From assembly GCA_050084515.1 (NCBI GenBank), contig CM114271.1, positions 2,666,001 to 2,730,000 of the forward strand: a stretch of DNA of 64,000 bases. The letters are read 5' to 3'. Source of the DNA: Blasia pusilla (taxonomy: Eukaryota). The notes below the pieces were generated by a model. It made no database searches. It saw nothing but the letters and a program-made list of their open reading frames with translations, and was not told the origin of the DNA. Below are positions 1 through 64,000 of the stretch, in pieces (within the stretch, counting starts at the first letter, position 1; each line of letters opens with the position of its first letter). The translations under genes and the position numbers were made by a program.

Positions 1-1
1 C

Positions 2-88
2 TAGGATGGATGTACCTACGTGGTTGAACACGTCAGCGTTTGAGTGACAGAGTAGGATGGATCTACCTACGTGGTTGAACACGTCAGC
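2..88. repeat. Two copies of a ~51-bp-period direct repeat (taggatggat.tacctacgtggttgaacacgtcagc); array may continue beyond the window edge
   Basis: Near-identical 36-37 bp strings at 2-38 and 53-88. Confidence 0.8.
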
Positions 89-152
89 ATCTGAGAACCA
101 CTGCAGTTGAGAAGGAAGAGGCTAAGATCATGCCAGGCAGGCTGGCTGACTT

Positions 153-845
153 GGCAACCCCAATGGGGTGGCTCAAAGCTCCTCTAACAACCCATTTTAC
201 GGTTGGAGAAGACTATGGCAACCCTAGTAGGGCGTGTCAAAGCTCTGATTTTACCACTATAGAATGTTCTGGCAACCGTACTAGGGTGGCTCAAAGCTCA
301 TATAGCAACCGATTTTACGGTTGGAGGAAACTCTCTCAACCCCAATAGGCTATCTCAAAGCTCCTCTAACAATCAATTTTACGGCTAAAGGAAACTCTAG
401 CAACCCTACTAGGGCAGTTCAAAGCTCCTCTAACAATGGATTTTGCCGTTGGAGAAAACTCTCGAAACCCTAGTAGGGGGCGTCAAACCTCCTCTACCAA
501 CCAATTTTACGACTGGAGAAAAATATGGCAACCGTAAGGCATCTCAGAGCTCCTCCAACAACCAATTTTATGGTTGAAGAAAACTCTGGCAACCCTTGTA
601 GGGTGACTCAAAGCTCTTCTAACAACCAAGTTTACAATTGGAGAAAAAATTGGCAACCCTAGTAGGGTGGCTCAAAGCTCCACTTTTGACAACTAATTTT
701 ATGGCTGGAGAAAAATATTGCAACCCTGGTAAGGCAGCTCAAAGCTCCTCCAACAACCAATTTTGTGGTGGAAGCAAACTCTGGCAACCCTTGTAGGGTG
801 ACTCAAAGCTCTTCTTCTAACAACCAAGTTTACAATTGGAGAAAA
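153..845. repeat. Degenerate tandem repeat / minisatellite, ~64-bp unit, ~11 copies
   Basis: Unit ggcaaccctagtagggtggctcaaagctcctctaacaaccaattttacggttggagaaaactct recurs with starts at about 153, 217, 271, 335, 399, 463, 527, 588, 652, 719 and 783. The 64-bp period is not a multiple of 3. Confidence 0.9.
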
Positions 846-3800
846 ATTATGGAAGGATTACTCCCCTCATGGTGACACCTCTTTGTTTGACATTTGGTAT
901 CAAACATGTTCCCCCCTCAATATATGTTTCACTACCAAGTTTGAAAGTATGGGTTTAGTCTTGTATCCATCACGCATTGTAAATCATTTGATGTTCGGAT
1001 ACTTTGCTAGTAGTTGGAAGAAGAGATCCTCTTTGCGAAAATTGCAATAAATTACAATATCTTTGATGCAAATTCTCCATGAGATTATATCCATTGAGTA
1101 TTAGCTTGAGCTATATGATAAGATGGATCTTCATATTTTTAAGCCCTAGCAGCCAGTAGTAAATTTGGGAATTATTAATTTGGTAAGTTAGTCTAAGGAG
1201 ACAAGAAGTTGGGTTAGGCAAAGACGGGGAACCAGAATTGTATGAGTGTTTATTAGCTGTAAAGTTTGATTATGGGCTTTTGTATGTTTTGACAAATTAT
1301 GAGTGGTAGTAATTATTCGGAACACTCCTAAGAGGAAAAATCCATCAACATGTTCTTGTGAGAGATCGATCCAACAACGTCATTTGAAAGCATGGAGTTA
1401 CAACATTAGTATAGTTGATAAAGAGGTACTAACCACAATAGGATTAAAGACTAAAGGCACTTCTAGCATCATGGATGAGTAACACCAATTCAAGAATTGA
1501 CAATCCATGACGTACAATGCGAGAATAGTGATTAGGTTAGAACGATGATGAGATGCTGGAAAAACTGTGTAATCAAGTTGAATCAACTATAACTAGTTGA
1601 GAAGAATGCATAATTTTTTATCATAAAGAAGACAAGAGGTTTTCTTCTCCTTTGAATGCACGAGAATAGATATAATGTTCTTCCCAAAGAGAAAACTTCT
1701 CCTAAATCCTTGCATTACATTATTTCATTTCCACTGTTTGATGATTTGTAGTACAACGTGTTTGGTGGTTTAAGTATGTTTATAATTCCAACTATCTTCC
1801 TATCTTAGATCTTGTTTATATGCCGATTGATACTCCACATTTGCTCTTTGCCACTTCTAAACCTTAAACCTTCATTTTAGTGATGGTGCTCGGATTGTGT
1901 GTACTAAAAAGTATTTGTATAACATCTAGAGATGTTCACTAACTTCTTTCCTCCATGGGTTACCTTGATAAAGTACAATCTAAATGTGAGGTTAGAAATT
2001 TTATTTTAGTGTGATTTGATAGGTGACCACGGATAGCATACATGTGAAATTTACAACAATTTTATGCATGGTAATGACTACTTTCTTTCCAATGAAAAAG
2101 GTGATTTATGGCTACAAGGAATGGCTACAAGGAATGCCCTATGACCACCAACACTCCATGATGGCAAGAGAACACAAAACAAGACAACTCTTTGAAGGTA
2201 CCATATCTCCTCCATTATTTTGTGTTCTAATACTAACCTATTTGCCATGAGATTTGGACTCCATTATTCTGTGAGGAAAATTACGATATGGTACAATAAT
2301 ATGGCAGATAATAATAACTTATTTGCCTTTTGCCATGCTTTGTAGCCATACGTGCAATGCTTGTTTTATTGCATTTCCTAAGGTGTCCAAGTTATTTGGA
2401 GAATGTTTAAATCAACTTTACTCCAATACCTTCTGAGTGAGCCAAACAACCTGTATGAGTGATAGAAAATTTAGGGGGATGGAGAATGGGAGTCACTAAG
2501 AGATTAAGTGTATTTCGTGAATAAGTGCAACTTATATTAGAAAATAAAAACTATAATAGTCTTAGTTGAGCCCTATCAAGCATTGAGGTTTGCCCAGGGA
2601 CAAGTGGGATCTTTGACCATTATTGCACAAGGAGAAGGGATGTGAGTATATACCTCTAAATACTCCTCAAAGATAGCCCAAAAGGCAAGGTGCATTTCTC
2701 CCATCAGACTTGTGGGGAGAAGCCAAAAATATAGTGCCCAAGTTTCATTAGTCTTACGTCTATTTTGTAGGGGTGTGCATTTAGTCACGTAAATTATTGT
2801 CAACCATATTACAATGACCTTCACTATAGACTCTTAATCCATTTGACCACCTTTTGTAAACAAATCGATGAAGACAAAGGCCACTTGACTCATTTTGATT
2901 AAATTAAAGCAAGATAATAAACTGTAAAGAAAGAGAAGGAGTCTTTTCGGCATGTATGGAATTAGGAAGACAAAAAAAAGGTGACCCATCACACAATAAG
3001 TGACTTAGAAGAGTGAAAAAGGTTCAAGGCCAAAACCAGCAGATACAGGAAAATAAGGAATATATTAAAAGTAACATGTCCCCAAAAGAAGCTCCTTAGA
3101 GGTAAACTAACCAACAACAAAATCAATGTTTGCCCCATGCACCATAATCTCAACTTCCACACAGAATACCTCTAATAAGAGTCTTGATAGTAAACCCCTA
3201 CTCCTTACTTCATATCTCTCATCATATGTGGCAGATAGGCCTCAAATACCAAGTACCAGGAGTGTGGTGCTCATGCATGCCCTTCATCAGTTGCATGAAA
3301 AGGTGCAGAAACTTTAGATTGCCTGACCTTCCATAGCCTGCTGTGAGGGGACAGGTAACTGCCATTTTCATCACCATAACCAGAATTGTAGTTCTGCTAA
3401 CCCTCTGCCTTCTACCGGAACCCAACCAACCAACCACTACTCTTTCAAGTGAGTGAGTGGATGGATGCGATGGGTTGTAGTTTGTAGTCAGAGGTGCAAA
3501 TTGCAGCTTTTATCAAGTTCATTGCAGTTGACACTGCAATGTTAGATTCCAAAAGGTTGTTCTAAGACTAGCCTCATTAATAGGTGCAATGCCGGTAGCC
3601 TTGTCAGCACAGCTTTTCTAGATCACATCGTGTTTCTAGACATGCCCAGCAATCTGTGAAGGCTTTATGTCTACTTTTGATCAGACAGACTACTGAAATA
3701 CAGATACTGCAGCAATCGCAGTCGGAAGAATGTTATTGTAGCACATGGACACTTTAGAAAGACGTAAACTTGACAATTGAATAGGTTTTACAATGGGAAA

Positions 3801-4815
3801 TTAGCCACATGCACAGGTCAGGAACAGCCCACTTAAGCTGGGAGGTACAAAAATATGAATTTGTATTTTATACAAAGAATGGATGATTTTCCAGAAAGTC
3901 CACTTCTAACAAATGCAACTGCCCTCTGCAGGGACTTTCGTCATCAATACCATAGAAACAGGTCTGCTGTGATACGTACCAAACCCTCGGGTCCTTTCAT
4001 AGAAACAGGAATTCAGGTGCAAAAGTCCACCTGTTTCCTGGAAGAGGGGGAATTAACTTCCTCATCTTTCAACCAGAAAGAAACAAGCACTGTTCTGGAT
4101 CTTCAATTTGTCAAAAATGTGGTCAAACTGCCATAGATACTTGGCAGTGATACCAAGTTGATGGTGACTCTCTAGTGTCACTTGCCTCAATGTCCTGGAA
4201 TATGCAACAAGGAAACTTTCATCACAAAGAGTCCAATGAATCTCATCAATTCATGGAGCAGGCATCCAGTACATGAGCATGTTCTGCTTCGGCAGTGAAA
4301 CCAAGGTCATCAAGTGAGCAGCAACGCCAGCGCTATTTCAGAAAATGGCACAGCATCTAATCCAAAAGATCTGAAAGTTGACTAACATCAACTAAACAGA
4401 CTAGACATGAATCAACCTAACAACCTGAGTAGTACAAAAAGCCACTTTTGACATTCACTTCCCTTCCCCATACAATGCTCTTCTACTGTCCTGGATTGCA
4501 GGTGAGCATAAGCAAAAGCGAAGTCAGTACTGTGTGGGCACATACAGTTTTCACCCTACCAACAATGACCACTAAGGTTATGCGATCTAGTCAGACAGCA
4601 GCAACTGTACCCCACACGAATCAATTTTGGCGTGATGATACACATCAGGCACACGAAAGAGAGCTCTCGGACATTGATAAACACAGCACACTGAGGTTGG
4701 TGATGAGCACAATTACTTACATAGCGGATAGTTCACTGAGAACGGCACTCAATGACACGGTCTTCTCAATTTGAGTATGGCCTAATGCCAAGCTCCCTGC
4801 TTCAAGGAGCAGTTG

Positions 4816-5208
4816 CTAGTCTGTGCACATACTATGATGCCTTTTTCGCCGTTTCCAGTGTGGTATAGCAACGGGACGAGGTAAGGTCTTTCCTGGTTGA
4901 GGATGATTATGCACACCCTCATAAAAGTGTCTCACATGGCCTTCTGTTGTGCGTTCCTCAATTTTCCGAGCAATACATCCAATGTTTGTACATCCATAGA
5001 ACACGCGCGGTCGGACCATTCCTGGCAAAGCAATCTCTCCATACTTTCTCCAATTGTAACCATCTAATGATATCTTCCCAGGTGCATTGTTGGCCCCATT
5101 CTTCCCATCATTGGCTGCCGCAACTTTTGATGCAGAAGACTCTTGGAGTGGTGCAGAATGCCGGCCACCTCTAGGCTGAACTGGCTTTTTCACTGGAGCT
5201 TCAATTAC
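4816..5208 (-). CDS. Terminal exon encoding a WRKY domain (variant heptapeptide WRKYGEI, C2H2 zinc finger)
   Basis: Translation DGYNWRKYGEI...PRVFYGCTNIGCIARKIEE...YEGVHNHPQP. Phase-0 acceptor (ttccag|GTA ATT GAA) at 5209-5210 on the minus strand; stop at 4816. Confidence 0.85.
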   Translation of the reverse strand, partial: VIEAPVKKPVQPRGGRHSAPLQESSASKVAAANDGKNGANNAPGKISLDGYNWRKYGEIALPGMVRPRVFYGCTNIGCIARKIEERTTEGHVRHFYEGVHNHPQPGKTLPRPVAIPHWKRRKRHHSMCTD

Positions 5209-5552
5209 CTGGAAGTCCGGTCATAGAGGTCACAGTCAACAGAAGCTAGTAACTCTGTCAGAGAAGATGGACCATACATGGGAGAAGAGCACTCATGAAA
5301 TCTTAAGGAATTATCGACAAACATTCCCTTTGACATATCAATTCCCTAACTAAGAATGACAACTGGTTGAATTGAAGTGAATTGAAACCTATTCGAAGTA
5401 ATCATGCTCTCTGAGTCTCACAACCCATAATTACCACCCCTCATGGCCATTACAATTTGAGCTCCCGTCATTTACAAGATTTGCAAGTTGCAATCCACTT
5501 GAACCATAAACCTGTGGTATCTCCTTTGGAAAAACACTCGGATACCTCAAGT

Positions 5553-6136
5553 TGTAAGAACATAGTAACTTGGAGTTTACTGTAGTGAAGAGTAACTCAT
5601 AGAATTACTGTAGTAACTTGGTGTTTTTCTGCAGTATATAGTAATTTGTTGTTACCAGAGATTTACCTCAGTAATTCACAGTGAATTACTATGGACGGCA
5701 GATCCTAGCCCTAAAATGTAGAACTTGATCTTTTGGCTGTATATAAACCCTTGTGGGTGCCCTGCGAATTTAGATTCACAAACCTTTTCATATGCAACTC
5801 TCTGAGCTTGAGGAGCTGATTGAGCAGCACTGAGTGCCCTTTGCTCACCTAAGTGGAGTGTTCTTCTGGCCTGAGTAGTGCAGTGTGCTTCTGCTTACAG
5901 ACTGAGTGGTCTGCTGACCTGAGGGGTTCAGTGAGTCTTGTGAAGCAAGGTGTCTAGTACTACTAACCTGAGTGGTTGCACTAAGCGTGCTTGTTAACGC
6001 TAGGTAGTCTGGCGGTACAGGTTGTCTAGTACTCTCCTCTACAATCTAACCTGAGTGATTGCTATTGCACTAAGTGTGCTTGTGAGAGCTAGGTTGTAGG
6101 GAATCTCTGAAATTTTAAAACCTCAACATCTTTACA
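5553..6136 (+). mobile_element. Possible solo LTR within the intron of the WRKY-like gene
   Basis: Begins TGTAA and ends TTACA, with a TATATAAA near 5740 and internal duplicated motifs. No clear TSD found. Confidence 0.35.
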
Positions 6137-9077
6137 TGTACAACTGGCAGCCATGCCAAGTTGAAACCCTGCTACCCTACTGCCCCTGCACATGCTACTC
6201 CCTAGAAGAATGGCCTTCCTACAAGTGCCTCTTCCAAACCCAAATCGGCCATATTTTCTGTGTCCTGGTCAGAATAAGGTAGGTTTCGTTTGAAGTAAGT
6301 TATTTCGGAATGAAATGTTGTTGACTTTAACACAGCCTCAGCCTCAACAACTACTATAGCATGGATGCCATAAAGAAGTACCCAAGGAGGTAAACAAATG
6401 CGACCAATCTACTTGAAAAAACCAGAAGGAAATAAAACGTGAACAGAAAGAGTGCAACTTCACATCCAGTGACTGTCCAAAACTTTCAAAATGGACAAAA
6501 CTTAACCAACCAAAAAACTGGAAATGCTTGCTTAAGCCTGCTTTCAAACTGCTGCATTATTCTAACACATAGCAAGTCCCAGATCTCAGAATAATGCAGC
6601 ATTAAACAAGTGTGCTCATATGCTAGCGTTACAGTCACAGTTTCTTTTCAAATGTCCCATAAAGCGACTGTGTGATCGTAACGCTAGCATATAATATGCA
6701 ATCAGTTTAACATATTTGTTACCTTCAAATCACTGATGCAGATTGCACTCATTAAGTAGTGCCTGTCATTAACTTGCACCATAGACCACACCCTGACTGG
6801 ACTATATTAGTCGCTGGGATGGGCAAAGAGGGATAGGCAGGCTGGAGGCAGCAATTGCACTTCCCAGGAGGTCACTCATCCATACTAGTCAGCTCAAGGA
6901 CACTTGACTGCAGATTTCTGACACGAGCTGGTGCAGTAGATGCTGTATGACCACACAACTGCGAGCTATTGACGCAGCGATTCAGATGAGTGTCACTGTG
7001 ACCCAATTACAGGGATGAATCCTGAAGCCAGAATGACCTATGGTGATCTTTTAGAGTAAAAATGTCGGTACCACACTTGAAAAGTTATAAATTCACACAA
7101 TGCATTACTGCAAGAGTACCTGATCCGGGAACAGTTGGAGTCAAGGAACTAGACTGAATAAATGGATGCCAGGATTATTTGTAATCACTGGGAAACTTGA
7201 AACTGAGGGATCCCAGGACATTGAATCTAGCAGAGACCTGTACAGCCGAATTTCAGTCTCCTTGGCTTCTACACACCATGAAGGAGCATATCTGTTAGTC
7301 AGCATGAGTTCTACCTTTCAAGATTTGAGATCAGACCATGGGACCAAGGTTAGTATATTACTTTAAGGTGCACAGACTTGCTCTCTCCTGGGTGTGGATC
7401 GTCCATGCCCCAGGTAGAACTTTCCAGACTGGTACCAGCCCCAATTGTAAGCACCACCAGGTGATTGAATCCCCATGCTCAGCCGCAATTGAGCCCACCC
7501 ATTAGCTCTCAAGCCGGTTATGTGATGGATTTTCAGCTAACAATTCTGCCAACTACCACTTGATATGCCAGAAGACAACTAGAATGAGACCAAGACCAAG
7601 AGGACAGGCCGTCAGACTACTCAGTAAGAGCCCAATATCATGGGACTTGTAGCACTAGGACGCCTAGAGTCTATGGCTGAAGGACACCCATCTTGTCCAA
7701 GAAGCCCAAAATGAAGAAAAAGTATACCCACTGTCAGTCTTCAGGGGTCAGCACAAGGACATGGTCCTTAGGATTTTCAAGGCCTACAGGACCTTTGATG
7801 GCCCAAGGACAGATCGCAGTAGAACGCAGTAAATGTTTTAGCCAGATTCAATCATCCTGGAGTGCTCTTGATATCAGTCCAGTTTGTTCGCTATAGGTCC
7901 ATCTGGCGGCCACATCTTGGTGCCAGTGGTGTCCACTGGCACCAGGAAGAAGCTCATAGATGCTGAGGTAGGAACTTTGCCCTCTAAGTAGTGGCTTTCA
8001 TAGTCATGTAACCATACACCCAAAGGATACTACTAAGAGAATCATGGGAGACCTGAGACAAACCAGGTATAGTTTTGCACTTCCTACACAGGGCGGAGCG
8101 AGAACTTGAGCACCTCAGCACTTTCACCCAAACCAACTGCTACCAGGATCATGCTTACAGGAATTGATCCTCAGCCAGGGAAATCAAAGTTACAATCATG
8201 AAAGAATGAAACAGGTTTGAATTCTCTGCTGGTCACTAAGAGGGTAGACATAGTACACACTGGCTAAAACTACACCAGGAAAGAAAAATAGTAGAGTTTT
8301 GCTGTTTCTACTCCAACAGAGTCCATTACATGAAACAGGGCAACCTGATCACAAATATGAAAGGTAACAAGTCCAAATTTTATCACTCAGAACGCACACA
8401 TAAGTTTGACCACATCAACGGAGTGATTACATGGAAAGAGGAAGTAACAAATTTAGATCCAAAGTGTTGTCGAAGGAAAGAAGCCTTGTTTCTCTCCTCT
8501 GATGGGCACGGTGACTTTGGAGAATTCTGCGCATACTGAAGTTCAAACTGGGCAGAGACAAGTTATGATGTCAGACCATGAAGCAAGTAAACTACAGTCC
8601 ATCAAAGCCGATGTCACACACCTGTGACTCGCGATTGTGGACACCTTGAAGTCGAGCAAGCTCAATCTCAATTTTGACCATCTTTTGCCGAAGATCCTCA
8701 TACTCCTGAAGAGATCATCCATCCACATCAGCCAAACACCATCGCGAAGTTGACTGGTCGAACGACACAAGCTGCAAGGCTATGTACAACGTCTACATTG
8801 CCTGTTGGAAGAGGAGTCCTGGCATCACATCCATCACTGCGACTCAAATCTCCTGGAATCACTCCACTCAACACACCCCAAATCCCTTTCCCTCTCTGGA
8901 GGGTGCAGTAATTGTTAACCATGTCCCAATACAGAACAAATGAAAGACAACCCCGTCCAGTTCAGCCATATCTACCATATGGTCCCATCCCTACTCCCAC
9001 AAACTAGTTGAATTCGACTGTGACATATTCGTCACCTTATTGTTTCAACCGAGAGCATGATTTGTTGAGCTGCTCAC

Positions 9078-9923
9078 CTCTTTCAGTCTGCTGATTTCTA
9101 CTTCCACTGGAACTGGAGTGGCTCCATTCGATTCCTGAGGACTGGAGTGATTGTTGTTACAAGGCACAGCCCAAGTCTCTGTACCTCCTTGGGCATCCTG
9201 CACATTTCCTGAACATTCACCTTCAACCGCACCAGAATCCACCACCTGCTGTCTCACCGCTGCTACCTCGTGCACTCTACATTCCTCTCCTAACCCTAAC
9301 CCTAAGTCCAGTCCAGCTTGGTCGGCACCATTGTCGTCAACCAAATGCTCCAAAGGTCTTGAGAGTTGCTTCCCCACTCTGCAAATATCCTCTGCGGCAT
9401 GGGTTTCGCACCGAACAGGTTCATCTTCAGATGAAACCACAACTCCAAATCTCATGCAGCCCTCGACCACACAGTGCTCAAACATAACCATCCACGCTTC
9501 GCGATGCTGAGAGCATCTTGAAGGTCCTGTGGAATGGCCGTAAGTTGCCGACATTTTACAAGACCATACTTCACATTGAGGGTCCTTGCTGCGCATCCAC
9601 AGACACTCTCGGCTTCTCTCCGTGAACGGTTCTCTCTCCTGCCAAACCACCAAAAGGTCCGGGTTGCTACCCACGACCTCCCCTCCAATCTCTGCATCCA
9701 GGGGCTTGACTTCGAAGATTTGGGTGGTATCCACCTCGCTGCAGAGAACAATTGGGTGATCGATGTCATCCTTCTCTTTCTTGATGCACAGAAATGGGCC
9801 GTTCACATCCACAAAGTCGTCGTCGTCCTTGTTGCAGTACTCCTGTTTTATGATAATGGTGTTGCCGCTGGGATCTATGAGTTCCGATCCCATCTCGTCA
9901 GGGCCACCCACGAAGCTGCCCAT
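9078..9923 (-). CDS. Probable first coding exon of the WRKY-like gene; two Cys/His repeats (C-x4-C...C-x2-H, EsV-1-7-like) and acidic linker
   Basis: Part of the 297-aa ORF, first ATG at 9923. Contains CEVWSCKMSATYGHSTGPSRCSQHREAWMV and CVVEGCMRFG...PVRCETH. Phase-0 donor GAG|GTGAGC at 9077 matches the phase-0 acceptor of the WRKY exon. Confidence 0.65.
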
Positions 9924-10608
9924 TCGGCTGCCTTCCACGATTCCAGAAAGTGATGGCCTCAGGCATTCGAGAAATCTCCGATGAAGACTGAGCAGGGTTC
10001 ATCCGCCGATGGACAGGAGAGAAATCAAGCAGTCCACGCGAGGAAAACAAGTAAGCGATTACTCCCGTCCACTGCTGCGTCCAGACGCTCATGACCAGCA
10101 CCAATCCCCAACTCCTCGCCCGACAATCCAAATCCACCTCACATCACTCGGATTCCACCGCGAAACCCGACGCATATGCAACAAATACATGGAGGGGAAA
10201 ACACTCCACTCTTTCTTCCCAGAACCCAAGTATGTTTACACTCATACAGCCATAACACTGCCATTTCCACATATCAAGCAAGTATCTGCGAAATTCCTAC
10301 AGCAAGAATTGAACGGATGAAATCGCTGCGGAGCATACTAACGCAATTCCACTCACCCGACCAGCGAAATCACCCTTCCCTCCTCATTCTGCCTTCCAAG
10401 CTCGCCCCTGTGCCTCCTCCGAATTTCCTCCCCCCACCCACGACGAGCACCTCCAGACAGCACAGCTCAGCTGGTAAATTCCTCCTCTCCAGGCTCAGCC
10501 AGCCTTCACTTGCTGCTCCTCATCCTGCGAGCCCACGGAGAGCCACCATCGCAGCAACCCCAACTAAGCTCCGTGGACCGACTCCAATTAGTCGTTTATG
10601 AGCGGTTA

Positions 10609-10609
<1 letters not shown>

Positions 10610-10652
<43 letters not shown>

Positions 10653-11070
10653 CAAGGCAAGGACAGGCACTGCTTCACGAGAATAGTGTCTCTCACACGA
10701 ACCTCAGAGGCACACGAAGGCTTTTCTGGATCCCCGTGGTAGTCACTTCGCTCATTCAGTCACTCATATTCCCTCTCCCTCTCGCTCTCTCTCTCTCTCA
10801 CTCTCACTGTGTGTGTGTGCGAAGACAGGCACTGCTACGTGCGAACAGTGTATCTCTCACACAAAGGCCTCTCTAAATGGACTATTATATTAATACGCCA
10901 CTTCGCTCATTCAGTCATATTCTCTCTCTATCTCTCTCTCTGTGTAATGACAGGCGGTGTGTCTGATGACAAGCACTACTTAATGAGAACAGACTCAGCG
11001 AAGTAAGCGAAGTGATTAAAACACTTCGCTCACCTCCCTCTCTCTCTCACTCCCCCTCTATCACTCTCCT
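10610..11070. repeat. (CT)n/(GA)n microsatellites within ~3 degenerate 150-160 bp units upstream of the WRKY-like gene
   Basis: Pure (CT)n at about 10611-10648; gacaggcactgc and cacttcgctca motifs recur three times. Confidence 0.7.
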
Positions 11071-12474
11071 CTAACACCTGAGGCTCCAAATTCTCGTCGC
11101 CGAGCCCGCAATCATTAGTTTGACCCTCGTCCGATCCTCTTCCTGGAATCCATCCACGAATCCTGCGCTTTTCCTGCGAGCCCTCTACAGTAATCCTCCT
11201 GCCACTGCCAGTCCACCGCGATAGATGAAAGAACAAACGTTCCTGCAATGCCTATCACTACTCCTGTGCCTCACTCGAACTTCCTCTCTCTCTCTCTCTC
11301 TCACTCTTTATCCTTCTCCCTCCCCCCTCCCCTCACACTCTCTCTCTCTCTTTCTGTATGTGGGCACTGGGCTCTCCGAGTCTCCGCCACTGTCACTCAC
11401 CAGTCGGGCGGTCAGTCGGTCAGGGCAGGAAAAACCCCATGGATGTCTATATATATCAGTAGAAGACGGAACGCGATTGGGCTGTGGGGCTGATAGCAGT
11501 TAGTCACGCACACGCCGCCACTGCTTTCCAGAAGTCGTATTATTGCGAATGGTTCAGGATACCACGTGAGCGGATCGCGAATTCTTCTTCAGGGAAGTTC
11601 GCGGCTGTCGCGGATTAGGTGAGCGCGAATCTGAGGGATCGACGGTCGGAAGACGCGGTTGATCTCGTGCATTGCAGGACTCACTCCGTTTCACGTCCCA
11701 GATCTCTCCATCCCGACCGTCCGCCGCGGACTTCCCTGGCGCGCCAGCCCGTCAGCGACGCCATCTCCGCCGTTGGAGTTGAAACGGACGGCCGAGATGC
11801 GTCTGCAGGACCCAGTTAGGGCATTCATGATGTCGGTGACATGGTCCGGGTTAAAGGAGACGCGTCCACGTGTCCGTCCTGCCCGGGAGGTATCGCTGGT
11901 TTTGGAGAGATTCCCTTAAAGATGCCGAATCAGAGTTACCGATCGACAGTCGAGGAAACGGTCGACAACCTTCGCATCGGAGTCGTTCGATTGACGCGAC
12001 TGTTGTGACGTAGATGTTGCTCCGATCGTCCATGTCAGCATGGTGCTAGCCCACTCAGTGCAACAACAAGGACCGCTGGCGGGCCCCGAAGCTAACCCGA
12101 CACGGCACATTCATATCCGTCAGATTTTGGACGGTGATTCGGCACGGGTATCCGGAGCTTCGCGACTCCCAAAACCATGCCTTTTCTCGGCCCTCGGATC
12201 CTCCCCGCATCGGCTAAGATCGTCCGATCGGAAATGGTGAGAGATAATTATAAATAAATAACACAAAACAAAACCCACCGAAGTGACCGAACGAAGTACA
12301 CGGTCACATTTAATGACCAGTCCCGATATGGTACCCCACATCTCGACTCAGCGCGCGGCGCGACGGCATAGGAACGTTCTTATAAAGCATCTTATCCTCA
12401 TACATGTCCCCGAAAGACGCACAAAAAGTGTTTTGAGCTCCTCTCACTTTCAATCAACGAAGAAAGTGTATTAA

Positions 12475-13245
12475 TAAATAGAAAATAGGATGGGATACAA
12501 ACGAGGGGTCAAGAGAGTAAAAAAAACCTCAAGGGCCAAAACTGCCCGAGGAGAAAGAAGGGGACCTTCCTCCTTAATGATCAAAATCACCAACAACAGA
12601 AACAATATCAGTAATATCTAGAGAACTATGACTATTATTAAGAGGGTCTCTAGCATTGGTGTCTCCAACCGTCGGAGCCCGTCGCAAAAGGTTGTGGGAG
12701 ACGCCGGCGCTAGAGGCCCACTTAGTAGTAGTCATAGCTCTCTTGTTGTTGCTGATATTGTCTCTGCTGTTGGTGAGTTTCGTCGTTAGGGGGGGGAATG
12801 CCCCCTTCTTCCTTTGTCTGGTCTTGTTGTGGCCTTCAGGTTTTGACTCTTTGAGTCCCCCTCTTTTGTATTTCCGATGGGTTTTCCATCACTCGTTTTT
12901 ATCGAAGTGCATCTTTCTCGCAAAAGCCCATTTGCCCGTGCATATTGCAAAGCTATGGAGACCCGTTGCCTACAGTAAAGTATCGCAGTGGCTAAGGACA
13001 ACCCATTTCTCGATTGGAGACGATGAGCGCAATCCGTAAGGAACGAGTCAAACCTCTCCCCCATAGCCCCATACATCTCAATGGCTTGGGGGATAAATCG
13101 ATATCCATCATGAAGTCGACTATAAATGTGGGTCTCCTTGACCGCCGCCGCTCTTTGTAGCAATCTCCCTTGTGCCACCATTTGGGCTCGCACCGCCTCC
13201 CGCGTAGGATCCGTCACTACAACATCCGCTACCACAATCAACCAC
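12475..13245 (-). mobile_element. 5'-truncated CRE-like non-LTR retrotransposon (family A), restriction-like endonuclease C-terminus plus 3' UTR
   Basis: VVADVVVTDP...K.THIY...FIPQAIEMYGAMG...RQRVSIALQ. Highly similar to the plus-strand copy at 50220-50780. Confidence 0.8.
12691..12917 (+). mobile_element. Short 3'-end copy of the family A LINE inserted antisense into the family A copy, with 9-bp TSD
   Basis: Matches 50565-50765 in sense orientation; flanked by tcgcaaaag at 12682-12690 and 12918-12926. Confidence 0.85.
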
Positions 13246-13479
13246 GTCCGGGGAGTTTTCCCGGTCTGTACAACAATTTTTTGAATTCTGGAAAGCTAAA
13301 CAAATATAAATACAAAGGAACCCTTTCCTGAATCGTCGGTTTTTAGCCGATAAGTGAGAACCTGAATTGAAAATTCTCAAATTCTTCGTAACCTCGGTTC
13401 TCCGTGGACAATGCTTTCAACAGCAAGTTCCGCAAATATAGTTTACTAGTTAGGGCCCTTAAATGCACGGATCTTATAT

Positions 13480-16400
13480 AAATATTCACTCTTTTTATAT
13501 AATATCAGTTAATTGTAAAAAAACATATGTCAAAAGAGGAAAAAGTAATAACTTTTTAAAAGAGGAGTCAAAAATACATAATGGAATGCAAAAGAAAATA
13601 GTAACTAGCCCACGCAAAAACCAACTCAACAAGTTACGCAATTAAATCTGATAATCACACTAATGGTTAGTCATACATGAACGAACAATGAGGCGAGCAG
13701 CTGCCCACCACCTCTGCACAACGTATCAATGTCAAGGCTTGTGCATGTTGTAAGGCCACTAAGATGCATTGCCAAAAATAAGTAGTAACTATAGAGAAAG
13801 AAGGACTACAGGAAGGGGCAAGGTGATAATTCTCGAGAGAGTGGCGAGCATATGTTTTTAGGAAAGTATCTAAAGGCACATATAAATGACCGAATACTTC
13901 CACTGCAAAAGAAATAAATCCATCAGTATAATGTCTCACAACATAACTTAACTCCTTGATTCTTACTGTTGCTTTGGCCACCCCACCTTTCGTATGTGCG
14001 GTTCGACACACCAAATCAGAACGTGTTGGATTAGGAACCACTGCATCACCTAGTGTTCGGAATCCACCTTGAGACATAACAAGATCAACACTCCAACAAG
14101 AGGTAGCTTGCATGGTTAAAGGTAGGACATGGAGCGGTTCTTGCCCAATGTGTACCCTCCAGTACAAGCCACGGATGCTATCGCCTCTTTAATGACATCA
14201 TGTATGGTCGTTCTTTCTCCATCATGTGCACATCGAAGAATAAGGATACCCTTTGTATCAATGGGATCTCCGTATACAAAATTTGGCATACCTAACAAAG
14301 AAGGATGGAAAAATCCAGGCGTAACCGCAAAAGTATCGAGAATATACTTCGAGGAAGATGAAATGGAAGAATAAGAGGATTTGCAATAAGCCACGTCTCC
14401 CCTTTCGTACACGCACATGAACGCATATGAGGTCGATGAGGGTCATATCGAGGATGTCTTAGAGAGAATGCTGGAAAATTTGATTCGATGCAAATTTTCA
14501 GAGGTATGCTCTTGAAGTCGATCAAGCCCTTCCGTAATCAATTGATTGAAAGGGAGTATAATTGCTTGTGTAGCACGAGGAAGAAGAGCTCGGGCAGATC
14601 TCAGTTGTTGATGGAATAATATGTCCGCCTCCTCTGCATGGGCGACATGATCCATCAAGATAGGTGTATCTCCTTGGAGAAACCTTGAAGCCATAATCCG
14701 TGCTACTAACGCCCAACTCCCCAAAAAAGTTGTTGGAGCATATGTGATTGTGGAGAAAATCCCCAACCCTCCAATAGAAATATGCATTATAGTATGTCAT
14801 AAAGCCAAGACACCCTCCTCTCCCTCAAATGTATTTAGGCCAAGAAGTTGACCAAAAGTTGCCAAGATAGAAGCGTCAAAAGAGACCAACCGATGTAAGA
14901 ACCTTGAATTGGGAGGACAAGTGCAAAGAAGGCAGGAAGGACTTCGTAGAAAATATTGGGAGAGAATCCCATAAGCCACTTAGGAATCCATTAGATGAGG
15001 TAAGAAATGAAGTCATTCCACATCTTTCAAAAGGGCCTCATCCAATAACTTTGAGACATAATCGATGAAACCAATTGGGACCCCAAGAACCTTAACCCCT
15101 TCAATGCATATGGGAAAATCATGAGTAGGCGGGGTGATTGTTGAGGGAAGTCATGAAAGAGACCATATCCAATATTTACTAAGTTGGACTTTAAGGTTTA
15201 AGAAAGAGGGTTGCTCCACAAAATGGGTATACGTAGGAAACACTTCAGAAGGAGGACCTATACTATGAGTGTCATCAGCAATAGAAGAGAAAAGACAAGA
15301 TGGAAATGCTTGCGTTGATGCACAAAAATAGTAAATTGGTAAGAGTGGGCCATCCATAGGATCATCTTGATGCGTGCGATAAGCTGATTGGAGAATACTA
15401 TATTCCCCGAAAGTAGCATGATCGAGGAGAATAGATAATGGGCGTATCATAGGCATAGAAGGAGCAAAAAAATGGAATGAGACTCACAAGCTATCCTCAT
15501 GCACAACGTAATTCCTCAAAGATAGCGGAACGAGAAATTAAATTGAATGTGTTAGTGACTTCGACTTGAATTGCTACCCACTCTAGATGAATATCAAGAG
15601 TGGAGCAAATTCCATGCACCACAACCTCACAACCACCAGGAGTTGCCATTCCAAATTGATGAGAAAATAAGTGGGCACTAAAGTGAGGATGAAATTGCAA
15701 GCAGAGGGATCCACTAACCAAGTGGTATAAAACCTCTCCAAATAGCCAAAGGACGGACACTTGAAGGAGGCTTATCCATAGCCAACAAACGAGAAGCCCC
15801 TAAGAGCCTAGAGATAGAGAATGAGAGACGACATGCCGTAATATGTGCACACACCTTATATAGAGAGAGAAGGCCACTTGGTGAATCTACCAAGATAAAG
15901 CCATCGCGGAGATGCTCAAAAACCATCCGTGATAGCTTGCTTGCTAATAAGCGAGGAGTATGACGAAAAGCCCTTGTGAAATCCTCCAAATCAAGCTCCA
16001 AGTCAAAGATCCATCATCTAGTCTTCCACAAAAGGTATTACATCATCACTTGAAGGAGGGTGAAGAGCTTCTAAGAGAGCCACTATGTCCACACTTGGAA
16101 TTGCCAGAGAGAGATAACCCAATGCTCGAGCCGCACATAAAAACTCACCAACTTGCCCCAAAAGTAGATTTTGTCAAAAGCGTTGTTGTATTGAAGGCCT
16201 CCCATGATTGGCATGTTGAGTGGGATGAGTCGCAGTTAAGGCCTCTACTCGAAGTACATGCTCAATCTAAAGATTCTCCCAATCCCAAACATAAAGCGCT
16301 GAATACGTTTGCAGGTTTCATAATGACCCGTCGTACCACCCTTTGGAGGGAGGACTAAAACCCATTATGGGAAGAGTAATAGGAGATACCAAACATTGAT

Positions 16401-17115
16401 ATTTGTGGGATCACGTGCTAATCTTTCTAATGGGAATAGCAAAGCTTGTTGGGTGATGGGACGAAGAGTAATAGGAATGCGAGTGTAGAGTTTAGGACGA
16501 GGGAGACTTGGATGGAAAAAGCGAAGGAGATTCATTTGGCTTAACCAGGTCTAAGCAATTGTTGTGGGGAGAGTTGTAGGAGGTTGTATCGATCGGATTA
16601 GGGATAGAAGGCCCATGCATGGATTGAGATTACTGTTGATGTCTTTTGATCCCATTAGGAGCAAACTCCTTACCATAAGGTATACAATGAACCTTTGGCA
16701 CAAATGCAGAAGTAGAAAGGTTACAATGAGAGGAGGTAGGAGGTGTATGAGGTGGTGATGGGCAACGATGAGGGGGTAAATAGGTTGGGGAAGGAGGAGG
16801 AGGAAGAGGGGAGATAAGGGTAGAACAGATAGGAGTTGGAAGCAAGGGCATATATGAGATATGTGAGGATGGCAAAGGAGTAGGATTCGATAATAATGGA
16901 TCAAGATTATACTCAATAGGATGAGACGAATAGGGGAGAAGAGGAGAATTTGGAAGAAATATAGCAAGCATAATGGGTATATTCGTATATGGAGGAAAAT
17001 GGCAAGATCTATGATGATGAGGGGAACTAGGAGGAGAGGTTACAGATGTAGGAGGGCATGTAAAACCAGAGAAGCGAGTAGATGGAATATTCAAAACCAT
17101 TTTGATGCCATATAA
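13480..17115 (-). mobile_element. Near-full-length degenerate CRE-like non-LTR retrotransposon (family B): N-terminal C2H2-like finger, RT, CCHC knuckle, RLE
   Basis: Fragments KVHCIPYGKEFAPNGIKRH; LLAMDKP..VRPLA; QFGMATPGGCE; RTHQDDPMDG (GxxQGDP equivalent); SIADDTH (YADD equivalent); ISIGGLGI; ILRCAHDGERTTIHD; LGDAVVPNP; FISFAVEVFG. Many stops and frameshifts. Confidence 0.8.
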
Positions 17116-19550
17116 GCAAAGGTAGGCAAGTCATCAAAGACAAGGGACGACAAATGAAATATCATTTTGAGAAAGCATAAGGGTAACGACCAAAACAAAA
17201 GTAGTGGAATCCATCAAAAGATTTTAAATGGAGAGAATAAGATTAGGCAATAATAAATTTATGATTGAAAATTACTTTAAGAAATATAAAAAGCTAGTAA
17301 AAAGGAAAAATGACTTATATAGTATCGAAAGAAGTGGCTCAAGATTGTGAATCTCTAATGTCCTTAAGGAGATACCAAATGTATGTAGGGATGAAATAGT
17401 AAGATAAACAGTTGAAAGAGCAAGAAAAACGTTTGAGAGGAATTGACTTTAAAAAAGCCCATATACAAAAATAGGCGCATACGGAGAATGAAGAAAAACT
17501 AGAAAACCTACTTGGTATGAAAAGAACGAGTTCGTCAAGACAATCGAAGTCTTTATCAATTTATTTTCTTATGATCCTCATTTAAGATGACAAATAAACA
17601 TAAAAATCCAAAAAGCAAGCATAATTCCTTACGTAATAGTAAAAATCATCATGAGGGAAAAAAATATTTATTTCGTACATGAATTTTTTAAGTTTATGGT
17701 TTATTATTTCAATTATTCAATTAATATAATATGTGTCAACGTAGGATGAAGGGTTCCTTAAACCCCACTCTCTTTTAATTATGTAGATTGTATTCATAAA
17801 ATTATTTTCTAGTGCAAATATGATCATCTTAATGGGCATGTATATGTTTATTTTTAAAATTAAAATTTATTAAAAAAAACTTAAATCTTAAAAGAGTAAT
17901 CACATTTCCTTAAATTATATTTCTCAATTAAGACTTAAATAATATCCATTTTTAAAAATTTCACTTCTTCTTAAAATTTTAAAGAATATCTACTTTTTCC
18001 CTTCCCCTCTTCCCTCCAAAAGAACATCCACTCACTAAATTATTAGTTAATTTTATTTAATTAAATCATTTCCTTGTTCCATTCAAATTTATTTTCTTTT
18101 CCCAAAATATAAAACTTGAATTAACATGATTATCTTTAAAAATAGTCATATTTTCATTTCAAAATTTAAATATAATTTCTATCTCCTTCAATCTTAGAGA
18201 AGTACTAACATTCCACCGTTCCACTCTTCTAAGTAGTTTCATTCCTCAATTAAAATTAAAATGATATGTCACTCCCCTAAAAAATTCCACCCTTCCATAA
18301 AATTTAAACAATATCTACTACTTATGCAAAAAAATTTATTTTTCCTTCTCATTAAATATGAATTAAGGGAAAGAATTGTAAAATTTTGTTATTTTTTAAT
18401 TATCTCACTATTATACCCCAGCCTATCCATTATAATATAGATAAATTTATTTATTTATTGATTAAAATTATTTTCCTCTTCCACTCAAATTTCTTTTCTC
18501 TATCCATCAAGCATGAAATAAGGAACAAACTTTTTTTTTAATTGTTGTTTTGTCTTATTATCCATACATAGTTCATATTATAATATATATTTCAATTATT
18601 TCGCACACCTATCTTCAGTAATTACACTTGTAACTAGTTAAAGTATGGGTGTTTATGCATGAAAATACTTTTAAAATTTAGAAATATTTTTAATTTCAAA
18701 TTTTAAATGTAAATCCTATTTTTTTTAATTGTGAAGAAGTGATCATGCATAATCCCTCTAAATAGTTCCATTTCTAAATATAAATAAGATTTCATGCTCT
18801 AAGTTATTCCATTAGTGCATAAAATTTTAAATAATACTTATTTATCCTCTCACTAATTAAATCATTAGTTAATCCTAATTAAAAAAATCATTTCCCTCTT
18901 CCATTCAAGTTCATTTTCCTCTTCCATTCAAGTTCATTTTCCCAAAATATAAAATAAATCAAAAGACAAAATTATAGGCTTGTTGCTAGTTTGTCTTATT
19001 ATGCATATAGGGTTTTCAATCACTCACACGAACACACACTCACTCACTCGCTCATTTTCAAGCCAAATCCCCTCTCATGATGAAAGTGTTATGTACATAC
19101 TCCCTTAAATGTCAATCTTTTGTATCACATAATCTTGCGATGGCGCCCTTATTACTTGTACGCACGCAAGCATATACCAAAAACATACTCACACTAGCCA
19201 CGTTTTGATTCAACCATCTTTTTTTCTCCTAAGTCTGGATCTCGGATTACCCCTCGAGCTAAACATACCTATATATGATCATATATTGACTTAATCCCTC
19301 ACTCCCCAACATATGCAAGTCATTCAAGATTTTGAACAAACTTCCTTGATATATAGGGAACTCATTGTCACCTCAAACAAGGCTCGTGTTTATGGAGATC
19401 CCAATTTCCAATATATTAACCTATGACGAGCCTCTTACTATAACTTAATATCCGAGCTAAAGTCCAAGATTAGTGTAAAAAACTATACTAGTTAGACTTG
19501 GATTCAATGGCTTGGTGTCAAAATCCCAATGCTAACCTCTCAATCCATTC

Positions 19551-20031
19551 TGTCACATCTGAGTAGCCGATAGGCCGAGATCTATCGTGGATAGGGCGTA
19601 GGAGCCAGCGGACTATCTTGAGTGTAACTTTGTCCCATGGTGTCGGATGAGGTTGAGGATAGGTCCATTGTGTCAGGAACGTCATTTCTAACAACTTTCA
19701 TGGTGAAGTCTTTCACAGCCGAGTGACTTATTGACTAGGTCACCCGCCCCTGGTAACCTGTGCGCGCAGGTTACTAAGGAGAGGGCTATTTTTAGGGGAA
19801 GAGCCTTTTGGCTCTTCCCAACCCTACATAAGAGAGGAAGATGGCTTTCCTAAGCCATCTTTCTCATGTTGGGCCGTTGGAGCACCTCCCTTGTATGTGT
19901 GTGAGATAGGACTAGGGTGCTAGCGTCTGGATTCCTTGATAGCACAGGGTGGACGAGGCTCGATATGTCGATGTAGATTGAGGAGTGGAGTTTTAGGCCG
20001 GGTGTGCCATTTTTTTTGCTCTTTATTTTTA
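19551..20031 (+). repeat. Terminal repeat A1 (LTR-like, TG start, TATA-like box near 19825)
   Basis: Aligns with 28395-28871 with roughly 20 substitutions (manual count, mostly transitions) and two small indels. Confidence 0.93.
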
Positions 20032-21122
20032 CATGAGAAATATGTCAGGGGGCTAGTGGAAATTCGTTGTTTGCAGGTAGGCAAGCGAGTTGCCTTGGTC
20101 GGGAGCCCGTGGAGACGTTGGTTGGCGTCGTATTTGTCATTTTTTCTGTTCGAAAGGCCGTGGGTGGAAGCGCTGTCCATTTTTCTCAGATTTTGCTGGT
20201 ACGGATTGACGCGGGACAACAACCAAGTGTAACGTGCGGTGGAGCGTCGAGTGTACGTGAGTGAGGGTGTTGAGAGAGAGAAGAAAAGCAGCTTGAGGGC
20301 TTGCAGCCGCCGAGGGGCTATCAAGTAAAGGAGGCTAGGGTTAGGGCGCAGACGGGCGCGGACGGTGCGCCCCCCATATGATGTTTCTGGGGCGAGACAG
20401 GGCATTGCGAGAGTTGATGATGGAGGGGCAGTGCGCATGATGCCGACGGGTTGTCCGCATCTGTTGACGGGAGGATCGACATGTTGGTCGAGGAGAGTGT
20501 TGTGTTGCGGAGATTGTCATATCACGTGGAGGAATGCATGTTGACGGTGCAGCAGGTTGGAGGGCGTGATGAGGTTACCCATTCGAGTCCCTTTTCCCGC
20601 ACTTGTTGTGTGTGATTGAGAGTGTTGGGTATCAGGTAGTAGCCGGTGCTAGGTGGGTGCAGTGATGGTGACGAGTGTAGATTCTGTTCATGTGTAGCAT
20701 GTTGGTGGATATACGGCGGTTGCCGAGTAGGGGTCGCGTGTATGACCCGAGAGAGTGTCGCTAGGTTAGGTGAGGCAGTTGGGAGGCTCATGGTGAGCCC
20801 GAGTGTTGAGTGTACGTGAGGCCGGGTATGTCATCACGGGATTGATGTTAGGATAGGTGAGCTAGTGAGGAGTGTGGGAGACTCACGGTGAGTCTGAGTG
20901 CTTGAGCGGGTGAGACAAGGTTTGTCATCACGGCATTCTTCCAGGGTTCGGAAGAACGGGGTAGTGCAAGCAGTAGTAGTGGTGTGACACGGAGTGGAGT
21001 GAGATACCGAGGAGTTACCAGTGAGGAGCTACCTCGACATCCATCCGTGGCTAGATCGTCATCATTGGACACTAGCTCTGGTGACGAGATCGCATGACAG
21101 AGATAGTAGTACTTAGCAGGAG

Positions 21123-22590
21123 ATGGACGACATGGGCCATCGGGGCATGCGTCGTTTCTCGGGTGCAGTGGGCACCATCGACTTAGATGATTTTATCCAG
21201 GAGTTCGACACATGGTGCGACTTCCAGGAGATACGAACCCCGACACGTTTCAACCCTTTTATGGCATGGAAGGAGTTGTTCTAGCACTTGGAGGGTCCTC
21301 CAATGGATGACTACATGGAGTTTTGATCACTATATTCAGTAGAGATTGATGCTTGGAGGATGTATTGGGCTCCAGGGTATGTGTCCACTAGTGGTCGCGA
21401 GGCATATGATGGGATTGTGAGAGGAGAGAGACCCACACCATTAGCCCGGAGACTAGATGGAGAGGAGGGCAGTGAGACAGGCGATGTGGTAGAGACCTCT
21501 AGTGGTAGAGGGCCATCCAGCTTCAGCCCCACAGTGGAGTTCTTCCGACAGTTGGGGAAGAGCTACCAGGGCGTACGCACCGACAAGCTGAAGAGTCTAC
21601 AGGATTTTCAGCGACGATCGGGTGAGATTATGAGAGAGGCATTCACACGCATGAGGAGGCTGATCATTGCTATGTATGGAGTGACTGAGGCGCAGTCAGT
21701 CCAGTATTGGTACGGGGTTCTGGACCGAGAACTACGGAGGAGAGTCCGAGATGCGGTGCTGATTCACACAGTGAAGCCCACATTGAAGGTGGTCTTTGAG
21801 TTGTTTGAGCGTATTGAGCTCAACATGAGTGAGGAGCAGGTAGTGACCGTTGGATTTTCTCGAGAGTCGACAGGTCCACGAGCGACGGTGACCCCACAAG
21901 TGCCACAACAAGCACCAGTACCACGGGAGCGGGCGAGTGTGCCTAGAGAGCAGGGCGGGTACCGTGAGCCTATGAGGCAACGTCCCGTACCTACATATGT
22001 TGCCCAGCAGGGACCGATGTGGTCTTGTTGGATGTGTGGAGGGGCCCATAGGTAGAGAGACTGCCCACAACATGGGAGAGGACCACCAGCACCTCCGATT
22101 GCTAAGGAGTCATAGAGGATGGCCCCACCACAGCACCAGTCTGACTACAGATATGGTCACACTAGGGATAGATGTTTTGATCTTCGCCGAGGGGCACGTC
22201 CAGAGGTAGGCCGAGGGCCTGGGGGCGGTCGTCCTGGAGGAGGTCGGGGAGTCCTTCCTGGGCGTGGTCGAGAAGACCATCACCGGCCAGAGGAGATGGA
22301 GCAGAGCACCAGAGCCGGCACTTCTCTCACGCATTGATCAGTTGGAGCAGAGGATTGCTGCCATGACGATGATGCAGCTTAGGGAAGGCACGGAGCTGCG
22401 AGCAACTAGTGTGACTCCAGCTTCTACCTCTTACCCTGACCCGGGTGAGGATCTCGCCAGTATCGGATTTATGTGTAGTGCAGCCCAGGTTGAGGCAGCT
22501 GGAGTGGTGACTCGGGGTGCTGCGAGAGGCACCGGGCCATCGAGAGGTGGAGTTGAGATTGACCCACCAGAGGGGACTGATGGGCGGTAG
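21123..22590 (+). pseudogene. gag of the DNMT-gypsy element with CCHC zinc knuckle
   Basis: RRFSGAVGTIDLDDFIQEFDTWC; LQDFQRRSGE.MREAFTRM; knuckle CWMCGGAHR*RDC at about 22026-22064. In-frame stops present. Confidence 0.75.
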
Positions 22591-23039
22591 GCTAGGGTTC
22601 CACATTCATTCACATTGTCAGAGGCACTACACACACCATCGATGGTGCCTCGACAACCAGCGGTGCCTACAGTTCAGGCACCTACGTCGACGTCATGAGG
22701 AGTTGGAGTGACAACTCCTATGCCGGCTTGAGTGGAGTCAGTGTGGACCATAGTGTTGGAGATGGCCACTAGAGTGAGTCAGACTCCGCTATTTTCCGCC
22801 ATAGAGTTGGCGACGTTGGGGGTTTGACCAGCTGAGGTGTTCCGATTGGCCGCCACGGTGTGTGAGCATGGAGAGATGACCGCTTCTTGTTCAGAGGTAG
22901 TTGAGGAGGTGGTGGACTTGCCCTCGAGCGGTGCTCGGGACGTTCCCCACAGAGTCATGGCATGCGGCGGCGGCGAAGTTGGTAGATATGCCAGCTCGAC
23001 CGACCATAGAGCAAGTAGTGGTGACACCTGGAGTAGTGT

Positions 23040-23460
23040 TATTGGATAACCGAGCTGGAGTATTTTGCTTGGTTACTCCGACGGGGACAGTATACCACCT
23101 GCAACGCGTCCTACTTGATTTGGGAGCGCAACCCTTGATGTTAGGGAAGGCGGCGTGTTTAGCGTTGGGGTTACGGAAGGCCGACATTGAGCCTTGTCCC
23201 TTCCAGATACAGATCTCGATTGGGGGCGTGTCACCCACGCAGTATATGACTCGACATGAGATAGTTGTCAGAGTCCAGCCAGAGCATGACACGGATAATG
23301 CTATGGTGCGCACACGTTCGATTACGACACCAGTTGAGTCGTACAATGTGTTGGTGGGGAGTAAAGTGTTATATCCCCTAGGATTCATCCTTGACTTATG
23401 GGAGGAGACCGTTGCTTATCGGACAGGGTGGCGGTCAGGTGACGGCCGGATGAGTCAGTT
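23040..23460 (+). pseudogene. Retropepsin-like aspartic protease domain
   Basis: VLLDLGAQP (degenerate DSG; the second copy reads LDSRAQP) and downstream YNVLVG motif. Confidence 0.7.
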
Positions 23461-23829
23461 ACCCGTGCAGTTTGCGGGACGAGGTGGTCGATCACGAGGC
23501 AAGTCTGTGACCACGTTGGCGGCTTTCACATGTAGTGTTAGCTGGCGAGGAGAGTTGTTGGAGGGGAACGAACATGCGGAGGATGTCCCAGAAGCGGATA
23601 GTCCCACGGAGAGACAGGCCATGGCGGGTGTCTCTTCCCATGTTGGCGAGACCTCTTCACCATTGTGGGGTAAGACTCGAGAGCTACAGAGGAGTGCCGA
23701 CAACCTCGTGAGGCAGGCGTGGAGTCATGCTTTTATCCCAGAGCAGCGAGAGTCACGTGGCGATCGGGCCCTTGGAGTGGAGACGTTGACCCCAGTGGAT
23801 ACCACACCCGTTGTGTGGCAGTGCCCAGA

Positions 23830-24800
23830 GGAGGGTGTTAGGGTGTTAGATCTCTTCAGAGGGATTAGCACCGGATTGGCTGCAATATTGCAGGCGGGCA
23901 TACGGGTGCATCGGTACCTTTATGTGGAGAGAGATGAGATCGCGCGGCGAGTATCATTACGTCACGTGGCGAGATTGGTCCAGAGGTATCCTGAGTTGTT
24001 TCCAGTATCTGCAGTATGGAGATATCAGCATACGCTACCCGCCGACATCTCTTTGGTGGGGGCGCAGGATCTGGATAGAGTTGGCACCATTCATTTAGTG
24101 ATTGCTGGATGGCCATATCAGGGTCATTCATCAGTTGGCCGAGGATTTGGATTGCAGCATCCGAGGTCATGGATGTTTTGGGAGATGGTATGAGTAGTAC
24201 GACACCTGCAGGAGAGTCAGATATGTTATCCAGTGTACATTTTGGAGAACGTGCTGTTGTTGGAAGACACTCGTGCACGTGTGATGACGAGTGTACATCA
24301 GGTGAGGTCCTGGTTGGGACCTGCTGTGTTTTTAGATGCAGCGAGAGTTGGGTCACGTGCCCATCATCCACAACTGTGGTGGACGAACCTGATACCATCA
24401 GATGTACTGAGTCGAGCATACGGTGGAGTCTAGAGAGCACCACATCTCGCAGTGGATGCTATTTTGGGCTCAGGGGGTCAATCTCAGGTGGTGATATAGG
24501 ATGATAGACCACCGTTGGCCATGGCCAATAGGGTGGGGGAGTTGAGGGTAGCCTTACCTATGTCTGTGAGCTTCCCAGCATCCCATGCCTTTCATCAGGG
24601 AGGGCCAGGCATGATTTGGGATGAGGTGACCGGAGCATTGGAGGAGCCTACAGCAGATGAGCGCAAACGCGCCATGGGGTTCGCTACCGGTACTACAGCC
24701 GTGCTAGGGATGACTGAGGCATCCCGGAGACAAGTGTTGGGGCAGGCGATGGACCTCAACTGTCTTACATGGATAGTCAGCCTAGGTATGGCTGAGCAGA
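23830..24800 (+). pseudogene. C5 cytosine DNA methyltransferase domain (DNMT3-like) embedded in retrotransposon pol
   Basis: Motif I VLDLFRGIST; II YVERD; III ADI; IV LVIAGWPYQGHS (catalytic Cys codon changed to TAT at 24116-24118); VI YILENV; VIII VGSRAHHPQLWWTNL; IX ERKRAMGFATGTT; X RRQVLGQAMD. Confidence 0.9.
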
Positions 24801-25199
24801 GACGGATGCGAGTGTCATCCATGCCGTCACGTCCACGAGTTGGACCATTGCCTCTGTGGTCTCTGAGGCAGGCATTGGTGGGGCGAGACGAGGAGAGATA
24901 GGCACCTATGGACTTCCTGGGACGTCGTTCGAGCAGAGAGTGCGAAGGCTGCTAGAGTAGCACATGTTCATTTTTCCGATGTGGAGCATGGTGTAGGAGG
25001 TCAGCGTGGAGTGGCTGTTGCGGAGGTGGCTAGGGTTGCTACATAGCAACCAAAGCCGGAGGTTGCGTCCTCTCCGAGTGAGGTCACGATGGAGACTTGG
25101 GAGCCTATGCTAGGTCTCAAGTTGATAGGAGGAGAGCGACGACGAGTTCATAGGTTTTGAGAGGGCATGTCAGTTGTTTTGCCTTCAGTATGAGAGACT

Positions 25200-26500
25200 T
25201 GGGTATGCTGAAGGGTCCGGGGATACGGATTGAGTTGGCTAGTGATACGCTGATCTTTCTTCGACCCTAGAGGTATTATGATATGGAGCGAGGCTTGATT
25301 CATAGCCGGAGTCAGGACTTGTGGAGTTATCACATGGGAAGTATGCATCTGCCACAGTCATGCCGGCAAAGAAGGATATGTATGGCAATTTGACGGATAG
25401 GCGGATGTGTGGAGATTACCGTCCTATCAACCGACAGACGAGGTCAGATTGATACGCCATGCCTACTCCTGAGGAGATCTTTGATGCGGTAGGGCATGCA
25501 AAGATCTTCAGTACTTTAGATCTCCGTGCTGGCTATCATCAGCTTCCTATCAAGTTGGAGGATAGGGAGAAGACAACATTATGGGGGATAGATCGGTACG
25601 GGAGAGATTGCTTGTATCAGTGGCGGTTCTTACCATTTGGGTTGAAGAATGCGCATGCAGAGTTTCAGAGAGTGATGGATAGGATTCTAGCTGGCTTGGA
25701 TTTTGTACGATGTTACATAGATGATATTCTTATCTTCAGTTCCACGGTTGAGGAGCATGAGCAACACTTGGAGGAGGTGTTTCGGCGATTTCAATTACAT
25801 GGGTGAAGTTACATCCAGCAAGTGCATTCTTTCAGGAGCAGATTGAGTACTTGGGACACACCATATACCCGAGTGGATTAGGCGTTCAGTAGACGAAGGT
25901 AGAGGCCATTGTGCAGATTCCACGCCCTACAGATGTGAGTCGAGTCCGAGCATTTCTTGGACTGGCGAACTTCTATCGACGGTATCTCAACGGTTTTAGT
26001 GCGATCTAAAAGTCTTTGATCTTGTTGACGAGACTTGATCAGGTTTGGTTGTGGGGAGATGATTAGGAGCGAGCATTTCACGAGCTCAAGGACAGGTTGA
26101 CGTCCTCACCCATTTTACAGAGACCGGTTAGGAGTCGCCCATTCTAGTTACATACGGATTGGAGCATGTTGGGTCTAGGAGCAGAGCTTACTGAGAGGGA
26201 TGACGAGGAGAGGGAGTTCGTTGTGGGTTACACGAGCCGATCGAACAATATTGCAGAGGCAAAGTACAACTCCTACGAGGGAGAGTACTTGGATGCAGTG
26301 TGGGCCGTGGCACATTTTAGGTGCTATTTATTCGGCAATCCTTTCACACTTATCACTGATCATCAGCCGTTGAGGTGGTTGATGGAGTCCGACAAGCTAA
26401 CGGGAAAGCTTGCCAAGTGGGCTCTACTACTACATGAGTATGAGTTTGAGGTGGTTCATAGGCCAGGTTGGCTGAACCAGGATGCGGATGGGTTCAGTCG
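25200..26500 (+). pseudogene. Ty3/gypsy reverse transcriptase and RNase H
   Basis: RMCGDYRPIN; FSTLDLRAGYHQL; LPFGLKNA; YIDDILIFS; LHTDWS..GLGA; YEGEYLDAVWAV; LITDHQPL; NQDADGFSR. Confidence 0.93.
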
Positions 26501-26879
26501 TAATCCATGTCTGAGTCAGAGAGACGACACAAGAGCTCGATGGCACGGAGAGAGTGATGAGGAGATGGTGCCCGGTTGGCATGCATCTGCCTATCTTTGT
26601 TGGTTGACTATGGCAGGTCAGCCACAGGTGATGACTCCAATGGTGGGGTTGGATGATGAGTCTTTGGATCCGGAGGTTAGTGAGGAGGCGACAGGTGGTC
26701 GTGATATCCATGACGACGTGGAGGTTGTGGAGTTCTTGCGCAATGGCGTCATTGCGAGTACATTGAGTGCTAGGGAGCGGGATCGGATCCTACAGAGAGT
26801 CAAGAGGTTCAAGTGGGAGGGGACTCACATTTTGCGGGTATGGGGAGACGGTAGGATACGAGTGGTACCTCATCCTTCC

Positions 26880-27950
26880 GAGCGAGCACGTGTAGTGCGA
26901 CATGCCCCTGAGCAGTTGGGACATTTCACAGTAAAGCGTACTTACAGCTTACATCAGGTTCAATATTGGTGACTCGGCATGCATACTGGGGTACAGTAGT
27001 TTGTGGCTAGATGTATGGTATGTGACAGAGCGCGAGCATCCTTCAATGCTCCCACTCCGTAGTTACATCCTTTGTCGATTATGAGTTTAGGTTATCGGTG
27101 GAGTTTACACTTTGCGGGACCTTTGCCATTGACGGGACATCATCATAGGTACGTGTTGGTCATGGTGTAGCATTTCTCCAAGTGGAAAGAGTTGGTGGCA
27201 CTACCAGACAAGGCGAGCGAGGGAACAGCTTATGCATTTCTGATCGTGTGCTTAGTCACTTTGGTGCACCGGGCGGAGGTGTTGCCCGACCAGGGTACCG
27301 AGTTGAGGGAGAGTTTCAGGCCTTATGTGATCAGGCCGATAGATCACCGCACCACGTCGAAGATCATCCCGAGGCGGATGGGTTGGCGGAGAGAGTGGTG
27401 ACGGTGAAGAGAGGATTGCGCAAGTATGGCTTGCAGCGGGGGCGATTGAGGGAGTGGGACCTCGATTTGCCATGGTTGGCTATGGGTTATTGCTTTAGTC
27501 GGCAGGCATCCTTGGCATCATTTTCACCGTACTTTTTGCTCTTTGGGAGAGAGCCAGATTTACCTGCAGCGATTCGACGTGACATGGCGGAGGTGTTAGA
27601 TCTCGATGATCCAGATGTGTGGGTACAAGCATGTTCTTAGAGGGCAGAAGTTTTTCGTAGAGTTATGCCTATGGCCTTTGAGAACTTAGCTATTGCCTAG
27701 CATAGAGATACATTGAGGTACGCGACCATTCATGGAGGAGGTTATCGTCCAAGAATTAGGAGGTTTCATCCTGGAGATTACGTGTATTTATAGCAGGTGG
27801 CACCCACGACGCTAGATGTCACTGCAGGGCGCACGATCCTACGTGTGCGCGAGGTATTACCGACCGGAGTCCTCATGTTGGAGGGACGGGATTGTATGGT
27901 TTGGAAGGATCATGTGCGCAATTGTGCGCCATGTTATCTTCCGAACGTAG
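26880..27950 (+). pseudogene. DDE integrase (HHCC zinc finger plus core)
   Basis: RHA.EQLGHF...CMVC; RWSLHFAGPLP; ELVALPDK; DQG.E; HPEADGLAER; FSPYFLLFGREP. Frameshifted. Confidence 0.88.
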
Positions 27951-27994
27951 ATGGGACGGTGGTTCCAAACTTGGCAGTGGTACCTGCAGGCTTG

Positions 27995-28136
27995 AGGTGT
28001 ATGTTGTGCAGATCTGCAAGGGATGCAACCACCATGTTGGTATGTGATGGTTGTTCTCGAGGGTGGCATATGTCATGTCTGACCCCCCCTCTTGATGTGG
28101 TTCCCACGGGATGATGGATGTGTCCGAGATGTGTAT
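27995..28136 (+). pseudogene. PHD finger (C4HC3) at the integrase C-terminus
   Basis: CMLCRSARDATTMLVCDGCSRGWHMSCLTPPLDVVPTG*WMCPRC. Confidence 0.9.
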
Positions 28137-28203
28137 AGGGTAGTAGGTCATGTTAGAGAGATGTGATATTTTCTATCTGGAGTTGGGGGATCCAACTGCC
28201 AGC

Positions 28204-28214
28204 TAGGGGGGCGG
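28204..28214 (+). promoter_or_regulatory. Polypurine-tract-like G run immediately before repeat B1
   Basis: ctaggggggcggtt here and ctagggggacgatt at the equivalent place in the second copy (54809-54821, minus strand). Confidence 0.6.
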
Positions 28215-29008
28215 TTGTGTGATCTCTATATATATGTATGAGTTGATTTTTGTACATGTGTGGATTGACCCGTGTGTGGGTAAGATCAGTGTTGTATGGT
28301 GTAGATGTGAGCCAAGGAGATGATGTATGTTACAATGAGAGAGAGCGATATGTAGAGAGAGAGATGTGTAGCGATATGTATGCGCATGACATTTTATCAC
28401 ATCTGAGTAGCCGATAGGCCGAGATCTATCGTGGATAGGGCGTAGGAGCCAGCGGACTATCTTGAGTGTAACTTTGGCCCATGGTGTCGGATGAGGTTGA
28501 GGATAGGTCCATTGTGTTAGGAACGTCGTTTTTGACAACTTTCATGTTGAGGTCTTTCACGGCCGGTGACTTGTTGACCGGGTCACCCGCCCCTAGTAAC
28601 CTGTGCGCGCAGGTTACCAAGGAGAGGGCTATTTTTAGGGGAAGAGCCTTTTGGCTCTTCCCAACCCTATATAAGAGAGAAAGATGGCTTTCCTAAGCCA
28701 TCTTTCTTATGTTGGGCCGTTGGAGCACCTCCCTTGTATGTGTGTGAGATAGGACTAGGGTGCTAGCGTCCGGATTCCTTGATGAGGGTGGATGAGGCTC
28801 GATATGTCGATGTAGATTGAGGAGTGGAGTTTTAGGCCGGGTGTGCCATTTTTTACTACTCTTTATTTTTATTGTGTGATCTCCATGTATATATATGAGT
28901 TTATTTTTGTACTTGTGTGGATCGACCCGTGTGTGGGGAAGATCGGTGTTGTGTGGTGTAGATGTGACCAGCGATGTGTGTTGTGTAGCGATATGTATGC
29001 GCACGACA
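28215..29008 (+). repeat. 3' terminal B1-A2-B2 repeat block
   Basis: B1 28215-28391 and B2 28872-29008 share ttgtgtgatctc...gtagcgatatgtatgcgcaYgaca; A2 28395-28871 matches A1. Confidence 0.9.
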
Positions 29009-30573
29009 ATTGTGTGCCCTTTGTCCATCCCCATGGTTCTAAAGGTGAGATTCAAGGTTTCAAACATTGTTAGATACTCTCCCATTTATATATGGTTTTA
29101 GAGAAATCCACCCCTTCCCTTTATCTAAGGAATTCCTCTTGGACCATTCCTTATTTTCCCCAACCCATACTATCATTCAAACAATTTCAAGTATGTTTTA
29201 AGAATTTTGATTGTACCTTTGACCAATTTTGTGTGTGTTGAAAGTGGCTTCTTAAAGATGTCTGAAAGTGCTTACGCACCTTCGGACACCGTGCTTTTGT
29301 CTTGTCCGACTATTCCAGAATTTAAATGGGCTCCCGGTGCCACCGGGGTATTATTAACCAAACCGAATCCTTCAAAATTTTGCGTGCGGCTTTTTTTCCT
29401 TTTTTTGTCTGACAGGGCCCCCAGGAGCCCTGTCAGACGGTCGCGGGCCCTTGTCGGATTTCCAATGCCACCTAATTCCTCCTAAAATTTTGTAGCCTCA
29501 AGCAACAACAACCCTCAAACGCTCAATCAAATTCCAAGCGAGGTTGCATTTTCCTATTAGTCAAACTCTTATATATGGGACTTGAGATCTTCTCAATTGC
29601 AAGTTCCACCATGGTTCCATCTAGCATTTGATCATGCTCTTCTATTTCACAACCATCGTTTTTTGAGAAGCCCATCAAGCCATGTTTGCTTCTGCAACTC
29701 AAGTTTGCCCATGAGACTTTGAAATGTGTTTCTATCTTATTATCAGCCCACTAGAGTTCTAATGTCATACGTTGGCATACGCATAATAATGAGGGTTGCG
29801 ACACTCATTCTCTTAAGAGAGTTTGATGTCCTCATCAATAACAACAATTTAATTTCAAATCTTCCTATTTGCCTAAAGTCTTGAGTTATCGCATCTAACA
29901 CAAACAAAGATTTAATTTCTTGTTTTTTGGTAACCATGGATCGAGTTCCTTAAAGCTAATCTAAGTTAACCTAATAAGTTGATGAACTAAGCATTATACC
30001 TAAGACTTCATTTGCTCACAACATGTCAAGGTTGATATCCCTCATATTTATAAGATCCCCAAGACACAATGCTTTTGAATCACCATTGAATTATATCACT
30101 AGGTTTATTCGTCACTTCAAAAGTAATTCTTGATCTTTTTTAATATTCCTTTCTACATCTCAACCTACCTTCCGAGAAATTAAATTTGATTTTTTAATTT
30201 TCATACAAAATTTACATGTCTAATAAATAAACTTCCCAATCACGTTATTTATATATATAATGTTTTTATTTTAATTTGTTCAATTTCTATTATTATTACC
30301 CTTCTCTTGGTAAACTACACTATTCTAGATATGTCCAAAGGTTTCATAAATATCAAATTTTCCTTGGATGGTCCATCAAAATAACCCAACCAGGGATTTT
30401 TTTCATATACTGTTCTCATAGTTGGGCATCATTACTATAAATATGTGTTAGAAATTGCCATCAGAGATACCATGGGAAAAATTATTGAAAATATTTGATT
30501 GAAAAAGCTTGTTTTTTTCTTTAATGTTGAGACGTTCATTGGAAATAACCACCAAAATGTATTAGTGCTACAA

Positions 30574-30786
30574 TCTATATTATTATGGGAGAGTGCTTTC
30601 TTGATTTGCATACACTTCTCTGCTTGACGCGTGGTAAGTGGGCCAAAAAAAAAGTTTCACATGCTACGGGCAGCAAAAAATTTTGAATTTTTGTGCAATA
30701 TCATTAATCTCCTCCCTTAATGGGCTCTACACTAAATCTTCAAACACTTTTTTTATTTCGCGTGCATCGCACGAACACCTTACTAG
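30574..30786 (+). mobile_element. Short non-autonomous Helitron
   Basis: A|TCTATATTATTA 5' end; hairpin cgtgc-atc-gcacg at 30761-30773; CTAG|T 3' end; related copies at 40041-40554 and 50980-51880. Confidence 0.8.
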
Positions 30787-31499
30787 TATCTACAAATAAT
30801 ATCTTAAGAACTATAGCGAAAATTAACATATGGAAATCATATCTCAAACCTTGTAGTTGGAAATAATTGCTCAACTTTTACATTTTACCCTACGGAAGTT
30901 TCATGTGATATGTATGAAGCCAAAATATGCAATACTCATTTTTTCATCTTAATCCCTACCTTTCTAACTTTATTCCTATCAATGTTAACTATTATTTCAG
31001 GAAGAGAATATTATTATGTGGTTTTTTTTCAATGAGTGAGATTAAAAAGAAGGAGAAGGAGGGTGCTCTATTATCCCTCGGGAAGTCATAAAATTAAATG
31101 TGGATATGCTAAAAGGAAATATTTAATAACTTCATATACGTGGGAGTTGAACAAACAGGGTTATTTAATATGGAACAAACTATTATGAAAGAAATGAAAC
31201 CTAAATATTGGATGACGTGTTGTCTCTTATTTTCTCAAAAGTCACAATTGTTAAAAATACCTTCAAGTAGAATTGCAAAAATGAAGAGATATTTTTTCTT
31301 AAAATGAAATGTGTTTACCAAGCTAAAATTTAACACATGTTATGGAATGTCAAATATATTATCTATTTATAAATGGGAGGATTATTTTTCTTGATATTTC
31401 CCCTTGTCATGACACATTTGCTCACAAAAATATATTGATATTGGTGACTTATTTGACTATGGAAAAACAACTCAAAGTTATTAAAGAGTATAATGCATT

Positions 31500-33070
31500 A
31501 CGAGCATCTTTCTAGTCCACTTTATTACGATAACAAGGGAGATGGTTTTAAGAATAAAATCCACTTTATTATAAAAATTAAACCTCAAAAGAGGACAAAG
31601 AAGGGAAGGAGGCAAGAAATATAAGAAGGGATGCAAAAAGAAGATGACAACAAGCCAACAAAAACCAACTTAATGGGCTATACAATTAATAACTTGAAAC
31701 AAATTTGACAAAAACGTCTAGTAGTGGTTGGTCATATATGAATGGACGTTGAGGTGAATGATCTCCAACCACTTCGGTTTGACATATCAATACTAAGGCG
31801 TGTGCATGTTGTAATGCCATTAGATACATTACAAAAAATAAGTAGTAACAATGGAGAGAATAGGATTATAGAAAGGGCAAAGTGATGATTCTCGAGGTAG
31901 TGATAAGCACATGTTTTTCCAAGAAAGTATTAAAAGATATACATAAGTGCTCACATACTTCCACTACAAAATGAATAAATCCTTTAGTTGCATGTCTTAT
32001 TGCGTTACTTAACACCTTCATTCTTGCTACCTCATGGGCCATAGAACCTTCAATATGTGTCACTTAACACACCAAAGTCAAATTGGTTGGATCATCAATC
32101 ACCACATCATCTAATAGATGAAAGCCACCTCAAGACATAATAATATCAACTCTCTCACAAGATGTTTCTTGTTTAATAGAAGATAGGGCATGTACATGCT
32201 TTAGCCAAAAGATGTATCCTACCGTTCTAGCCATCAATGCAACCTTCTCTTTGATCACATTATGGATCCTCGTTTGTTCTCCACCATATGCACATCGGAG
32301 AATGTGGATACCCTTTGAATCAATGGGCTTCATGCAAACACAATTTGACACACCTAGAAGAGAAGGACGGGAAGTCTAAGGCATAAGCGTAGAGTTGTTG
32401 AGAATATACTTTGAGGAAGAGAAAATGGAAGAATAAGAGAACTTTAGTAAGCCATGCCCGCCCCTCTTGTATGTGCTCATGAATGCAAACGAGCTTGATG
32501 AGTGCCTTTGAAAGAATGCTATAAAAGTTGATTTATGGCAAAGTCTAAGAGATAAACAAAGTCAAGTAAGCAGATGGAAAAAAACTTGGGTTGAATGCTC
32601 TATCAAGATAGGCACATCTCCTTCGAGAAATCGTGAAGTCATAATCGACAACCAAACCCACCTCCATAGAAGAGATGTTGGTGCATATGTTACTGTGGAG
32701 GATGGCTTCATACCTCCTAAAGAAATGGGCAAGACAGCTTCTTGTGAATTCAAGACACTATTATCTCCCTTCAATGTATTTGGATGAAGAAGTTGATCGA
32801 AAGTTGCCACAATAGAAGTGTTAAAAGATTTCAACTCATATAAGAGCTTTGAAGTGGGAGGACAAGTGCAAAGAAGGTAGGATTGGAGGGACTTTGTAGA
32901 AAATATTGGTAGAGAATCCCATAAGCCACTTTGGGATCGCCTGGATGAAGTAACAAATGAAGCTGTTCTAGATATTTATGAAGGGCCTCATCAAACAACA
33001 CGGAGACACAATTGATAAAGCTAATTGGGACATCAAGAACTTGAACTCTTTGAATATACATGGTAAAATT
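31500..33070 (-). mobile_element. 5'-truncated degenerate CRE-like LINE (family B relative)
   Basis: Colinear with 13500-15120: VAYGILYQYFL, LPISLGG, DSKGIHILRCAYGGEQTRIHN, GFIHFVVEV, and a shared 3' UTR motif. Confidence 0.78.
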
Positions 33071-33596
33071 AGGAATAAGTGAGATGAATGTCAAAGGAAA
33101 GCATGAAAAAGATCATACAATTACTCATCCAAAATAATACCATTGGCTTACACAACCAACATTTCTATCCACTAACAAAGACATTTGTAAAAAATAAAAA
33201 TCACCTAAAAATGAAGAAGCACTGTCCAATACTACTAATATATAAATTTTTTTCGACCATAAACTTAGACTACTAACATCCATATGGACTAAGAAAGACA
33301 TGATCCCAAAATGAAGAGGTACTCTTTTGTCTTATTTTACTTACTTTAAGGGTCGTTAGAGAATATTTTGTTTGCCTAAGGTGCTAACAAGAAAATTCCC
33401 GACCGTAGATGCATCCATCCCCTCCCCCCATCAATTACATCGCCCCCGTCCGATTCGGGTAGCTCCCACACCATTGACGTCTCCCCGTCCCCCTCCCTCA
33501 CGAATGAAGTTGGGATCCCTACGACTGTAGGGTCTTTTCGAAACCCCCAGCAGAACAGCTGCGGAGAAGGCGGTGGAACGCAGGAAACGATTGTGA

Positions 33597-36747
<3,151 letters not shown>

Positions 36748-36985
36748 GGGATGTAAATGTCAAGTGGCATTAGAACAGACAACATATATACGAGAAGTTG
36801 CATTTATTGCATCTTATCCTTCAGATTTGCTACCATCTGAGGATTTTCAGCGAGATATTTTCATCTTGCAAACTCCACAGAACTGGGGTTGTTATGTCAG
36901 CGAATGTTGTGTTGCTGTGCTGTGCTGATCCCAAACGCGGAAACTAGCTAGTCTCCTGAGATCTACGTGTGATCTGTGGTTTAGG

Positions 36986-37096
36986 GCAAAGTGGCACATG
37001 AGAGGGAGAGTTTATTGGTTGATGCCTCAAACCTCTGCACCAACCCTCTTCTACAGGCGCACTATATTAGACTCTCCCTCTCATGTGCCACTTTGC
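36986..37096. repeat. Perfect 26-bp inverted repeat with 59-nt loop
   Basis: gcaaagtggcacatgagagggagagt (36986-37011) is the exact reverse complement of 37071-37096. Confidence 0.9.
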
Positions 37097-40040
37097 AGTA
37101 CCTCCCCCCGCCGTGCCAATCCCATCCTAGTCTCTAGCAACCGCCAAACCAGAGTACCGATTCCGTGGTTGCATGGCTGTGGCAAGGTCCTCTTCATGAG
37201 TATAATTGGTTAATAACTGGCATGGATGGAAATTAGAGAGATGCCCTTTCACTATCATCTTGCTTGTGTGGTAGATGTGAAAGATTCATCTACTTTGTGG
37301 GTATCATGAACGATGTGAACATTCCATGAGGAAGGGAGTGGTCTAGGAAACAATCTGTTCTAGATCAATCATAAAGTCCTTATGAAGCCTATTTGGCTGA
37401 ACTCAAGTGTGTTGCATTTGAGTTCGCTTTGGGGGAATCTGCAGGTTTTGAGGAGCAAAGTGGTGCTGCAGACACTTAACTCCAAAACTGTATAAGGTGA
37501 AAGACTGTATTTTTCCATAGACAGCCCTGGATGAACCTAGTGGACGAGAATCCTTTCACATAGACGAGGATGAAAAACGACGAGAATCCTTTCACGTAGA
37601 GGTGTTTCGTGGAATTGCTGAAATCTTCACAGAAAATATGGATACACTAATAGTAGGAGTCAGCCTAGAATTAATATGTTGACACATCTTAGTACCATTG
37701 GGGCGCCTCAAATTTGTGTCCGTAGGTTTGGATGTCTTGTCTGTATTTTTATTTATGGCTCTACGGCAGGTCAGGTGCAGGGTGCCGAAAGAGGCAGATG
37801 TTCGCCTCTTACGGCCGGTCGTAAGACATTTTCCCCTCTATATACTTCATGTCACAGGAAAAATATTGAACCTGATAAAATGATATACCCTCTGATGCAG
37901 AGAAACACTGTTCCTTCTTTGGTCAATATCCTAGGAGACACGCGAGTACTTGTGTCTGGCTATCTTAGACGCCCTATTAGATTTTAACATTATTGCATCT
38001 GTAATATCAGATACGCTCTGAATTTGCAAAATCCTCTTCATTCCCAAGAATCTGCAAGAGTTTTTCTCATGTTAGCAACCTAAGTTTTGAGATATTTCAA
38101 TCTGGATAACATGAACAATGTCTGGAAGGAGTTGGAATGAGTTTGATCTATAGTTTAACCAGAGGTCTAGTAATCTTTGTGTGATAATTAGTATCTTCAT
38201 GTAACGAAAATGAGATTGTAAATGTCACCAATTTCTAAGCGGAATGTGTGGCCTCTATTTTTTCTTGATAGACAGTTCTTGGGGACAATCGGCAAATAGG
38301 TGAGTCTTGCACATAAATGCCAGCCTTGACTTGGGGAAGTGAGTTATGATTGGGTCGAAAGAGATCACCTAATAGGTCATGCTATGAATCATCACCTGGA
38401 GAAAAGGCGAATTGCCCAATGAAAGGAAGTTTGAGATGGGAAAAGAAACCTTGAGATGAACCCTTGAGAATGAGGTATAGGAAACCAAGCCTCACCAAGT
38501 TAGGACTAGTCAGGATGGGGATGCTTCTCAAGACAAATATCAGGAGGAAATAGGGAAAGGTATTCATAGCAATTAAGGGAGAGTGGTTCGGGAGTCATGA
38601 TCAATTACTGAAGATGGGTAGTAGTGTCATGAGATAAGTCATCTGATACAAGAGGTGACAAGACCAACTTTGAGATGTGAAGACATGAGTAGAGACGGGC
38701 ATTTCTATTAGTGCAACTCATATCGAGGATCCAACTAGCTAAACACTGCCTCAGGAGTCTCAGTCCACAAGCAGATACGAGGGGTACACTCAGGACGGGA
38801 TGGGGACCCAAAGAACCCTAGAAGTATTCAAAGGAGAGTGTATTCTCCTTTATACACTTCAATACTCTCCTTCCCTATCCATTCACTAGTCGGAATAAGG
38901 ATTTGACCATGTTTTGTGCTTCGTCAAATTTTTAGGTTGTAAATTAGGATACCATTCAAGTAGTCACTTGGCTTCTGCTTGGGTGAGTGACAAAGAAAGG
39001 TAGGTCAAGGGTTGGGCACAATATGCATCTTGTGAGACTCGATAACCAAATCTACTTAATATCTTCTTTGACTCTTCTTTGGGGTACATGGGTTTGGGTT
39101 CGGACTATGATCCAACCAAGTCTTCCACTTGCAAGGCTAAAGGTGATCGCTCTATGACGCCCAACATGTGCAAGGCAATTTTTTCCCACATCACATCCAT
39201 GCTTAATTTTTTAAGTAAGGTGGTTCTTCAAGAATCTCATAAGGTTTGAGGGGAGTATGTTTGCCTCTAAACTCATGGGAGCGCACTTGATTTTTATATT
39301 TCTGATGTGTATTAATTCTATTGACACATGCCTTGATTTCTCCCTTCCCATCAGTATATCGCCATTTTACAAAAACCAATTGGGATAGACACGAAGGCTC
39401 TAAACTTGCGGGTACTAAACTATGCCTCTCCGTACTCTTAAAAGATTCCAATGTTGTATCCATTATCCCTATTTGATTAATAAAACTCTCAAATCCCCAA
39501 GATTTGATTCCCCTTTGTCACAACATTGGTCAAATCAAACCACTATGATCTTTCCACACCCTTCCCACATTGAACAAGGCAAGTCACTATTTTTTTATAT
39601 CCCCATTTATTTTTTACCCATGCATGCATTGTTTTTTTCCTTGTATGTCTTGTTGTTTTTCTTTGGTTGGGGAAAAAACATCTTGGATTGTGTGGTTCTG
39701 CCTACGGTAGATTAAACTTTTGTAGTGAGCTACATATTTTTTGTCGATGAGAGATTACATGGATTTGTGTAACCTTACTCCCAATTGTGTCATCCTACTA
39801 ATCTAATTTCATTAAAATTAGCAATAAGAACAAATAAACCTCTATATGCCCTTCTTTTCTAGGCTTGTGTGCTTTTACTCATCAAAGATTATGCTTTTGT
39901 ATTCCATTCACATCTTCTTAAGTGTGAATTGACCTCCTTATTGTCAAATTTCATTCCGAATCCTACCAATCCCTCTAATTTTTCATTAGTACTAATAATA
40001 AAACAAAATGAAAAAAAAGGAAAAAAGACTCGAGGGTTCA

Positions 40041-40554
40041 TCTATATTATTGTCGAAGAGTGCCTTTTTGATTTGCAAACACTTCTCTATTTGACATATG
40101 GCAATCGGGCAACAAAAAAATATTATATATTTTACGGGCAAGAAGAAAATATTTTCCTTTTTACGGGTTTTTTTTTTTTTTGCAACATGATTAGTGCCTA
40201 CCTACACTCCCGTGCATGGGATTATAGGAAACCCTTCTTAGGTGTTGACACATGTCCTTTTAACGCCCTTCTATTGTTGACACATGTTCTTTTGAGACTC
40301 TTCTATTGTTAATAAGTGTCATTTAAAAATAATTAAATTAGAGGGGAGATTTGTCACCCGTGTATCGCACAGGCAACATACGAGTATCACTTATTTATAT
40401 TAGTATAGAGCCCGTGGGATGCATGGGAGTAATGATATTACATATAAATTCAAAAATTTATTTTTGTAATTCATAAAAGAAATATTTTCTTATTGTCAAG
40501 TGTCAAACATAAATATTTTGCAAATTAAAAAACATTTGCCAATAATAATATAAA
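40041..40554. mobile_element. Two tail-to-tail short non-autonomous Helitrons (40041-40384 +, 40400-~40554 -)
   Basis: TCTATATTATT 5' motif shared with 30574; degenerate cccgtg...cac/cat.gg hairpins followed by CGAG and CTAA ends. Confidence 0.6.
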
Positions 40555-41828
40555 ATTTCATTACACTCCTTCGTAGTTAATCCACGAAGGATGAAAAATA
40601 AAATAACCTTAACAATAATGTGTGGGGCTATGCGTGGTATCAAAAGGTGGACCGAAGTCTTTTAGGGTTACCGGGGGTTTTGATTATCCTGGTTTCATTT
40701 CACCAGCGGTTGCGGGTAAGTCCAAGCAAGCGCAAGTATTTCGACGAATAACGCGTAAAGATGCAGGGCTCTCGGCCGTTGGATGAGGCGTCACGGTGTC
40801 GTAGCCCTAGGATGGGTTTTCGTCAGTGTCTTAGGAGCACGGGAAACATGACGGGAAGGCGCAATTATCGGCCCATAAAGCCAGCGCCAGATTTGGAGGT
40901 GTTTCTGGAGACCTCGGCCGCATTTGGCCCGAGATCGACCGCCCGGGAAGCGGAAGACATTGGGTCAGAAGTGGAATATCCCGATACCCCGGTAGAAAGG
41001 AGAATCCCCCGGACAATAGAGGTCAACGCAGCTTTGGTCGGTTTGAGGGGCTAGAGCGACGGTGGGAGTATGCCGGCGAGCTGAGGCGAATGGAACGGTA
41101 ACAACCGGAGTTTGAAAACGGCTAAGGAAGCTGCCCGAGCTCACCGTCGGGCAGCGGGTTCACGCGACCGTCTATGAGAAACAATGCTCCTCGAAGCTCG
41201 TCACTAACTGGGTACTGGGGAGACCTGCCATCGTGGGGTGAGGCCAACCTGGTTAGGCCGGTCTTCTGCTCTACAAGAACTATCCTACAGCTTTTCCTGC
41301 TCTATCATCGTCATTTGGGTGAGTATTGATGCGTTTCTGAGGCATTGGAGGTTGTTACGTAATAGCAGTGGTGAGGATTGCGGGGAGTGTGAATTTTTGC
41401 AGTTTTCGTGGTTTTTTTTGCACTCAGATTTGTGCTTTTCAGAGGGAGGAAGGGGATTCGAGGGGTGGAAATTCTGTGGAGTGGTTCAGACGTTGTTTCT
41501 TTGGTTTTGTTGAGCTCCGGGGAGTATTTGTCACATTCCCTCACATTGCGACAACAGCAACTCGCTGCATTTTCAGTTTCAGAGTTCAATTGCCTCGGGT
41601 TTTCCAATTTCTTTTCATGGTTTGAGCTCGTATTTGCGCTCAGGGTCGAGGGAGTTTTGTTTTTTTCTTCTTCTCCTTACAGTTGGTTTGAGCTTTGTTT
41701 TTTCCCCTCCCGTGGCTTGAGCCGCAGAGGGGATCAGTGTACCGACTGTTCCTCTTTTAGACTGCCAATTTCTCTCTCCTCACTCCAATTTCGTGTCTCC
41801 ACTGCAAGCTCTCACAGGAAGGGGTAAG

Positions 41829-44800
41829 ATGGTGGGGATGGCAAAAGGAAACTGTCTGGTCATACAGCCGGGGCTCGAACTTCTGACCAGGAGAAAGGAA
41901 AGTCTTGAAACCACCGTTTCTATCCTCAACTTTGTTCGCAAATCTCCGGCAGAGGAACCACTACTTGCCGCCCTGTCTTCGATGGAGGCCTTATTCCTGT
42001 CCGGGGCCATGCCTTCGCAGTGTTCCCTGGCTCCAATTGCCCAGCAGAGTTACGGCATCGCAAGTCTCTCGACGACTGATGAGAAAGATCGGGCACATTG
42101 GGGAAGCGAGGCTTTCGCCGACCTTATCAACGGCTTAATGGAACTTTTGACGAAGACAGACGTGTCGCGGGCTGTTCATGTGAGAATACCGCCGGGTCAT
42201 CTTGTTTCTCTTTCTTGATTAGGCTGTCGGTGGATGATTACAAGTTTTGTCGGTGTCCTTACAGCTACCATGCCCAGCGGGGTCCCGTTTCCTCCTGGAG
42301 CCTGTGCTCTATCTTTCGTTAAGTCTGAAGCCGTGTCGTCTCAAGCAGGAGTCGTGTATTAGTGTTCTATCAATGTTCACGACGCGTTGCTCCCGTTCCA
42401 GTGTCGAAGTTGTCATGTCGACCTCCACGGCGACCAACCAATAAGTCGACCGTTAAGACTGAGCTACGAGTATGCGCGTTTTCCTCTCCGAGGTGATCTT
42501 GTGTCGAACGCTAGTCTTCTAACTCACGCGTCTATTGCCACGATATGTAACAGCCGCTTTTTATTGTTTGCTCTAGAACACATGTGAGTCCTCTCGGACG
42601 TTCGTTTGGCGCGGTGTAACTGCGAATATGTCAGCTCACTTCTCTCACCTCGACACTTTCCTTTTTTCTGGAGTCCGTGATTATTTGCAGCCACTTTCCA
42701 TATATCCGTGTTCTTCCTCCAGATCCAGAGCACTTCGGGTGCGGTTGGTTACCACTTTTAGATACATGTCGAGGGGCGACGAACGTGTATATCTTCCTCA
42801 CTCTAAAGATATACGACGATGCGTTGCCTCGTACTTGCTACACGACGAAGATCGAGATCTTGTTAATCTGTTCCCGGAGATCGTCGGATTTTAGGCATGA
42901 GAAGTTCTGTACGTAGATGAGGTCTTAGTATTTCCAGTGTCTAGGCCCTCAGTTTGTTATCTTCAACGCAGATGAATGGACATTGCTTCTCTGACGATTT
43001 TTTCATTCCTCATCGTAGGTCTTGTTTTAGTGTTGCCATGGTCGGCTCTTGCATGTCCTTTTCTTGTCCGATAGTTTCTCTCTCCCAGGATGATCCTCTC
43101 GTCGCCTCATCACATACGTGTCTGTGCTACTTCGTCATTAATTTGGCTGACATCCACTAGCGCTTTAGTCCTCACGGGGACGTTTTGTTGTGGTCAGAGT
43201 AGGAAACTCTGCCTAGTTTCTTCAACATCTGAGGCTATCATAGGGGCCGTGGATGGCCTGTCACGAAAGTTGCAGCACGAACGCGTGAGTATTGGGATCT
43301 GCCAGTATTTGATACGTTCCTTCCGATTGCTCGCTGGTCTCACTTGTCTTTTCATGACGTTTAGAGGACACCAACCTCTCCGTTTCATACTATGTGTGCG
43401 CGTTTGCTCGTGGTAAACATCGTTGGCTCGTGTGCTGCTGTCCTTTTGAAGACAAATCATTGTCGACTTGGTTTTTTTTCTTTCTCGTGAACGTTGACAG
43501 CCAATTATTGTCGACTTTGAGCCTGAGGTGTTGTCGCCTTGAGCCCTCCCATCAACCGTGGGCTGATTTCCATCGGCACGCGGAGCGCCTTATTTCTACT
43601 AAGTTGCTGCTGAAGGTCGCTGGTGGACATGGAGTGTCTTCAGTCTTCGATGATAGTTTTAAACTACAAGTACTATATCTCTCAGATGCGAGTGCGTCTG
43701 AAGTCGGCATCAATCAGTAAAGTCCTAATTTCTAACTTCTAACTTTCGCGTCGATGGTCGGGGTTGACCACCTGCGCACTGCCGGTGCCGCTACCGCTCA
43801 GACCCTCTGCTGTGGACCTTTCTCTGAATGACCTGTCTTTTGCTTACAGAATATTTAAGCAAGTGCGTCCTATTCTTTTTCTCGGTGCACATACATGATT
43901 CAGCCCAAGCACCGGTTGTCTGACAGGACTCGTCAACACTTTGCAGGAGAAGGCTCTGAAAGTCTTCATGGAGTTAGTCAGATCTGATGCGCAAGGGACG
44001 TTCAGCAACGCACTCTACTTCAAGCTATGCACTGCGTTGGTATGATCCGGAAAATAATGTCCATCAATATTTACGTTGAGCACAATCTTTTTCTTGCTTC
44101 CTCATGGTTTTTCACACTTGTACTGGAGATTGCGATACATCGACCTTCTAGGATGATGGAATTTGGACATTTCTGTCTAGAGTTTGAATCTCCTTCTTAC
44201 TGTTTCTTGGATATTTTGCTTACAGGTCAGTGGAAAGGTTCCAGTGACCAACGTTGTTGGTATCTTGGGATCCCAATACTTCCAGTATGCAGATGTTAGG
44301 TGAGTATGATGTATGTGAAGAGTAATCTGAAGTGCTGTGTAAGTTCATGTAGGAATAATTTAGTGTTCGAACTTCAGAGCAATGCACGAGTAATATGAGG
44401 ACCTTGTGGCTTGCATTAAGTTCTAACCACTCGCCATGCTCATGTACGTTTTATTATCAAGTGTTGTTGTGAGGACCATGCTGTGGCACTGTCATTCAGG
44501 GTGTCTAGTCTCTGAAACATCTCTAGCTCATGGTGACTTTTTAATTACTTGCAGGTATTTCACTTTAATGAATGGCCGGAAACTTGCTCTTGAGCGGGCC
44601 TTACCAGCAGTGGATGACACTATTGGGCAGCTGAGGTACAACACCCATCCCTTCTGTGCACATGCATTCTGTTTATTTCTTTTCTGACCCCATACAGGCT
44701 ACATGTGCAGTAATCATCGTTGCCAGGGTTGGAAGTCTTTATAAGTTTGGACTTTGCAGATGCCTTGTTTGCTCATTTCTTATTTCTTTGTGTGCTTCTA

Positions 44801-46323
44801 GCTTCCAAAGGTTCCTGAAGAATCTATACGAGATTCTGGCACAGCTCCCTTCCGCCTTGAGGAGTGAATCGAGAAAGGAGGATTTTACTAAAGAGGCCTC
44901 AGAAAAGACCTGGTGTTGTCGTGATTTTTGTAAGCCATTACAGAAACCTATTCTCGTAGTTATAGTCAGTTGCGAGTTGTTTTTAGTTCGCTTTACACGA
45001 GAACAGAAGAACTGTGATGGTGCACGTCTGGGATCATATTCTCCAGGATATGCTGATCTGAATACCATCTTCTGTATTGGCAGCAATAAGAACTAGAAAG
45101 GACACCTGTCCGAAGATAAACTGTGAGGTAATACCCTTCAGCATTCCATTCCTGGGGCTATGTTTCCGGATGCTGTAGCAAATAGGGTCAATTGAATGGC
45201 ATTGTATATATGTTTCATAGTTAGGTCATGAACTTTTTATTCCGTGCAGTAAGTTTTGACATTATGAACTCTCTCCAGGACTCTGCTGATTGGAGTGATG
45301 CAGTAATCCGAAAGCAGGCATTTGGCGAATGCTGGCAAGCTTATATGAGGCTCTCTGAATCCGTTGCTGTTCCTAAGGTGGGTTTGCACAAGAAGACATT
45401 GTATCTGGGGTTGGGTCCCTATCAAATTGATAGTGGTGCATAGTGGTATGTTGGGTTTGGCTTGGTCACTGCAAGCAATAACAGCTGGAGACAGGGTATA
45501 TGTCAATTTGTTTCTAGTGGGACCTCTGCTGTTTTAGTGATTTTTATTTTTGCAGTCCTGGTAGTAAGCTTAAGTCCATATTTGGGTCATATGCAGAATT
45601 CTGGTGGTATTCTGTCCCACGTTTTAGCAGCAGAAAGAAGCAGCTTAGTCAGGGCTTCTCCGGATTCATTCCTAAGTTCACTGGCTGACGAGGTGAGTTT
45701 GGTGGCGTCCGCCCATGAATGACTAACTATCTATTATCCTTCAAGATTTTATGTGTGAATCTGAAAGTAGGAGTATGTTTTTGTTTGGTTTCCTGCCTTC
45801 TAACACACACTGCTTGACATTGTAGGTGGGTGAGAGGCCACTGCAATTAGCTGCTTGTGAAGCATCTGCTGCAGATCAAGTGTGTTCTGTCAGGGGGACC
45901 CGTTGTGGCCGCAGCTTTGAGACCTCAGAGTTGGTCGTTTCAGCTGCAAGGGGTGGACAAGATGATGACGACGATGACGATGACGACGACGACGAAGATG
46001 ATGACGACGACGAGGATGAAGATGATGATGATGAAGAAGCAAAGGCAGGAGGTGGTGATGATGAAGAGGATGTGGAAGGAGAAGGTGATGAAGGAGAGGA
46101 TGATGAAGGAGATGATGATGGTGACGCAGATGACAATGGAGATGATGATGATGGTGAGGATGAAGATGGGGAGGATGAGGATGGTGATGGTGATGAGGAT
46201 GGTGATGAAGATCAGGACGAGGAAGAAGATGAGGATGGGGATCATGATGACGAGGAGGAAGATGATGAGGCGGAGGGAGAGTCAGAGGAGGATGTGGAAC
46301 CTCCCAAGAAGAGAAGGAAGTGA
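41829..46323 (+). CDS. NOC4 (nucleolar complex 4) N-terminal-like protein fused to a long Asp/Glu tail with C-terminal NLS; exons 41829-42179, 43947-44039, 44226-44299, 44555-44635, 44802-44929, 45084-45127, 45279-45377, 45597-45692, 45826-46323
   Basis: Phase-consistent GT-AG splicing gives an open frame. LKVFMELVR...FSNALYFKL, YFQYADVRYFTL, NLYEILAQLP and AFGECWQAYMRL resemble plant NOC4 from memory. Last exon has a ~115-residue D/E-rich stretch ending PPKKRRK. Confidence 0.7.
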
Positions 46324-49300
46324 AGGAGAAATCTTTCATAGTCTTTTGCACCAAAACATGTGCAATTTTTTACATGTTCTCTTCTTTGGTAGGAAGTTTA
46401 ATCTGTCTTTGTTGTTAGTGGTTAGTGTTACTACAGGGTAGGTAAGAAGTTTAAATTGCGGCCTCATAATTTTGGGGGAGGGATGTAGAGAGCATAGTGG
46501 GCTGGTTAGTGGTAGATTAACACCCGTTCCTTGTTTGCTTTTGCCAGAGGCGATGAATTTCTCAGTAGAACATGTTGCTTGTTTAGTGCCTGCCATTTAA
46601 TGCCAAGTAGTAGAAAGTGCTGTTAGAGTCTTTAGCGTGCTTGCTGCTTTGTGGTATGATATGGTAATATTTGTTTCTTTGTGCTGTTTTGCCCTCTCAT
46701 TCTTCCCTCAACAACCAAGGGCACAATAAGGGAGGAGAGGTGATCTCACCTCGCTCAACAGCTCCATGTCTTTGATGAGTTGCTGCGCATGGGTACATCA
46801 TTCATCATCACACAGGTCTCGCCTTCCTGTAGGCAAACCCATAGTGAAGCATTAGTTCTTTCTTATTTGTAGTAGCTAGGAGCTTTTCTCCCTTTTAGGC
46901 TTTCTGTTCAGTTGATTAGTCTTTCTGTTTATGGTTTTGCTAAATTTCAGGGTCCCGTGTCGTGAGATAGAGGAGGGTTAGCTCAAGAGTATGGGTCTGA
47001 GATCTGGGGGCGATAGGTTTTAGGGTTGGATTTTAGTTGGGGAAGATGACATAATCACAGTTCTCTTCTCGGCTTGTATCCAAGAAAGGATCCAGCTGTA
47101 GTGTTGTTTGGAGAGAACCTTTGAGGTGTGTGGTTGTGTCTTTCTTTTCCATTCTTCCCAGGTTAGAATTAAAACTAGATAAGGGGGCTGCTGCAGTTTT
47201 CTAACTGATGTGTAATATATAATTTACTCCGGTTCTCCAATGATTGAGCATCATGGATTGGCCTACACCACTCCAGGTACGAGTGGATCTTGCGTAGGTG
47301 TAACATTGTACTGACATGTGTTTGTTGAAGTTGTCCCAGTAGTCAGTTGTCAATACTATGATATGGTCTCCAATTCCGTTCGATAATGAAATGCCGTAAG
47401 GAATATGGCATTCTGTCATGCTGTCTGTTTAATCTCTGGTCTAAATTTGGTGGCATATGAATGACATGAAATGAATTGCAGGGATAGTCATTATGTTCCA
47501 CAGGAGGTAGAAAGATGATACTTGGAAAGATCTACAAGATATGGCTTGTTTCGTCTGTGTTTCAAATCAAAGCAAATGTGAGCAGCTATTCCGAATTATG
47601 GTTCTCCTGAAGTATACACTTCCTACACTGGGCGGTGCACTTTAATAGGAGGAATGCCATATTTAACAGTGCTGCACTGATCTCCCTCCTCCCTGCACAG
47701 ATTGCCCAAATTGGCCGTGTTGTGACAAGCCTCACACTGGACTCCACAAGTCGCCACTTTGGAGAGGAGCGGCCGAAATCGTTGTGGGTCCGAGCACTGA
47801 GGGAGGTCCACCTAATGAACTGTACTTGCAGGAAGGAAAACCACTTCCTTAAGAGTTGCAAGTGAAGAGATACATACAATGGCATCTCAGCGAATCTGCA
47901 AAGAATCCATAGTATCAGTATCATGGACTACAATTTTTAACTTGCAAGTTGACATGAGGAAAAGGATTAAGACCACCTAATCTGTGATCCATCCATTGGT
48001 ACAAAACTTCGGAGAGAAGTTGGAAACTGACCAGTCAACTGTCTGAGGTTAACGGCTCAAAGGCCAGTAAGAGCAGCTGGTGGCTAAGAAGGATAGGCCG
48101 AACTGAACGAAATTATGTGGTGGAAAGAAATGTGACGATGGAGAGCCATCTTTGGAAACGGGAATAAGTGCGAGCGCCGAAGTTCTAAACCGAAACGCGA
48201 AAGTGTACAAGAATAGAAGAGAAAATGGGCCTTTGGGTGAATCTTTTCAGCACACCTCTGTAAGATGTGGAAATGGGGGCTCAGAGTGGATTTTATCAGC
48301 ATACTCCACAGGATTCAGGAAGCAAACGACGACAAGAAAATTCACCCAATCGTACATAGACGCTTACCTTTGAGGTAACTGGAGGAGAGGAAAGAATGCG
48401 TCCATCACACTAATGCATGCTTCACCCTAATGCATAGTGTGAGGGACGCGAGGGAAACAAAAGAGAAGTGGCGGTAACTCATAAAATGTATAGTAGTCTA
48501 CTTTTAGGATATGCGGTCGAACGTAAGCTGGAACACAGAGGTTGTAAACAACTAAGAGTCAAACGGACACGGTGCGACGGTGAGATGGAGAGTGGATGAG
48601 AAAAATACAACGAAAAACCCAAAATCGTTATGAAGTGAAACTGTAGTGGAAGAAAGAAATGCAAAATAAATGACCGACGAGACTGGGAAAAAGGAGTGCC
48701 TCAACTGCAAATTAAGTGATCGGAGAGACTGGGAAAACATGTACAAGTTGTACGTGCCATAAATGTCCTCAAAAATAGTTCCTCCTCTTCTTCCATCATC
48801 TTTAAAATCTGCTGTAGGCGGGGGCCCAGGCTAATGGGATTTTGCGCGGGCTCAGGTGGGAGTTCTCTCTGAACGAATCGCTCTTTTGTGTCATCAAGAG
48901 AGGAGTACCCAAAGGGGAAATATCCGCGGAAGCATTCCATAAACCCATCGCCAAAAAAAATGATGGGAAAATGAAATGTATACACACCGCAGTGACCGAA
49001 CATATGGAAGAACCTTAACCTTCAAGTCTCCATATGGACGTATGAGCATCGAAGCATAGGAGGAGGATCCAACTAAAGCACCCTTTCCTCCACTTCGTCA
49101 TCGGTCATACCACATTATTGGTCGACCACTACTCTCCTACTTTGAGCTCGAGCAAACTATGGCCGTACGTTATCCTCAATGCAGGGCCCTCGCAGGCCTG
49201 TGAGAACCAGAGCCGCATTGATGGTAGAATGCAGGAGCTGTGACTTTCTCATTGAACTTCAAGCGAAGGAAGTTCAAGGAACGATCTTACAACGCCAACA

Positions 49301-49489
49301 GTGAGATGCGCGACGTGCGCACGCGCTGCGGGGTAGGTACTCAGAATTCTGCCGGTACAGCAGTAAACGCCCGCTCGTTCGCTCCGTGTGGCGCGATGGC
49401 CAACGCAGGAATCCTCTAGGAATCCCTATCCTTAGGTCAAAATCGAATGTACACATATCTTCATTTCATACTAGTAGGACCCGGTTTAT

Positions 49490-50790
49490 TAGAGTGCCAT
49501 GCGGGGAGTTAGTTCGTAGACGGGTTTCTTGGTCGATTGTCTTTGGTGGAGTAGCACTCATAGCAACTGAGTTAGTGACTTCTTCAGCCTTTTTAGGGAG
49601 TTGGGCTTCTGTAACGCCCCTCCTTTGCTACCGATTTTTTGTTAGGGATTGTTACTTTTACAGTATGTTTCCCAGGTTGAAGATGATCTTTTCCCACTTT
49701 AGTCTTCACTCACAGCTTGTAGAGACTCCCTTCTTGATGAGGCTAGAGCAGTTCTTCCCGCTTTCTCTTCCCTAGTTACCTCCGGACAGTCTGGGCTCCA
49801 ATCTTCTTTGATGGAAGCCCACTTTGATGCATTGTTTAGAGCTACTATGTCGGACGGGAATATCCCTATGGAAGTTCGGGCCCGTATTCGCTCTTGCTCC
49901 AGAAAGGGTGGGAGCTCGTCCCCTCATCCCGGCTTTCCGCATCGCACCACTTACCTATACTACAGCGATGAGGTTCCGACTGGGCCTGCCCCAACCAACG
50001 GTGGTTGGTTCGACACATTGCGAGTGTCGTCGGAGTTTGGATCCACTTGCTGTGCATTTGGCACGGTGTCCAATTGGGGGTGAGAGGATAGCCACTCACG
50101 ATGCAGTGCGGGATATTATGTTCTCTATTGCTCGGGAGAGTGGATTCCATGTACAAAGAGAGAGGCACTAGTCCATGCGGGATTCCCTTATCCGTGCTGA
50201 TCTCTACATGACGAGGGAGTCTGAGGTGGTGGTAGCGGATGTTGTAGTCACGGATCCTACGCGGAAGGCGGTGCGAGCCCAAGTGGTAGCACAAGGGAGA
50301 TTGCTACAAGGAGCGGCGGCAGCGGTCAAGAAGACCCACATTTATAGTCGACTTCATGACGGACATCGATTTATCCCCCTAGCCATTGAGATATACGGGG
50401 CGATGAGGGAGAGGTTTGACTCATTCCTCACGGATTCCGCCCATCATCTCCAGTCGAGAAATGGGTTGTCCTTAGCCACTGCGATACTTTATTGTAGGCA
50501 ACGAGTCTCCATAGCTTTGGAGCGCGCCTAGGAAAATGGGCTTCTGCAGCGGGCTCAGGCGGTTGGAGACGCCAATGCTAGAGGCCCACTTAGTAGTAGT
50601 CATAGTTCTCTAGGTGTTGCTGATATTGTCTCTGCTGTTGGTGATTTTGGTTGTTAGGGGGGAAGGCCCCCTTCTTTCTCCTCGGGGCCGGTTCCGACCT
50701 CTTGAGGTATATTTTTTGGGTCTCCATGCCCCCTCTTTTGTATCGTGATGGGTTTCCCATCCTTTTTCTACATATATATATAATTTTTTT
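49490..50790 (+). mobile_element. 5'-truncated CRE-like LINE (family A): RT C-terminus, CCHC knuckle, RLE and 3' UTR
   Basis: MRFRLGLP...CECRRSLDPLAVHLARCPIGGERIATHDAVRD; RADL; VVADVVVTDP; FIPLAIEIYGA. Confidence 0.85.
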
Positions 50791-50979
50791 CCCTCCACAC
50801 GCGATAGCCATCTCTGAGTCTATGAGGGGGACGGGGAGGTTGTTGTTAAGAGTAAATAATAATAGGGAAGATTAGGATTCATATATCATGTATATTTATG
50901 GATTTTAAGAAAAAAAATGTTTGGTTTGTGGATAATGAATAGTTCACAAAACGAAAGGATCATGTGACATGTGAAATAT

Positions 50980-51880
50980 TTTCTTATTGTCACGTGTCAA
51001 ACATAGAGATGTTTGTAAATCAAGAAGACACTCTCCCATAATAATATAATTTTTTTTATATCTATTTGAGATTAAATTTAAAATTTGAATGAAATATGAT
51101 TTAATTTTATTAGTGTATAGTCCGTGTAGTGCACCAGAGTGAAAAGATTAATCATGTTATACACAATTTTTTTAAAAATCTTGCTCTCGTAACATGAGAA
51201 AGATTTTTTCTTGCTGCCAAATTGCCACATGTCAAGCATACAGATGTTTGAAAATCAAAAAGGCATTCTCCCATATTAATATAGATACTAGTATGATATT
51301 GGCGAAGAGAAAAAGAATTCCATCCTTAAATCTTAATTTAATTATTTTATTAAATTTGACACAAATCAATAAAAAAAAAGTTCAAAAGATAAATATCATC
51401 GTTGGAGGAGGGTTGCTCTAACCCCATCTTCTTTTAATAATATAGATTAGTATATACATCTTGCTATACATGGGGTTATATAAAGATGTGAAATTTGAAT
51501 TCTCTATTACTAGTATAAGCTCGTGCACTGCACGGGTTTAAATGACCTCTCATAATTAATTCTCAAAGGTCTAAGTATCGATTTAAATTAATTTCGAATG
51601 ATCCTATTAGCTTATAAGGCGAGCGATCTTGTTGGTTGAAAGTCCCAAGTGTCAATAGGAAAAGTGTCAAAATGAAAGGGCACTCTCCAAGAATAATATA
51701 GATTATTTTAATTGATTTGAAATTTGACAAATCCTAAATCGACCTCAGATTTGTTTGACTTCAGAATCCTCCTAAATTATCCAAACACACGCGTCAAGTT
51801 ATGATTGATTAGAAATGGTAGATGTCAACTAGAGAGATATTTGAAAAATCCAAAGGGCGCTCTACAATAATAATATATAT
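50980..51880 (-). mobile_element. Tandem cluster of short non-autonomous Helitrons (e.g. 51110-51285, 51288-51446, 51510-51702)
   Basis: Repeated minus-strand TCTATATTA 5' ends and CTAG/CTAA 3' ends; clear hairpin cgtgcagtgcacg just upstream of CTAG at 51510. Confidence 0.75.
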
Positions 51881-52762
51881 TTTGATTTGTGATATGATTT
51901 CCTAGTCTTTTGTATTTTTTTAAAAAGTAATAAAATTAACCATCCATTCAAGGAAAAAAAGTTAGATACTCTATCTGTGACAATAATACACAAATGGAAT
52001 TGGATAACTCAGTCTAATGACATGCATCACACTTTTCACAAGTAACTACAAACTCCGACTCCATTGCCCTCCAATGGGACAATGACACTAAGTGGATTGA
52101 TCCATGAATGTTGAGAATGTAATAGCAAATAATCAGTTAAGAGCCTCCACTCACGCTTAATCTATTAGGCCTTGTAGATAATAGCCTCGAGGATCCTAAG
52201 TGGTTACCAACCGATCCAAAGTCACCTACTTCTGAAACACTAATCGTGGTGGTGACAAATAGTAGTTTTTCGCACTCTATATGAAATTTCTCTCACCATT
52301 CATATCATTGCTTTGCCTAAAGCTCAAAGAAAATATTCTAGTGGCAAAAAAGTCTACATAATCACCATCTGTAAAAAAATTCCCTCATTCTTGGACAAAA
52401 ATAACTCATCCACCGCTGACCACGACAACATATGCCTATAAGGCTACCACAAATCTAATACTAATGTTTGCTCTGGTCCTAGGCCTTAAAACAACCGCGA
52501 CCAATCTCACCACCACTATGATATACAAAAAACTATTGAGCATGCCAATCCATATTGCTAAGGTCACAACTATCCCTCTAACAACACTAAGGTTGGTAAG
52601 TATCACACATACTTGTCTAGTAAGACCCTCATATACTAGAGTCCTTGCATTACTTGGCACCTAATGGCTCCTTATTTGTTACATTCTCATTGATGATGCT
52701 CACTTTGCATCCTAATTATTTTCTCTGACAAGTTTTGATGGTCCATTTTCATGGTTGCACAA

Positions 52763-53093
52763 AAATGGACAAGTTCGTTCCTAGGGCAGACATGGATGGA
52801 CAAATGTGGACATGTCTAGCGACATGAATTGAAAAATATGGGGCCCACAATTTATAGCTCATGGTGGAAGGCAAGTCAGGGGCGAGTGGGGCAATAAGGG
52901 GGGAGGGAGTGGAGAAGGAAGAAGGAAGAAGGAAGAAACAGGAAAGTCCGAAACATGGAGGCAAGTAGGGGGGATGAGAAACAAGGGGAAGGTGGGTCCA
53001 CATGAACAAGTCCTTCCATAGGACAAAGGTAAGTCGACGGACATGGACATGTGCGCAGACATGGACTTTGTCTAGATGAAACCTTGTCCATTT
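52763..53093. mobile_element. Possible MITE-like element with short terminal inverted repeats
   Basis: aaatggacaag (52763-52773) and cttgtccattt (53083-53093); internal ggacatg repeats; TSD not evident. Confidence 0.35.
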
Positions 53094-54070
53094 GTATTCA
53101 TACTTCCTCACTAAGTAGCCTTGGTTGGACTTGTGATTGTCACATTAGGGTCCAAGCGAGCTCAATATATAGATGTCACTCCCTCCTTCAGCTAGTGGGA
53201 AAAGGTCTTATAAAAAATCTTGAATGTTCCCACAAAGGCCCAGATCACAATTCCCATCGATTATAAGATCAAGCCATCCCCTACATGATTGTGTGCTCCA
53301 TACTAATTTAAATTATTTATGATCCAAACTCCCAACTCTAGTACCATTTTTTTAGGGAATCATAGCAAATGGACGAATACTAGAGTATATGCAATGTGTG
53401 TAGAATATGGCCACTTAGTAAAATGATGATATGGTATGTCCCTCGAATGAGCATCCAAAGCAAAAATGGCCCATCTGTATCCCACTTGCCAATGTCAATC
53501 GGATTTTCCTACTTTTTAGATCCATACCCTCCTTACAATATTTGTACTCAAGCTTACTCCCTTATGCAGTCATCCACTTTGATCACATTTGCAACCAAAT
53601 ATGAGGATGTCTCTCCCTTAGAGCCCGAAATTGTCAATCATGAAAGATCTTCTATACACCACTCCATTCAAGACAATCAAATGTGTGTTGACATATAGAG
53701 ACATGGATATAAGACTGCATATGAATTCCAAATCTAAGTTTGTCTTGAATTTTGGTCCTTGATACATATGCATGGATTAGACCATTTCTTCCTTTTCTAA
53801 GTTCCCCCCATTAGAAAGGGAATGTATGACCTCATCCATGCATCCCCTTGTAACCTTTTAACCTAATTTTGAAGCCTCATGGATGAAGTACGCAACAAGG
53901 GTATTTCTCCCTTGCAAACTCCCTCTAGCCCTTTGGATGATTCCATCCCATATATACACATAGTGGATCTTGAAAATTTTCACTCCCTACATGCTACAAA
54001 AATCATGGAAAAAATGAAGACACTTAATTATTGGGAATGAGAGATTATTTCTCAAGTGCAGGTTGCAATT

Positions 54071-57000
54071 TTTCGTGCACATACACATCGCTACACAACA
54101 CATCGCTGTCACCGAACACTTACACAAACACACACGATCAAATGCTAGTTCATAGCATCCAAACAACAAGACAAGAACTACCAAAATATCTCTAATAAAA
54201 TATGGTGAAATCTCTCTCACACCAACATAGCTCTCACATGTCTCTCTCAATGTCAAACCAAACCCACTCTCCTAATGAGAGGCTTGGGTTACACTCACAA
54301 GGCAAGGGACCATAGCTGCGCCGCCTCGTGTCAAGAGATTCAACAAAGAGAGAATGAGCTCTCAATCTCTCTCTCTCCTTGAGGTATACCTCTCCCCTCT
54401 CCCAAGCTCTCTCCATGGTAACCTATGATCCAAGTCACCTCCTTGGCTCTTGACCTGATGTAGAAGGTCAAGGGCCACTTCTCAAAATACAAAGTCGACA
54501 ATACTCAAAATTGTACTTACCTAAAATAGTAAGTTCCTCAATATGACTCCAAATGAGCCGAAACGAAGGGGAAACCTGCTCTCTCAGGTTTCCCGGGGCC
54601 TTAGGAGGTCATCCTCAACCTCTTAAGCCTGTCCTCCACTTCTCGTGAAGGCGCTCTACTAGATCTCACCGATCTATCCTAAAAGACGTAACAACTGTCG
54701 TGCGCATACACATCGCTACACAACATACATCGCTGTCACCAAACACGCACGATCCCATGCTTACTCATGGCATCCAAACACAAGACAAGAAGTACCAAAA
54801 TATCTCCAATCGTCCCCCTAGTTGGTGGTTAGGTCCCTCTAACTCCATATAGCCATCTATCCCTACCTACCATGACATACATCTCTTGGACGCTAAGAGC
54901 AAGAAGGCTGAGTGCTCATGTGGCCCCATCGTTAGTCGCCTTCTTGTCATCCATATCACAAACACAAATCATAATATAGAACTACCTACGCTATGTACAT
55001 CTGGGACACATCCATCGTCCCTAAGGAACCTTAGTGAGAGGTGACTTCAAACATGTCATATGCCATCCTCTCGAACATCCATCACAAACTAGCATAGTGG
55101 TTGCACCGCGGGCAAAACCTCACAATATACATCGCAAGCGTGTAGGAACTACTCCTAAGCTCGGATCAATTGTATTGTTAATGTTTGGAAAGTGACACGG
55201 CGCACAATTACATACATGGTCCTTCCAAACCATACCATCACGTCCCTCTTACAAGAAAACATATTATGGCAAAACCTCACGCACTCCCAAGATGGTGTGC
55301 GATGCAGTCACATCCAACGTTGTGGATGCCGTCTGCTGCAAGTAGACATAGTCTCCCTGATGAAACCTCCGGATAGTAGGTCAATAACCACCTCCCCGTA
55401 TAGTCGCATACCTCAATGTATCCCGATGTTGCGCAATCGCCAAGTTCTCAAACACCATGGGCATCACTCTCCAAAACAATTCAGACCTCTGAGAACATGC
55501 TCGCATCCATACATCAAGGGTCATCTAGGTTCAACACCTCACCAACATCTCGACGAATGGGCGAGGTAAATCTGGCTTTCGGCCATACAAAAGCAAGTAC
55601 GGTGAGAAAGACGCTAAGGATGTCTGCCTGCTGAATCTGTATCCCATCGCCAACCACGGCAACTGGAGGTCCCAATCTCCTAGATAACCTCTCTACAAGT
55701 CATACTTGGGTAATCCTCTCTTCACCGTCTGGACAACGCGCTCCGCTAGTCCATCCTCCTTATGATGATCTCGCGAAGTAGTACGGTGGTCGATTAGTGC
55801 ATGATCACACAAGGCTTGAAACTCCACGTGGAACTCCATACCCTGGTCTTTCAACACCTCAGTTGGTGCACCGTAATGACTCAGCATCCGATCTAGGAAG
55901 GCATACGCTACTCCCTCACTCACTTTGTCAGGCAATGCAACCAACTCTATCCACTGGGAGAAATGCTCAACCATCACCAACTCATAACGACTATGGCCCT
56001 CTGTCAAAGGTAAAGGTCTTGCAAAATCCAAACTCCATCTATAACCTAAACCCATAATCGGAAGTGGATGTAACTGTGGAGTCGGAGAATTGAATAATGC
56101 CCGGAATCGATCACACACAATGTATCTAGCAACAAACTACTGAACGTCAGTGTGCATGCCTTGCCATCAATAATGAATTTGGAGCAAGTTGTACGTCCGC
56201 TTCACTCCAAAATGACCTAGCTCCTCGTAGGCATGACCTACCAAACATGCTCTCTGTGAAGGATGAGGCACTACACGCACTCTACCATCCTCCCACACTC
56301 GCAACACATGTGTCTCCTCCCATCGGAACCGTCTGGCTCGCTGTAGGATCCGATCCCGCTCTCTAACACCCATTGTGCTCGCGAGTACGTAGGTACTCCA
56401 AGACTTCTCCATCGTTGTGAATATCTTGGCCATTTGTCGTCTCCTCACCGGCCTCTGGATTTAAGGACTCTCCATCAGGCCTCGCCATCGATCTGGCTCT
56501 CCATAGCCAAGAAGCCCAAATAGGCTAACGCATGCCATCCTGGCACCCACTCCTCATCACTCTCTCCATCCCATCGAGCTCCAGTCGCATCTCACTGACT
56601 CGGGCATGGGTTTCGGCTCAAACCATCTGCATCTTGGTTAAGCGTCCCAAGTCTATGTACCACTTGGAAGTCATACTCCTGCAACAAATAGCCCACCTCG
56701 CAAGTTTCCCTGTAAGCTTTTCGAACTCCATCAACCACTTAAGTGGCTGATGATAAGTAATGATGGTAAAGGGATTTCCGAATAGATAACATCTGAAATG
56801 TACGATAGTCCACACTACAACCAAGCACTCACCCTCATACAAGCTATACTTTGCCTCTGCAGCGTTGTTCAAGCGACTAGCGTAAGCCACCACGAACTCT
56901 CTACCATCATCGTCATGCTGGGTGAGCACAGCTCCAAGCCCCAACATGCTCCAATCGATATGCAACTGGAAAGGACGCCCCCTGATCGGTCTCCTCAATA

Positions 57001-60000
57001 TGGACGTGGACATCAATTTGTCCTTGAGCAGGTGAAATGCTCTCTCCTGCTCATCCTCCCAGTGCCACTCCTAATCCACCTTCGTCAGCAAGGTTAGTGG
57101 CTTCGCAATCGAACTAAAACCCTTGACGAACCGTCGATAGAAGTTTGCCAATCCCATGAATGCACGAACTCGACTCACATCTGTAGGGCATGGAATGCGT
57201 GAAATAGCCTCTACCTTCGTCTGCTGCACACCAAGGCCCCTTGGATATATCCTATGACCCAGGTTCTCAATCTGGTCATAGAAGAACTTGCACTTGCCTG
57301 GATGTAGCTTTAGCCCATATAACTGCAATCATCGAAACACCTCCTGTAGATGTCGCTCAAGCTCCTCAACCGAGGCGCTAAAGACTACGATGTCATAAAT
57401 ATAACACCTAGCAAAATCAAGACCTGCCAAGATCCTATCCATGACCCTCTGAAACTCAGCCAGGGCATTCTTTAACCCAAATGGTAAGAACCACCACTGG
57501 TACAAACAATCCTTCGTGAGGATTGATGCCCCAAAATGCCGTCTTGTGCATGTTCTCCAATCTAATAGGCAGTTGATGGTATCTGGCTCGAAGATCTAAC
57601 AAACTGAAGACCTTTGCATGCCAAATAGCATCCAAGATCTCTTTAGGGATGGGCATGGCATACCTATCGGACTTGGTCTGCCGATTGATAGGTCGGTAAT
57701 CTCCTCACATCCGCCTATCCGTCGAGTTGCCATGCACATCCTTCTTGGTGGGCATGACAGTGGAAGATGCATACTCTCCATGCGACATCTCCACTAGTCT
57801 TGCTCCAACCAAGTCCTGGCTCCTACTTTGAATCAGAGCCCTCTCCATGTCACTATACCTGTAGGGTCGTCGAAAGATCGGCGTGTCACTTGACAACTCA
57901 ATGCGGATCCCTGGACCCTTCAGCATACCCAAATCATGCATACTAAATGTAAAACAACTCCTATAACTCCTCACGAACTGATGTATTTGACGCCGCTCTC
58001 CTCCTATGAACTTAGGGCCCATATCTGGCTCCCAAGTCTCCATCGTGACTACGGTAGGACTCTTCAGCGTGGGTGTAGATGGTTGTTATGATACAACATT
58101 GTCTCGGACAACAAAACTTGACTGCTCCCCTATAACCAACTGCAAAATTGGATCTCCATGTGTAGTACCTAGGCTCAATGTTGTGGCTACCATCTCCTAG
58201 CGTACCTGCAAAACATCCCAAGAAGTCCAAGGGTGTCTCTCCCAATCATCCCTAGTGTATCAATCTCCTTGGGTCTTGCCCCCAACCATTGCCTCAACCA
58301 TCTCGGTAGGCATGGGGCTCACCAACGCAACAATTGTGATCTGTCGCATCTGCAAACGACGTTGCTCAGCTACTCCTAAGCTGAAAATCCATGTCAAGCA
58401 ATTCAGGTCCATCGCCTGATCCAAGACATGACGTCGTGATGCCTCTGATAGTGACGAAACTGCCATTACTCCTATGGGGAATCCCATCACTCGCTCTCAC
58501 TCATCGGCGTTGGGCTCCACCAACCGATGTACTTGGTCATATCAAACCAAGCCATGTCTGGACTCCTCGAATGCATAGGAAGCGGGAAAACTCACCAAGG
58601 TGGAAAAGGCTGCCCGTGGCATGCCAATCTTGTTCATCACAATCAACGGAGATTGAACATCGTGTCATACTTCCTGTGATGGATGACCTAGATCCACAAT
58701 AGAACCCACCAAAAAATTAGAGGGGCGCTCCACTCTCGCATATGCCCTTTGCAACACCTCATGTGGTACCAAGTTGGTCCACCAAAAATGCGGGCGGTGT
58801 GCTCTAGAACCTACACTCGCCGTATCTAACAACACTTCCAGGATGATCCATGTGCGCACCTAATGTGCACCCGTCACCACGCGGGTATCGAATCGCCCAA
58901 AATCGGCACATTCTCGAGAATGTATGTTGGAGAACGAGGCTAATGCTCATGTAAATGTCGCAAGATCCGCATCATCTCCCAAAACAACCTGGACTGAGTG
59001 TCAACTAATCCGCTACCTCGTCCAACACGCGATTGGCTTTGACACGGCCAACCAGCAATGACCAAGTCTATGGTCCCTAGCCTCTCCAAGTCCTACGTCC
59101 CCAACAATGAAATATCCCTCGGTAGGGAACTTTGGTAATCCTAGATGGCGGACGCAAACAACAAGTCGAGAAAGCGAAGGCCTAACTGCGCTACATGATG
59201 AAGTGAAGCGCGCCTTGCAACATCATCAATCTCCACATACAGGTACTGTTGCACGTGTACTCCTGCCTGCAAAAAAGCAGCTAACCTAGTGCTGATCCCT
59301 CCAAAGAGATCCAACACCCGAATACCCTCCTCTGGGATGCGCCACATAATAGGTATGGTGTCCAAGGGCGTCATCAAAGCACTCTCGACTGCCTTGGGTT
59401 CCTCTGACCCATCACGCTTTGGTGCAAACATCTCGCTCCACGCGGTCTACATATGCTCAGTGGCTAAGTGTCGAAGCTCCTCAGTCAAGCCCCAAAGCGG
59501 CACCTCTTCTCCACGGAGTGATGCGGCGACCATGACACTCCTCTCCATAGAAATTTCAAGAACGAGCATATCCTCTGTATGGACATGTCCCTCAGTTGAA
59601 TCACTAGGCCAAGTGATGGCGCTGCTAAATGTTGCTAAGGTCGCCATCTCTCTTGGCCGTCGCTTGATCATTGCACCTGTGAATCAAACGGGTAATGAGC
59701 TAAGGCGCCCATCACCTGACTGCCATCCTGGTCTATAGGACGCTGACTCCTCCCAGTAATCCAAGGAAAATCCCATCGGGTATAACACTGCTCCACCAAC
59801 CAAGATGTGGTAGGACTCTACATCAATCACTATCCCCTTGGCTCGCGCCACAGACTCATCTCTAGGATGTCCCGGGCGAATCCTCACCAAAACCTCCTGT
59901 CGGGTGATATATTGTGTGGTACTCGCTCCATCCAAGGATGTATGTATCCCGAATGGAAAACGCTCTACATCGGCTTTGGTCAAGCCCAATCCTCTGAATG

Positions 60001-60553
60001 ACGCTTTCCCCAACATTAGGGGTTGCGCTCGTGAATCCAACAAAGACGCGTTGCGGACTAGAAGCTCTACCTCCGGGACTCACCAATTAGAAGACCTCTC
60101 CCCGGTTATCCAACAACACAACACCGAGAGAAGCCATGGCACGCTCTATCGCGGGTCTAGCGGGCATCTCTACCATCTTAGCAGCCGCAGCCTGCCATGA
60201 ATCTGACGTGGACGGCCCGAGTATCCGCTCCAAGGGCAGGTTTATCACCTCCTCTGCAATCATATCTAAACATGATGTAGGAACTCCAACTCCACGCTCA
60301 CATAGCCTAGGGCCAACAGAACACCTTGACGGGCGTACCTCCAAATATCATAACATCGAAAGCAAAAAATAGCGGAGCACGGTACACCATCGTGGTCGCC
60401 CCCAACATCGTACTTGACACATGCTCCTCGTGAGCATTAGTAATAGCAGTCTTCACACTCGTTTCTCCCATCGCCCTCCGTGCCTGCACACCAATAACAT
60501 CACTAACTCTCCTAGAACTCTGATCAGGAGAGGATCATCGATTGGGTCCTCAT
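54071..60553 (-). mobile_element. Second, divergent DNMT- and PHD-encoding Ty3/gypsy-like element, interrupted at its 5' part by a copia insertion
   Basis: Colinear with 22630-29008: protease (~59700-60050), DNMT (~58380-59330), RT/RH (~56600-57900), integrase (~55200-56300), PHD (~54995-55135), then G-run and B'-A'-B' repeats (54696-54810, 54203-54693, 54071-54196). Confidence 0.9.
58380..59330 (-). pseudogene. C5 cytosine methyltransferase domain of the second element, catalytic Pro-Cys retained
   Basis: VLDLFGGIST; YVEID; LVIAGWPCQ (TGT at 59042-59044, minus strand); YILENV; VGSRAHRPHFWWTNL; MMGFP; RRHVLDQAMDLNCL. Confidence 0.9.
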
Positions 60554-63500
60554 TGTAGAAAATTGCTAAAGAAGCATAACTGATGGGAAATGGCTCTCAC
60601 ACTCACACACCGCCATGGAGAACAAAATTTGCAATGACAGAATGAGTGGAGGCTGGTCCCCTTCTGAATTATATAGGGTATGTACAAGCAATCATAACCC
60701 TAACCTTAACCATAGTCCCAAGTTAGACTAACTATGATTAACTAACCCTACTTAAGATAATCGCGCTTAACTGACTAACCAAGATTAAGCTTCCCTACTT
60801 TGTGTGAGTACTAAATGTAGCAGTTCACGTGTCTCATGATCTTGACTGTAACTCAATCTTCAATACTCCCCCTCAAGCTCCTATCGATATCTCTAACGCC
60901 TAAATCATTTCTAAACATCTCAAACTTATCTCTAAACAATGCCTTTGTAAAGATATCAACAATTTGCTAATCTGTACCTATATACACAAGATCAATTTCT
61001 CTTGCAAGCACTTTCTCTCTGATAAAATGATAGTGCACCTCAACATGTTTTGTACGAGCATGAAACACAAGGTTATTAGCAAGCTTGATGCTACTTATAT
61101 TTTCTGCATATATTACACTAGGTCCTAGGTTACTAAAACCAATCTCAACAAGTAATCGATGAAGCCACACCGCCTCACATGTTGCATTGGTTGCTCCTCT
61201 GTACTCAGCCTCTGTTGAAGATAAAGCAATTGTAGGTTGCTTCTTTGAAGCCCAAATTATAGCTACGCTTTCCAAAGTAAATGAATAACCAGATGTGGAG
61301 TGTCGATCAGACACGCTTCTTGCCCAATCAGCATCTGTGAATCCCTGTGATTGAAAACTCGGAGAAGGTTCAAATTGAATCCCGAATTGAATAGAGAATT
61401 TTACATACCGCATAATCCTCCTCACAACATCAAGGTGAGGTTTTCGAGATGCTTGCATAAACTGGCTCACTAGGCCAACACCATAGCTCAAATCTGGTTT
61501 GGTTATAGTTAGATACATCAAACTTCCAACCATGCGCCTGTACATATTAGAATCTGCAAGCAAAACTCCTTCGTCCACTCCTAGCTTCACACTCTAGTCC
61601 AATGGTGTAGAGATTGGCTTACAAGCCGTCATACCATATTTTGAAAGCATATGAAGAGTATGTGGTTCGTTGTAGTAACCACATGCTCTCTCCAACCTTG
61701 ATAAAATCAATATCAAGGAAGTACTTGAGTTCTCCCAAGTCCTTCATATCAAATTCTGCTTGTAACTTAAGCTTGATTTGTTGTACCATTTCTTCAGTAC
61801 TCCTAGTAATCAAGAGATCGTCAACATACAACACAATAAGAACCGTATGATCTTGTACTCTCAAGACATATAACGATGAGTCAAAATAACATACCCTAAA
61901 ATCCAAATCTTGTAGGACGTATGTAATCTTGCCATACCAAGCTCCCATGTCTGCTGATGTCTTAATGCATCAAGCTCTTCCTCCATAGCTTCAATCCATT
62001 CGACTTTACTTGCAGCTTCTTCAAAACAACTCGGCTCGAGTTCTTGAAGGGTAGTCATCATATATGCATGATGTGTCGCAAGGAAACCTTCATGTATGAA
62101 TCTATGAACTGGATATGTAACTCTACTTGATCTACGAAGTTGTTATTCAGAGGTAGATGCCTCTGACACCTGACTCAAGCTCTGACTAGTATCAACAGAC
62201 TGAATACGTACTCTTCCCGTCCATGGACTCACAGATTTAACTGATGAATTTAGGACCTCTCCTAATCTTGCACAAGTACTGGGGGAAGTTAAAGACCATT
62301 TCTATTGGTTTACAATCATATTCTTCCATTCAACAGACGAGTTTATAGGTGGAATAGGCTCAGATGGAGCATACCATGACTTTAGCTCATCAAAGACAAC
62401 ATCCCGACTAATAATAAGTTGCCTAGAGGATGGAATGTAGCACTTATATCCCTTAGTTAACATAGCCAATGAAGATACATCTTTCACACTTGGGATCTAA
62501 TTTCTGACGTCTCTTAGAAGGATCATGACCATAACAAATAGAGCCAAATACTTTCAAGAAGGAAAAATCAGTTTTACTTCTTGTGAAGACTTCAAATGAA
62601 ATTTTATCATGAACTCTTACTGTTGGAGTTCGGTTGATTAAGAAGACTGCACATGCTACAACCTCTGCCCAATACACCTTAGGCATGTTCTTCTCATTCA
62701 GCATAGCTCCTGCCACTTCAACAATATGTCGATTCTTCCTCTCAACCACTCCATTTTTTTGTGGAGTGTAACGGCAAGTCACGTGACGTTGGATACCATT
62801 CTGACGTAAATAATCATCAAACTTTGTTAAAAGATACTCTCCTCCTCCATCACAACGCAATTTCAGAATGTGTTCTCAAGTCTGCTTCTCTACTAGAACT
62901 CTGAATGTTTAGAACACTGAGAATACCTCTGACTTGGCTTTAAGAAAGTATACCCATATATACCTAGAGAAGTCATCAATAAATGAAACAAAGTATTGGC
63001 AACCACTAAGACTAAGTTGTGATGTTGTCCACACATCATTGTGTGGATCAACTCCAATATCTTGGATGCTCTTCTACCTTGCTTTGGAAAAGGAAATCTA
63101 ATTTATTTTCCAAATTGGCAAGGAGGACATACCTCTAACGTAGCAAGACTCGCTAATTTAGGGAGTCTTATTACTATATTAGATGATGAAAGACTCTGTA
63201 ATCTTTGAAGATTCATACGTCCAATTATTTTATGCCACACATTTAGATTTGTGACTTGTTGGCCGGCTTGATCATACATTAATGTTTGAATCTCTGGCAT
63301 AAAAACATCTAATTTGAACATTCTTCCAAATATAGTTCCTTTGGCTATCGTAGTCTGGTCATCCATTGTTTGAATGAAATAATCATCTGTGTTAAACTTC
63401 ACTTAATAACCCTCTTCTACTATCTGTCCTACACAGATCAAGTTTCTTGCAATGGTAGGAACATAGAGAACATTTCCAAGAGCACAAAGACCATCTGATG

Positions 63501-64000
63501 CTATTAGAACTTTATCGGTATGCGTGATATGATGTTGAGCGTCATCTCCTTTGAGCACAATTGCATGATCTTTCACCGCCTCCAAACTAGTAAACCCTTT
63601 AGCTTGTGAGGTCATGTGATTTGATGCACCAAAGTCAATGTACCAATCTGTTGTTGAGTCTTTCTTGACCATTGCTCCCATATAATGAGTCATGACAAAG
63701 AGATGCTCCGTTTGTGAACATTGTTATTCTTGGTATTGCTCTTGGTGTTGTTGCTCCACATAGTTTTATTTTTGTAAGGCTCCTATTCTCATATCTGCCT
63801 TCTTGAAGCAAAACTTTGCATAGTGACCCTTTATCCCACAGGAATTACAAGATCCAGGGACCCTCTGCTGCTGACCTCGACCCCAACGGTTTCCACCATC
63901 ACCACCTTATGATTGTGTCTAGTACTGGTTCGTAGTTGATTGAGTGACGTTATATTGAGTGCCTCTTCTTCCATATCCTTGGTATCCACCACGACCACAA
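60554..64000 (-). mobile_element. Degenerate Ty1/copia LTR retrotransposon (3' LTR ~60554-60865; extends beyond window)
   Basis: Zinc knuckle CNSCGIKGHYAKFC; protease WYIDFGASNHMT; integrase RCDGGGEY...TPQKNGVVERKNR; RT LYVDDLLI; RNase H FTDADWA...LSSTEAEY, in copia order. PPT gagggggag; LTR TATTGAAG...TTCTACA. Confidence 0.92.

Follow-up and report, generated by a model that had tools for sequence, protein, structure and literature searches.

Retrotransposons of the lineage to which element 1 of Blasia pusilla belongs are integrated in the form A-internal-B-A-B, with repeat A alone at the 5' end and B-A-B at the 3' end; their termini read TGTC...GACA, and a 4-bp target duplication flanks them. 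The ends of the DNA of this lineage are defined in an unusual and unexplained way, since the A-genes-B-A-B layout occurs despite an ordinary DDE integrase and ordinary 4-bp duplications. Element 1 spans positions 19551-29008, plus strand, of the 64,000-nucleotide stretch of DNA that was analysed (the window), and the split repeats described in the earlier note were confirmed at these positions. Its repeats, ends and signals are:

19547..19550, plus strand: ATTC, 5' copy of a likely 4-bp target duplication; three of four bases match ATTG at 29009-29012, and in relatives the 4 bp at these boundaries are duplicated perfectly
19551..20031, plus strand: repeat A1, starting with TGTC (left integrase end), 94% identical to A2
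near 19827, plus strand: TATA-like box in A1 (A position 276)
from about 19860, plus strand: putative R-U5 portion of A1
19860..19868, plus strand: TTTCTCATG, putative transcript 5' end and self-primer, 33 nt past the TATA-like box
20032..20040, plus strand: CATGAGAAA, putative site at which the self-primer binds, immediately after A1
28205..28214, plus strand: polypurine tract (PPT), G-run AGGGGGGCGG, directly before B1
28215..28391, plus strand: repeat B1, putative 5' part of U3, ending with GCGCATGACA
28388..28398, plus strand: internal palindromic junction GACA-TTT-TATC, candidate integrase site; TATC reads TGTC in A1
28395..28871, plus strand: repeat A2, 94% identical to A1
28872..29008, plus strand: repeat B2, following A2 with no base between and ending with GACA (right integrase end)
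29009..29012, plus strand: ATTG, 3' copy of the likely target duplication

Alignment within the window gave 94.0% identity over 487 nt between A1 (19546-20031) and A2 (28390-28871) and 90.6% over 96 nt between B1 (28215-28310) and B2 (28872-28967). The B ends (28365-28394 and 28982-29011) are 93% identical over 30 nt, and the middle of B1 has about 40 extra bases relative to B2. A 25-nt motif at the end of B occurs four times in the window, at 28367 and 28984 on the plus strand and at 54071 and 54696 on the minus strand, with 0.00 occurrences expected in the shuffled window. B was not found as an independent element in the window, in agreement with its assignment to the retroelement in the earlier note. 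The two minus-strand motifs belong to a diverged relative, element 2, which has the following parts:

54071..60490, minus strand: element 2, with a G-run-B'-A'-B' 3' end
60043-54997, minus strand: pol and protease-methylase-like region
54820-54811, minus strand: G-run, directly before B'1
about 54806-54696, minus strand: B'1
between B'1 and A', minus strand: spacer 'gt'
54693-54193, minus strand: A'
54192-54071, minus strand: B'2

The two B' copies are 80% identical over 126 nt. A' is unrelated to the A of element 1, and what the two elements share is confined to the final 40-50 nt of B. Element 2 can be recognised by homology as far as about 60490; a second copy of A' was not found in the window, nor was the 5' end of the element.

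The coding interior of element 1 was delimited with the two ORFs of L041, an intact relative on a metagenome contig, and with Pfam profiles:

21120..24802, plus strand: decayed ORF1 region (tblastn of L041 ORF1)
21120-21893, plus strand: gag-like part of the ORF1 region (L041 ORF1 aa 67-353, 25% identity, tblastn)
22973-24802, plus strand: protease and DNA-methylase-like region (L041 ORF1 aa 665-1260, 37.6%, tblastn)
25157..28132, plus strand: decayed pol with several frame breaks (L041 ORF2 aa 44-1034, 55-66% identity, tblastn)
25453-25803, plus strand: reverse transcriptase (RT; Pfam RVT_1, E 6e-20)
26148-26440, plus strand: RNase H (Pfam RT_RNaseH, E 2e-25)
about 26900-27640, plus strand: integrase zinc finger and DDE core, within decayed pol
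27998-28096, plus strand: PHD finger (Pfam PHD, E 1e-8)

The frames of the ORF1 region in the window gave zero Pfam matches, the methylase domain included, and the window itself had no direct Pfam match to rve because this copy is decayed. L041 ORF2 matched RVT_1, RT_RNaseH, Integrase_H2C2 (E 1e-17), rve (E 1e-13) and PHD, and the order protease-RT-RNase H-DDE integrase is present in the L041 ORFs and in P0142. PF00145 was detected in L041 ORF1 (E 2e-13), in P0142 and in 29 of 35 hits; in the relatives it accompanies protease, RT, RNase H, integrase and PHD domains. The best solved relative is the Ty3 Gag-Pol structure 7q5b (E 4e-98), and the integrase part matches PFV integrase (E 2e-21). A tyrosine recombinase (Phage_integrase or other) was found neither in the 61 plus-strand frames and 11 minus-strand ORFs of the window nor in the L041 ORFs or P0142; together with the L041 integrase matches this upholds the earlier claim of a DDE-type enzyme. 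Judged from its sequence, element 1 belongs to a Ty3/gypsy-type retrotransposon lineage of hosts of the bryophyte type and is an old copy with broken reading frames; the named relatives are from the liverworts Marchantia and Calypogeia. The lineage has genes for gag, protease and a C5-DNA-methylase-like domain, for RT and RNase H, and for an H2C2+DDE integrase followed by a C-terminal PHD finger.

Of 80 metagenome loci, 40 have a B of the L044 type after the pol match. The 3' end is B-A-B in 12 of these 40, corresponding to 9 distinct insertions when loci were identified by their flanks (L008 equals L061, L017 equals L021 and L050 equals L051), and two further loci show B-A followed by the contig end or a rearrangement. 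Both ends are present in L021, L044 and L072; all three are A-internal-B-A-B, start with TGTC or TATC and end with GACA or AACA. Their target duplications (TCTC, AAGG and AATC) are perfect over 4 bp and sit exactly at the start of A1 and the end of B2. The short duplication suspected in the earlier note is thus real and measures 4 bp, and with 9 distinct insertions and three complete both-ended loci the A...B-A-B arrangement is a rule of the lineage, as that note had proposed, and not a damaged 5' LTR. The 5' A was visible at 18 loci, none of which has a B or a second A beside it. A single B without A2 was found at 20 loci (16 distinct); among the six of these with both ends, the 4-bp duplication is perfect in four and matches at three of four bases in two. 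The single-B loci may have arisen by deletion between the two B repeats, by direct integration of A-internal-B, or by assembly collapse. L040 (single B) and L075 (B-A-B) have flanks that are 99% identical over 6.4 kb but interiors of 91%, so contigs may be chimeric and the locus counts are soft. Every copy with visible ends is decayed; in the intact L041 just PPT-B-A is visible, and its B2 is unseen because the contig breaks inside A2.

The signals for reverse transcription are predicted to lie at canonical positions, the PPT preceding the 3' repeat and the primer site following the 5' repeat. A G-run directly precedes B1 in element 1, element 2, L041 and all 12 B-A-B loci. In element 1, TTTCTCATG is the perfect 9-nt complement of the first nine bases after A1, and a match as good arose in 5 of 500 shuffled leaders. 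At the same two places the L044-type lineage has another pair, CTCAAAGAACTATGT and ACATAGTTCTTTGAG, with complementarity kept. A complement of at least 9 nt, starting within one base of the end of A, was found in 11 of 17 5' copies, and it extends to 15 nt in L044 and L045. This complement lies 27-33 nt past a TATA-like box; in element 1 the box would read TATAAG with the T that most reads and contigs of the family have at 19827. Such pairing of the first bases after A1 with a site about 30 nt past a TATA box in A is the arrangement of Tf1-type self-priming. Stranded RNA reads deposited under the species label cover the element in the sense direction, and the B|A junction of an element-2-like subfamily is crossed by 58 to 79 reads per listed loose end. 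These stranded reads gave no clear transcript start or end.

The B repeats act like an LTR pair, and B2 is remade at each insertion. B1 and B2 are 94.1% identical within a copy and 91.8% between copies, and among eight distinct copies B1 and B2 cannot be told apart at any alignment column except for a tie at col 94. Both integrated ends are therefore copies of the internal B-A junction region, a part of the earlier interpretation that stands. The A2|B2 joint is an exact union of U5 end and U3 start in most copies; the L017/L021 insertion has a 20-nt insertion with a local duplication there. The B-A junction reads GACA-NN-TGTC in relatives and is a perfect 16-nt palindrome in L044. Conservation across lineages is limited to the final 40-50 nt of B and the initial bases of A, a pattern that integrase-binding ends would be expected to show.

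These observations led us to consider that an integrated copy is an end-joined two-LTR cDNA, made by canonical reverse transcription with an LTR of B+A and opened at the internal palindrome. We regard this proposal as plausible while stopping just short of calling it probable. Transcription would start inside A1 and end in A2. Since B begins right after the PPT and A ends right before the self-primer site, an LTR of B+A is expected in the cDNA, in which U3 would be B plus the first part of A and R-U5 the rest of A; canonical reverse transcription would yield cDNA with this LTR. The integrase sites would lie at the ...GACA-NN-TGTC... palindrome between B and A, away from the LTR tips, and a staggered cut there would create both CA-3'OH ends at once. 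In the two-LTR cDNA the tips (end of A and start of B) would be joined and the molecule then opened at the palindrome of the 5' LTR, whereby the B of that LTR would end up at the 3' end. The exclusive use of the 5'-LTR palindrome is unexplained in this proposal. A precedent for cutting of a palindromic LTR-LTR junction by integrase is reported in PMC1905944, PMC1180852 and PMC4372172. The joined or permuted intermediate is pure inference, as no extrachromosomal DNA form was seen. A point against a two-LTR circle is that a symmetric cut predicts A-B-A-internal-B as often as A-internal-B-A-B, and none of the 18 loci showing a 5' A has the former. The site may be chosen under some direction, short-read assembly may have lost or collapsed the missing form, or the model may be wrong. 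End definition and integration are more likely to be the odd step than reverse transcription itself, and the canonical positions of the PPT and self-primer site speak against the non-canonical reverse-transcription route suggested in the earlier note. More specifically, the integrase recognition sites may have moved from the LTR tips to the palindrome inside the LTR, making end-joined cDNA the normal substrate of integration; this we put forward tentatively.

A DIRS-like replication combined with a DDE integrase, the route put forward in the earlier note, would instead produce A-internal-B-A-B by reverse transcription itself and not by integration, from a transcript running from A1 to B2 whose internal B1-A2 junction templates completion or joining of the cDNA ends. 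The topology 'A-coding region-B-A-B' is printed for DIRS-type elements in a figure legend (PMC5890265, Fig. 1e), the B|A junction is found in RNA reads, B2 is remade each cycle, and the single orientation seen fits deterministic synthesis better than a random cut. The priming signals point the other way: with the PPT abutting B and the self-primer site abutting the end of A, the predicted cDNA ends are the start of B and the end of A, not the start of A and the end of B. A purine tract before A is absent, a primer site after B was not found, and no series of strand transfers could be written that gives the product from these signals. Considering also that target duplications are present and that no tyrosine recombinase was found in the window, the L041 ORFs or P0142, we find this explanation rather unlikely.

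The excess of single-B over B-A-B copies (16 against 9 distinct insertions), and the occurrence of the same ends and 4-bp duplications in single-B copies (perfect in 4/6, three of four bases in 2/6), would fit integration of A-internal-B as the unit, cut at the palindrome from linear cDNA or a one-LTR circle. Single-B copies would then be primary products, not deletions, and B-A-B copies a minority by-product or the sole replicating subset. An integrated A-internal-B has no 3' R, however, and is not reverse-transcribable by the signals found; the same locus in both forms (L040 and L075) points to deletion or assembly collapse, and both elements in the window have B-A-B. We judge this unlikely. 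An ordinary LTR element with a partly lost 5' LTR or a local duplication, or an assembly artefact, might be suspected from the age and decay of element 1, whose A1 and A2 have diverged by 6% and whose frames are broken at many points, but the layout recurs in the diverged element 2 and in 9 distinct insertions from other assemblies, with perfect duplications at the start of A1 and the end of B2 in 3/3. B1 and B2 differ by 4-9% and so are not a collapsed repeat. Damage or artefact is thus highly improbable, being refuted by the both-ended loci (3/3) and the layout survey of metagenome loci. A separate A-B insertion beside B1 is excluded, as the bases before A2 and after B2 differ (CAGC and AAGG in L044).

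The lineage shares with Ty3/gypsy elements (Metaviridae) the protease-RT-RNase H-DDE integrase order, TG..CA termini, a target duplication within 4-6 bp and, by prediction, the placement of the PPT and primer site; those elements have two identical LTRs whereas here A stands alone at the 5' end and B-A-B at the 3' end. DIRS, PAT and Ngaro elements have the same A1-internal-B1-A2-B2 topology, in which the internal B-A junction informs both ends. They encode a tyrosine recombinase and are not known to make a target duplication, in contrast to the H2C2+DDE integrase, TG..CA ends, 4-bp duplications and Ty3-like pol found here. The predicted self-priming, in which the start of the transcript would pair with the site that follows the 5' repeat, is shared with Tf1/Sushi and the plant Tcn1 chromoviruses, which have identical LTRs and a chromodomain instead of split repeats and a C-terminal PHD finger. 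The Tcn1 clade is present in mosses and club-mosses according to a passage of PMC6317226.

In print, the nearest precedent is a single sentence in a figure legend, which concerns KnitGypsy-Dnmt3 of the charophyte alga Klebsormidium nitens (de Mendoza et al. 2018, PMC5890265); the earlier note does not mention it. That element, from an alga and not a liverwort, combines the same Gypsy-type domains with a C5 DNA methyltransferase domain in its polyprotein and has a repeat structure called DIRS-like; the likeness drawn here is in domains and layout. The text consulted gives no target duplication, termini, priming sites or mechanism. Troyka, likewise an atypical Gypsy-like LTR element, had been suggested for comparison; membership is rejected on the TG..CA termini and 4-bp duplications, since the relevant part of its description (Repbase; Kojima 2025, PMC12440569) places it in animal phyla only, with 5'-CG..CG-3' termini, 3-bp duplications and ordinary LTRs. 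The earlier interpretation is thus supported in part: on layout, integrase, duplication and junction-copied ends it is upheld, and on Troyka, the reverse-transcription route and novelty it is not supported.

Two-LTR circles of retroviruses (HIV-1, foamy virus) contain a CA-NN..-TG palindrome of this kind, which a DDE integrase could open to both processed ends. In those circles, themselves a side product, the palindrome marks where the two LTR tips meet. In the present lineage it is internal to each LTR, and integration in the permuted form would be the norm. If our proposal is true, an element with a DDE integrase would have converged on a split-repeat layout otherwise known only from tyrosine-recombinase retroelements, and the lineage would depend on an intermediate of a form that is regarded as a dead end in retroviruses.

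Self-comparison of the window confirmed the split direct repeats that an earlier note had placed at 19551-29008. The element (element 1, plus strand) carries one copy of repeat A at its 5′ end (A1), whereas its 3′ end holds two copies of repeat B (B1 and B2) flanking a second A (A2). A1 (19546-20031) and A2 (28390-28871) were 94.0% identical over 487 nt, B1 (28215-28310) and B2 (28872-28967) were 90.6% identical over 96 nt, and the ends of the two B copies (28365-28394 and 28982-29011) were 93% identical.

Features of element 1
19551, plus strand: 5′ terminus, TGTC, read in the sequence
25453-25803, plus strand: RVT_1, Pfam match
26148-26440, plus strand: RT_RNaseH, Pfam match
27998-28096, plus strand: PHD finger, Pfam match
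28205-28214, plus strand: G-run AGGGGGGCGG adjoining B1, read in the sequence
29008, plus strand: 3′ terminus, GACA, read in the sequence

In the sequence, B1 ends in GACA and is followed by ttt and by TATC, the counterpart of TGTC in A1, while A2 joins B2 directly without a spacer. The flanking bases are ATTC and ATTG, which fit a 4-bp duplication with one later substitution. Four copies of a 25-nt motif from the B end are present in the window, where shuffles predict 0.00, and two of the four lie in element 2, a diverged relative on the minus strand. About 40 bases of B1 (within 28311-28364), rich in GA repeats (gagagagagcgatatgtagagagagagatg), have no counterpart in B2 and represent either a post-insertion indel or a variable purine-rich stretch.

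Element 1 is decayed, its longest reading frame spanning at most 430 codons, and no Pfam match to rve or to a recombinase was obtained in 61 plus-strand frames or 11 minus-strand ORFs of the window. Its RNase H/integrase-finger fragment has 140 database relatives, many with Integrase_H2C2 and rve; those that are named belong to the liverworts Marchantia polymorpha and Calypogeia fissa. The metagenome locus L041 is an intact relative in which one stop codon separates two frames. ORF1 (1369 aa) contains an aspartyl protease and a match to C-5 DNA methylase (PF00145, E 2e-13), and ORF2 (1047 aa) contains RVT_1, RT_RNaseH, Integrase_H2C2, rve (E 1e-13) and a PHD finger. Matches to both ORFs extend along elements 1 and 2, with 55-66% identity in pol and 37.6% in the protease-methylase region. 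The best relative of ORF2 among solved structures was Ty3 Gag-Pol (7q5b, E 4e-98), and its integrase part matched PFV integrase. Judged by these matches, element 1 is of the Ty3/gypsy type with a DDE integrase. A tyrosine recombinase was not found in the element 1 frames, the minus-strand ORFs or the relatives' ORFs examined.

The two ORFs of L041 share the same frame, interrupted by a single stop codon at L041:5083-5085, which suggests that pol of L041 may be expressed by stop read-through. Other relatives have a single fused frame of 2300 aa. The C-5 cytosine DNA methylase-like domain lies between protease and RT (PF00145 at ORF1 aa 940-1086, within L041:976-5082) and is also found in Marchantia Mp_4g09160 and MARPO_0008s0049 and in the fused 2300-aa polyproteins. 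Homologous regions occur in the window at 22973-24802 and 60043-58359; the methylase of the window's own copy gave no Pfam match. Retrotransposon-borne DNMTs have been reported as a lineage-specific acquisition of Klebsormidium, and the present matches suggest that they may be spread more widely in streptophytes.

For a comparison with relatives, an alignment of them served to retrieve 80 loci from metagenome contigs, including as much as 10 kb of sequence to either side, and the loci were scored by self-comparison and by comparison with A and B of the reference locus L044. A B of the L044 type followed the pol match at 40 of the 80 loci.

3′ ends at loci with an L044-type B (PPT, polypurine tract; counts of the forms are treated as soft)
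PPT-B-A-B: 12 loci, 9 distinct insertions (L008 = L061, L017 = L021 and L050 = L051 by flank)
PPT-B-A, then contig end or rearrangement: 2 loci (L049, L020)
One B, then unrelated sequence: 20 loci, 16 distinct insertions
Truncated B or contig end: 6 loci

All three loci that held both ends and B-A-B (L021, L044 and L072) had the order A-internal-PPT-B-A-B. They start with TGTC or TATC, end with GACA or AACA, and are flanked by perfect 4-bp duplications (TCTC, AAGG and AATC), which bears out the short target duplication suspected in the earlier note. A B or a second A beside the 5′ A was seen at none of the 18 loci with a 5′ A. The relatives thus favor the split-repeat observation over the possibility that most copies carry full LTRs at both ends, and the question of whether B is an independent element was likewise answered in favor of split repeats. 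A truncated 5′ LTR, a tandem A-B insertion and an assembly artefact are ruled out by the A-internal-B-A-B order of the relatives together with the perfect duplications. The split-repeat arrangement is real, non-random and family-wide, and A...B-A-B is very probably the true architecture of the whole lineage, integrated by a DDE integrase. At L020:3246-3878, PPT-B-A is followed by an inverted partial A (A positions 2-181, other strand) in place of B2, either a rearrangement or a head-to-head neighbor.

Six of the single-B loci hold both ends, and their termini are the same as those of the B-A-B copies. The 4-bp duplications were perfect in four (ATTA, TACA, TGTG and ATGC) and matched in 3 of 4 bases in the other two. 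Such copies could be B1-B2 deletions, direct integrations of A-internal-B, or collapsed assemblies. The flanks of L040 (single B, L040:13493-20763) and L075 (B-A-B, L075:8251-15427) are 95-99% alike, with 99% over 6.4 kb, and therefore represent one locus present in both forms, but inside the element the identity drops to 91%. One contig of the pair, if not both, is probably pieced together from different family members, a warning that metagenome contigs rich in repeats can be mosaics. We treat the single-B form as derived or artefactual.

A G-rich tract adjoins the start of B1 in every lineage seen. In L044-type copies CTCAAAGAAC.. directly follows A1 and is complementary to a site within A that begins 27-30 nt past a TATA-like box. 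This complement to the predicted transcript 5′ end, a putative self-primer site, spans 15 nt in L044 and L045 and at least 9 nt in 11 of 17 5′ copies; at most 5 of 500 shuffled leaders did as well. The corresponding pair in element 1 is CATGAGAAA (20032-20040) and TTTCTCATG (19860-19868), the latter 33 nt past a TATA-like box at 19827. The pair sequences vary between the window and the L044 type, with complementarity kept. By eye, no tRNA-type primer site was seen after A1. The predicted self-priming layout of the split-repeat lineage is like that described for Tf1/Sushi and like that of the plant Tcn1 clade found in mosses and club-mosses, for which an excerpt of PMC6317226 gives it as a prediction. 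The literature found on plant self-priming and on PHD fingers in Gypsy integrases held no paper on this lineage. From the positions of the PPT and the self-primer site, the end of A would mark the end of U5 and the start of B the start of U3, so that canonical cDNA would have a B+A LTR at both ends.

The integrated element instead begins with the first base of A and ends with the last base of B, not at the B start and the A end. Each of these ends is one half of the internal junction ...GACA-NN-TGTC..., which has a spacer of 2 nt in the relatives and of 3 nt in the window; in L044 it forms a perfect palindrome of 16 nt. Across lineages, conservation is confined to the terminal 40-50 nt of B and the opening bases of A, and the rest of both repeats cannot be aligned, a pattern that integrase-binding ends would produce. 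At the A2|B2 joint of most copies the last U5 base is joined directly to the first base past the PPT; the insertion represented by L017 and L021 carries 20 additional bases along with a local duplication. Among eight distinct copies, B1 and B2 of one copy showed 94.1% identity versus 91.8% for B between copies, and no column separated B1 from B2 except one tied column (col 94). Each insertion therefore makes B2 anew from the template that also gives B1, as in an LTR pair.

The 3′ end of element 2 has the same order of parts.

3′ end of element 2
To 54696, minus strand: B′1, preceded by a G-run and followed by gt
54693-54193, minus strand: A′
54192-54071, minus strand: B′2

A′ is unrelated to A, and the B repeats of the two elements are alike only over their final 40-50 nt. 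No 5′ end was found for element 2; A′ has no second copy in the window and homology ends near 60490. The sense strand of both elements has more G than C, the skew being +0.19 to +0.30 for element 1 (20001-28000) and −0.16 to −0.24 for element 2 (54001-62000), which is on the other strand. GC content is 51-56% in these two intervals versus 30-39% in the flanks. The window further contains a tandem array at 163-815 (unit of ca. 64 bp; nine overlapping 87-nt copies, 62-94% identity) that is unrelated to element 1, and two pairs of dispersed direct repeats, 14151-15167/32213-33117 (ca. 75% identity) and 12689-12794/50557-50662 (ca. 89% identity), both probably other transposable elements.

Reads of two stranded RNA runs and contigs of two DNA sets, all carrying the species label of the window, were mapped to the element. 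The family was very abundant in the DNA contigs. RNA reads lay along the whole element with the first mate nearly always on the minus strand, which in most stranded libraries means sense RNA. The reads were 90-95% alike to element 1 and so came from other copies. RNA crossed the B|A junction of an element-2-like subfamily, with 58-79 reads per listed loose end. No transcript start or end stood out clearly in the RNA, which yielded just four weak places of 5-6 molecules each. The many DNA joints between B1 and B2 were ambiguous because the two repeats are alike and the contigs are ca. 100-200 nt long.

In its genes and priming signals element 1 looks like an ordinary Ty3/gypsy retrotransposon, and it is out of the ordinary in how its ends are defined. 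As a tentative explanation, to which we give slightly less than an even chance, the integrated form would be a permutation of an ordinary cDNA. Transcription would run from within A1 to A2, and canonical, self-primed reverse transcription would yield B-A-internal-B-A. The tips at the A end and the B start would then be joined as in a two-LTR circle, after which the DDE integrase would make a cut staggered by 2 nt at the 5′-LTR palindrome, creating both CA-3′OH ends at once. Integration would produce A-internal-B-A-B and a 4-bp duplication. Retroviral integrases can cut a palindromic LTR-LTR junction, according to excerpts of PMC1905944, PMC1180852 and PMC4372172.

The weak point of this permutation is symmetry, since a cut at the other palindrome would give A-B-A-internal-B. 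That form was absent from the 18 loci with a 5′ A, an absence of limited weight, as loops of this kind may be collapsed in metagenome assemblies from short reads. Earlier double-stranding of the 5′ LTR, well before the 3′ LTR, might account for the single orientation, which is a kinetic guess. The DIRS-like synthesis proposed in the earlier note, in which the permuted A-internal-B-A-B form is built directly, fits the single orientation better, but it is at odds with where the PPT and the primer site lie, and its product could not be derived on paper from the priming signals; the proposal was not upheld. The strand-transfer variants tried had an additional plus-strand primer where B meets A, displacement synthesis halting at the palindrome, or priming at the primer-site copy within A2, and each gave B+A LTRs, A-internal-B or A-internal-B-A and never A-internal-B-A-B.

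Split direct repeats are taken as a mark of tyrosine-recombinase elements, whereas here they occur with a DDE integrase and target duplications. DIRS, PAT and Ngaro share the repeat topology of this lineage but differ in enzyme and duplication. The suggested likeness to Troyka did not hold: Troyka elements are from animals, with CG..CG termini and 3-bp duplications, and termini, duplication length and host rule out this identity for element 1. Titles and opening lines of abstracts on split direct repeats and retrotransposons contained no DDE-integrase case. By description and domain content, the closest precedent found in print comes from the charophyte Klebsormidium nitens: KnitGypsy-Dnmt3, a Gypsy element whose polyprotein includes a Dnmt3-type domain and for which the legend of Fig. 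4c describes DIRS-arranged repeats and Gypsy-typical domains (PMC5890265). In the literature text found, the name occurs in PMC5890265 only, and the printed record is one figure-legend sentence from 2018. The relatives described here have the same combination of Gypsy and methylase, plus a PHD finger. Marchantia proteins are among them, so that the lineage extends to land plants. Our analysis adds the 4-bp duplications, the TGTC/GACA ends, the internal palindrome, the self-primer, the LTR-pair behavior of B and the two forms.

A pair of identical terminal repeats is what LTR finders and classifiers expect, so split-repeat elements will be mis-bounded or called truncated. The layout parts the end of reverse transcription from the integrase cut site, which textbooks tie together. 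With split repeats beside a DDE integrase, their origin and purpose become testable in a tractable plant, for example Marchantia.

Follow-up and report, generated by a model that had tools for sequence, protein, structure and literature searches.

A decayed Ty3/Gypsy-type retroelement copy from Blasia pusilla with a DNMT3-type methylase and probable split-repeat ends

The stretch of DNA analysed here, referred to as the window, comprises 64,000 nucleotides of the land plant Blasia pusilla (GenBank assembly GCA_050084515.1, contig CM114271.1, positions 2,666,001 to 2,730,000). The diaminopimelate decarboxylase exon of the host has its best match in Riccia sorocarpa (45% identity), in keeping with a liverwort-like plant. 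It holds a complete copy of a retroelement on the plus strand (element 1, 19547–29008) and, on the minus strand, a diverged second copy (element 2, 60553–54073); there is no third copy within the 64 kb, and two copies in a single window are too few to speak of an abundant lineage, as the initial annotation had done. Element 2 was mapped by tblastn with the Marchantia guide proteins P0001 and P0008 and by Pfam searches on its open pieces. The initial annotation, which had described a second, divergent family member with the domain order of element 1 and a B-A-B end, is confirmed. The order is protease-like region, DNA methyltransferase (DNMT), reverse transcriptase (RT), RNase H, integrase and PHD finger, with a B-A-B arrangement of repeats at the 3' end. 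By tblastn, the protease-like region (60043–59687), DNMT (about 59362–58350), RT (58055–57074), RNase H (57070–56621) and integrase (56460–55534) are collinear with element 1 at 22955–28140. The parts of element 2 and its neighbour are as follows:

54073–54196, minus strand: B2', the short repeat B at the very end of the element, finishing in ...GTGCACGA (direct repeat of 54810–54698)
54197–54697, minus strand: A', the long repeat, single in the window
54698–54810, minus strand: B1', internal copy of repeat B, adjoining A' (repeat comparison)
54811–54845, minus strand: conserved non-coding block with the polypurine-like tract CTAGGGGGACG, directly 5' of B1' (direct reading)
54991–55122, minus strand: remnant of a PHD finger, C-terminal in the integrase region, with VCDGCSRGWHMTC at 55089–55051 and CPRCT at 55008–54994 (translation)
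55534–56460, minus strand: integrase, with the H2C2 zinc-finger region at 56460–56170 and the DDE core at 56136–55696, stops inside (Pfam, tblastn)
56621–57070, minus strand: RNase H, the longest open piece at 150 aa (Pfam RT_RNaseH E=1.8e-30, RT_RNaseH_2 E=4.1e-30)
57074–58085, minus strand: reverse transcriptase, with a frameshift near 57530 (Pfam RVT_1 E=8e-9, tblastn, frame map)
58086–58088, minus strand: in-frame stop TAA between DNMT and RT (counterpart of TAG 25044 in the alignment with element 1)
58350–59362, minus strand: DNMT3-type C5 cytosine methyltransferase domain, motifs I–X in the usual order (Pfam, tblastn, motifs)
59687–60079, minus strand: retropepsin-like region (tblastn to P0001, motif coordinates)
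60090–60553, minus strand: gag-to-protease linker remnant (family similarity up to about 60417)
60554–60862, minus strand: putative copia 3' LTR (TG...CA), given as context, bounding element 2 (polypurine tract and TG/CA reading)

Element 1 served as the reference copy:

19547–29008, plus strand: element 1, complete copy (tblastn, Pfam, repeat comparison)
19547–20031, 28215–28392, 28393–28871 and 28872–29008, plus strand: its repeats A1, B1, A2 and B2, respectively
From about 21123 to 28135, plus strand: its coding region, comprising gag (from about 21123), protease-like region, DNMT (23837–24790), RT, RNase H, integrase and PHD finger (to 28135)

The limits of element 2 had originally been placed at 54071 and 60553. 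The latter abuts the plausible end of a copia 3' LTR (...ACA at 60554). The 3' terminus, placed by reference to the junction of B1' and A', is at 54073. Between 60418 and 60553 no similarity to the family was detectable, the last detectable similarity lying at about 60417 (E=0.006). The copia pol region extends from 63723 to 60967, and its ORFs match Pol_BBD and SH3_retrovirus in Pfam. Its LTR limits are putative because the copia 5' LTR lies off the window, and a second LTR copy, sought to fix the junction between copia and element 2, was not found in the window. Gag and the 5' repeat of element 2 are absent from the window, apparently as a result of the copia insertion.

Element 2 is a dead pseudogene, a fossil without a function of its own. 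The initial annotation had suggested a search for uninterrupted reading frames, and element 2 offers none: its frame is interrupted by 28 internal stops and by no fewer than four frameshifts, of which seven stops and one frameshift (at about 58889) fall in the DNMT, and its longest open piece is that of RNase H. In ten of 29 stop codons, a single C>T or G>A substitution separates the stop from the aligned codon of element 1, five of these ten being CAG>TAG. Catalytic residues have been lost as well, with YIYD in place of YIDD in the RT (57406–57392) and DSR in place of DSG at the protease active site (60037–60029). Pfam gave no match on the protease-like piece of element 2, while Asp_protease_2 or gag-asp_proteas matches were obtained on the relatives P0020, P0025, P0026 and P0201. 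The integrase still matches rve (E=2.6e-11), and its Integrase_H2C2 match (E=0.004) is below the curated cut-off. Two internal stops interrupt the PHD finger, whose open counterpart in element 1 (27794–28111) matches Pfam PHD (PF00628) at E=1.2e-8, and a terminal stop after this finger (TAG 54993–54991) is common to both elements. Antisense and leftover ORFs of the two elements (10 ORFs, Pfam E<=0.1) held no credible domain; the only two matches, DUF5795 (E=0.063) and PUA_NSUN2 (E=0.099), look like chance and are far below the curated cut-offs. CpG depletion was uninformative as a mark of the elements: observed/expected is 0.71–0.74 in both, which we place within the spread of the host segments (0.32 and 0.68).

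Element 1 is no older than element 2. Its A1 and A2 agree at 455 of 478 positions and its B1 and B2 at 124 of 137, and its flanks, CAATC and CAATT, would form a target-site duplication with only 4 of 5 positions matching. Element 1 is not intact either, as the catalytic Cys of its DNMT is lost (WPYQ) and FRG replaces FGG.

We were able to locate the B-A-B end that had been proposed for element 2, as B1' (54810–54698), A' (54697–54197) and B2' (54196–54073), with B1' and B2' identical at 101 of 111 aligned positions. A' was likewise as dissimilar to its counterpart as had been described: its identity to the A repeat of element 1, 48–50%, does not exceed what 20 shuffled controls reach (mean 43%, maximum 50%). 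Over its final ~43 nt, B is 88–93% conserved between the two elements, B2' having been compared with both B copies of element 1. Further copies of B, A or A' were not present elsewhere in the window, where only low-complexity matches were seen, near 10607–10648. The DIRS-type split direct repeats, A1 ... B1-A2-B2, are complete in element 1 and represented by their 3' half in element 2. Read along the minus strand, element 2 has RT, RNase H and a DDE integrase (rve) in the succession of Ty3/Gypsy elements (Pfam, tblastn). The two flanking LTRs, identical at insertion, of such elements are not found, element 1 being A-internal-B-A-B. A search for an initiator-tRNA primer-binding site was negative: the motif matched twice in the window (2 mismatches), versus 5.2 matches expected by chance, at 4144 outside both elements and at 57828 inside the RT-coding region of element 2, and thus not after A1, the place expected for such a site. 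No tyrosine recombinase (Phage_integrase) was detected in the sense or antisense ORFs scanned, nor in any of 30 long relatives. The polypurine-like block of element 2 recurs 5' of B1 in element 1 (28180–28214), and may represent a plus-strand primer site.

In the DNMT of element 2, Pfam DNA_methylase (PF00145) matches at 58943–59092 (E=3.2e-9). Motifs I, IV, VI, VIII, IX and X are recognisable in the linear, non-DRM order, and the catalytic Pro-Cys is present; on the minus strand we read LFGGIS at 59308–59291, GWPCQ at 59053–59039 and LENVP at 58918–58904. The initial annotation had called the catalytic motifs intact. FGG, WPCQ and ENV are indeed there, but the term holds for those three only, in a frame that is broken repeatedly. 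There are substitutions in motifs I, VIII and X, with loss of the last Gly of I, of the Gly of X and of the second Arg of VIII (98% conserved; the motif reads AHRPH), and a stop replaces the second residue of motif IX (E*ERVMGF). FGG, PCQ and ENV are, in our view, survivors of the ~9% post-insertion divergence between the two B repeats. DNMT3 affinity was scored on the Marchantia homologue P0001 rather than on the broken copy. Of the 27 PDB matches of its domain, the 25 best are DNMT3A, 3B or 3C (best E=1.7e-8), the remaining ones being M.HaeIII and a 'DNA methyltransferase' (4onj) at E>=0.001. Look-alikes of the domain in the ESM Atlas belong to generic DNA_methylase clusters only.

Between elements 1 and 2, amino acid identity is 54% in the DNMT (317 codons) and 70% from RT to integrase (936 codons), in line with the substantial protein divergence noted initially; nucleotide identity is 57–64% in protease-DNMT and 69–82% in RT-integrase. 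For the 317 paired DNMT codons, the Nei-Gojobori method gave pS 0.721 and pN 0.267. The dN/dS test suggested by the initial annotation yielded a nominal 0.135, not near 1, for two dead single copies rather than family consensuses; as dS is saturated (usable bootstraps 359 of 500), the value is unreliable and only pN << pS is safe. The uncorrected pN/pS is 0.37 in frame (bootstrap 0.31–0.43) as against 0.89 and 1.39 in shifted frames, and dN/dS of RT, RNase H and integrase (0.09–0.17) is similar to that of the DNMT. These data support the view that most of the divergence of the two elements built up while the DNMT-coding sequence was under purifying selection. The initial annotation had reached purifying selection from the three kept motifs, which are not evidence for it because the element 2 copy is a pseudogene; the claim survives on the in-frame pN/pS. 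Its further statement that selection acted during transposition is an interpretation: dN/dS speaks for constraint on the protein and is silent on timing and substrate.

A rival reading of the repeat layout is that B-A-B is an accident of nested or tandem insertion, or of a solo LTR beside an ordinary LTR element with A or B+A as its actual LTR. The comparison covers just two elements, one of them with its 5' end, and the polypurine-like block directly 5' of B1 is what a conventional 3' LTR starting there would have. Yet the layout is identical in two copies despite A repeats that cannot be aligned and coding DNA that is 57–82% identical. Both copies moreover end at the conserved B terminus, the same point at which B1 gives way to A2 internally, and the 5' end of element 1 is A alone, with B on neither side of it. 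The same layout has been published for a Klebsormidium Gypsy-Dnmt3 element (PMC5890265, legends of Figs 1 and 4). We therefore regard an accidental origin as improbable, and favour split repeats as a property of the family.

Two other readings concern the methylase itself, and both fare still worse. It could be a passenger, captured once and drifting under relaxed constraint, the common motifs reflecting mere shared ancestry. The DNMT is in fact the fastest-evolving enzymatic domain (pN 0.27 versus 0.13–0.15 in RT, RNase H and integrase), and both window copies are damaged at conserved DNMT positions. Against drift stand the in-frame pN/pS given above and the conservation across 56 relatives, down to ~35% identity, of which 95% retain the catalytic Cys in motif IV and 100% retain E and N in ENV. 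Matches at E<=1e-30 come from 281 representative clusters. A mere passenger is thus disfavoured, and we think it very unlikely. The locus could also be a chimera, with a host DNMT3 pseudogene inside a degraded Gypsy element, as might be suspected from the best solved-structure matches, which are host-type DNMT3A and 3B. However, protease, DNMT and RT are colinear, without intervening repeats, in element 1 and in Marchantia models as well; P0008 combines DNMT, RVT_1 and RNase H in one protein, and P0195 reads CCHC-DNMT-RT-RNase H-integrase. Neither a PWWP nor an ADD domain was seen by Pfam on the window ORFs and relatives, and similarity to DNMT3A is low (E about 1e-8) compared with 40–95% identity within the element family. 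A host pseudogene is effectively refuted, its likelihood being negligible. We are confident that element 2 is a non-functional Ty3/Gypsy-type copy from a family with a DNMT3-type methylase between protease and RT, a PHD finger after the integrase and A-coding-B-A-B split-repeat ends in place of ordinary LTRs.

When the protease-DNMT ORF of element 1 was used as query, 12 of 15 matches were Marchantia polymorpha proteins, and the DNMT region of P0001 added proteins from Calypogeia fissa and Sphagnum fallax. A quick tree groups both window copies and the Marchantia, Calypogeia and Sphagnum relatives in one clade of 18 rows (SH-aLRT 100). No sequence named as Klebsormidium was among the protein matches to the element 1 ORF or the P0001 DNMT. 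Two Marchantia gene models, P0001 and P0012, terminate shortly before the position of the stop between DNMT and RT, and the stop at 58086–58088 is probably the true ORF1/ORF2 boundary of the family. Our literature search, which covered openly accessible sources, found no paper that reports Gypsy elements with a DNMT gene from Marchantia, another bryophyte or land plants more widely, nor did Marchantia gene identifiers lead to one.

The closest described element is KnitGypsy-Dnmt3 of Klebsormidium nitens, presented by de Mendoza et al. (2018, PMC5890265) as a Gypsy-Dnmt3 with 'A-coding region-B-A-B' repeats and Ka/Ks < 0.2. What characterises it, namely a Dnmt3-type, non-rearranged DNMT in a Gypsy-type element with DIRS-like repeats, is found here: the window elements likewise have Gypsy RT, RNase H, DDE integrase and such a methylase in the coding region, and DIRS-like A-coding-B-A-B repeats, the likeness being one of described features. 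Purifying selection on the DNMT is also shared, at Ka/Ks < 0.2 in the alga and, in the window, at a nominal 0.14 and a raw 0.37. The hosts differ, a charophyte alga there and a land plant here, as does the place of the methylase, which is in 'Pol' according to that paper but lies between protease and RT in the window elements, where we assign it to the Gag-protease product because it is upstream of the shared in-frame stop. The window elements carry a PHD finger after the integrase, and the term 'PHD' does not occur in the main text of PMC5890265. The same paper describes SymbioDIRS-Dnmt3 of Symbiodinium, which resembles the window elements in having a Dnmt3-type methylase in the polyprotein, A-coding-B-A-B repeats and coexisting variants with different domain orders, and which encodes a tyrosine recombinase, whereas the enzyme of the window elements is an integrase of the DDE type that bears an H2C2 zinc finger.

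Polyproteins of the order RT-RNase H-DNMT-integrase-PHD (for example P0032, P0219 and P0247) share the DNMT lineage, integrase type and PHD finger of the window elements; their DNMT is 35–42% identical to that of P0001 (E 1e-45 to 1e-65), but sits between RNase H and integrase instead of ahead of RT. Among long representatives the former position is seen in 22 of 30 and the latter in 4 of 30. Chromoviruses, the chromodomain-bearing Ty3/Gypsy elements, carry their chromodomain at the integrase C-terminus. A chromatin reader on the integrase C-terminus is thus common to them and to the window family, although chromoviruses combine a chromodomain with LTRs and the window family a PHD finger with split repeats.

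Dinoflagellate DIRS-Dnmt3 methylases have been tested in yeast, as reported by de Mendoza et al. (2018, PMC5890265). By analogy with these, the methylase of active family members might be made within a Gag-protease-DNMT product and might methylate the element's own new cDNA, or the insertion site, de novo, the model being an element of another class in another kingdom. The PHD finger could guide the integrase towards one kind of chromatin, the role that chromodomains play in chromoviruses, and the B1|A2 junction inside the element may be what fixes both termini, serving as a template or as a point of recognition. The element 2 copy itself performs none of these proposed roles any more. We know of no worked-out replication scheme that combines a DDE integrase with DIRS-like split repeats.

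A wider reading, which we offer tentatively and consider doubtful, is that the window elements belong to an old lineage of integrase-bearing retroelements, spread across streptophytes and surviving in liverworts and mosses. In this lineage DNMT3 would be part of the abundant Gag-protease product, ahead of a read-through stop, the integrase would bear a PHD reader, and replication would use DIRS-like split repeats without a tyrosine recombinase. If so, a DDE integrase would be able to insert permuted or circular cDNA, cut where B meets A, in a manner not described so far. Should bryophyte copies still be active, a model plant group would moreover have a source of de novo methylation carried by a retroelement.

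Retrotransposons with a cytosine methyltransferase of their own invert the usual view of methylation as a weapon of the host. To our knowledge, those of streptophytes have so far been described from a single alga. The element type is accordingly already known from a green alga, and its occurrence in land plants is a modest extension. Still, the window and the named Marchantia, Calypogeia and Sphagnum proteins show that bryophytes do carry methyltransferase elements, and since bryophytes are experimentally tractable, an element-borne DNMT3, an integrase-linked PHD finger and the pairing of a DDE integrase with DIRS-type repeats can be tested there.

Element 2, on the minus strand, is a decayed copy of a Gypsy retroelement that carries a DNMT3-type C5 cytosine methyltransferase (DNMT) domain, and it was compared with element 1, the plus-strand reference copy in the window. 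As tblastn guides we used two Marchantia polymorpha proteins, P0001 (gag-protease-DNMT, 1278 aa) and P0008 (DNMT-RT-RNase H). The features of the two copies, including their split direct repeats (A and B in element 1, A', B1' and B2' in element 2), are as follows.

19547-29008, plus strand: element 1, a structurally complete retroelement
about 60553 to 54073, minus strand: element 2, its 5' part outside the window
60043-59687, minus strand: protease-like region of element 2 (tblastn)
about 59362-58350, minus strand: DNMT of element 2 (tblastn)
58055-57074, minus strand: RT of element 2 (tblastn)
57070-56621, minus strand: RNase H of element 2 (tblastn)
56460-55534, minus strand: integrase of element 2 (tblastn)
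54991-55122, minus strand, and 27990-28138, plus strand: PHD finger at the integrase C-terminus of elements 2 and 1
54811-54845, minus strand, and 28180-28214, plus strand: conserved non-coding block of ~35 nt with a polypurine-like tract, adjoining the 5' side of the internal B
54810-54698, minus strand: B1', internal B copy of element 2
54697-54197, minus strand: A', long repeat of element 2
54196-54073, minus strand: B2', terminal B copy of element 2
23852-23869, 24107-24121, 24353-24382 and 23111-23131, plus strand: degraded DNMT and protease motifs of element 1

Pfam matches on the open pieces of element 2 (DNA_methylase, E=3.2e-9; RVT_1; RT_RNaseH, E=1.8e-30; rve, E=2.6e-11) and the tblastn hits bear out the claim of the initial annotation that the two elements share one domain order. 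Likewise, the three catalytic motifs it had named are all found in element 2, as LFGGIS (59308-59291), GWPCQ (59053-59039) and LENVP (58918-58904). Of 15 inverted-repeat pairs (60 nt or longer) in the window, twelve link element 1 with element 2 (74-81% identity, 54986-58445), the remaining three being unrelated repeats, and in a global alignment nucleotide identity between the copies is 57-64% from protease to DNMT and 69-82% from RT to integrase. No similarity to the family was detectable over 60418-60553, and the limits of the copia LTR beside element 2 are putative.

Element 2 is an inert pseudogene. We counted 28 internal in-frame stops in its own frame map, along with four or more frameshifts (near 60085, 58889, 57530 and 56500); seven of the stops and one frameshift are inside the DNMT domain. 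We aligned 56 of the 64 relatives with matches, those whose coverage reached 280 or more of the 346 reference residues: 95% of them keep the motif IV Cys, 100% keep the E and N of ENV, and motif VIII AHRxR is retained in 96-100%. By that standard three residues are missing from element 2, namely the final Gly of motif I, the Gly of motif X and, in motif VIII (AHRPH), the second Arg; in its RT, YIDD has become YIYD (57406-57392), and in its protease DSG has become DSR. Element 1 has younger-looking repeats (A1 and A2 are 95% identical), yet its DNMT reads FRG for FGG, WPYQ with loss of the catalytic Cys, and AHHPQ for AHRxR, its protease reads DLG for DSG, and its DNMT domain holds three in-frame stops. 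The preserved DNMT motifs of element 2 are chance survivors. For ten of 29 element 2 stop codons, a single C>T or G>A substitution accounts for the difference from the codon aligned in element 1 (five CAG>TAG, three TGG>TAG/TGA, one CGA>TGA and one TAG>TAA), a spectrum that would be expected for a methylated, decaying repeat.

We estimated selection between elements 1 and 2 by the Nei-Gojobori method on codons paired via the nucleotide alignment, dropping codons that contained stops or gaps.

Substitution between elements 1 and 2 by region
DNMT: 317 codons, pS 0.721, pN 0.267, dN/dS 0.135
Protease-like: 187 codons, pS 0.731, pN 0.270, dN/dS 0.12
RT: 285 codons, pS 0.516, pN 0.131, dN/dS 0.17
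RNase H: 176 codons, pS 0.683, pN 0.144, dN/dS 0.09
Integrase: 421 codons, pS 0.615, pN 0.152, dN/dS 0.13
Two linkers: 104 and 108 codons, dN/dS 0.24 and 0.40

The initial annotation had read the intact motifs as a sign of purifying selection on the enzyme; the selection stands, with a DNMT dN/dS of 0.135 that is not near 1, but the argument from the motifs of element 2 does not. The DNMT value itself is soft, because synonymous sites are saturated and only 359 of 500 bootstraps were correctable. The uncorrected pN/pS is 0.37 (0.31-0.43) in frame, against 0.89 and 1.39 in the two shifted frames, which ties the surplus of third-position substitutions to the frame that encodes the DNMT. Constraint in the active lineages was stronger than these figures show, since neutral decay after insertion has affected both copies too. 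At the protein level the DNMT has changed about twice as much as RT, RNase H and integrase. Between the copies pS is uneven: lowest in RT (0.52; 25124-25990 / 58055-57200), intermediate in integrase and RNase H (0.62-0.68) and highest in DNMT and protease (0.72-0.73), a pattern that recombination between lineages or constraint at the nucleotide level could produce.

A stop separates DNMT from RT at the same aligned codon in both elements (TAA, 58086-58088, minus strand; TAG, 25044-25046, plus strand) and is followed in both by QP...TMETWEP. The Marchantia models P0001 and P0012 end just before this point, and in element 2 both sides of the stop lie in one frame. Together these observations suggest that ORF1 (gag-protease-DNMT) and ORF2 (RT-RNase H-integrase-PHD) may be expressed via read-through. 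The coding region of both elements ends in a PHD finger (C-x2-C ... C-x2-C-x4-H-x2-C ... C-x2-C; Pfam PHD, E=1.2e-8 on an open piece of element 1), after which a shared stop follows. Chromoviruses carry a chromodomain at this position, whereas the chromatin-reader module at the integrase C-terminus here is a PHD finger, which would bias integration to a histone state.

At the 3' end of element 2, we confirmed the noted B-A-B arrangement as B1', A' and B2', with the terminus corrected from 54071 to 54073; B1' and B2' are identical at 101 of 111 aligned positions. The A repeats are indeed largely dissimilar, as 48-50% identity between A' and A is at the level of shuffled controls (n=20; mean 43%, maximum 50%). 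Over its final ~43 nt, B shows 88-93% conservation from one element to the other, and in both the internal B1|A2 junction equals the right element end. Directly 5' of B1, both carry the polypurine-like block CTAGGGGGRCG; conservation of the 3' untranslated sequence around it is otherwise poor. No B copy was found near the 5' A of element 1. The termini would be defined by the internal B1|A2 junction, and, as one formal route only, a two-repeat circle of the order B-A-internal-B-A opened at a B|A junction would give A-internal-B-A-B. Inside repeat A of element 1 (19748-19865, 28596-28707) there are several short inverted repeats, palindromes able to form hairpins, as well as a TATA-like CTATATAAGAGAG, which suggests that a promoter may lie in A.

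The window as a whole is eukaryotic, plant-like sequence, and its remainder holds a copia element and a diaminopimelate decarboxylase exon (best match the liverwort Riccia sorocarpa, 45% identity). A WRKY-domain ORF (4816-5220, minus strand; Pfam E=6.8e-13) reads WRKYGEI where the usual heptad is WRKYGQK. Within GC-rich sequence at 9045-9998 (minus strand), an ORF of 317 aa has a Pfam match (PF19114, E=4.8e-6) to the cysteine-rich EsV-1-7 motif, which owes its name to a brown-algal virus. Two more repeat families (12545-13295 and 50229-50686; 13762-15167 and 31822-33117), one an inverted pair of 86-95% identity whose ORFs lack Pfam matches and the other a direct pair of 74-79%, are probably other transposable elements. 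There is also a tandem array (106-815; seven overlapping 144-nt copies at ~64 nt spacing, 60-78% identity), and an ORF (45826-46323, plus strand) consisting almost wholly of Asp/Glu runs with a KKRRK end, as in acidic nuclear proteins.

DNMT3A, 3B or 3C made up 25 of 27 PDB matches of the Marchantia homologue's DNMT (best E=1.7e-8), and its alignment to DNMT3 structures covers motifs I-VIII, a second and weak segment covering IX-X; the motif order is ordinary, and the DRM permutation was not seen. Twelve of 15 matches to the protease-DNMT ORF of element 1 were M. polymorpha proteins (44-55% identity), while the P0001 DNMT region matched 64 proteins, including 15 from Marchantia, Calypogeia fissa, Sphagnum fallax and many unnamed polyproteins. 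In a quick tree both window copies belong to a clade of 18 rows (SH-aLRT 100), whose other members are 11 Marchantia rows, three unnamed rows, Calypogeia and Sphagnum; within it the pairing of the two copies with each other is weak (82). Used as query in an exhaustive search, the Calypogeia protein gave 4631 representative clusters at E<=1e-3, 925 at 1e-10 and 281 at 1e-30. Among 30 long representatives (1052-2188 aa) picked from 150 matches listed, integrase domains (H2C2 and/or rve) occur in 23, a PHD finger in 13 and a tyrosine recombinase in none. The order RT-RNase H-DNMT-integrase occurs in 22 of these 30, four begin at DNMT followed by integrase, and only four have DNMT before RT, so the arrangement in the window is a minority, bryophyte-type one.

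Symbiodinium DIRS-Dnmt3 elements are described as 'A-coding region-B-A-B' (de Mendoza et al., 2018, PMC5890265) and a 2026 preprint names 'streptophytes (Gypsy-DNMT3)' (10.64898/2026.05.21.726589). Compared by description, the window elements match this type point by point, and the kind is therefore already known. Our literature search found no description of such DNMT-encoding Gypsy elements in bryophytes; Marchantia is not among the species tabulated in the 2018 paper (PMC5890265), and a 2019 opinion paper states that methylase-encoding transposons are absent from land plants 'such as tracheophytes' (PMC6338049). Element 2 thus belongs to a known kind, which it extends to a new group of hosts and to another arrangement of domains. 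The flanks of element 1 (19546-19551, 29007-29013), CAATC 5' and CAATT 3' with one mismatch, are possibly a 5-bp target-site duplication (we estimate a chance probability of ~5% across a few registers), which, if real, favours insertion by a DDE integrase despite the DIRS-like repeats. The DNMT3-type enzyme of this family is conserved and under selection, and is encoded in a retroelement with a DDE integrase and split direct repeats; by analogy with the tested Symbiodinium enzyme, active members would methylate either the cDNA they make or the site of insertion.
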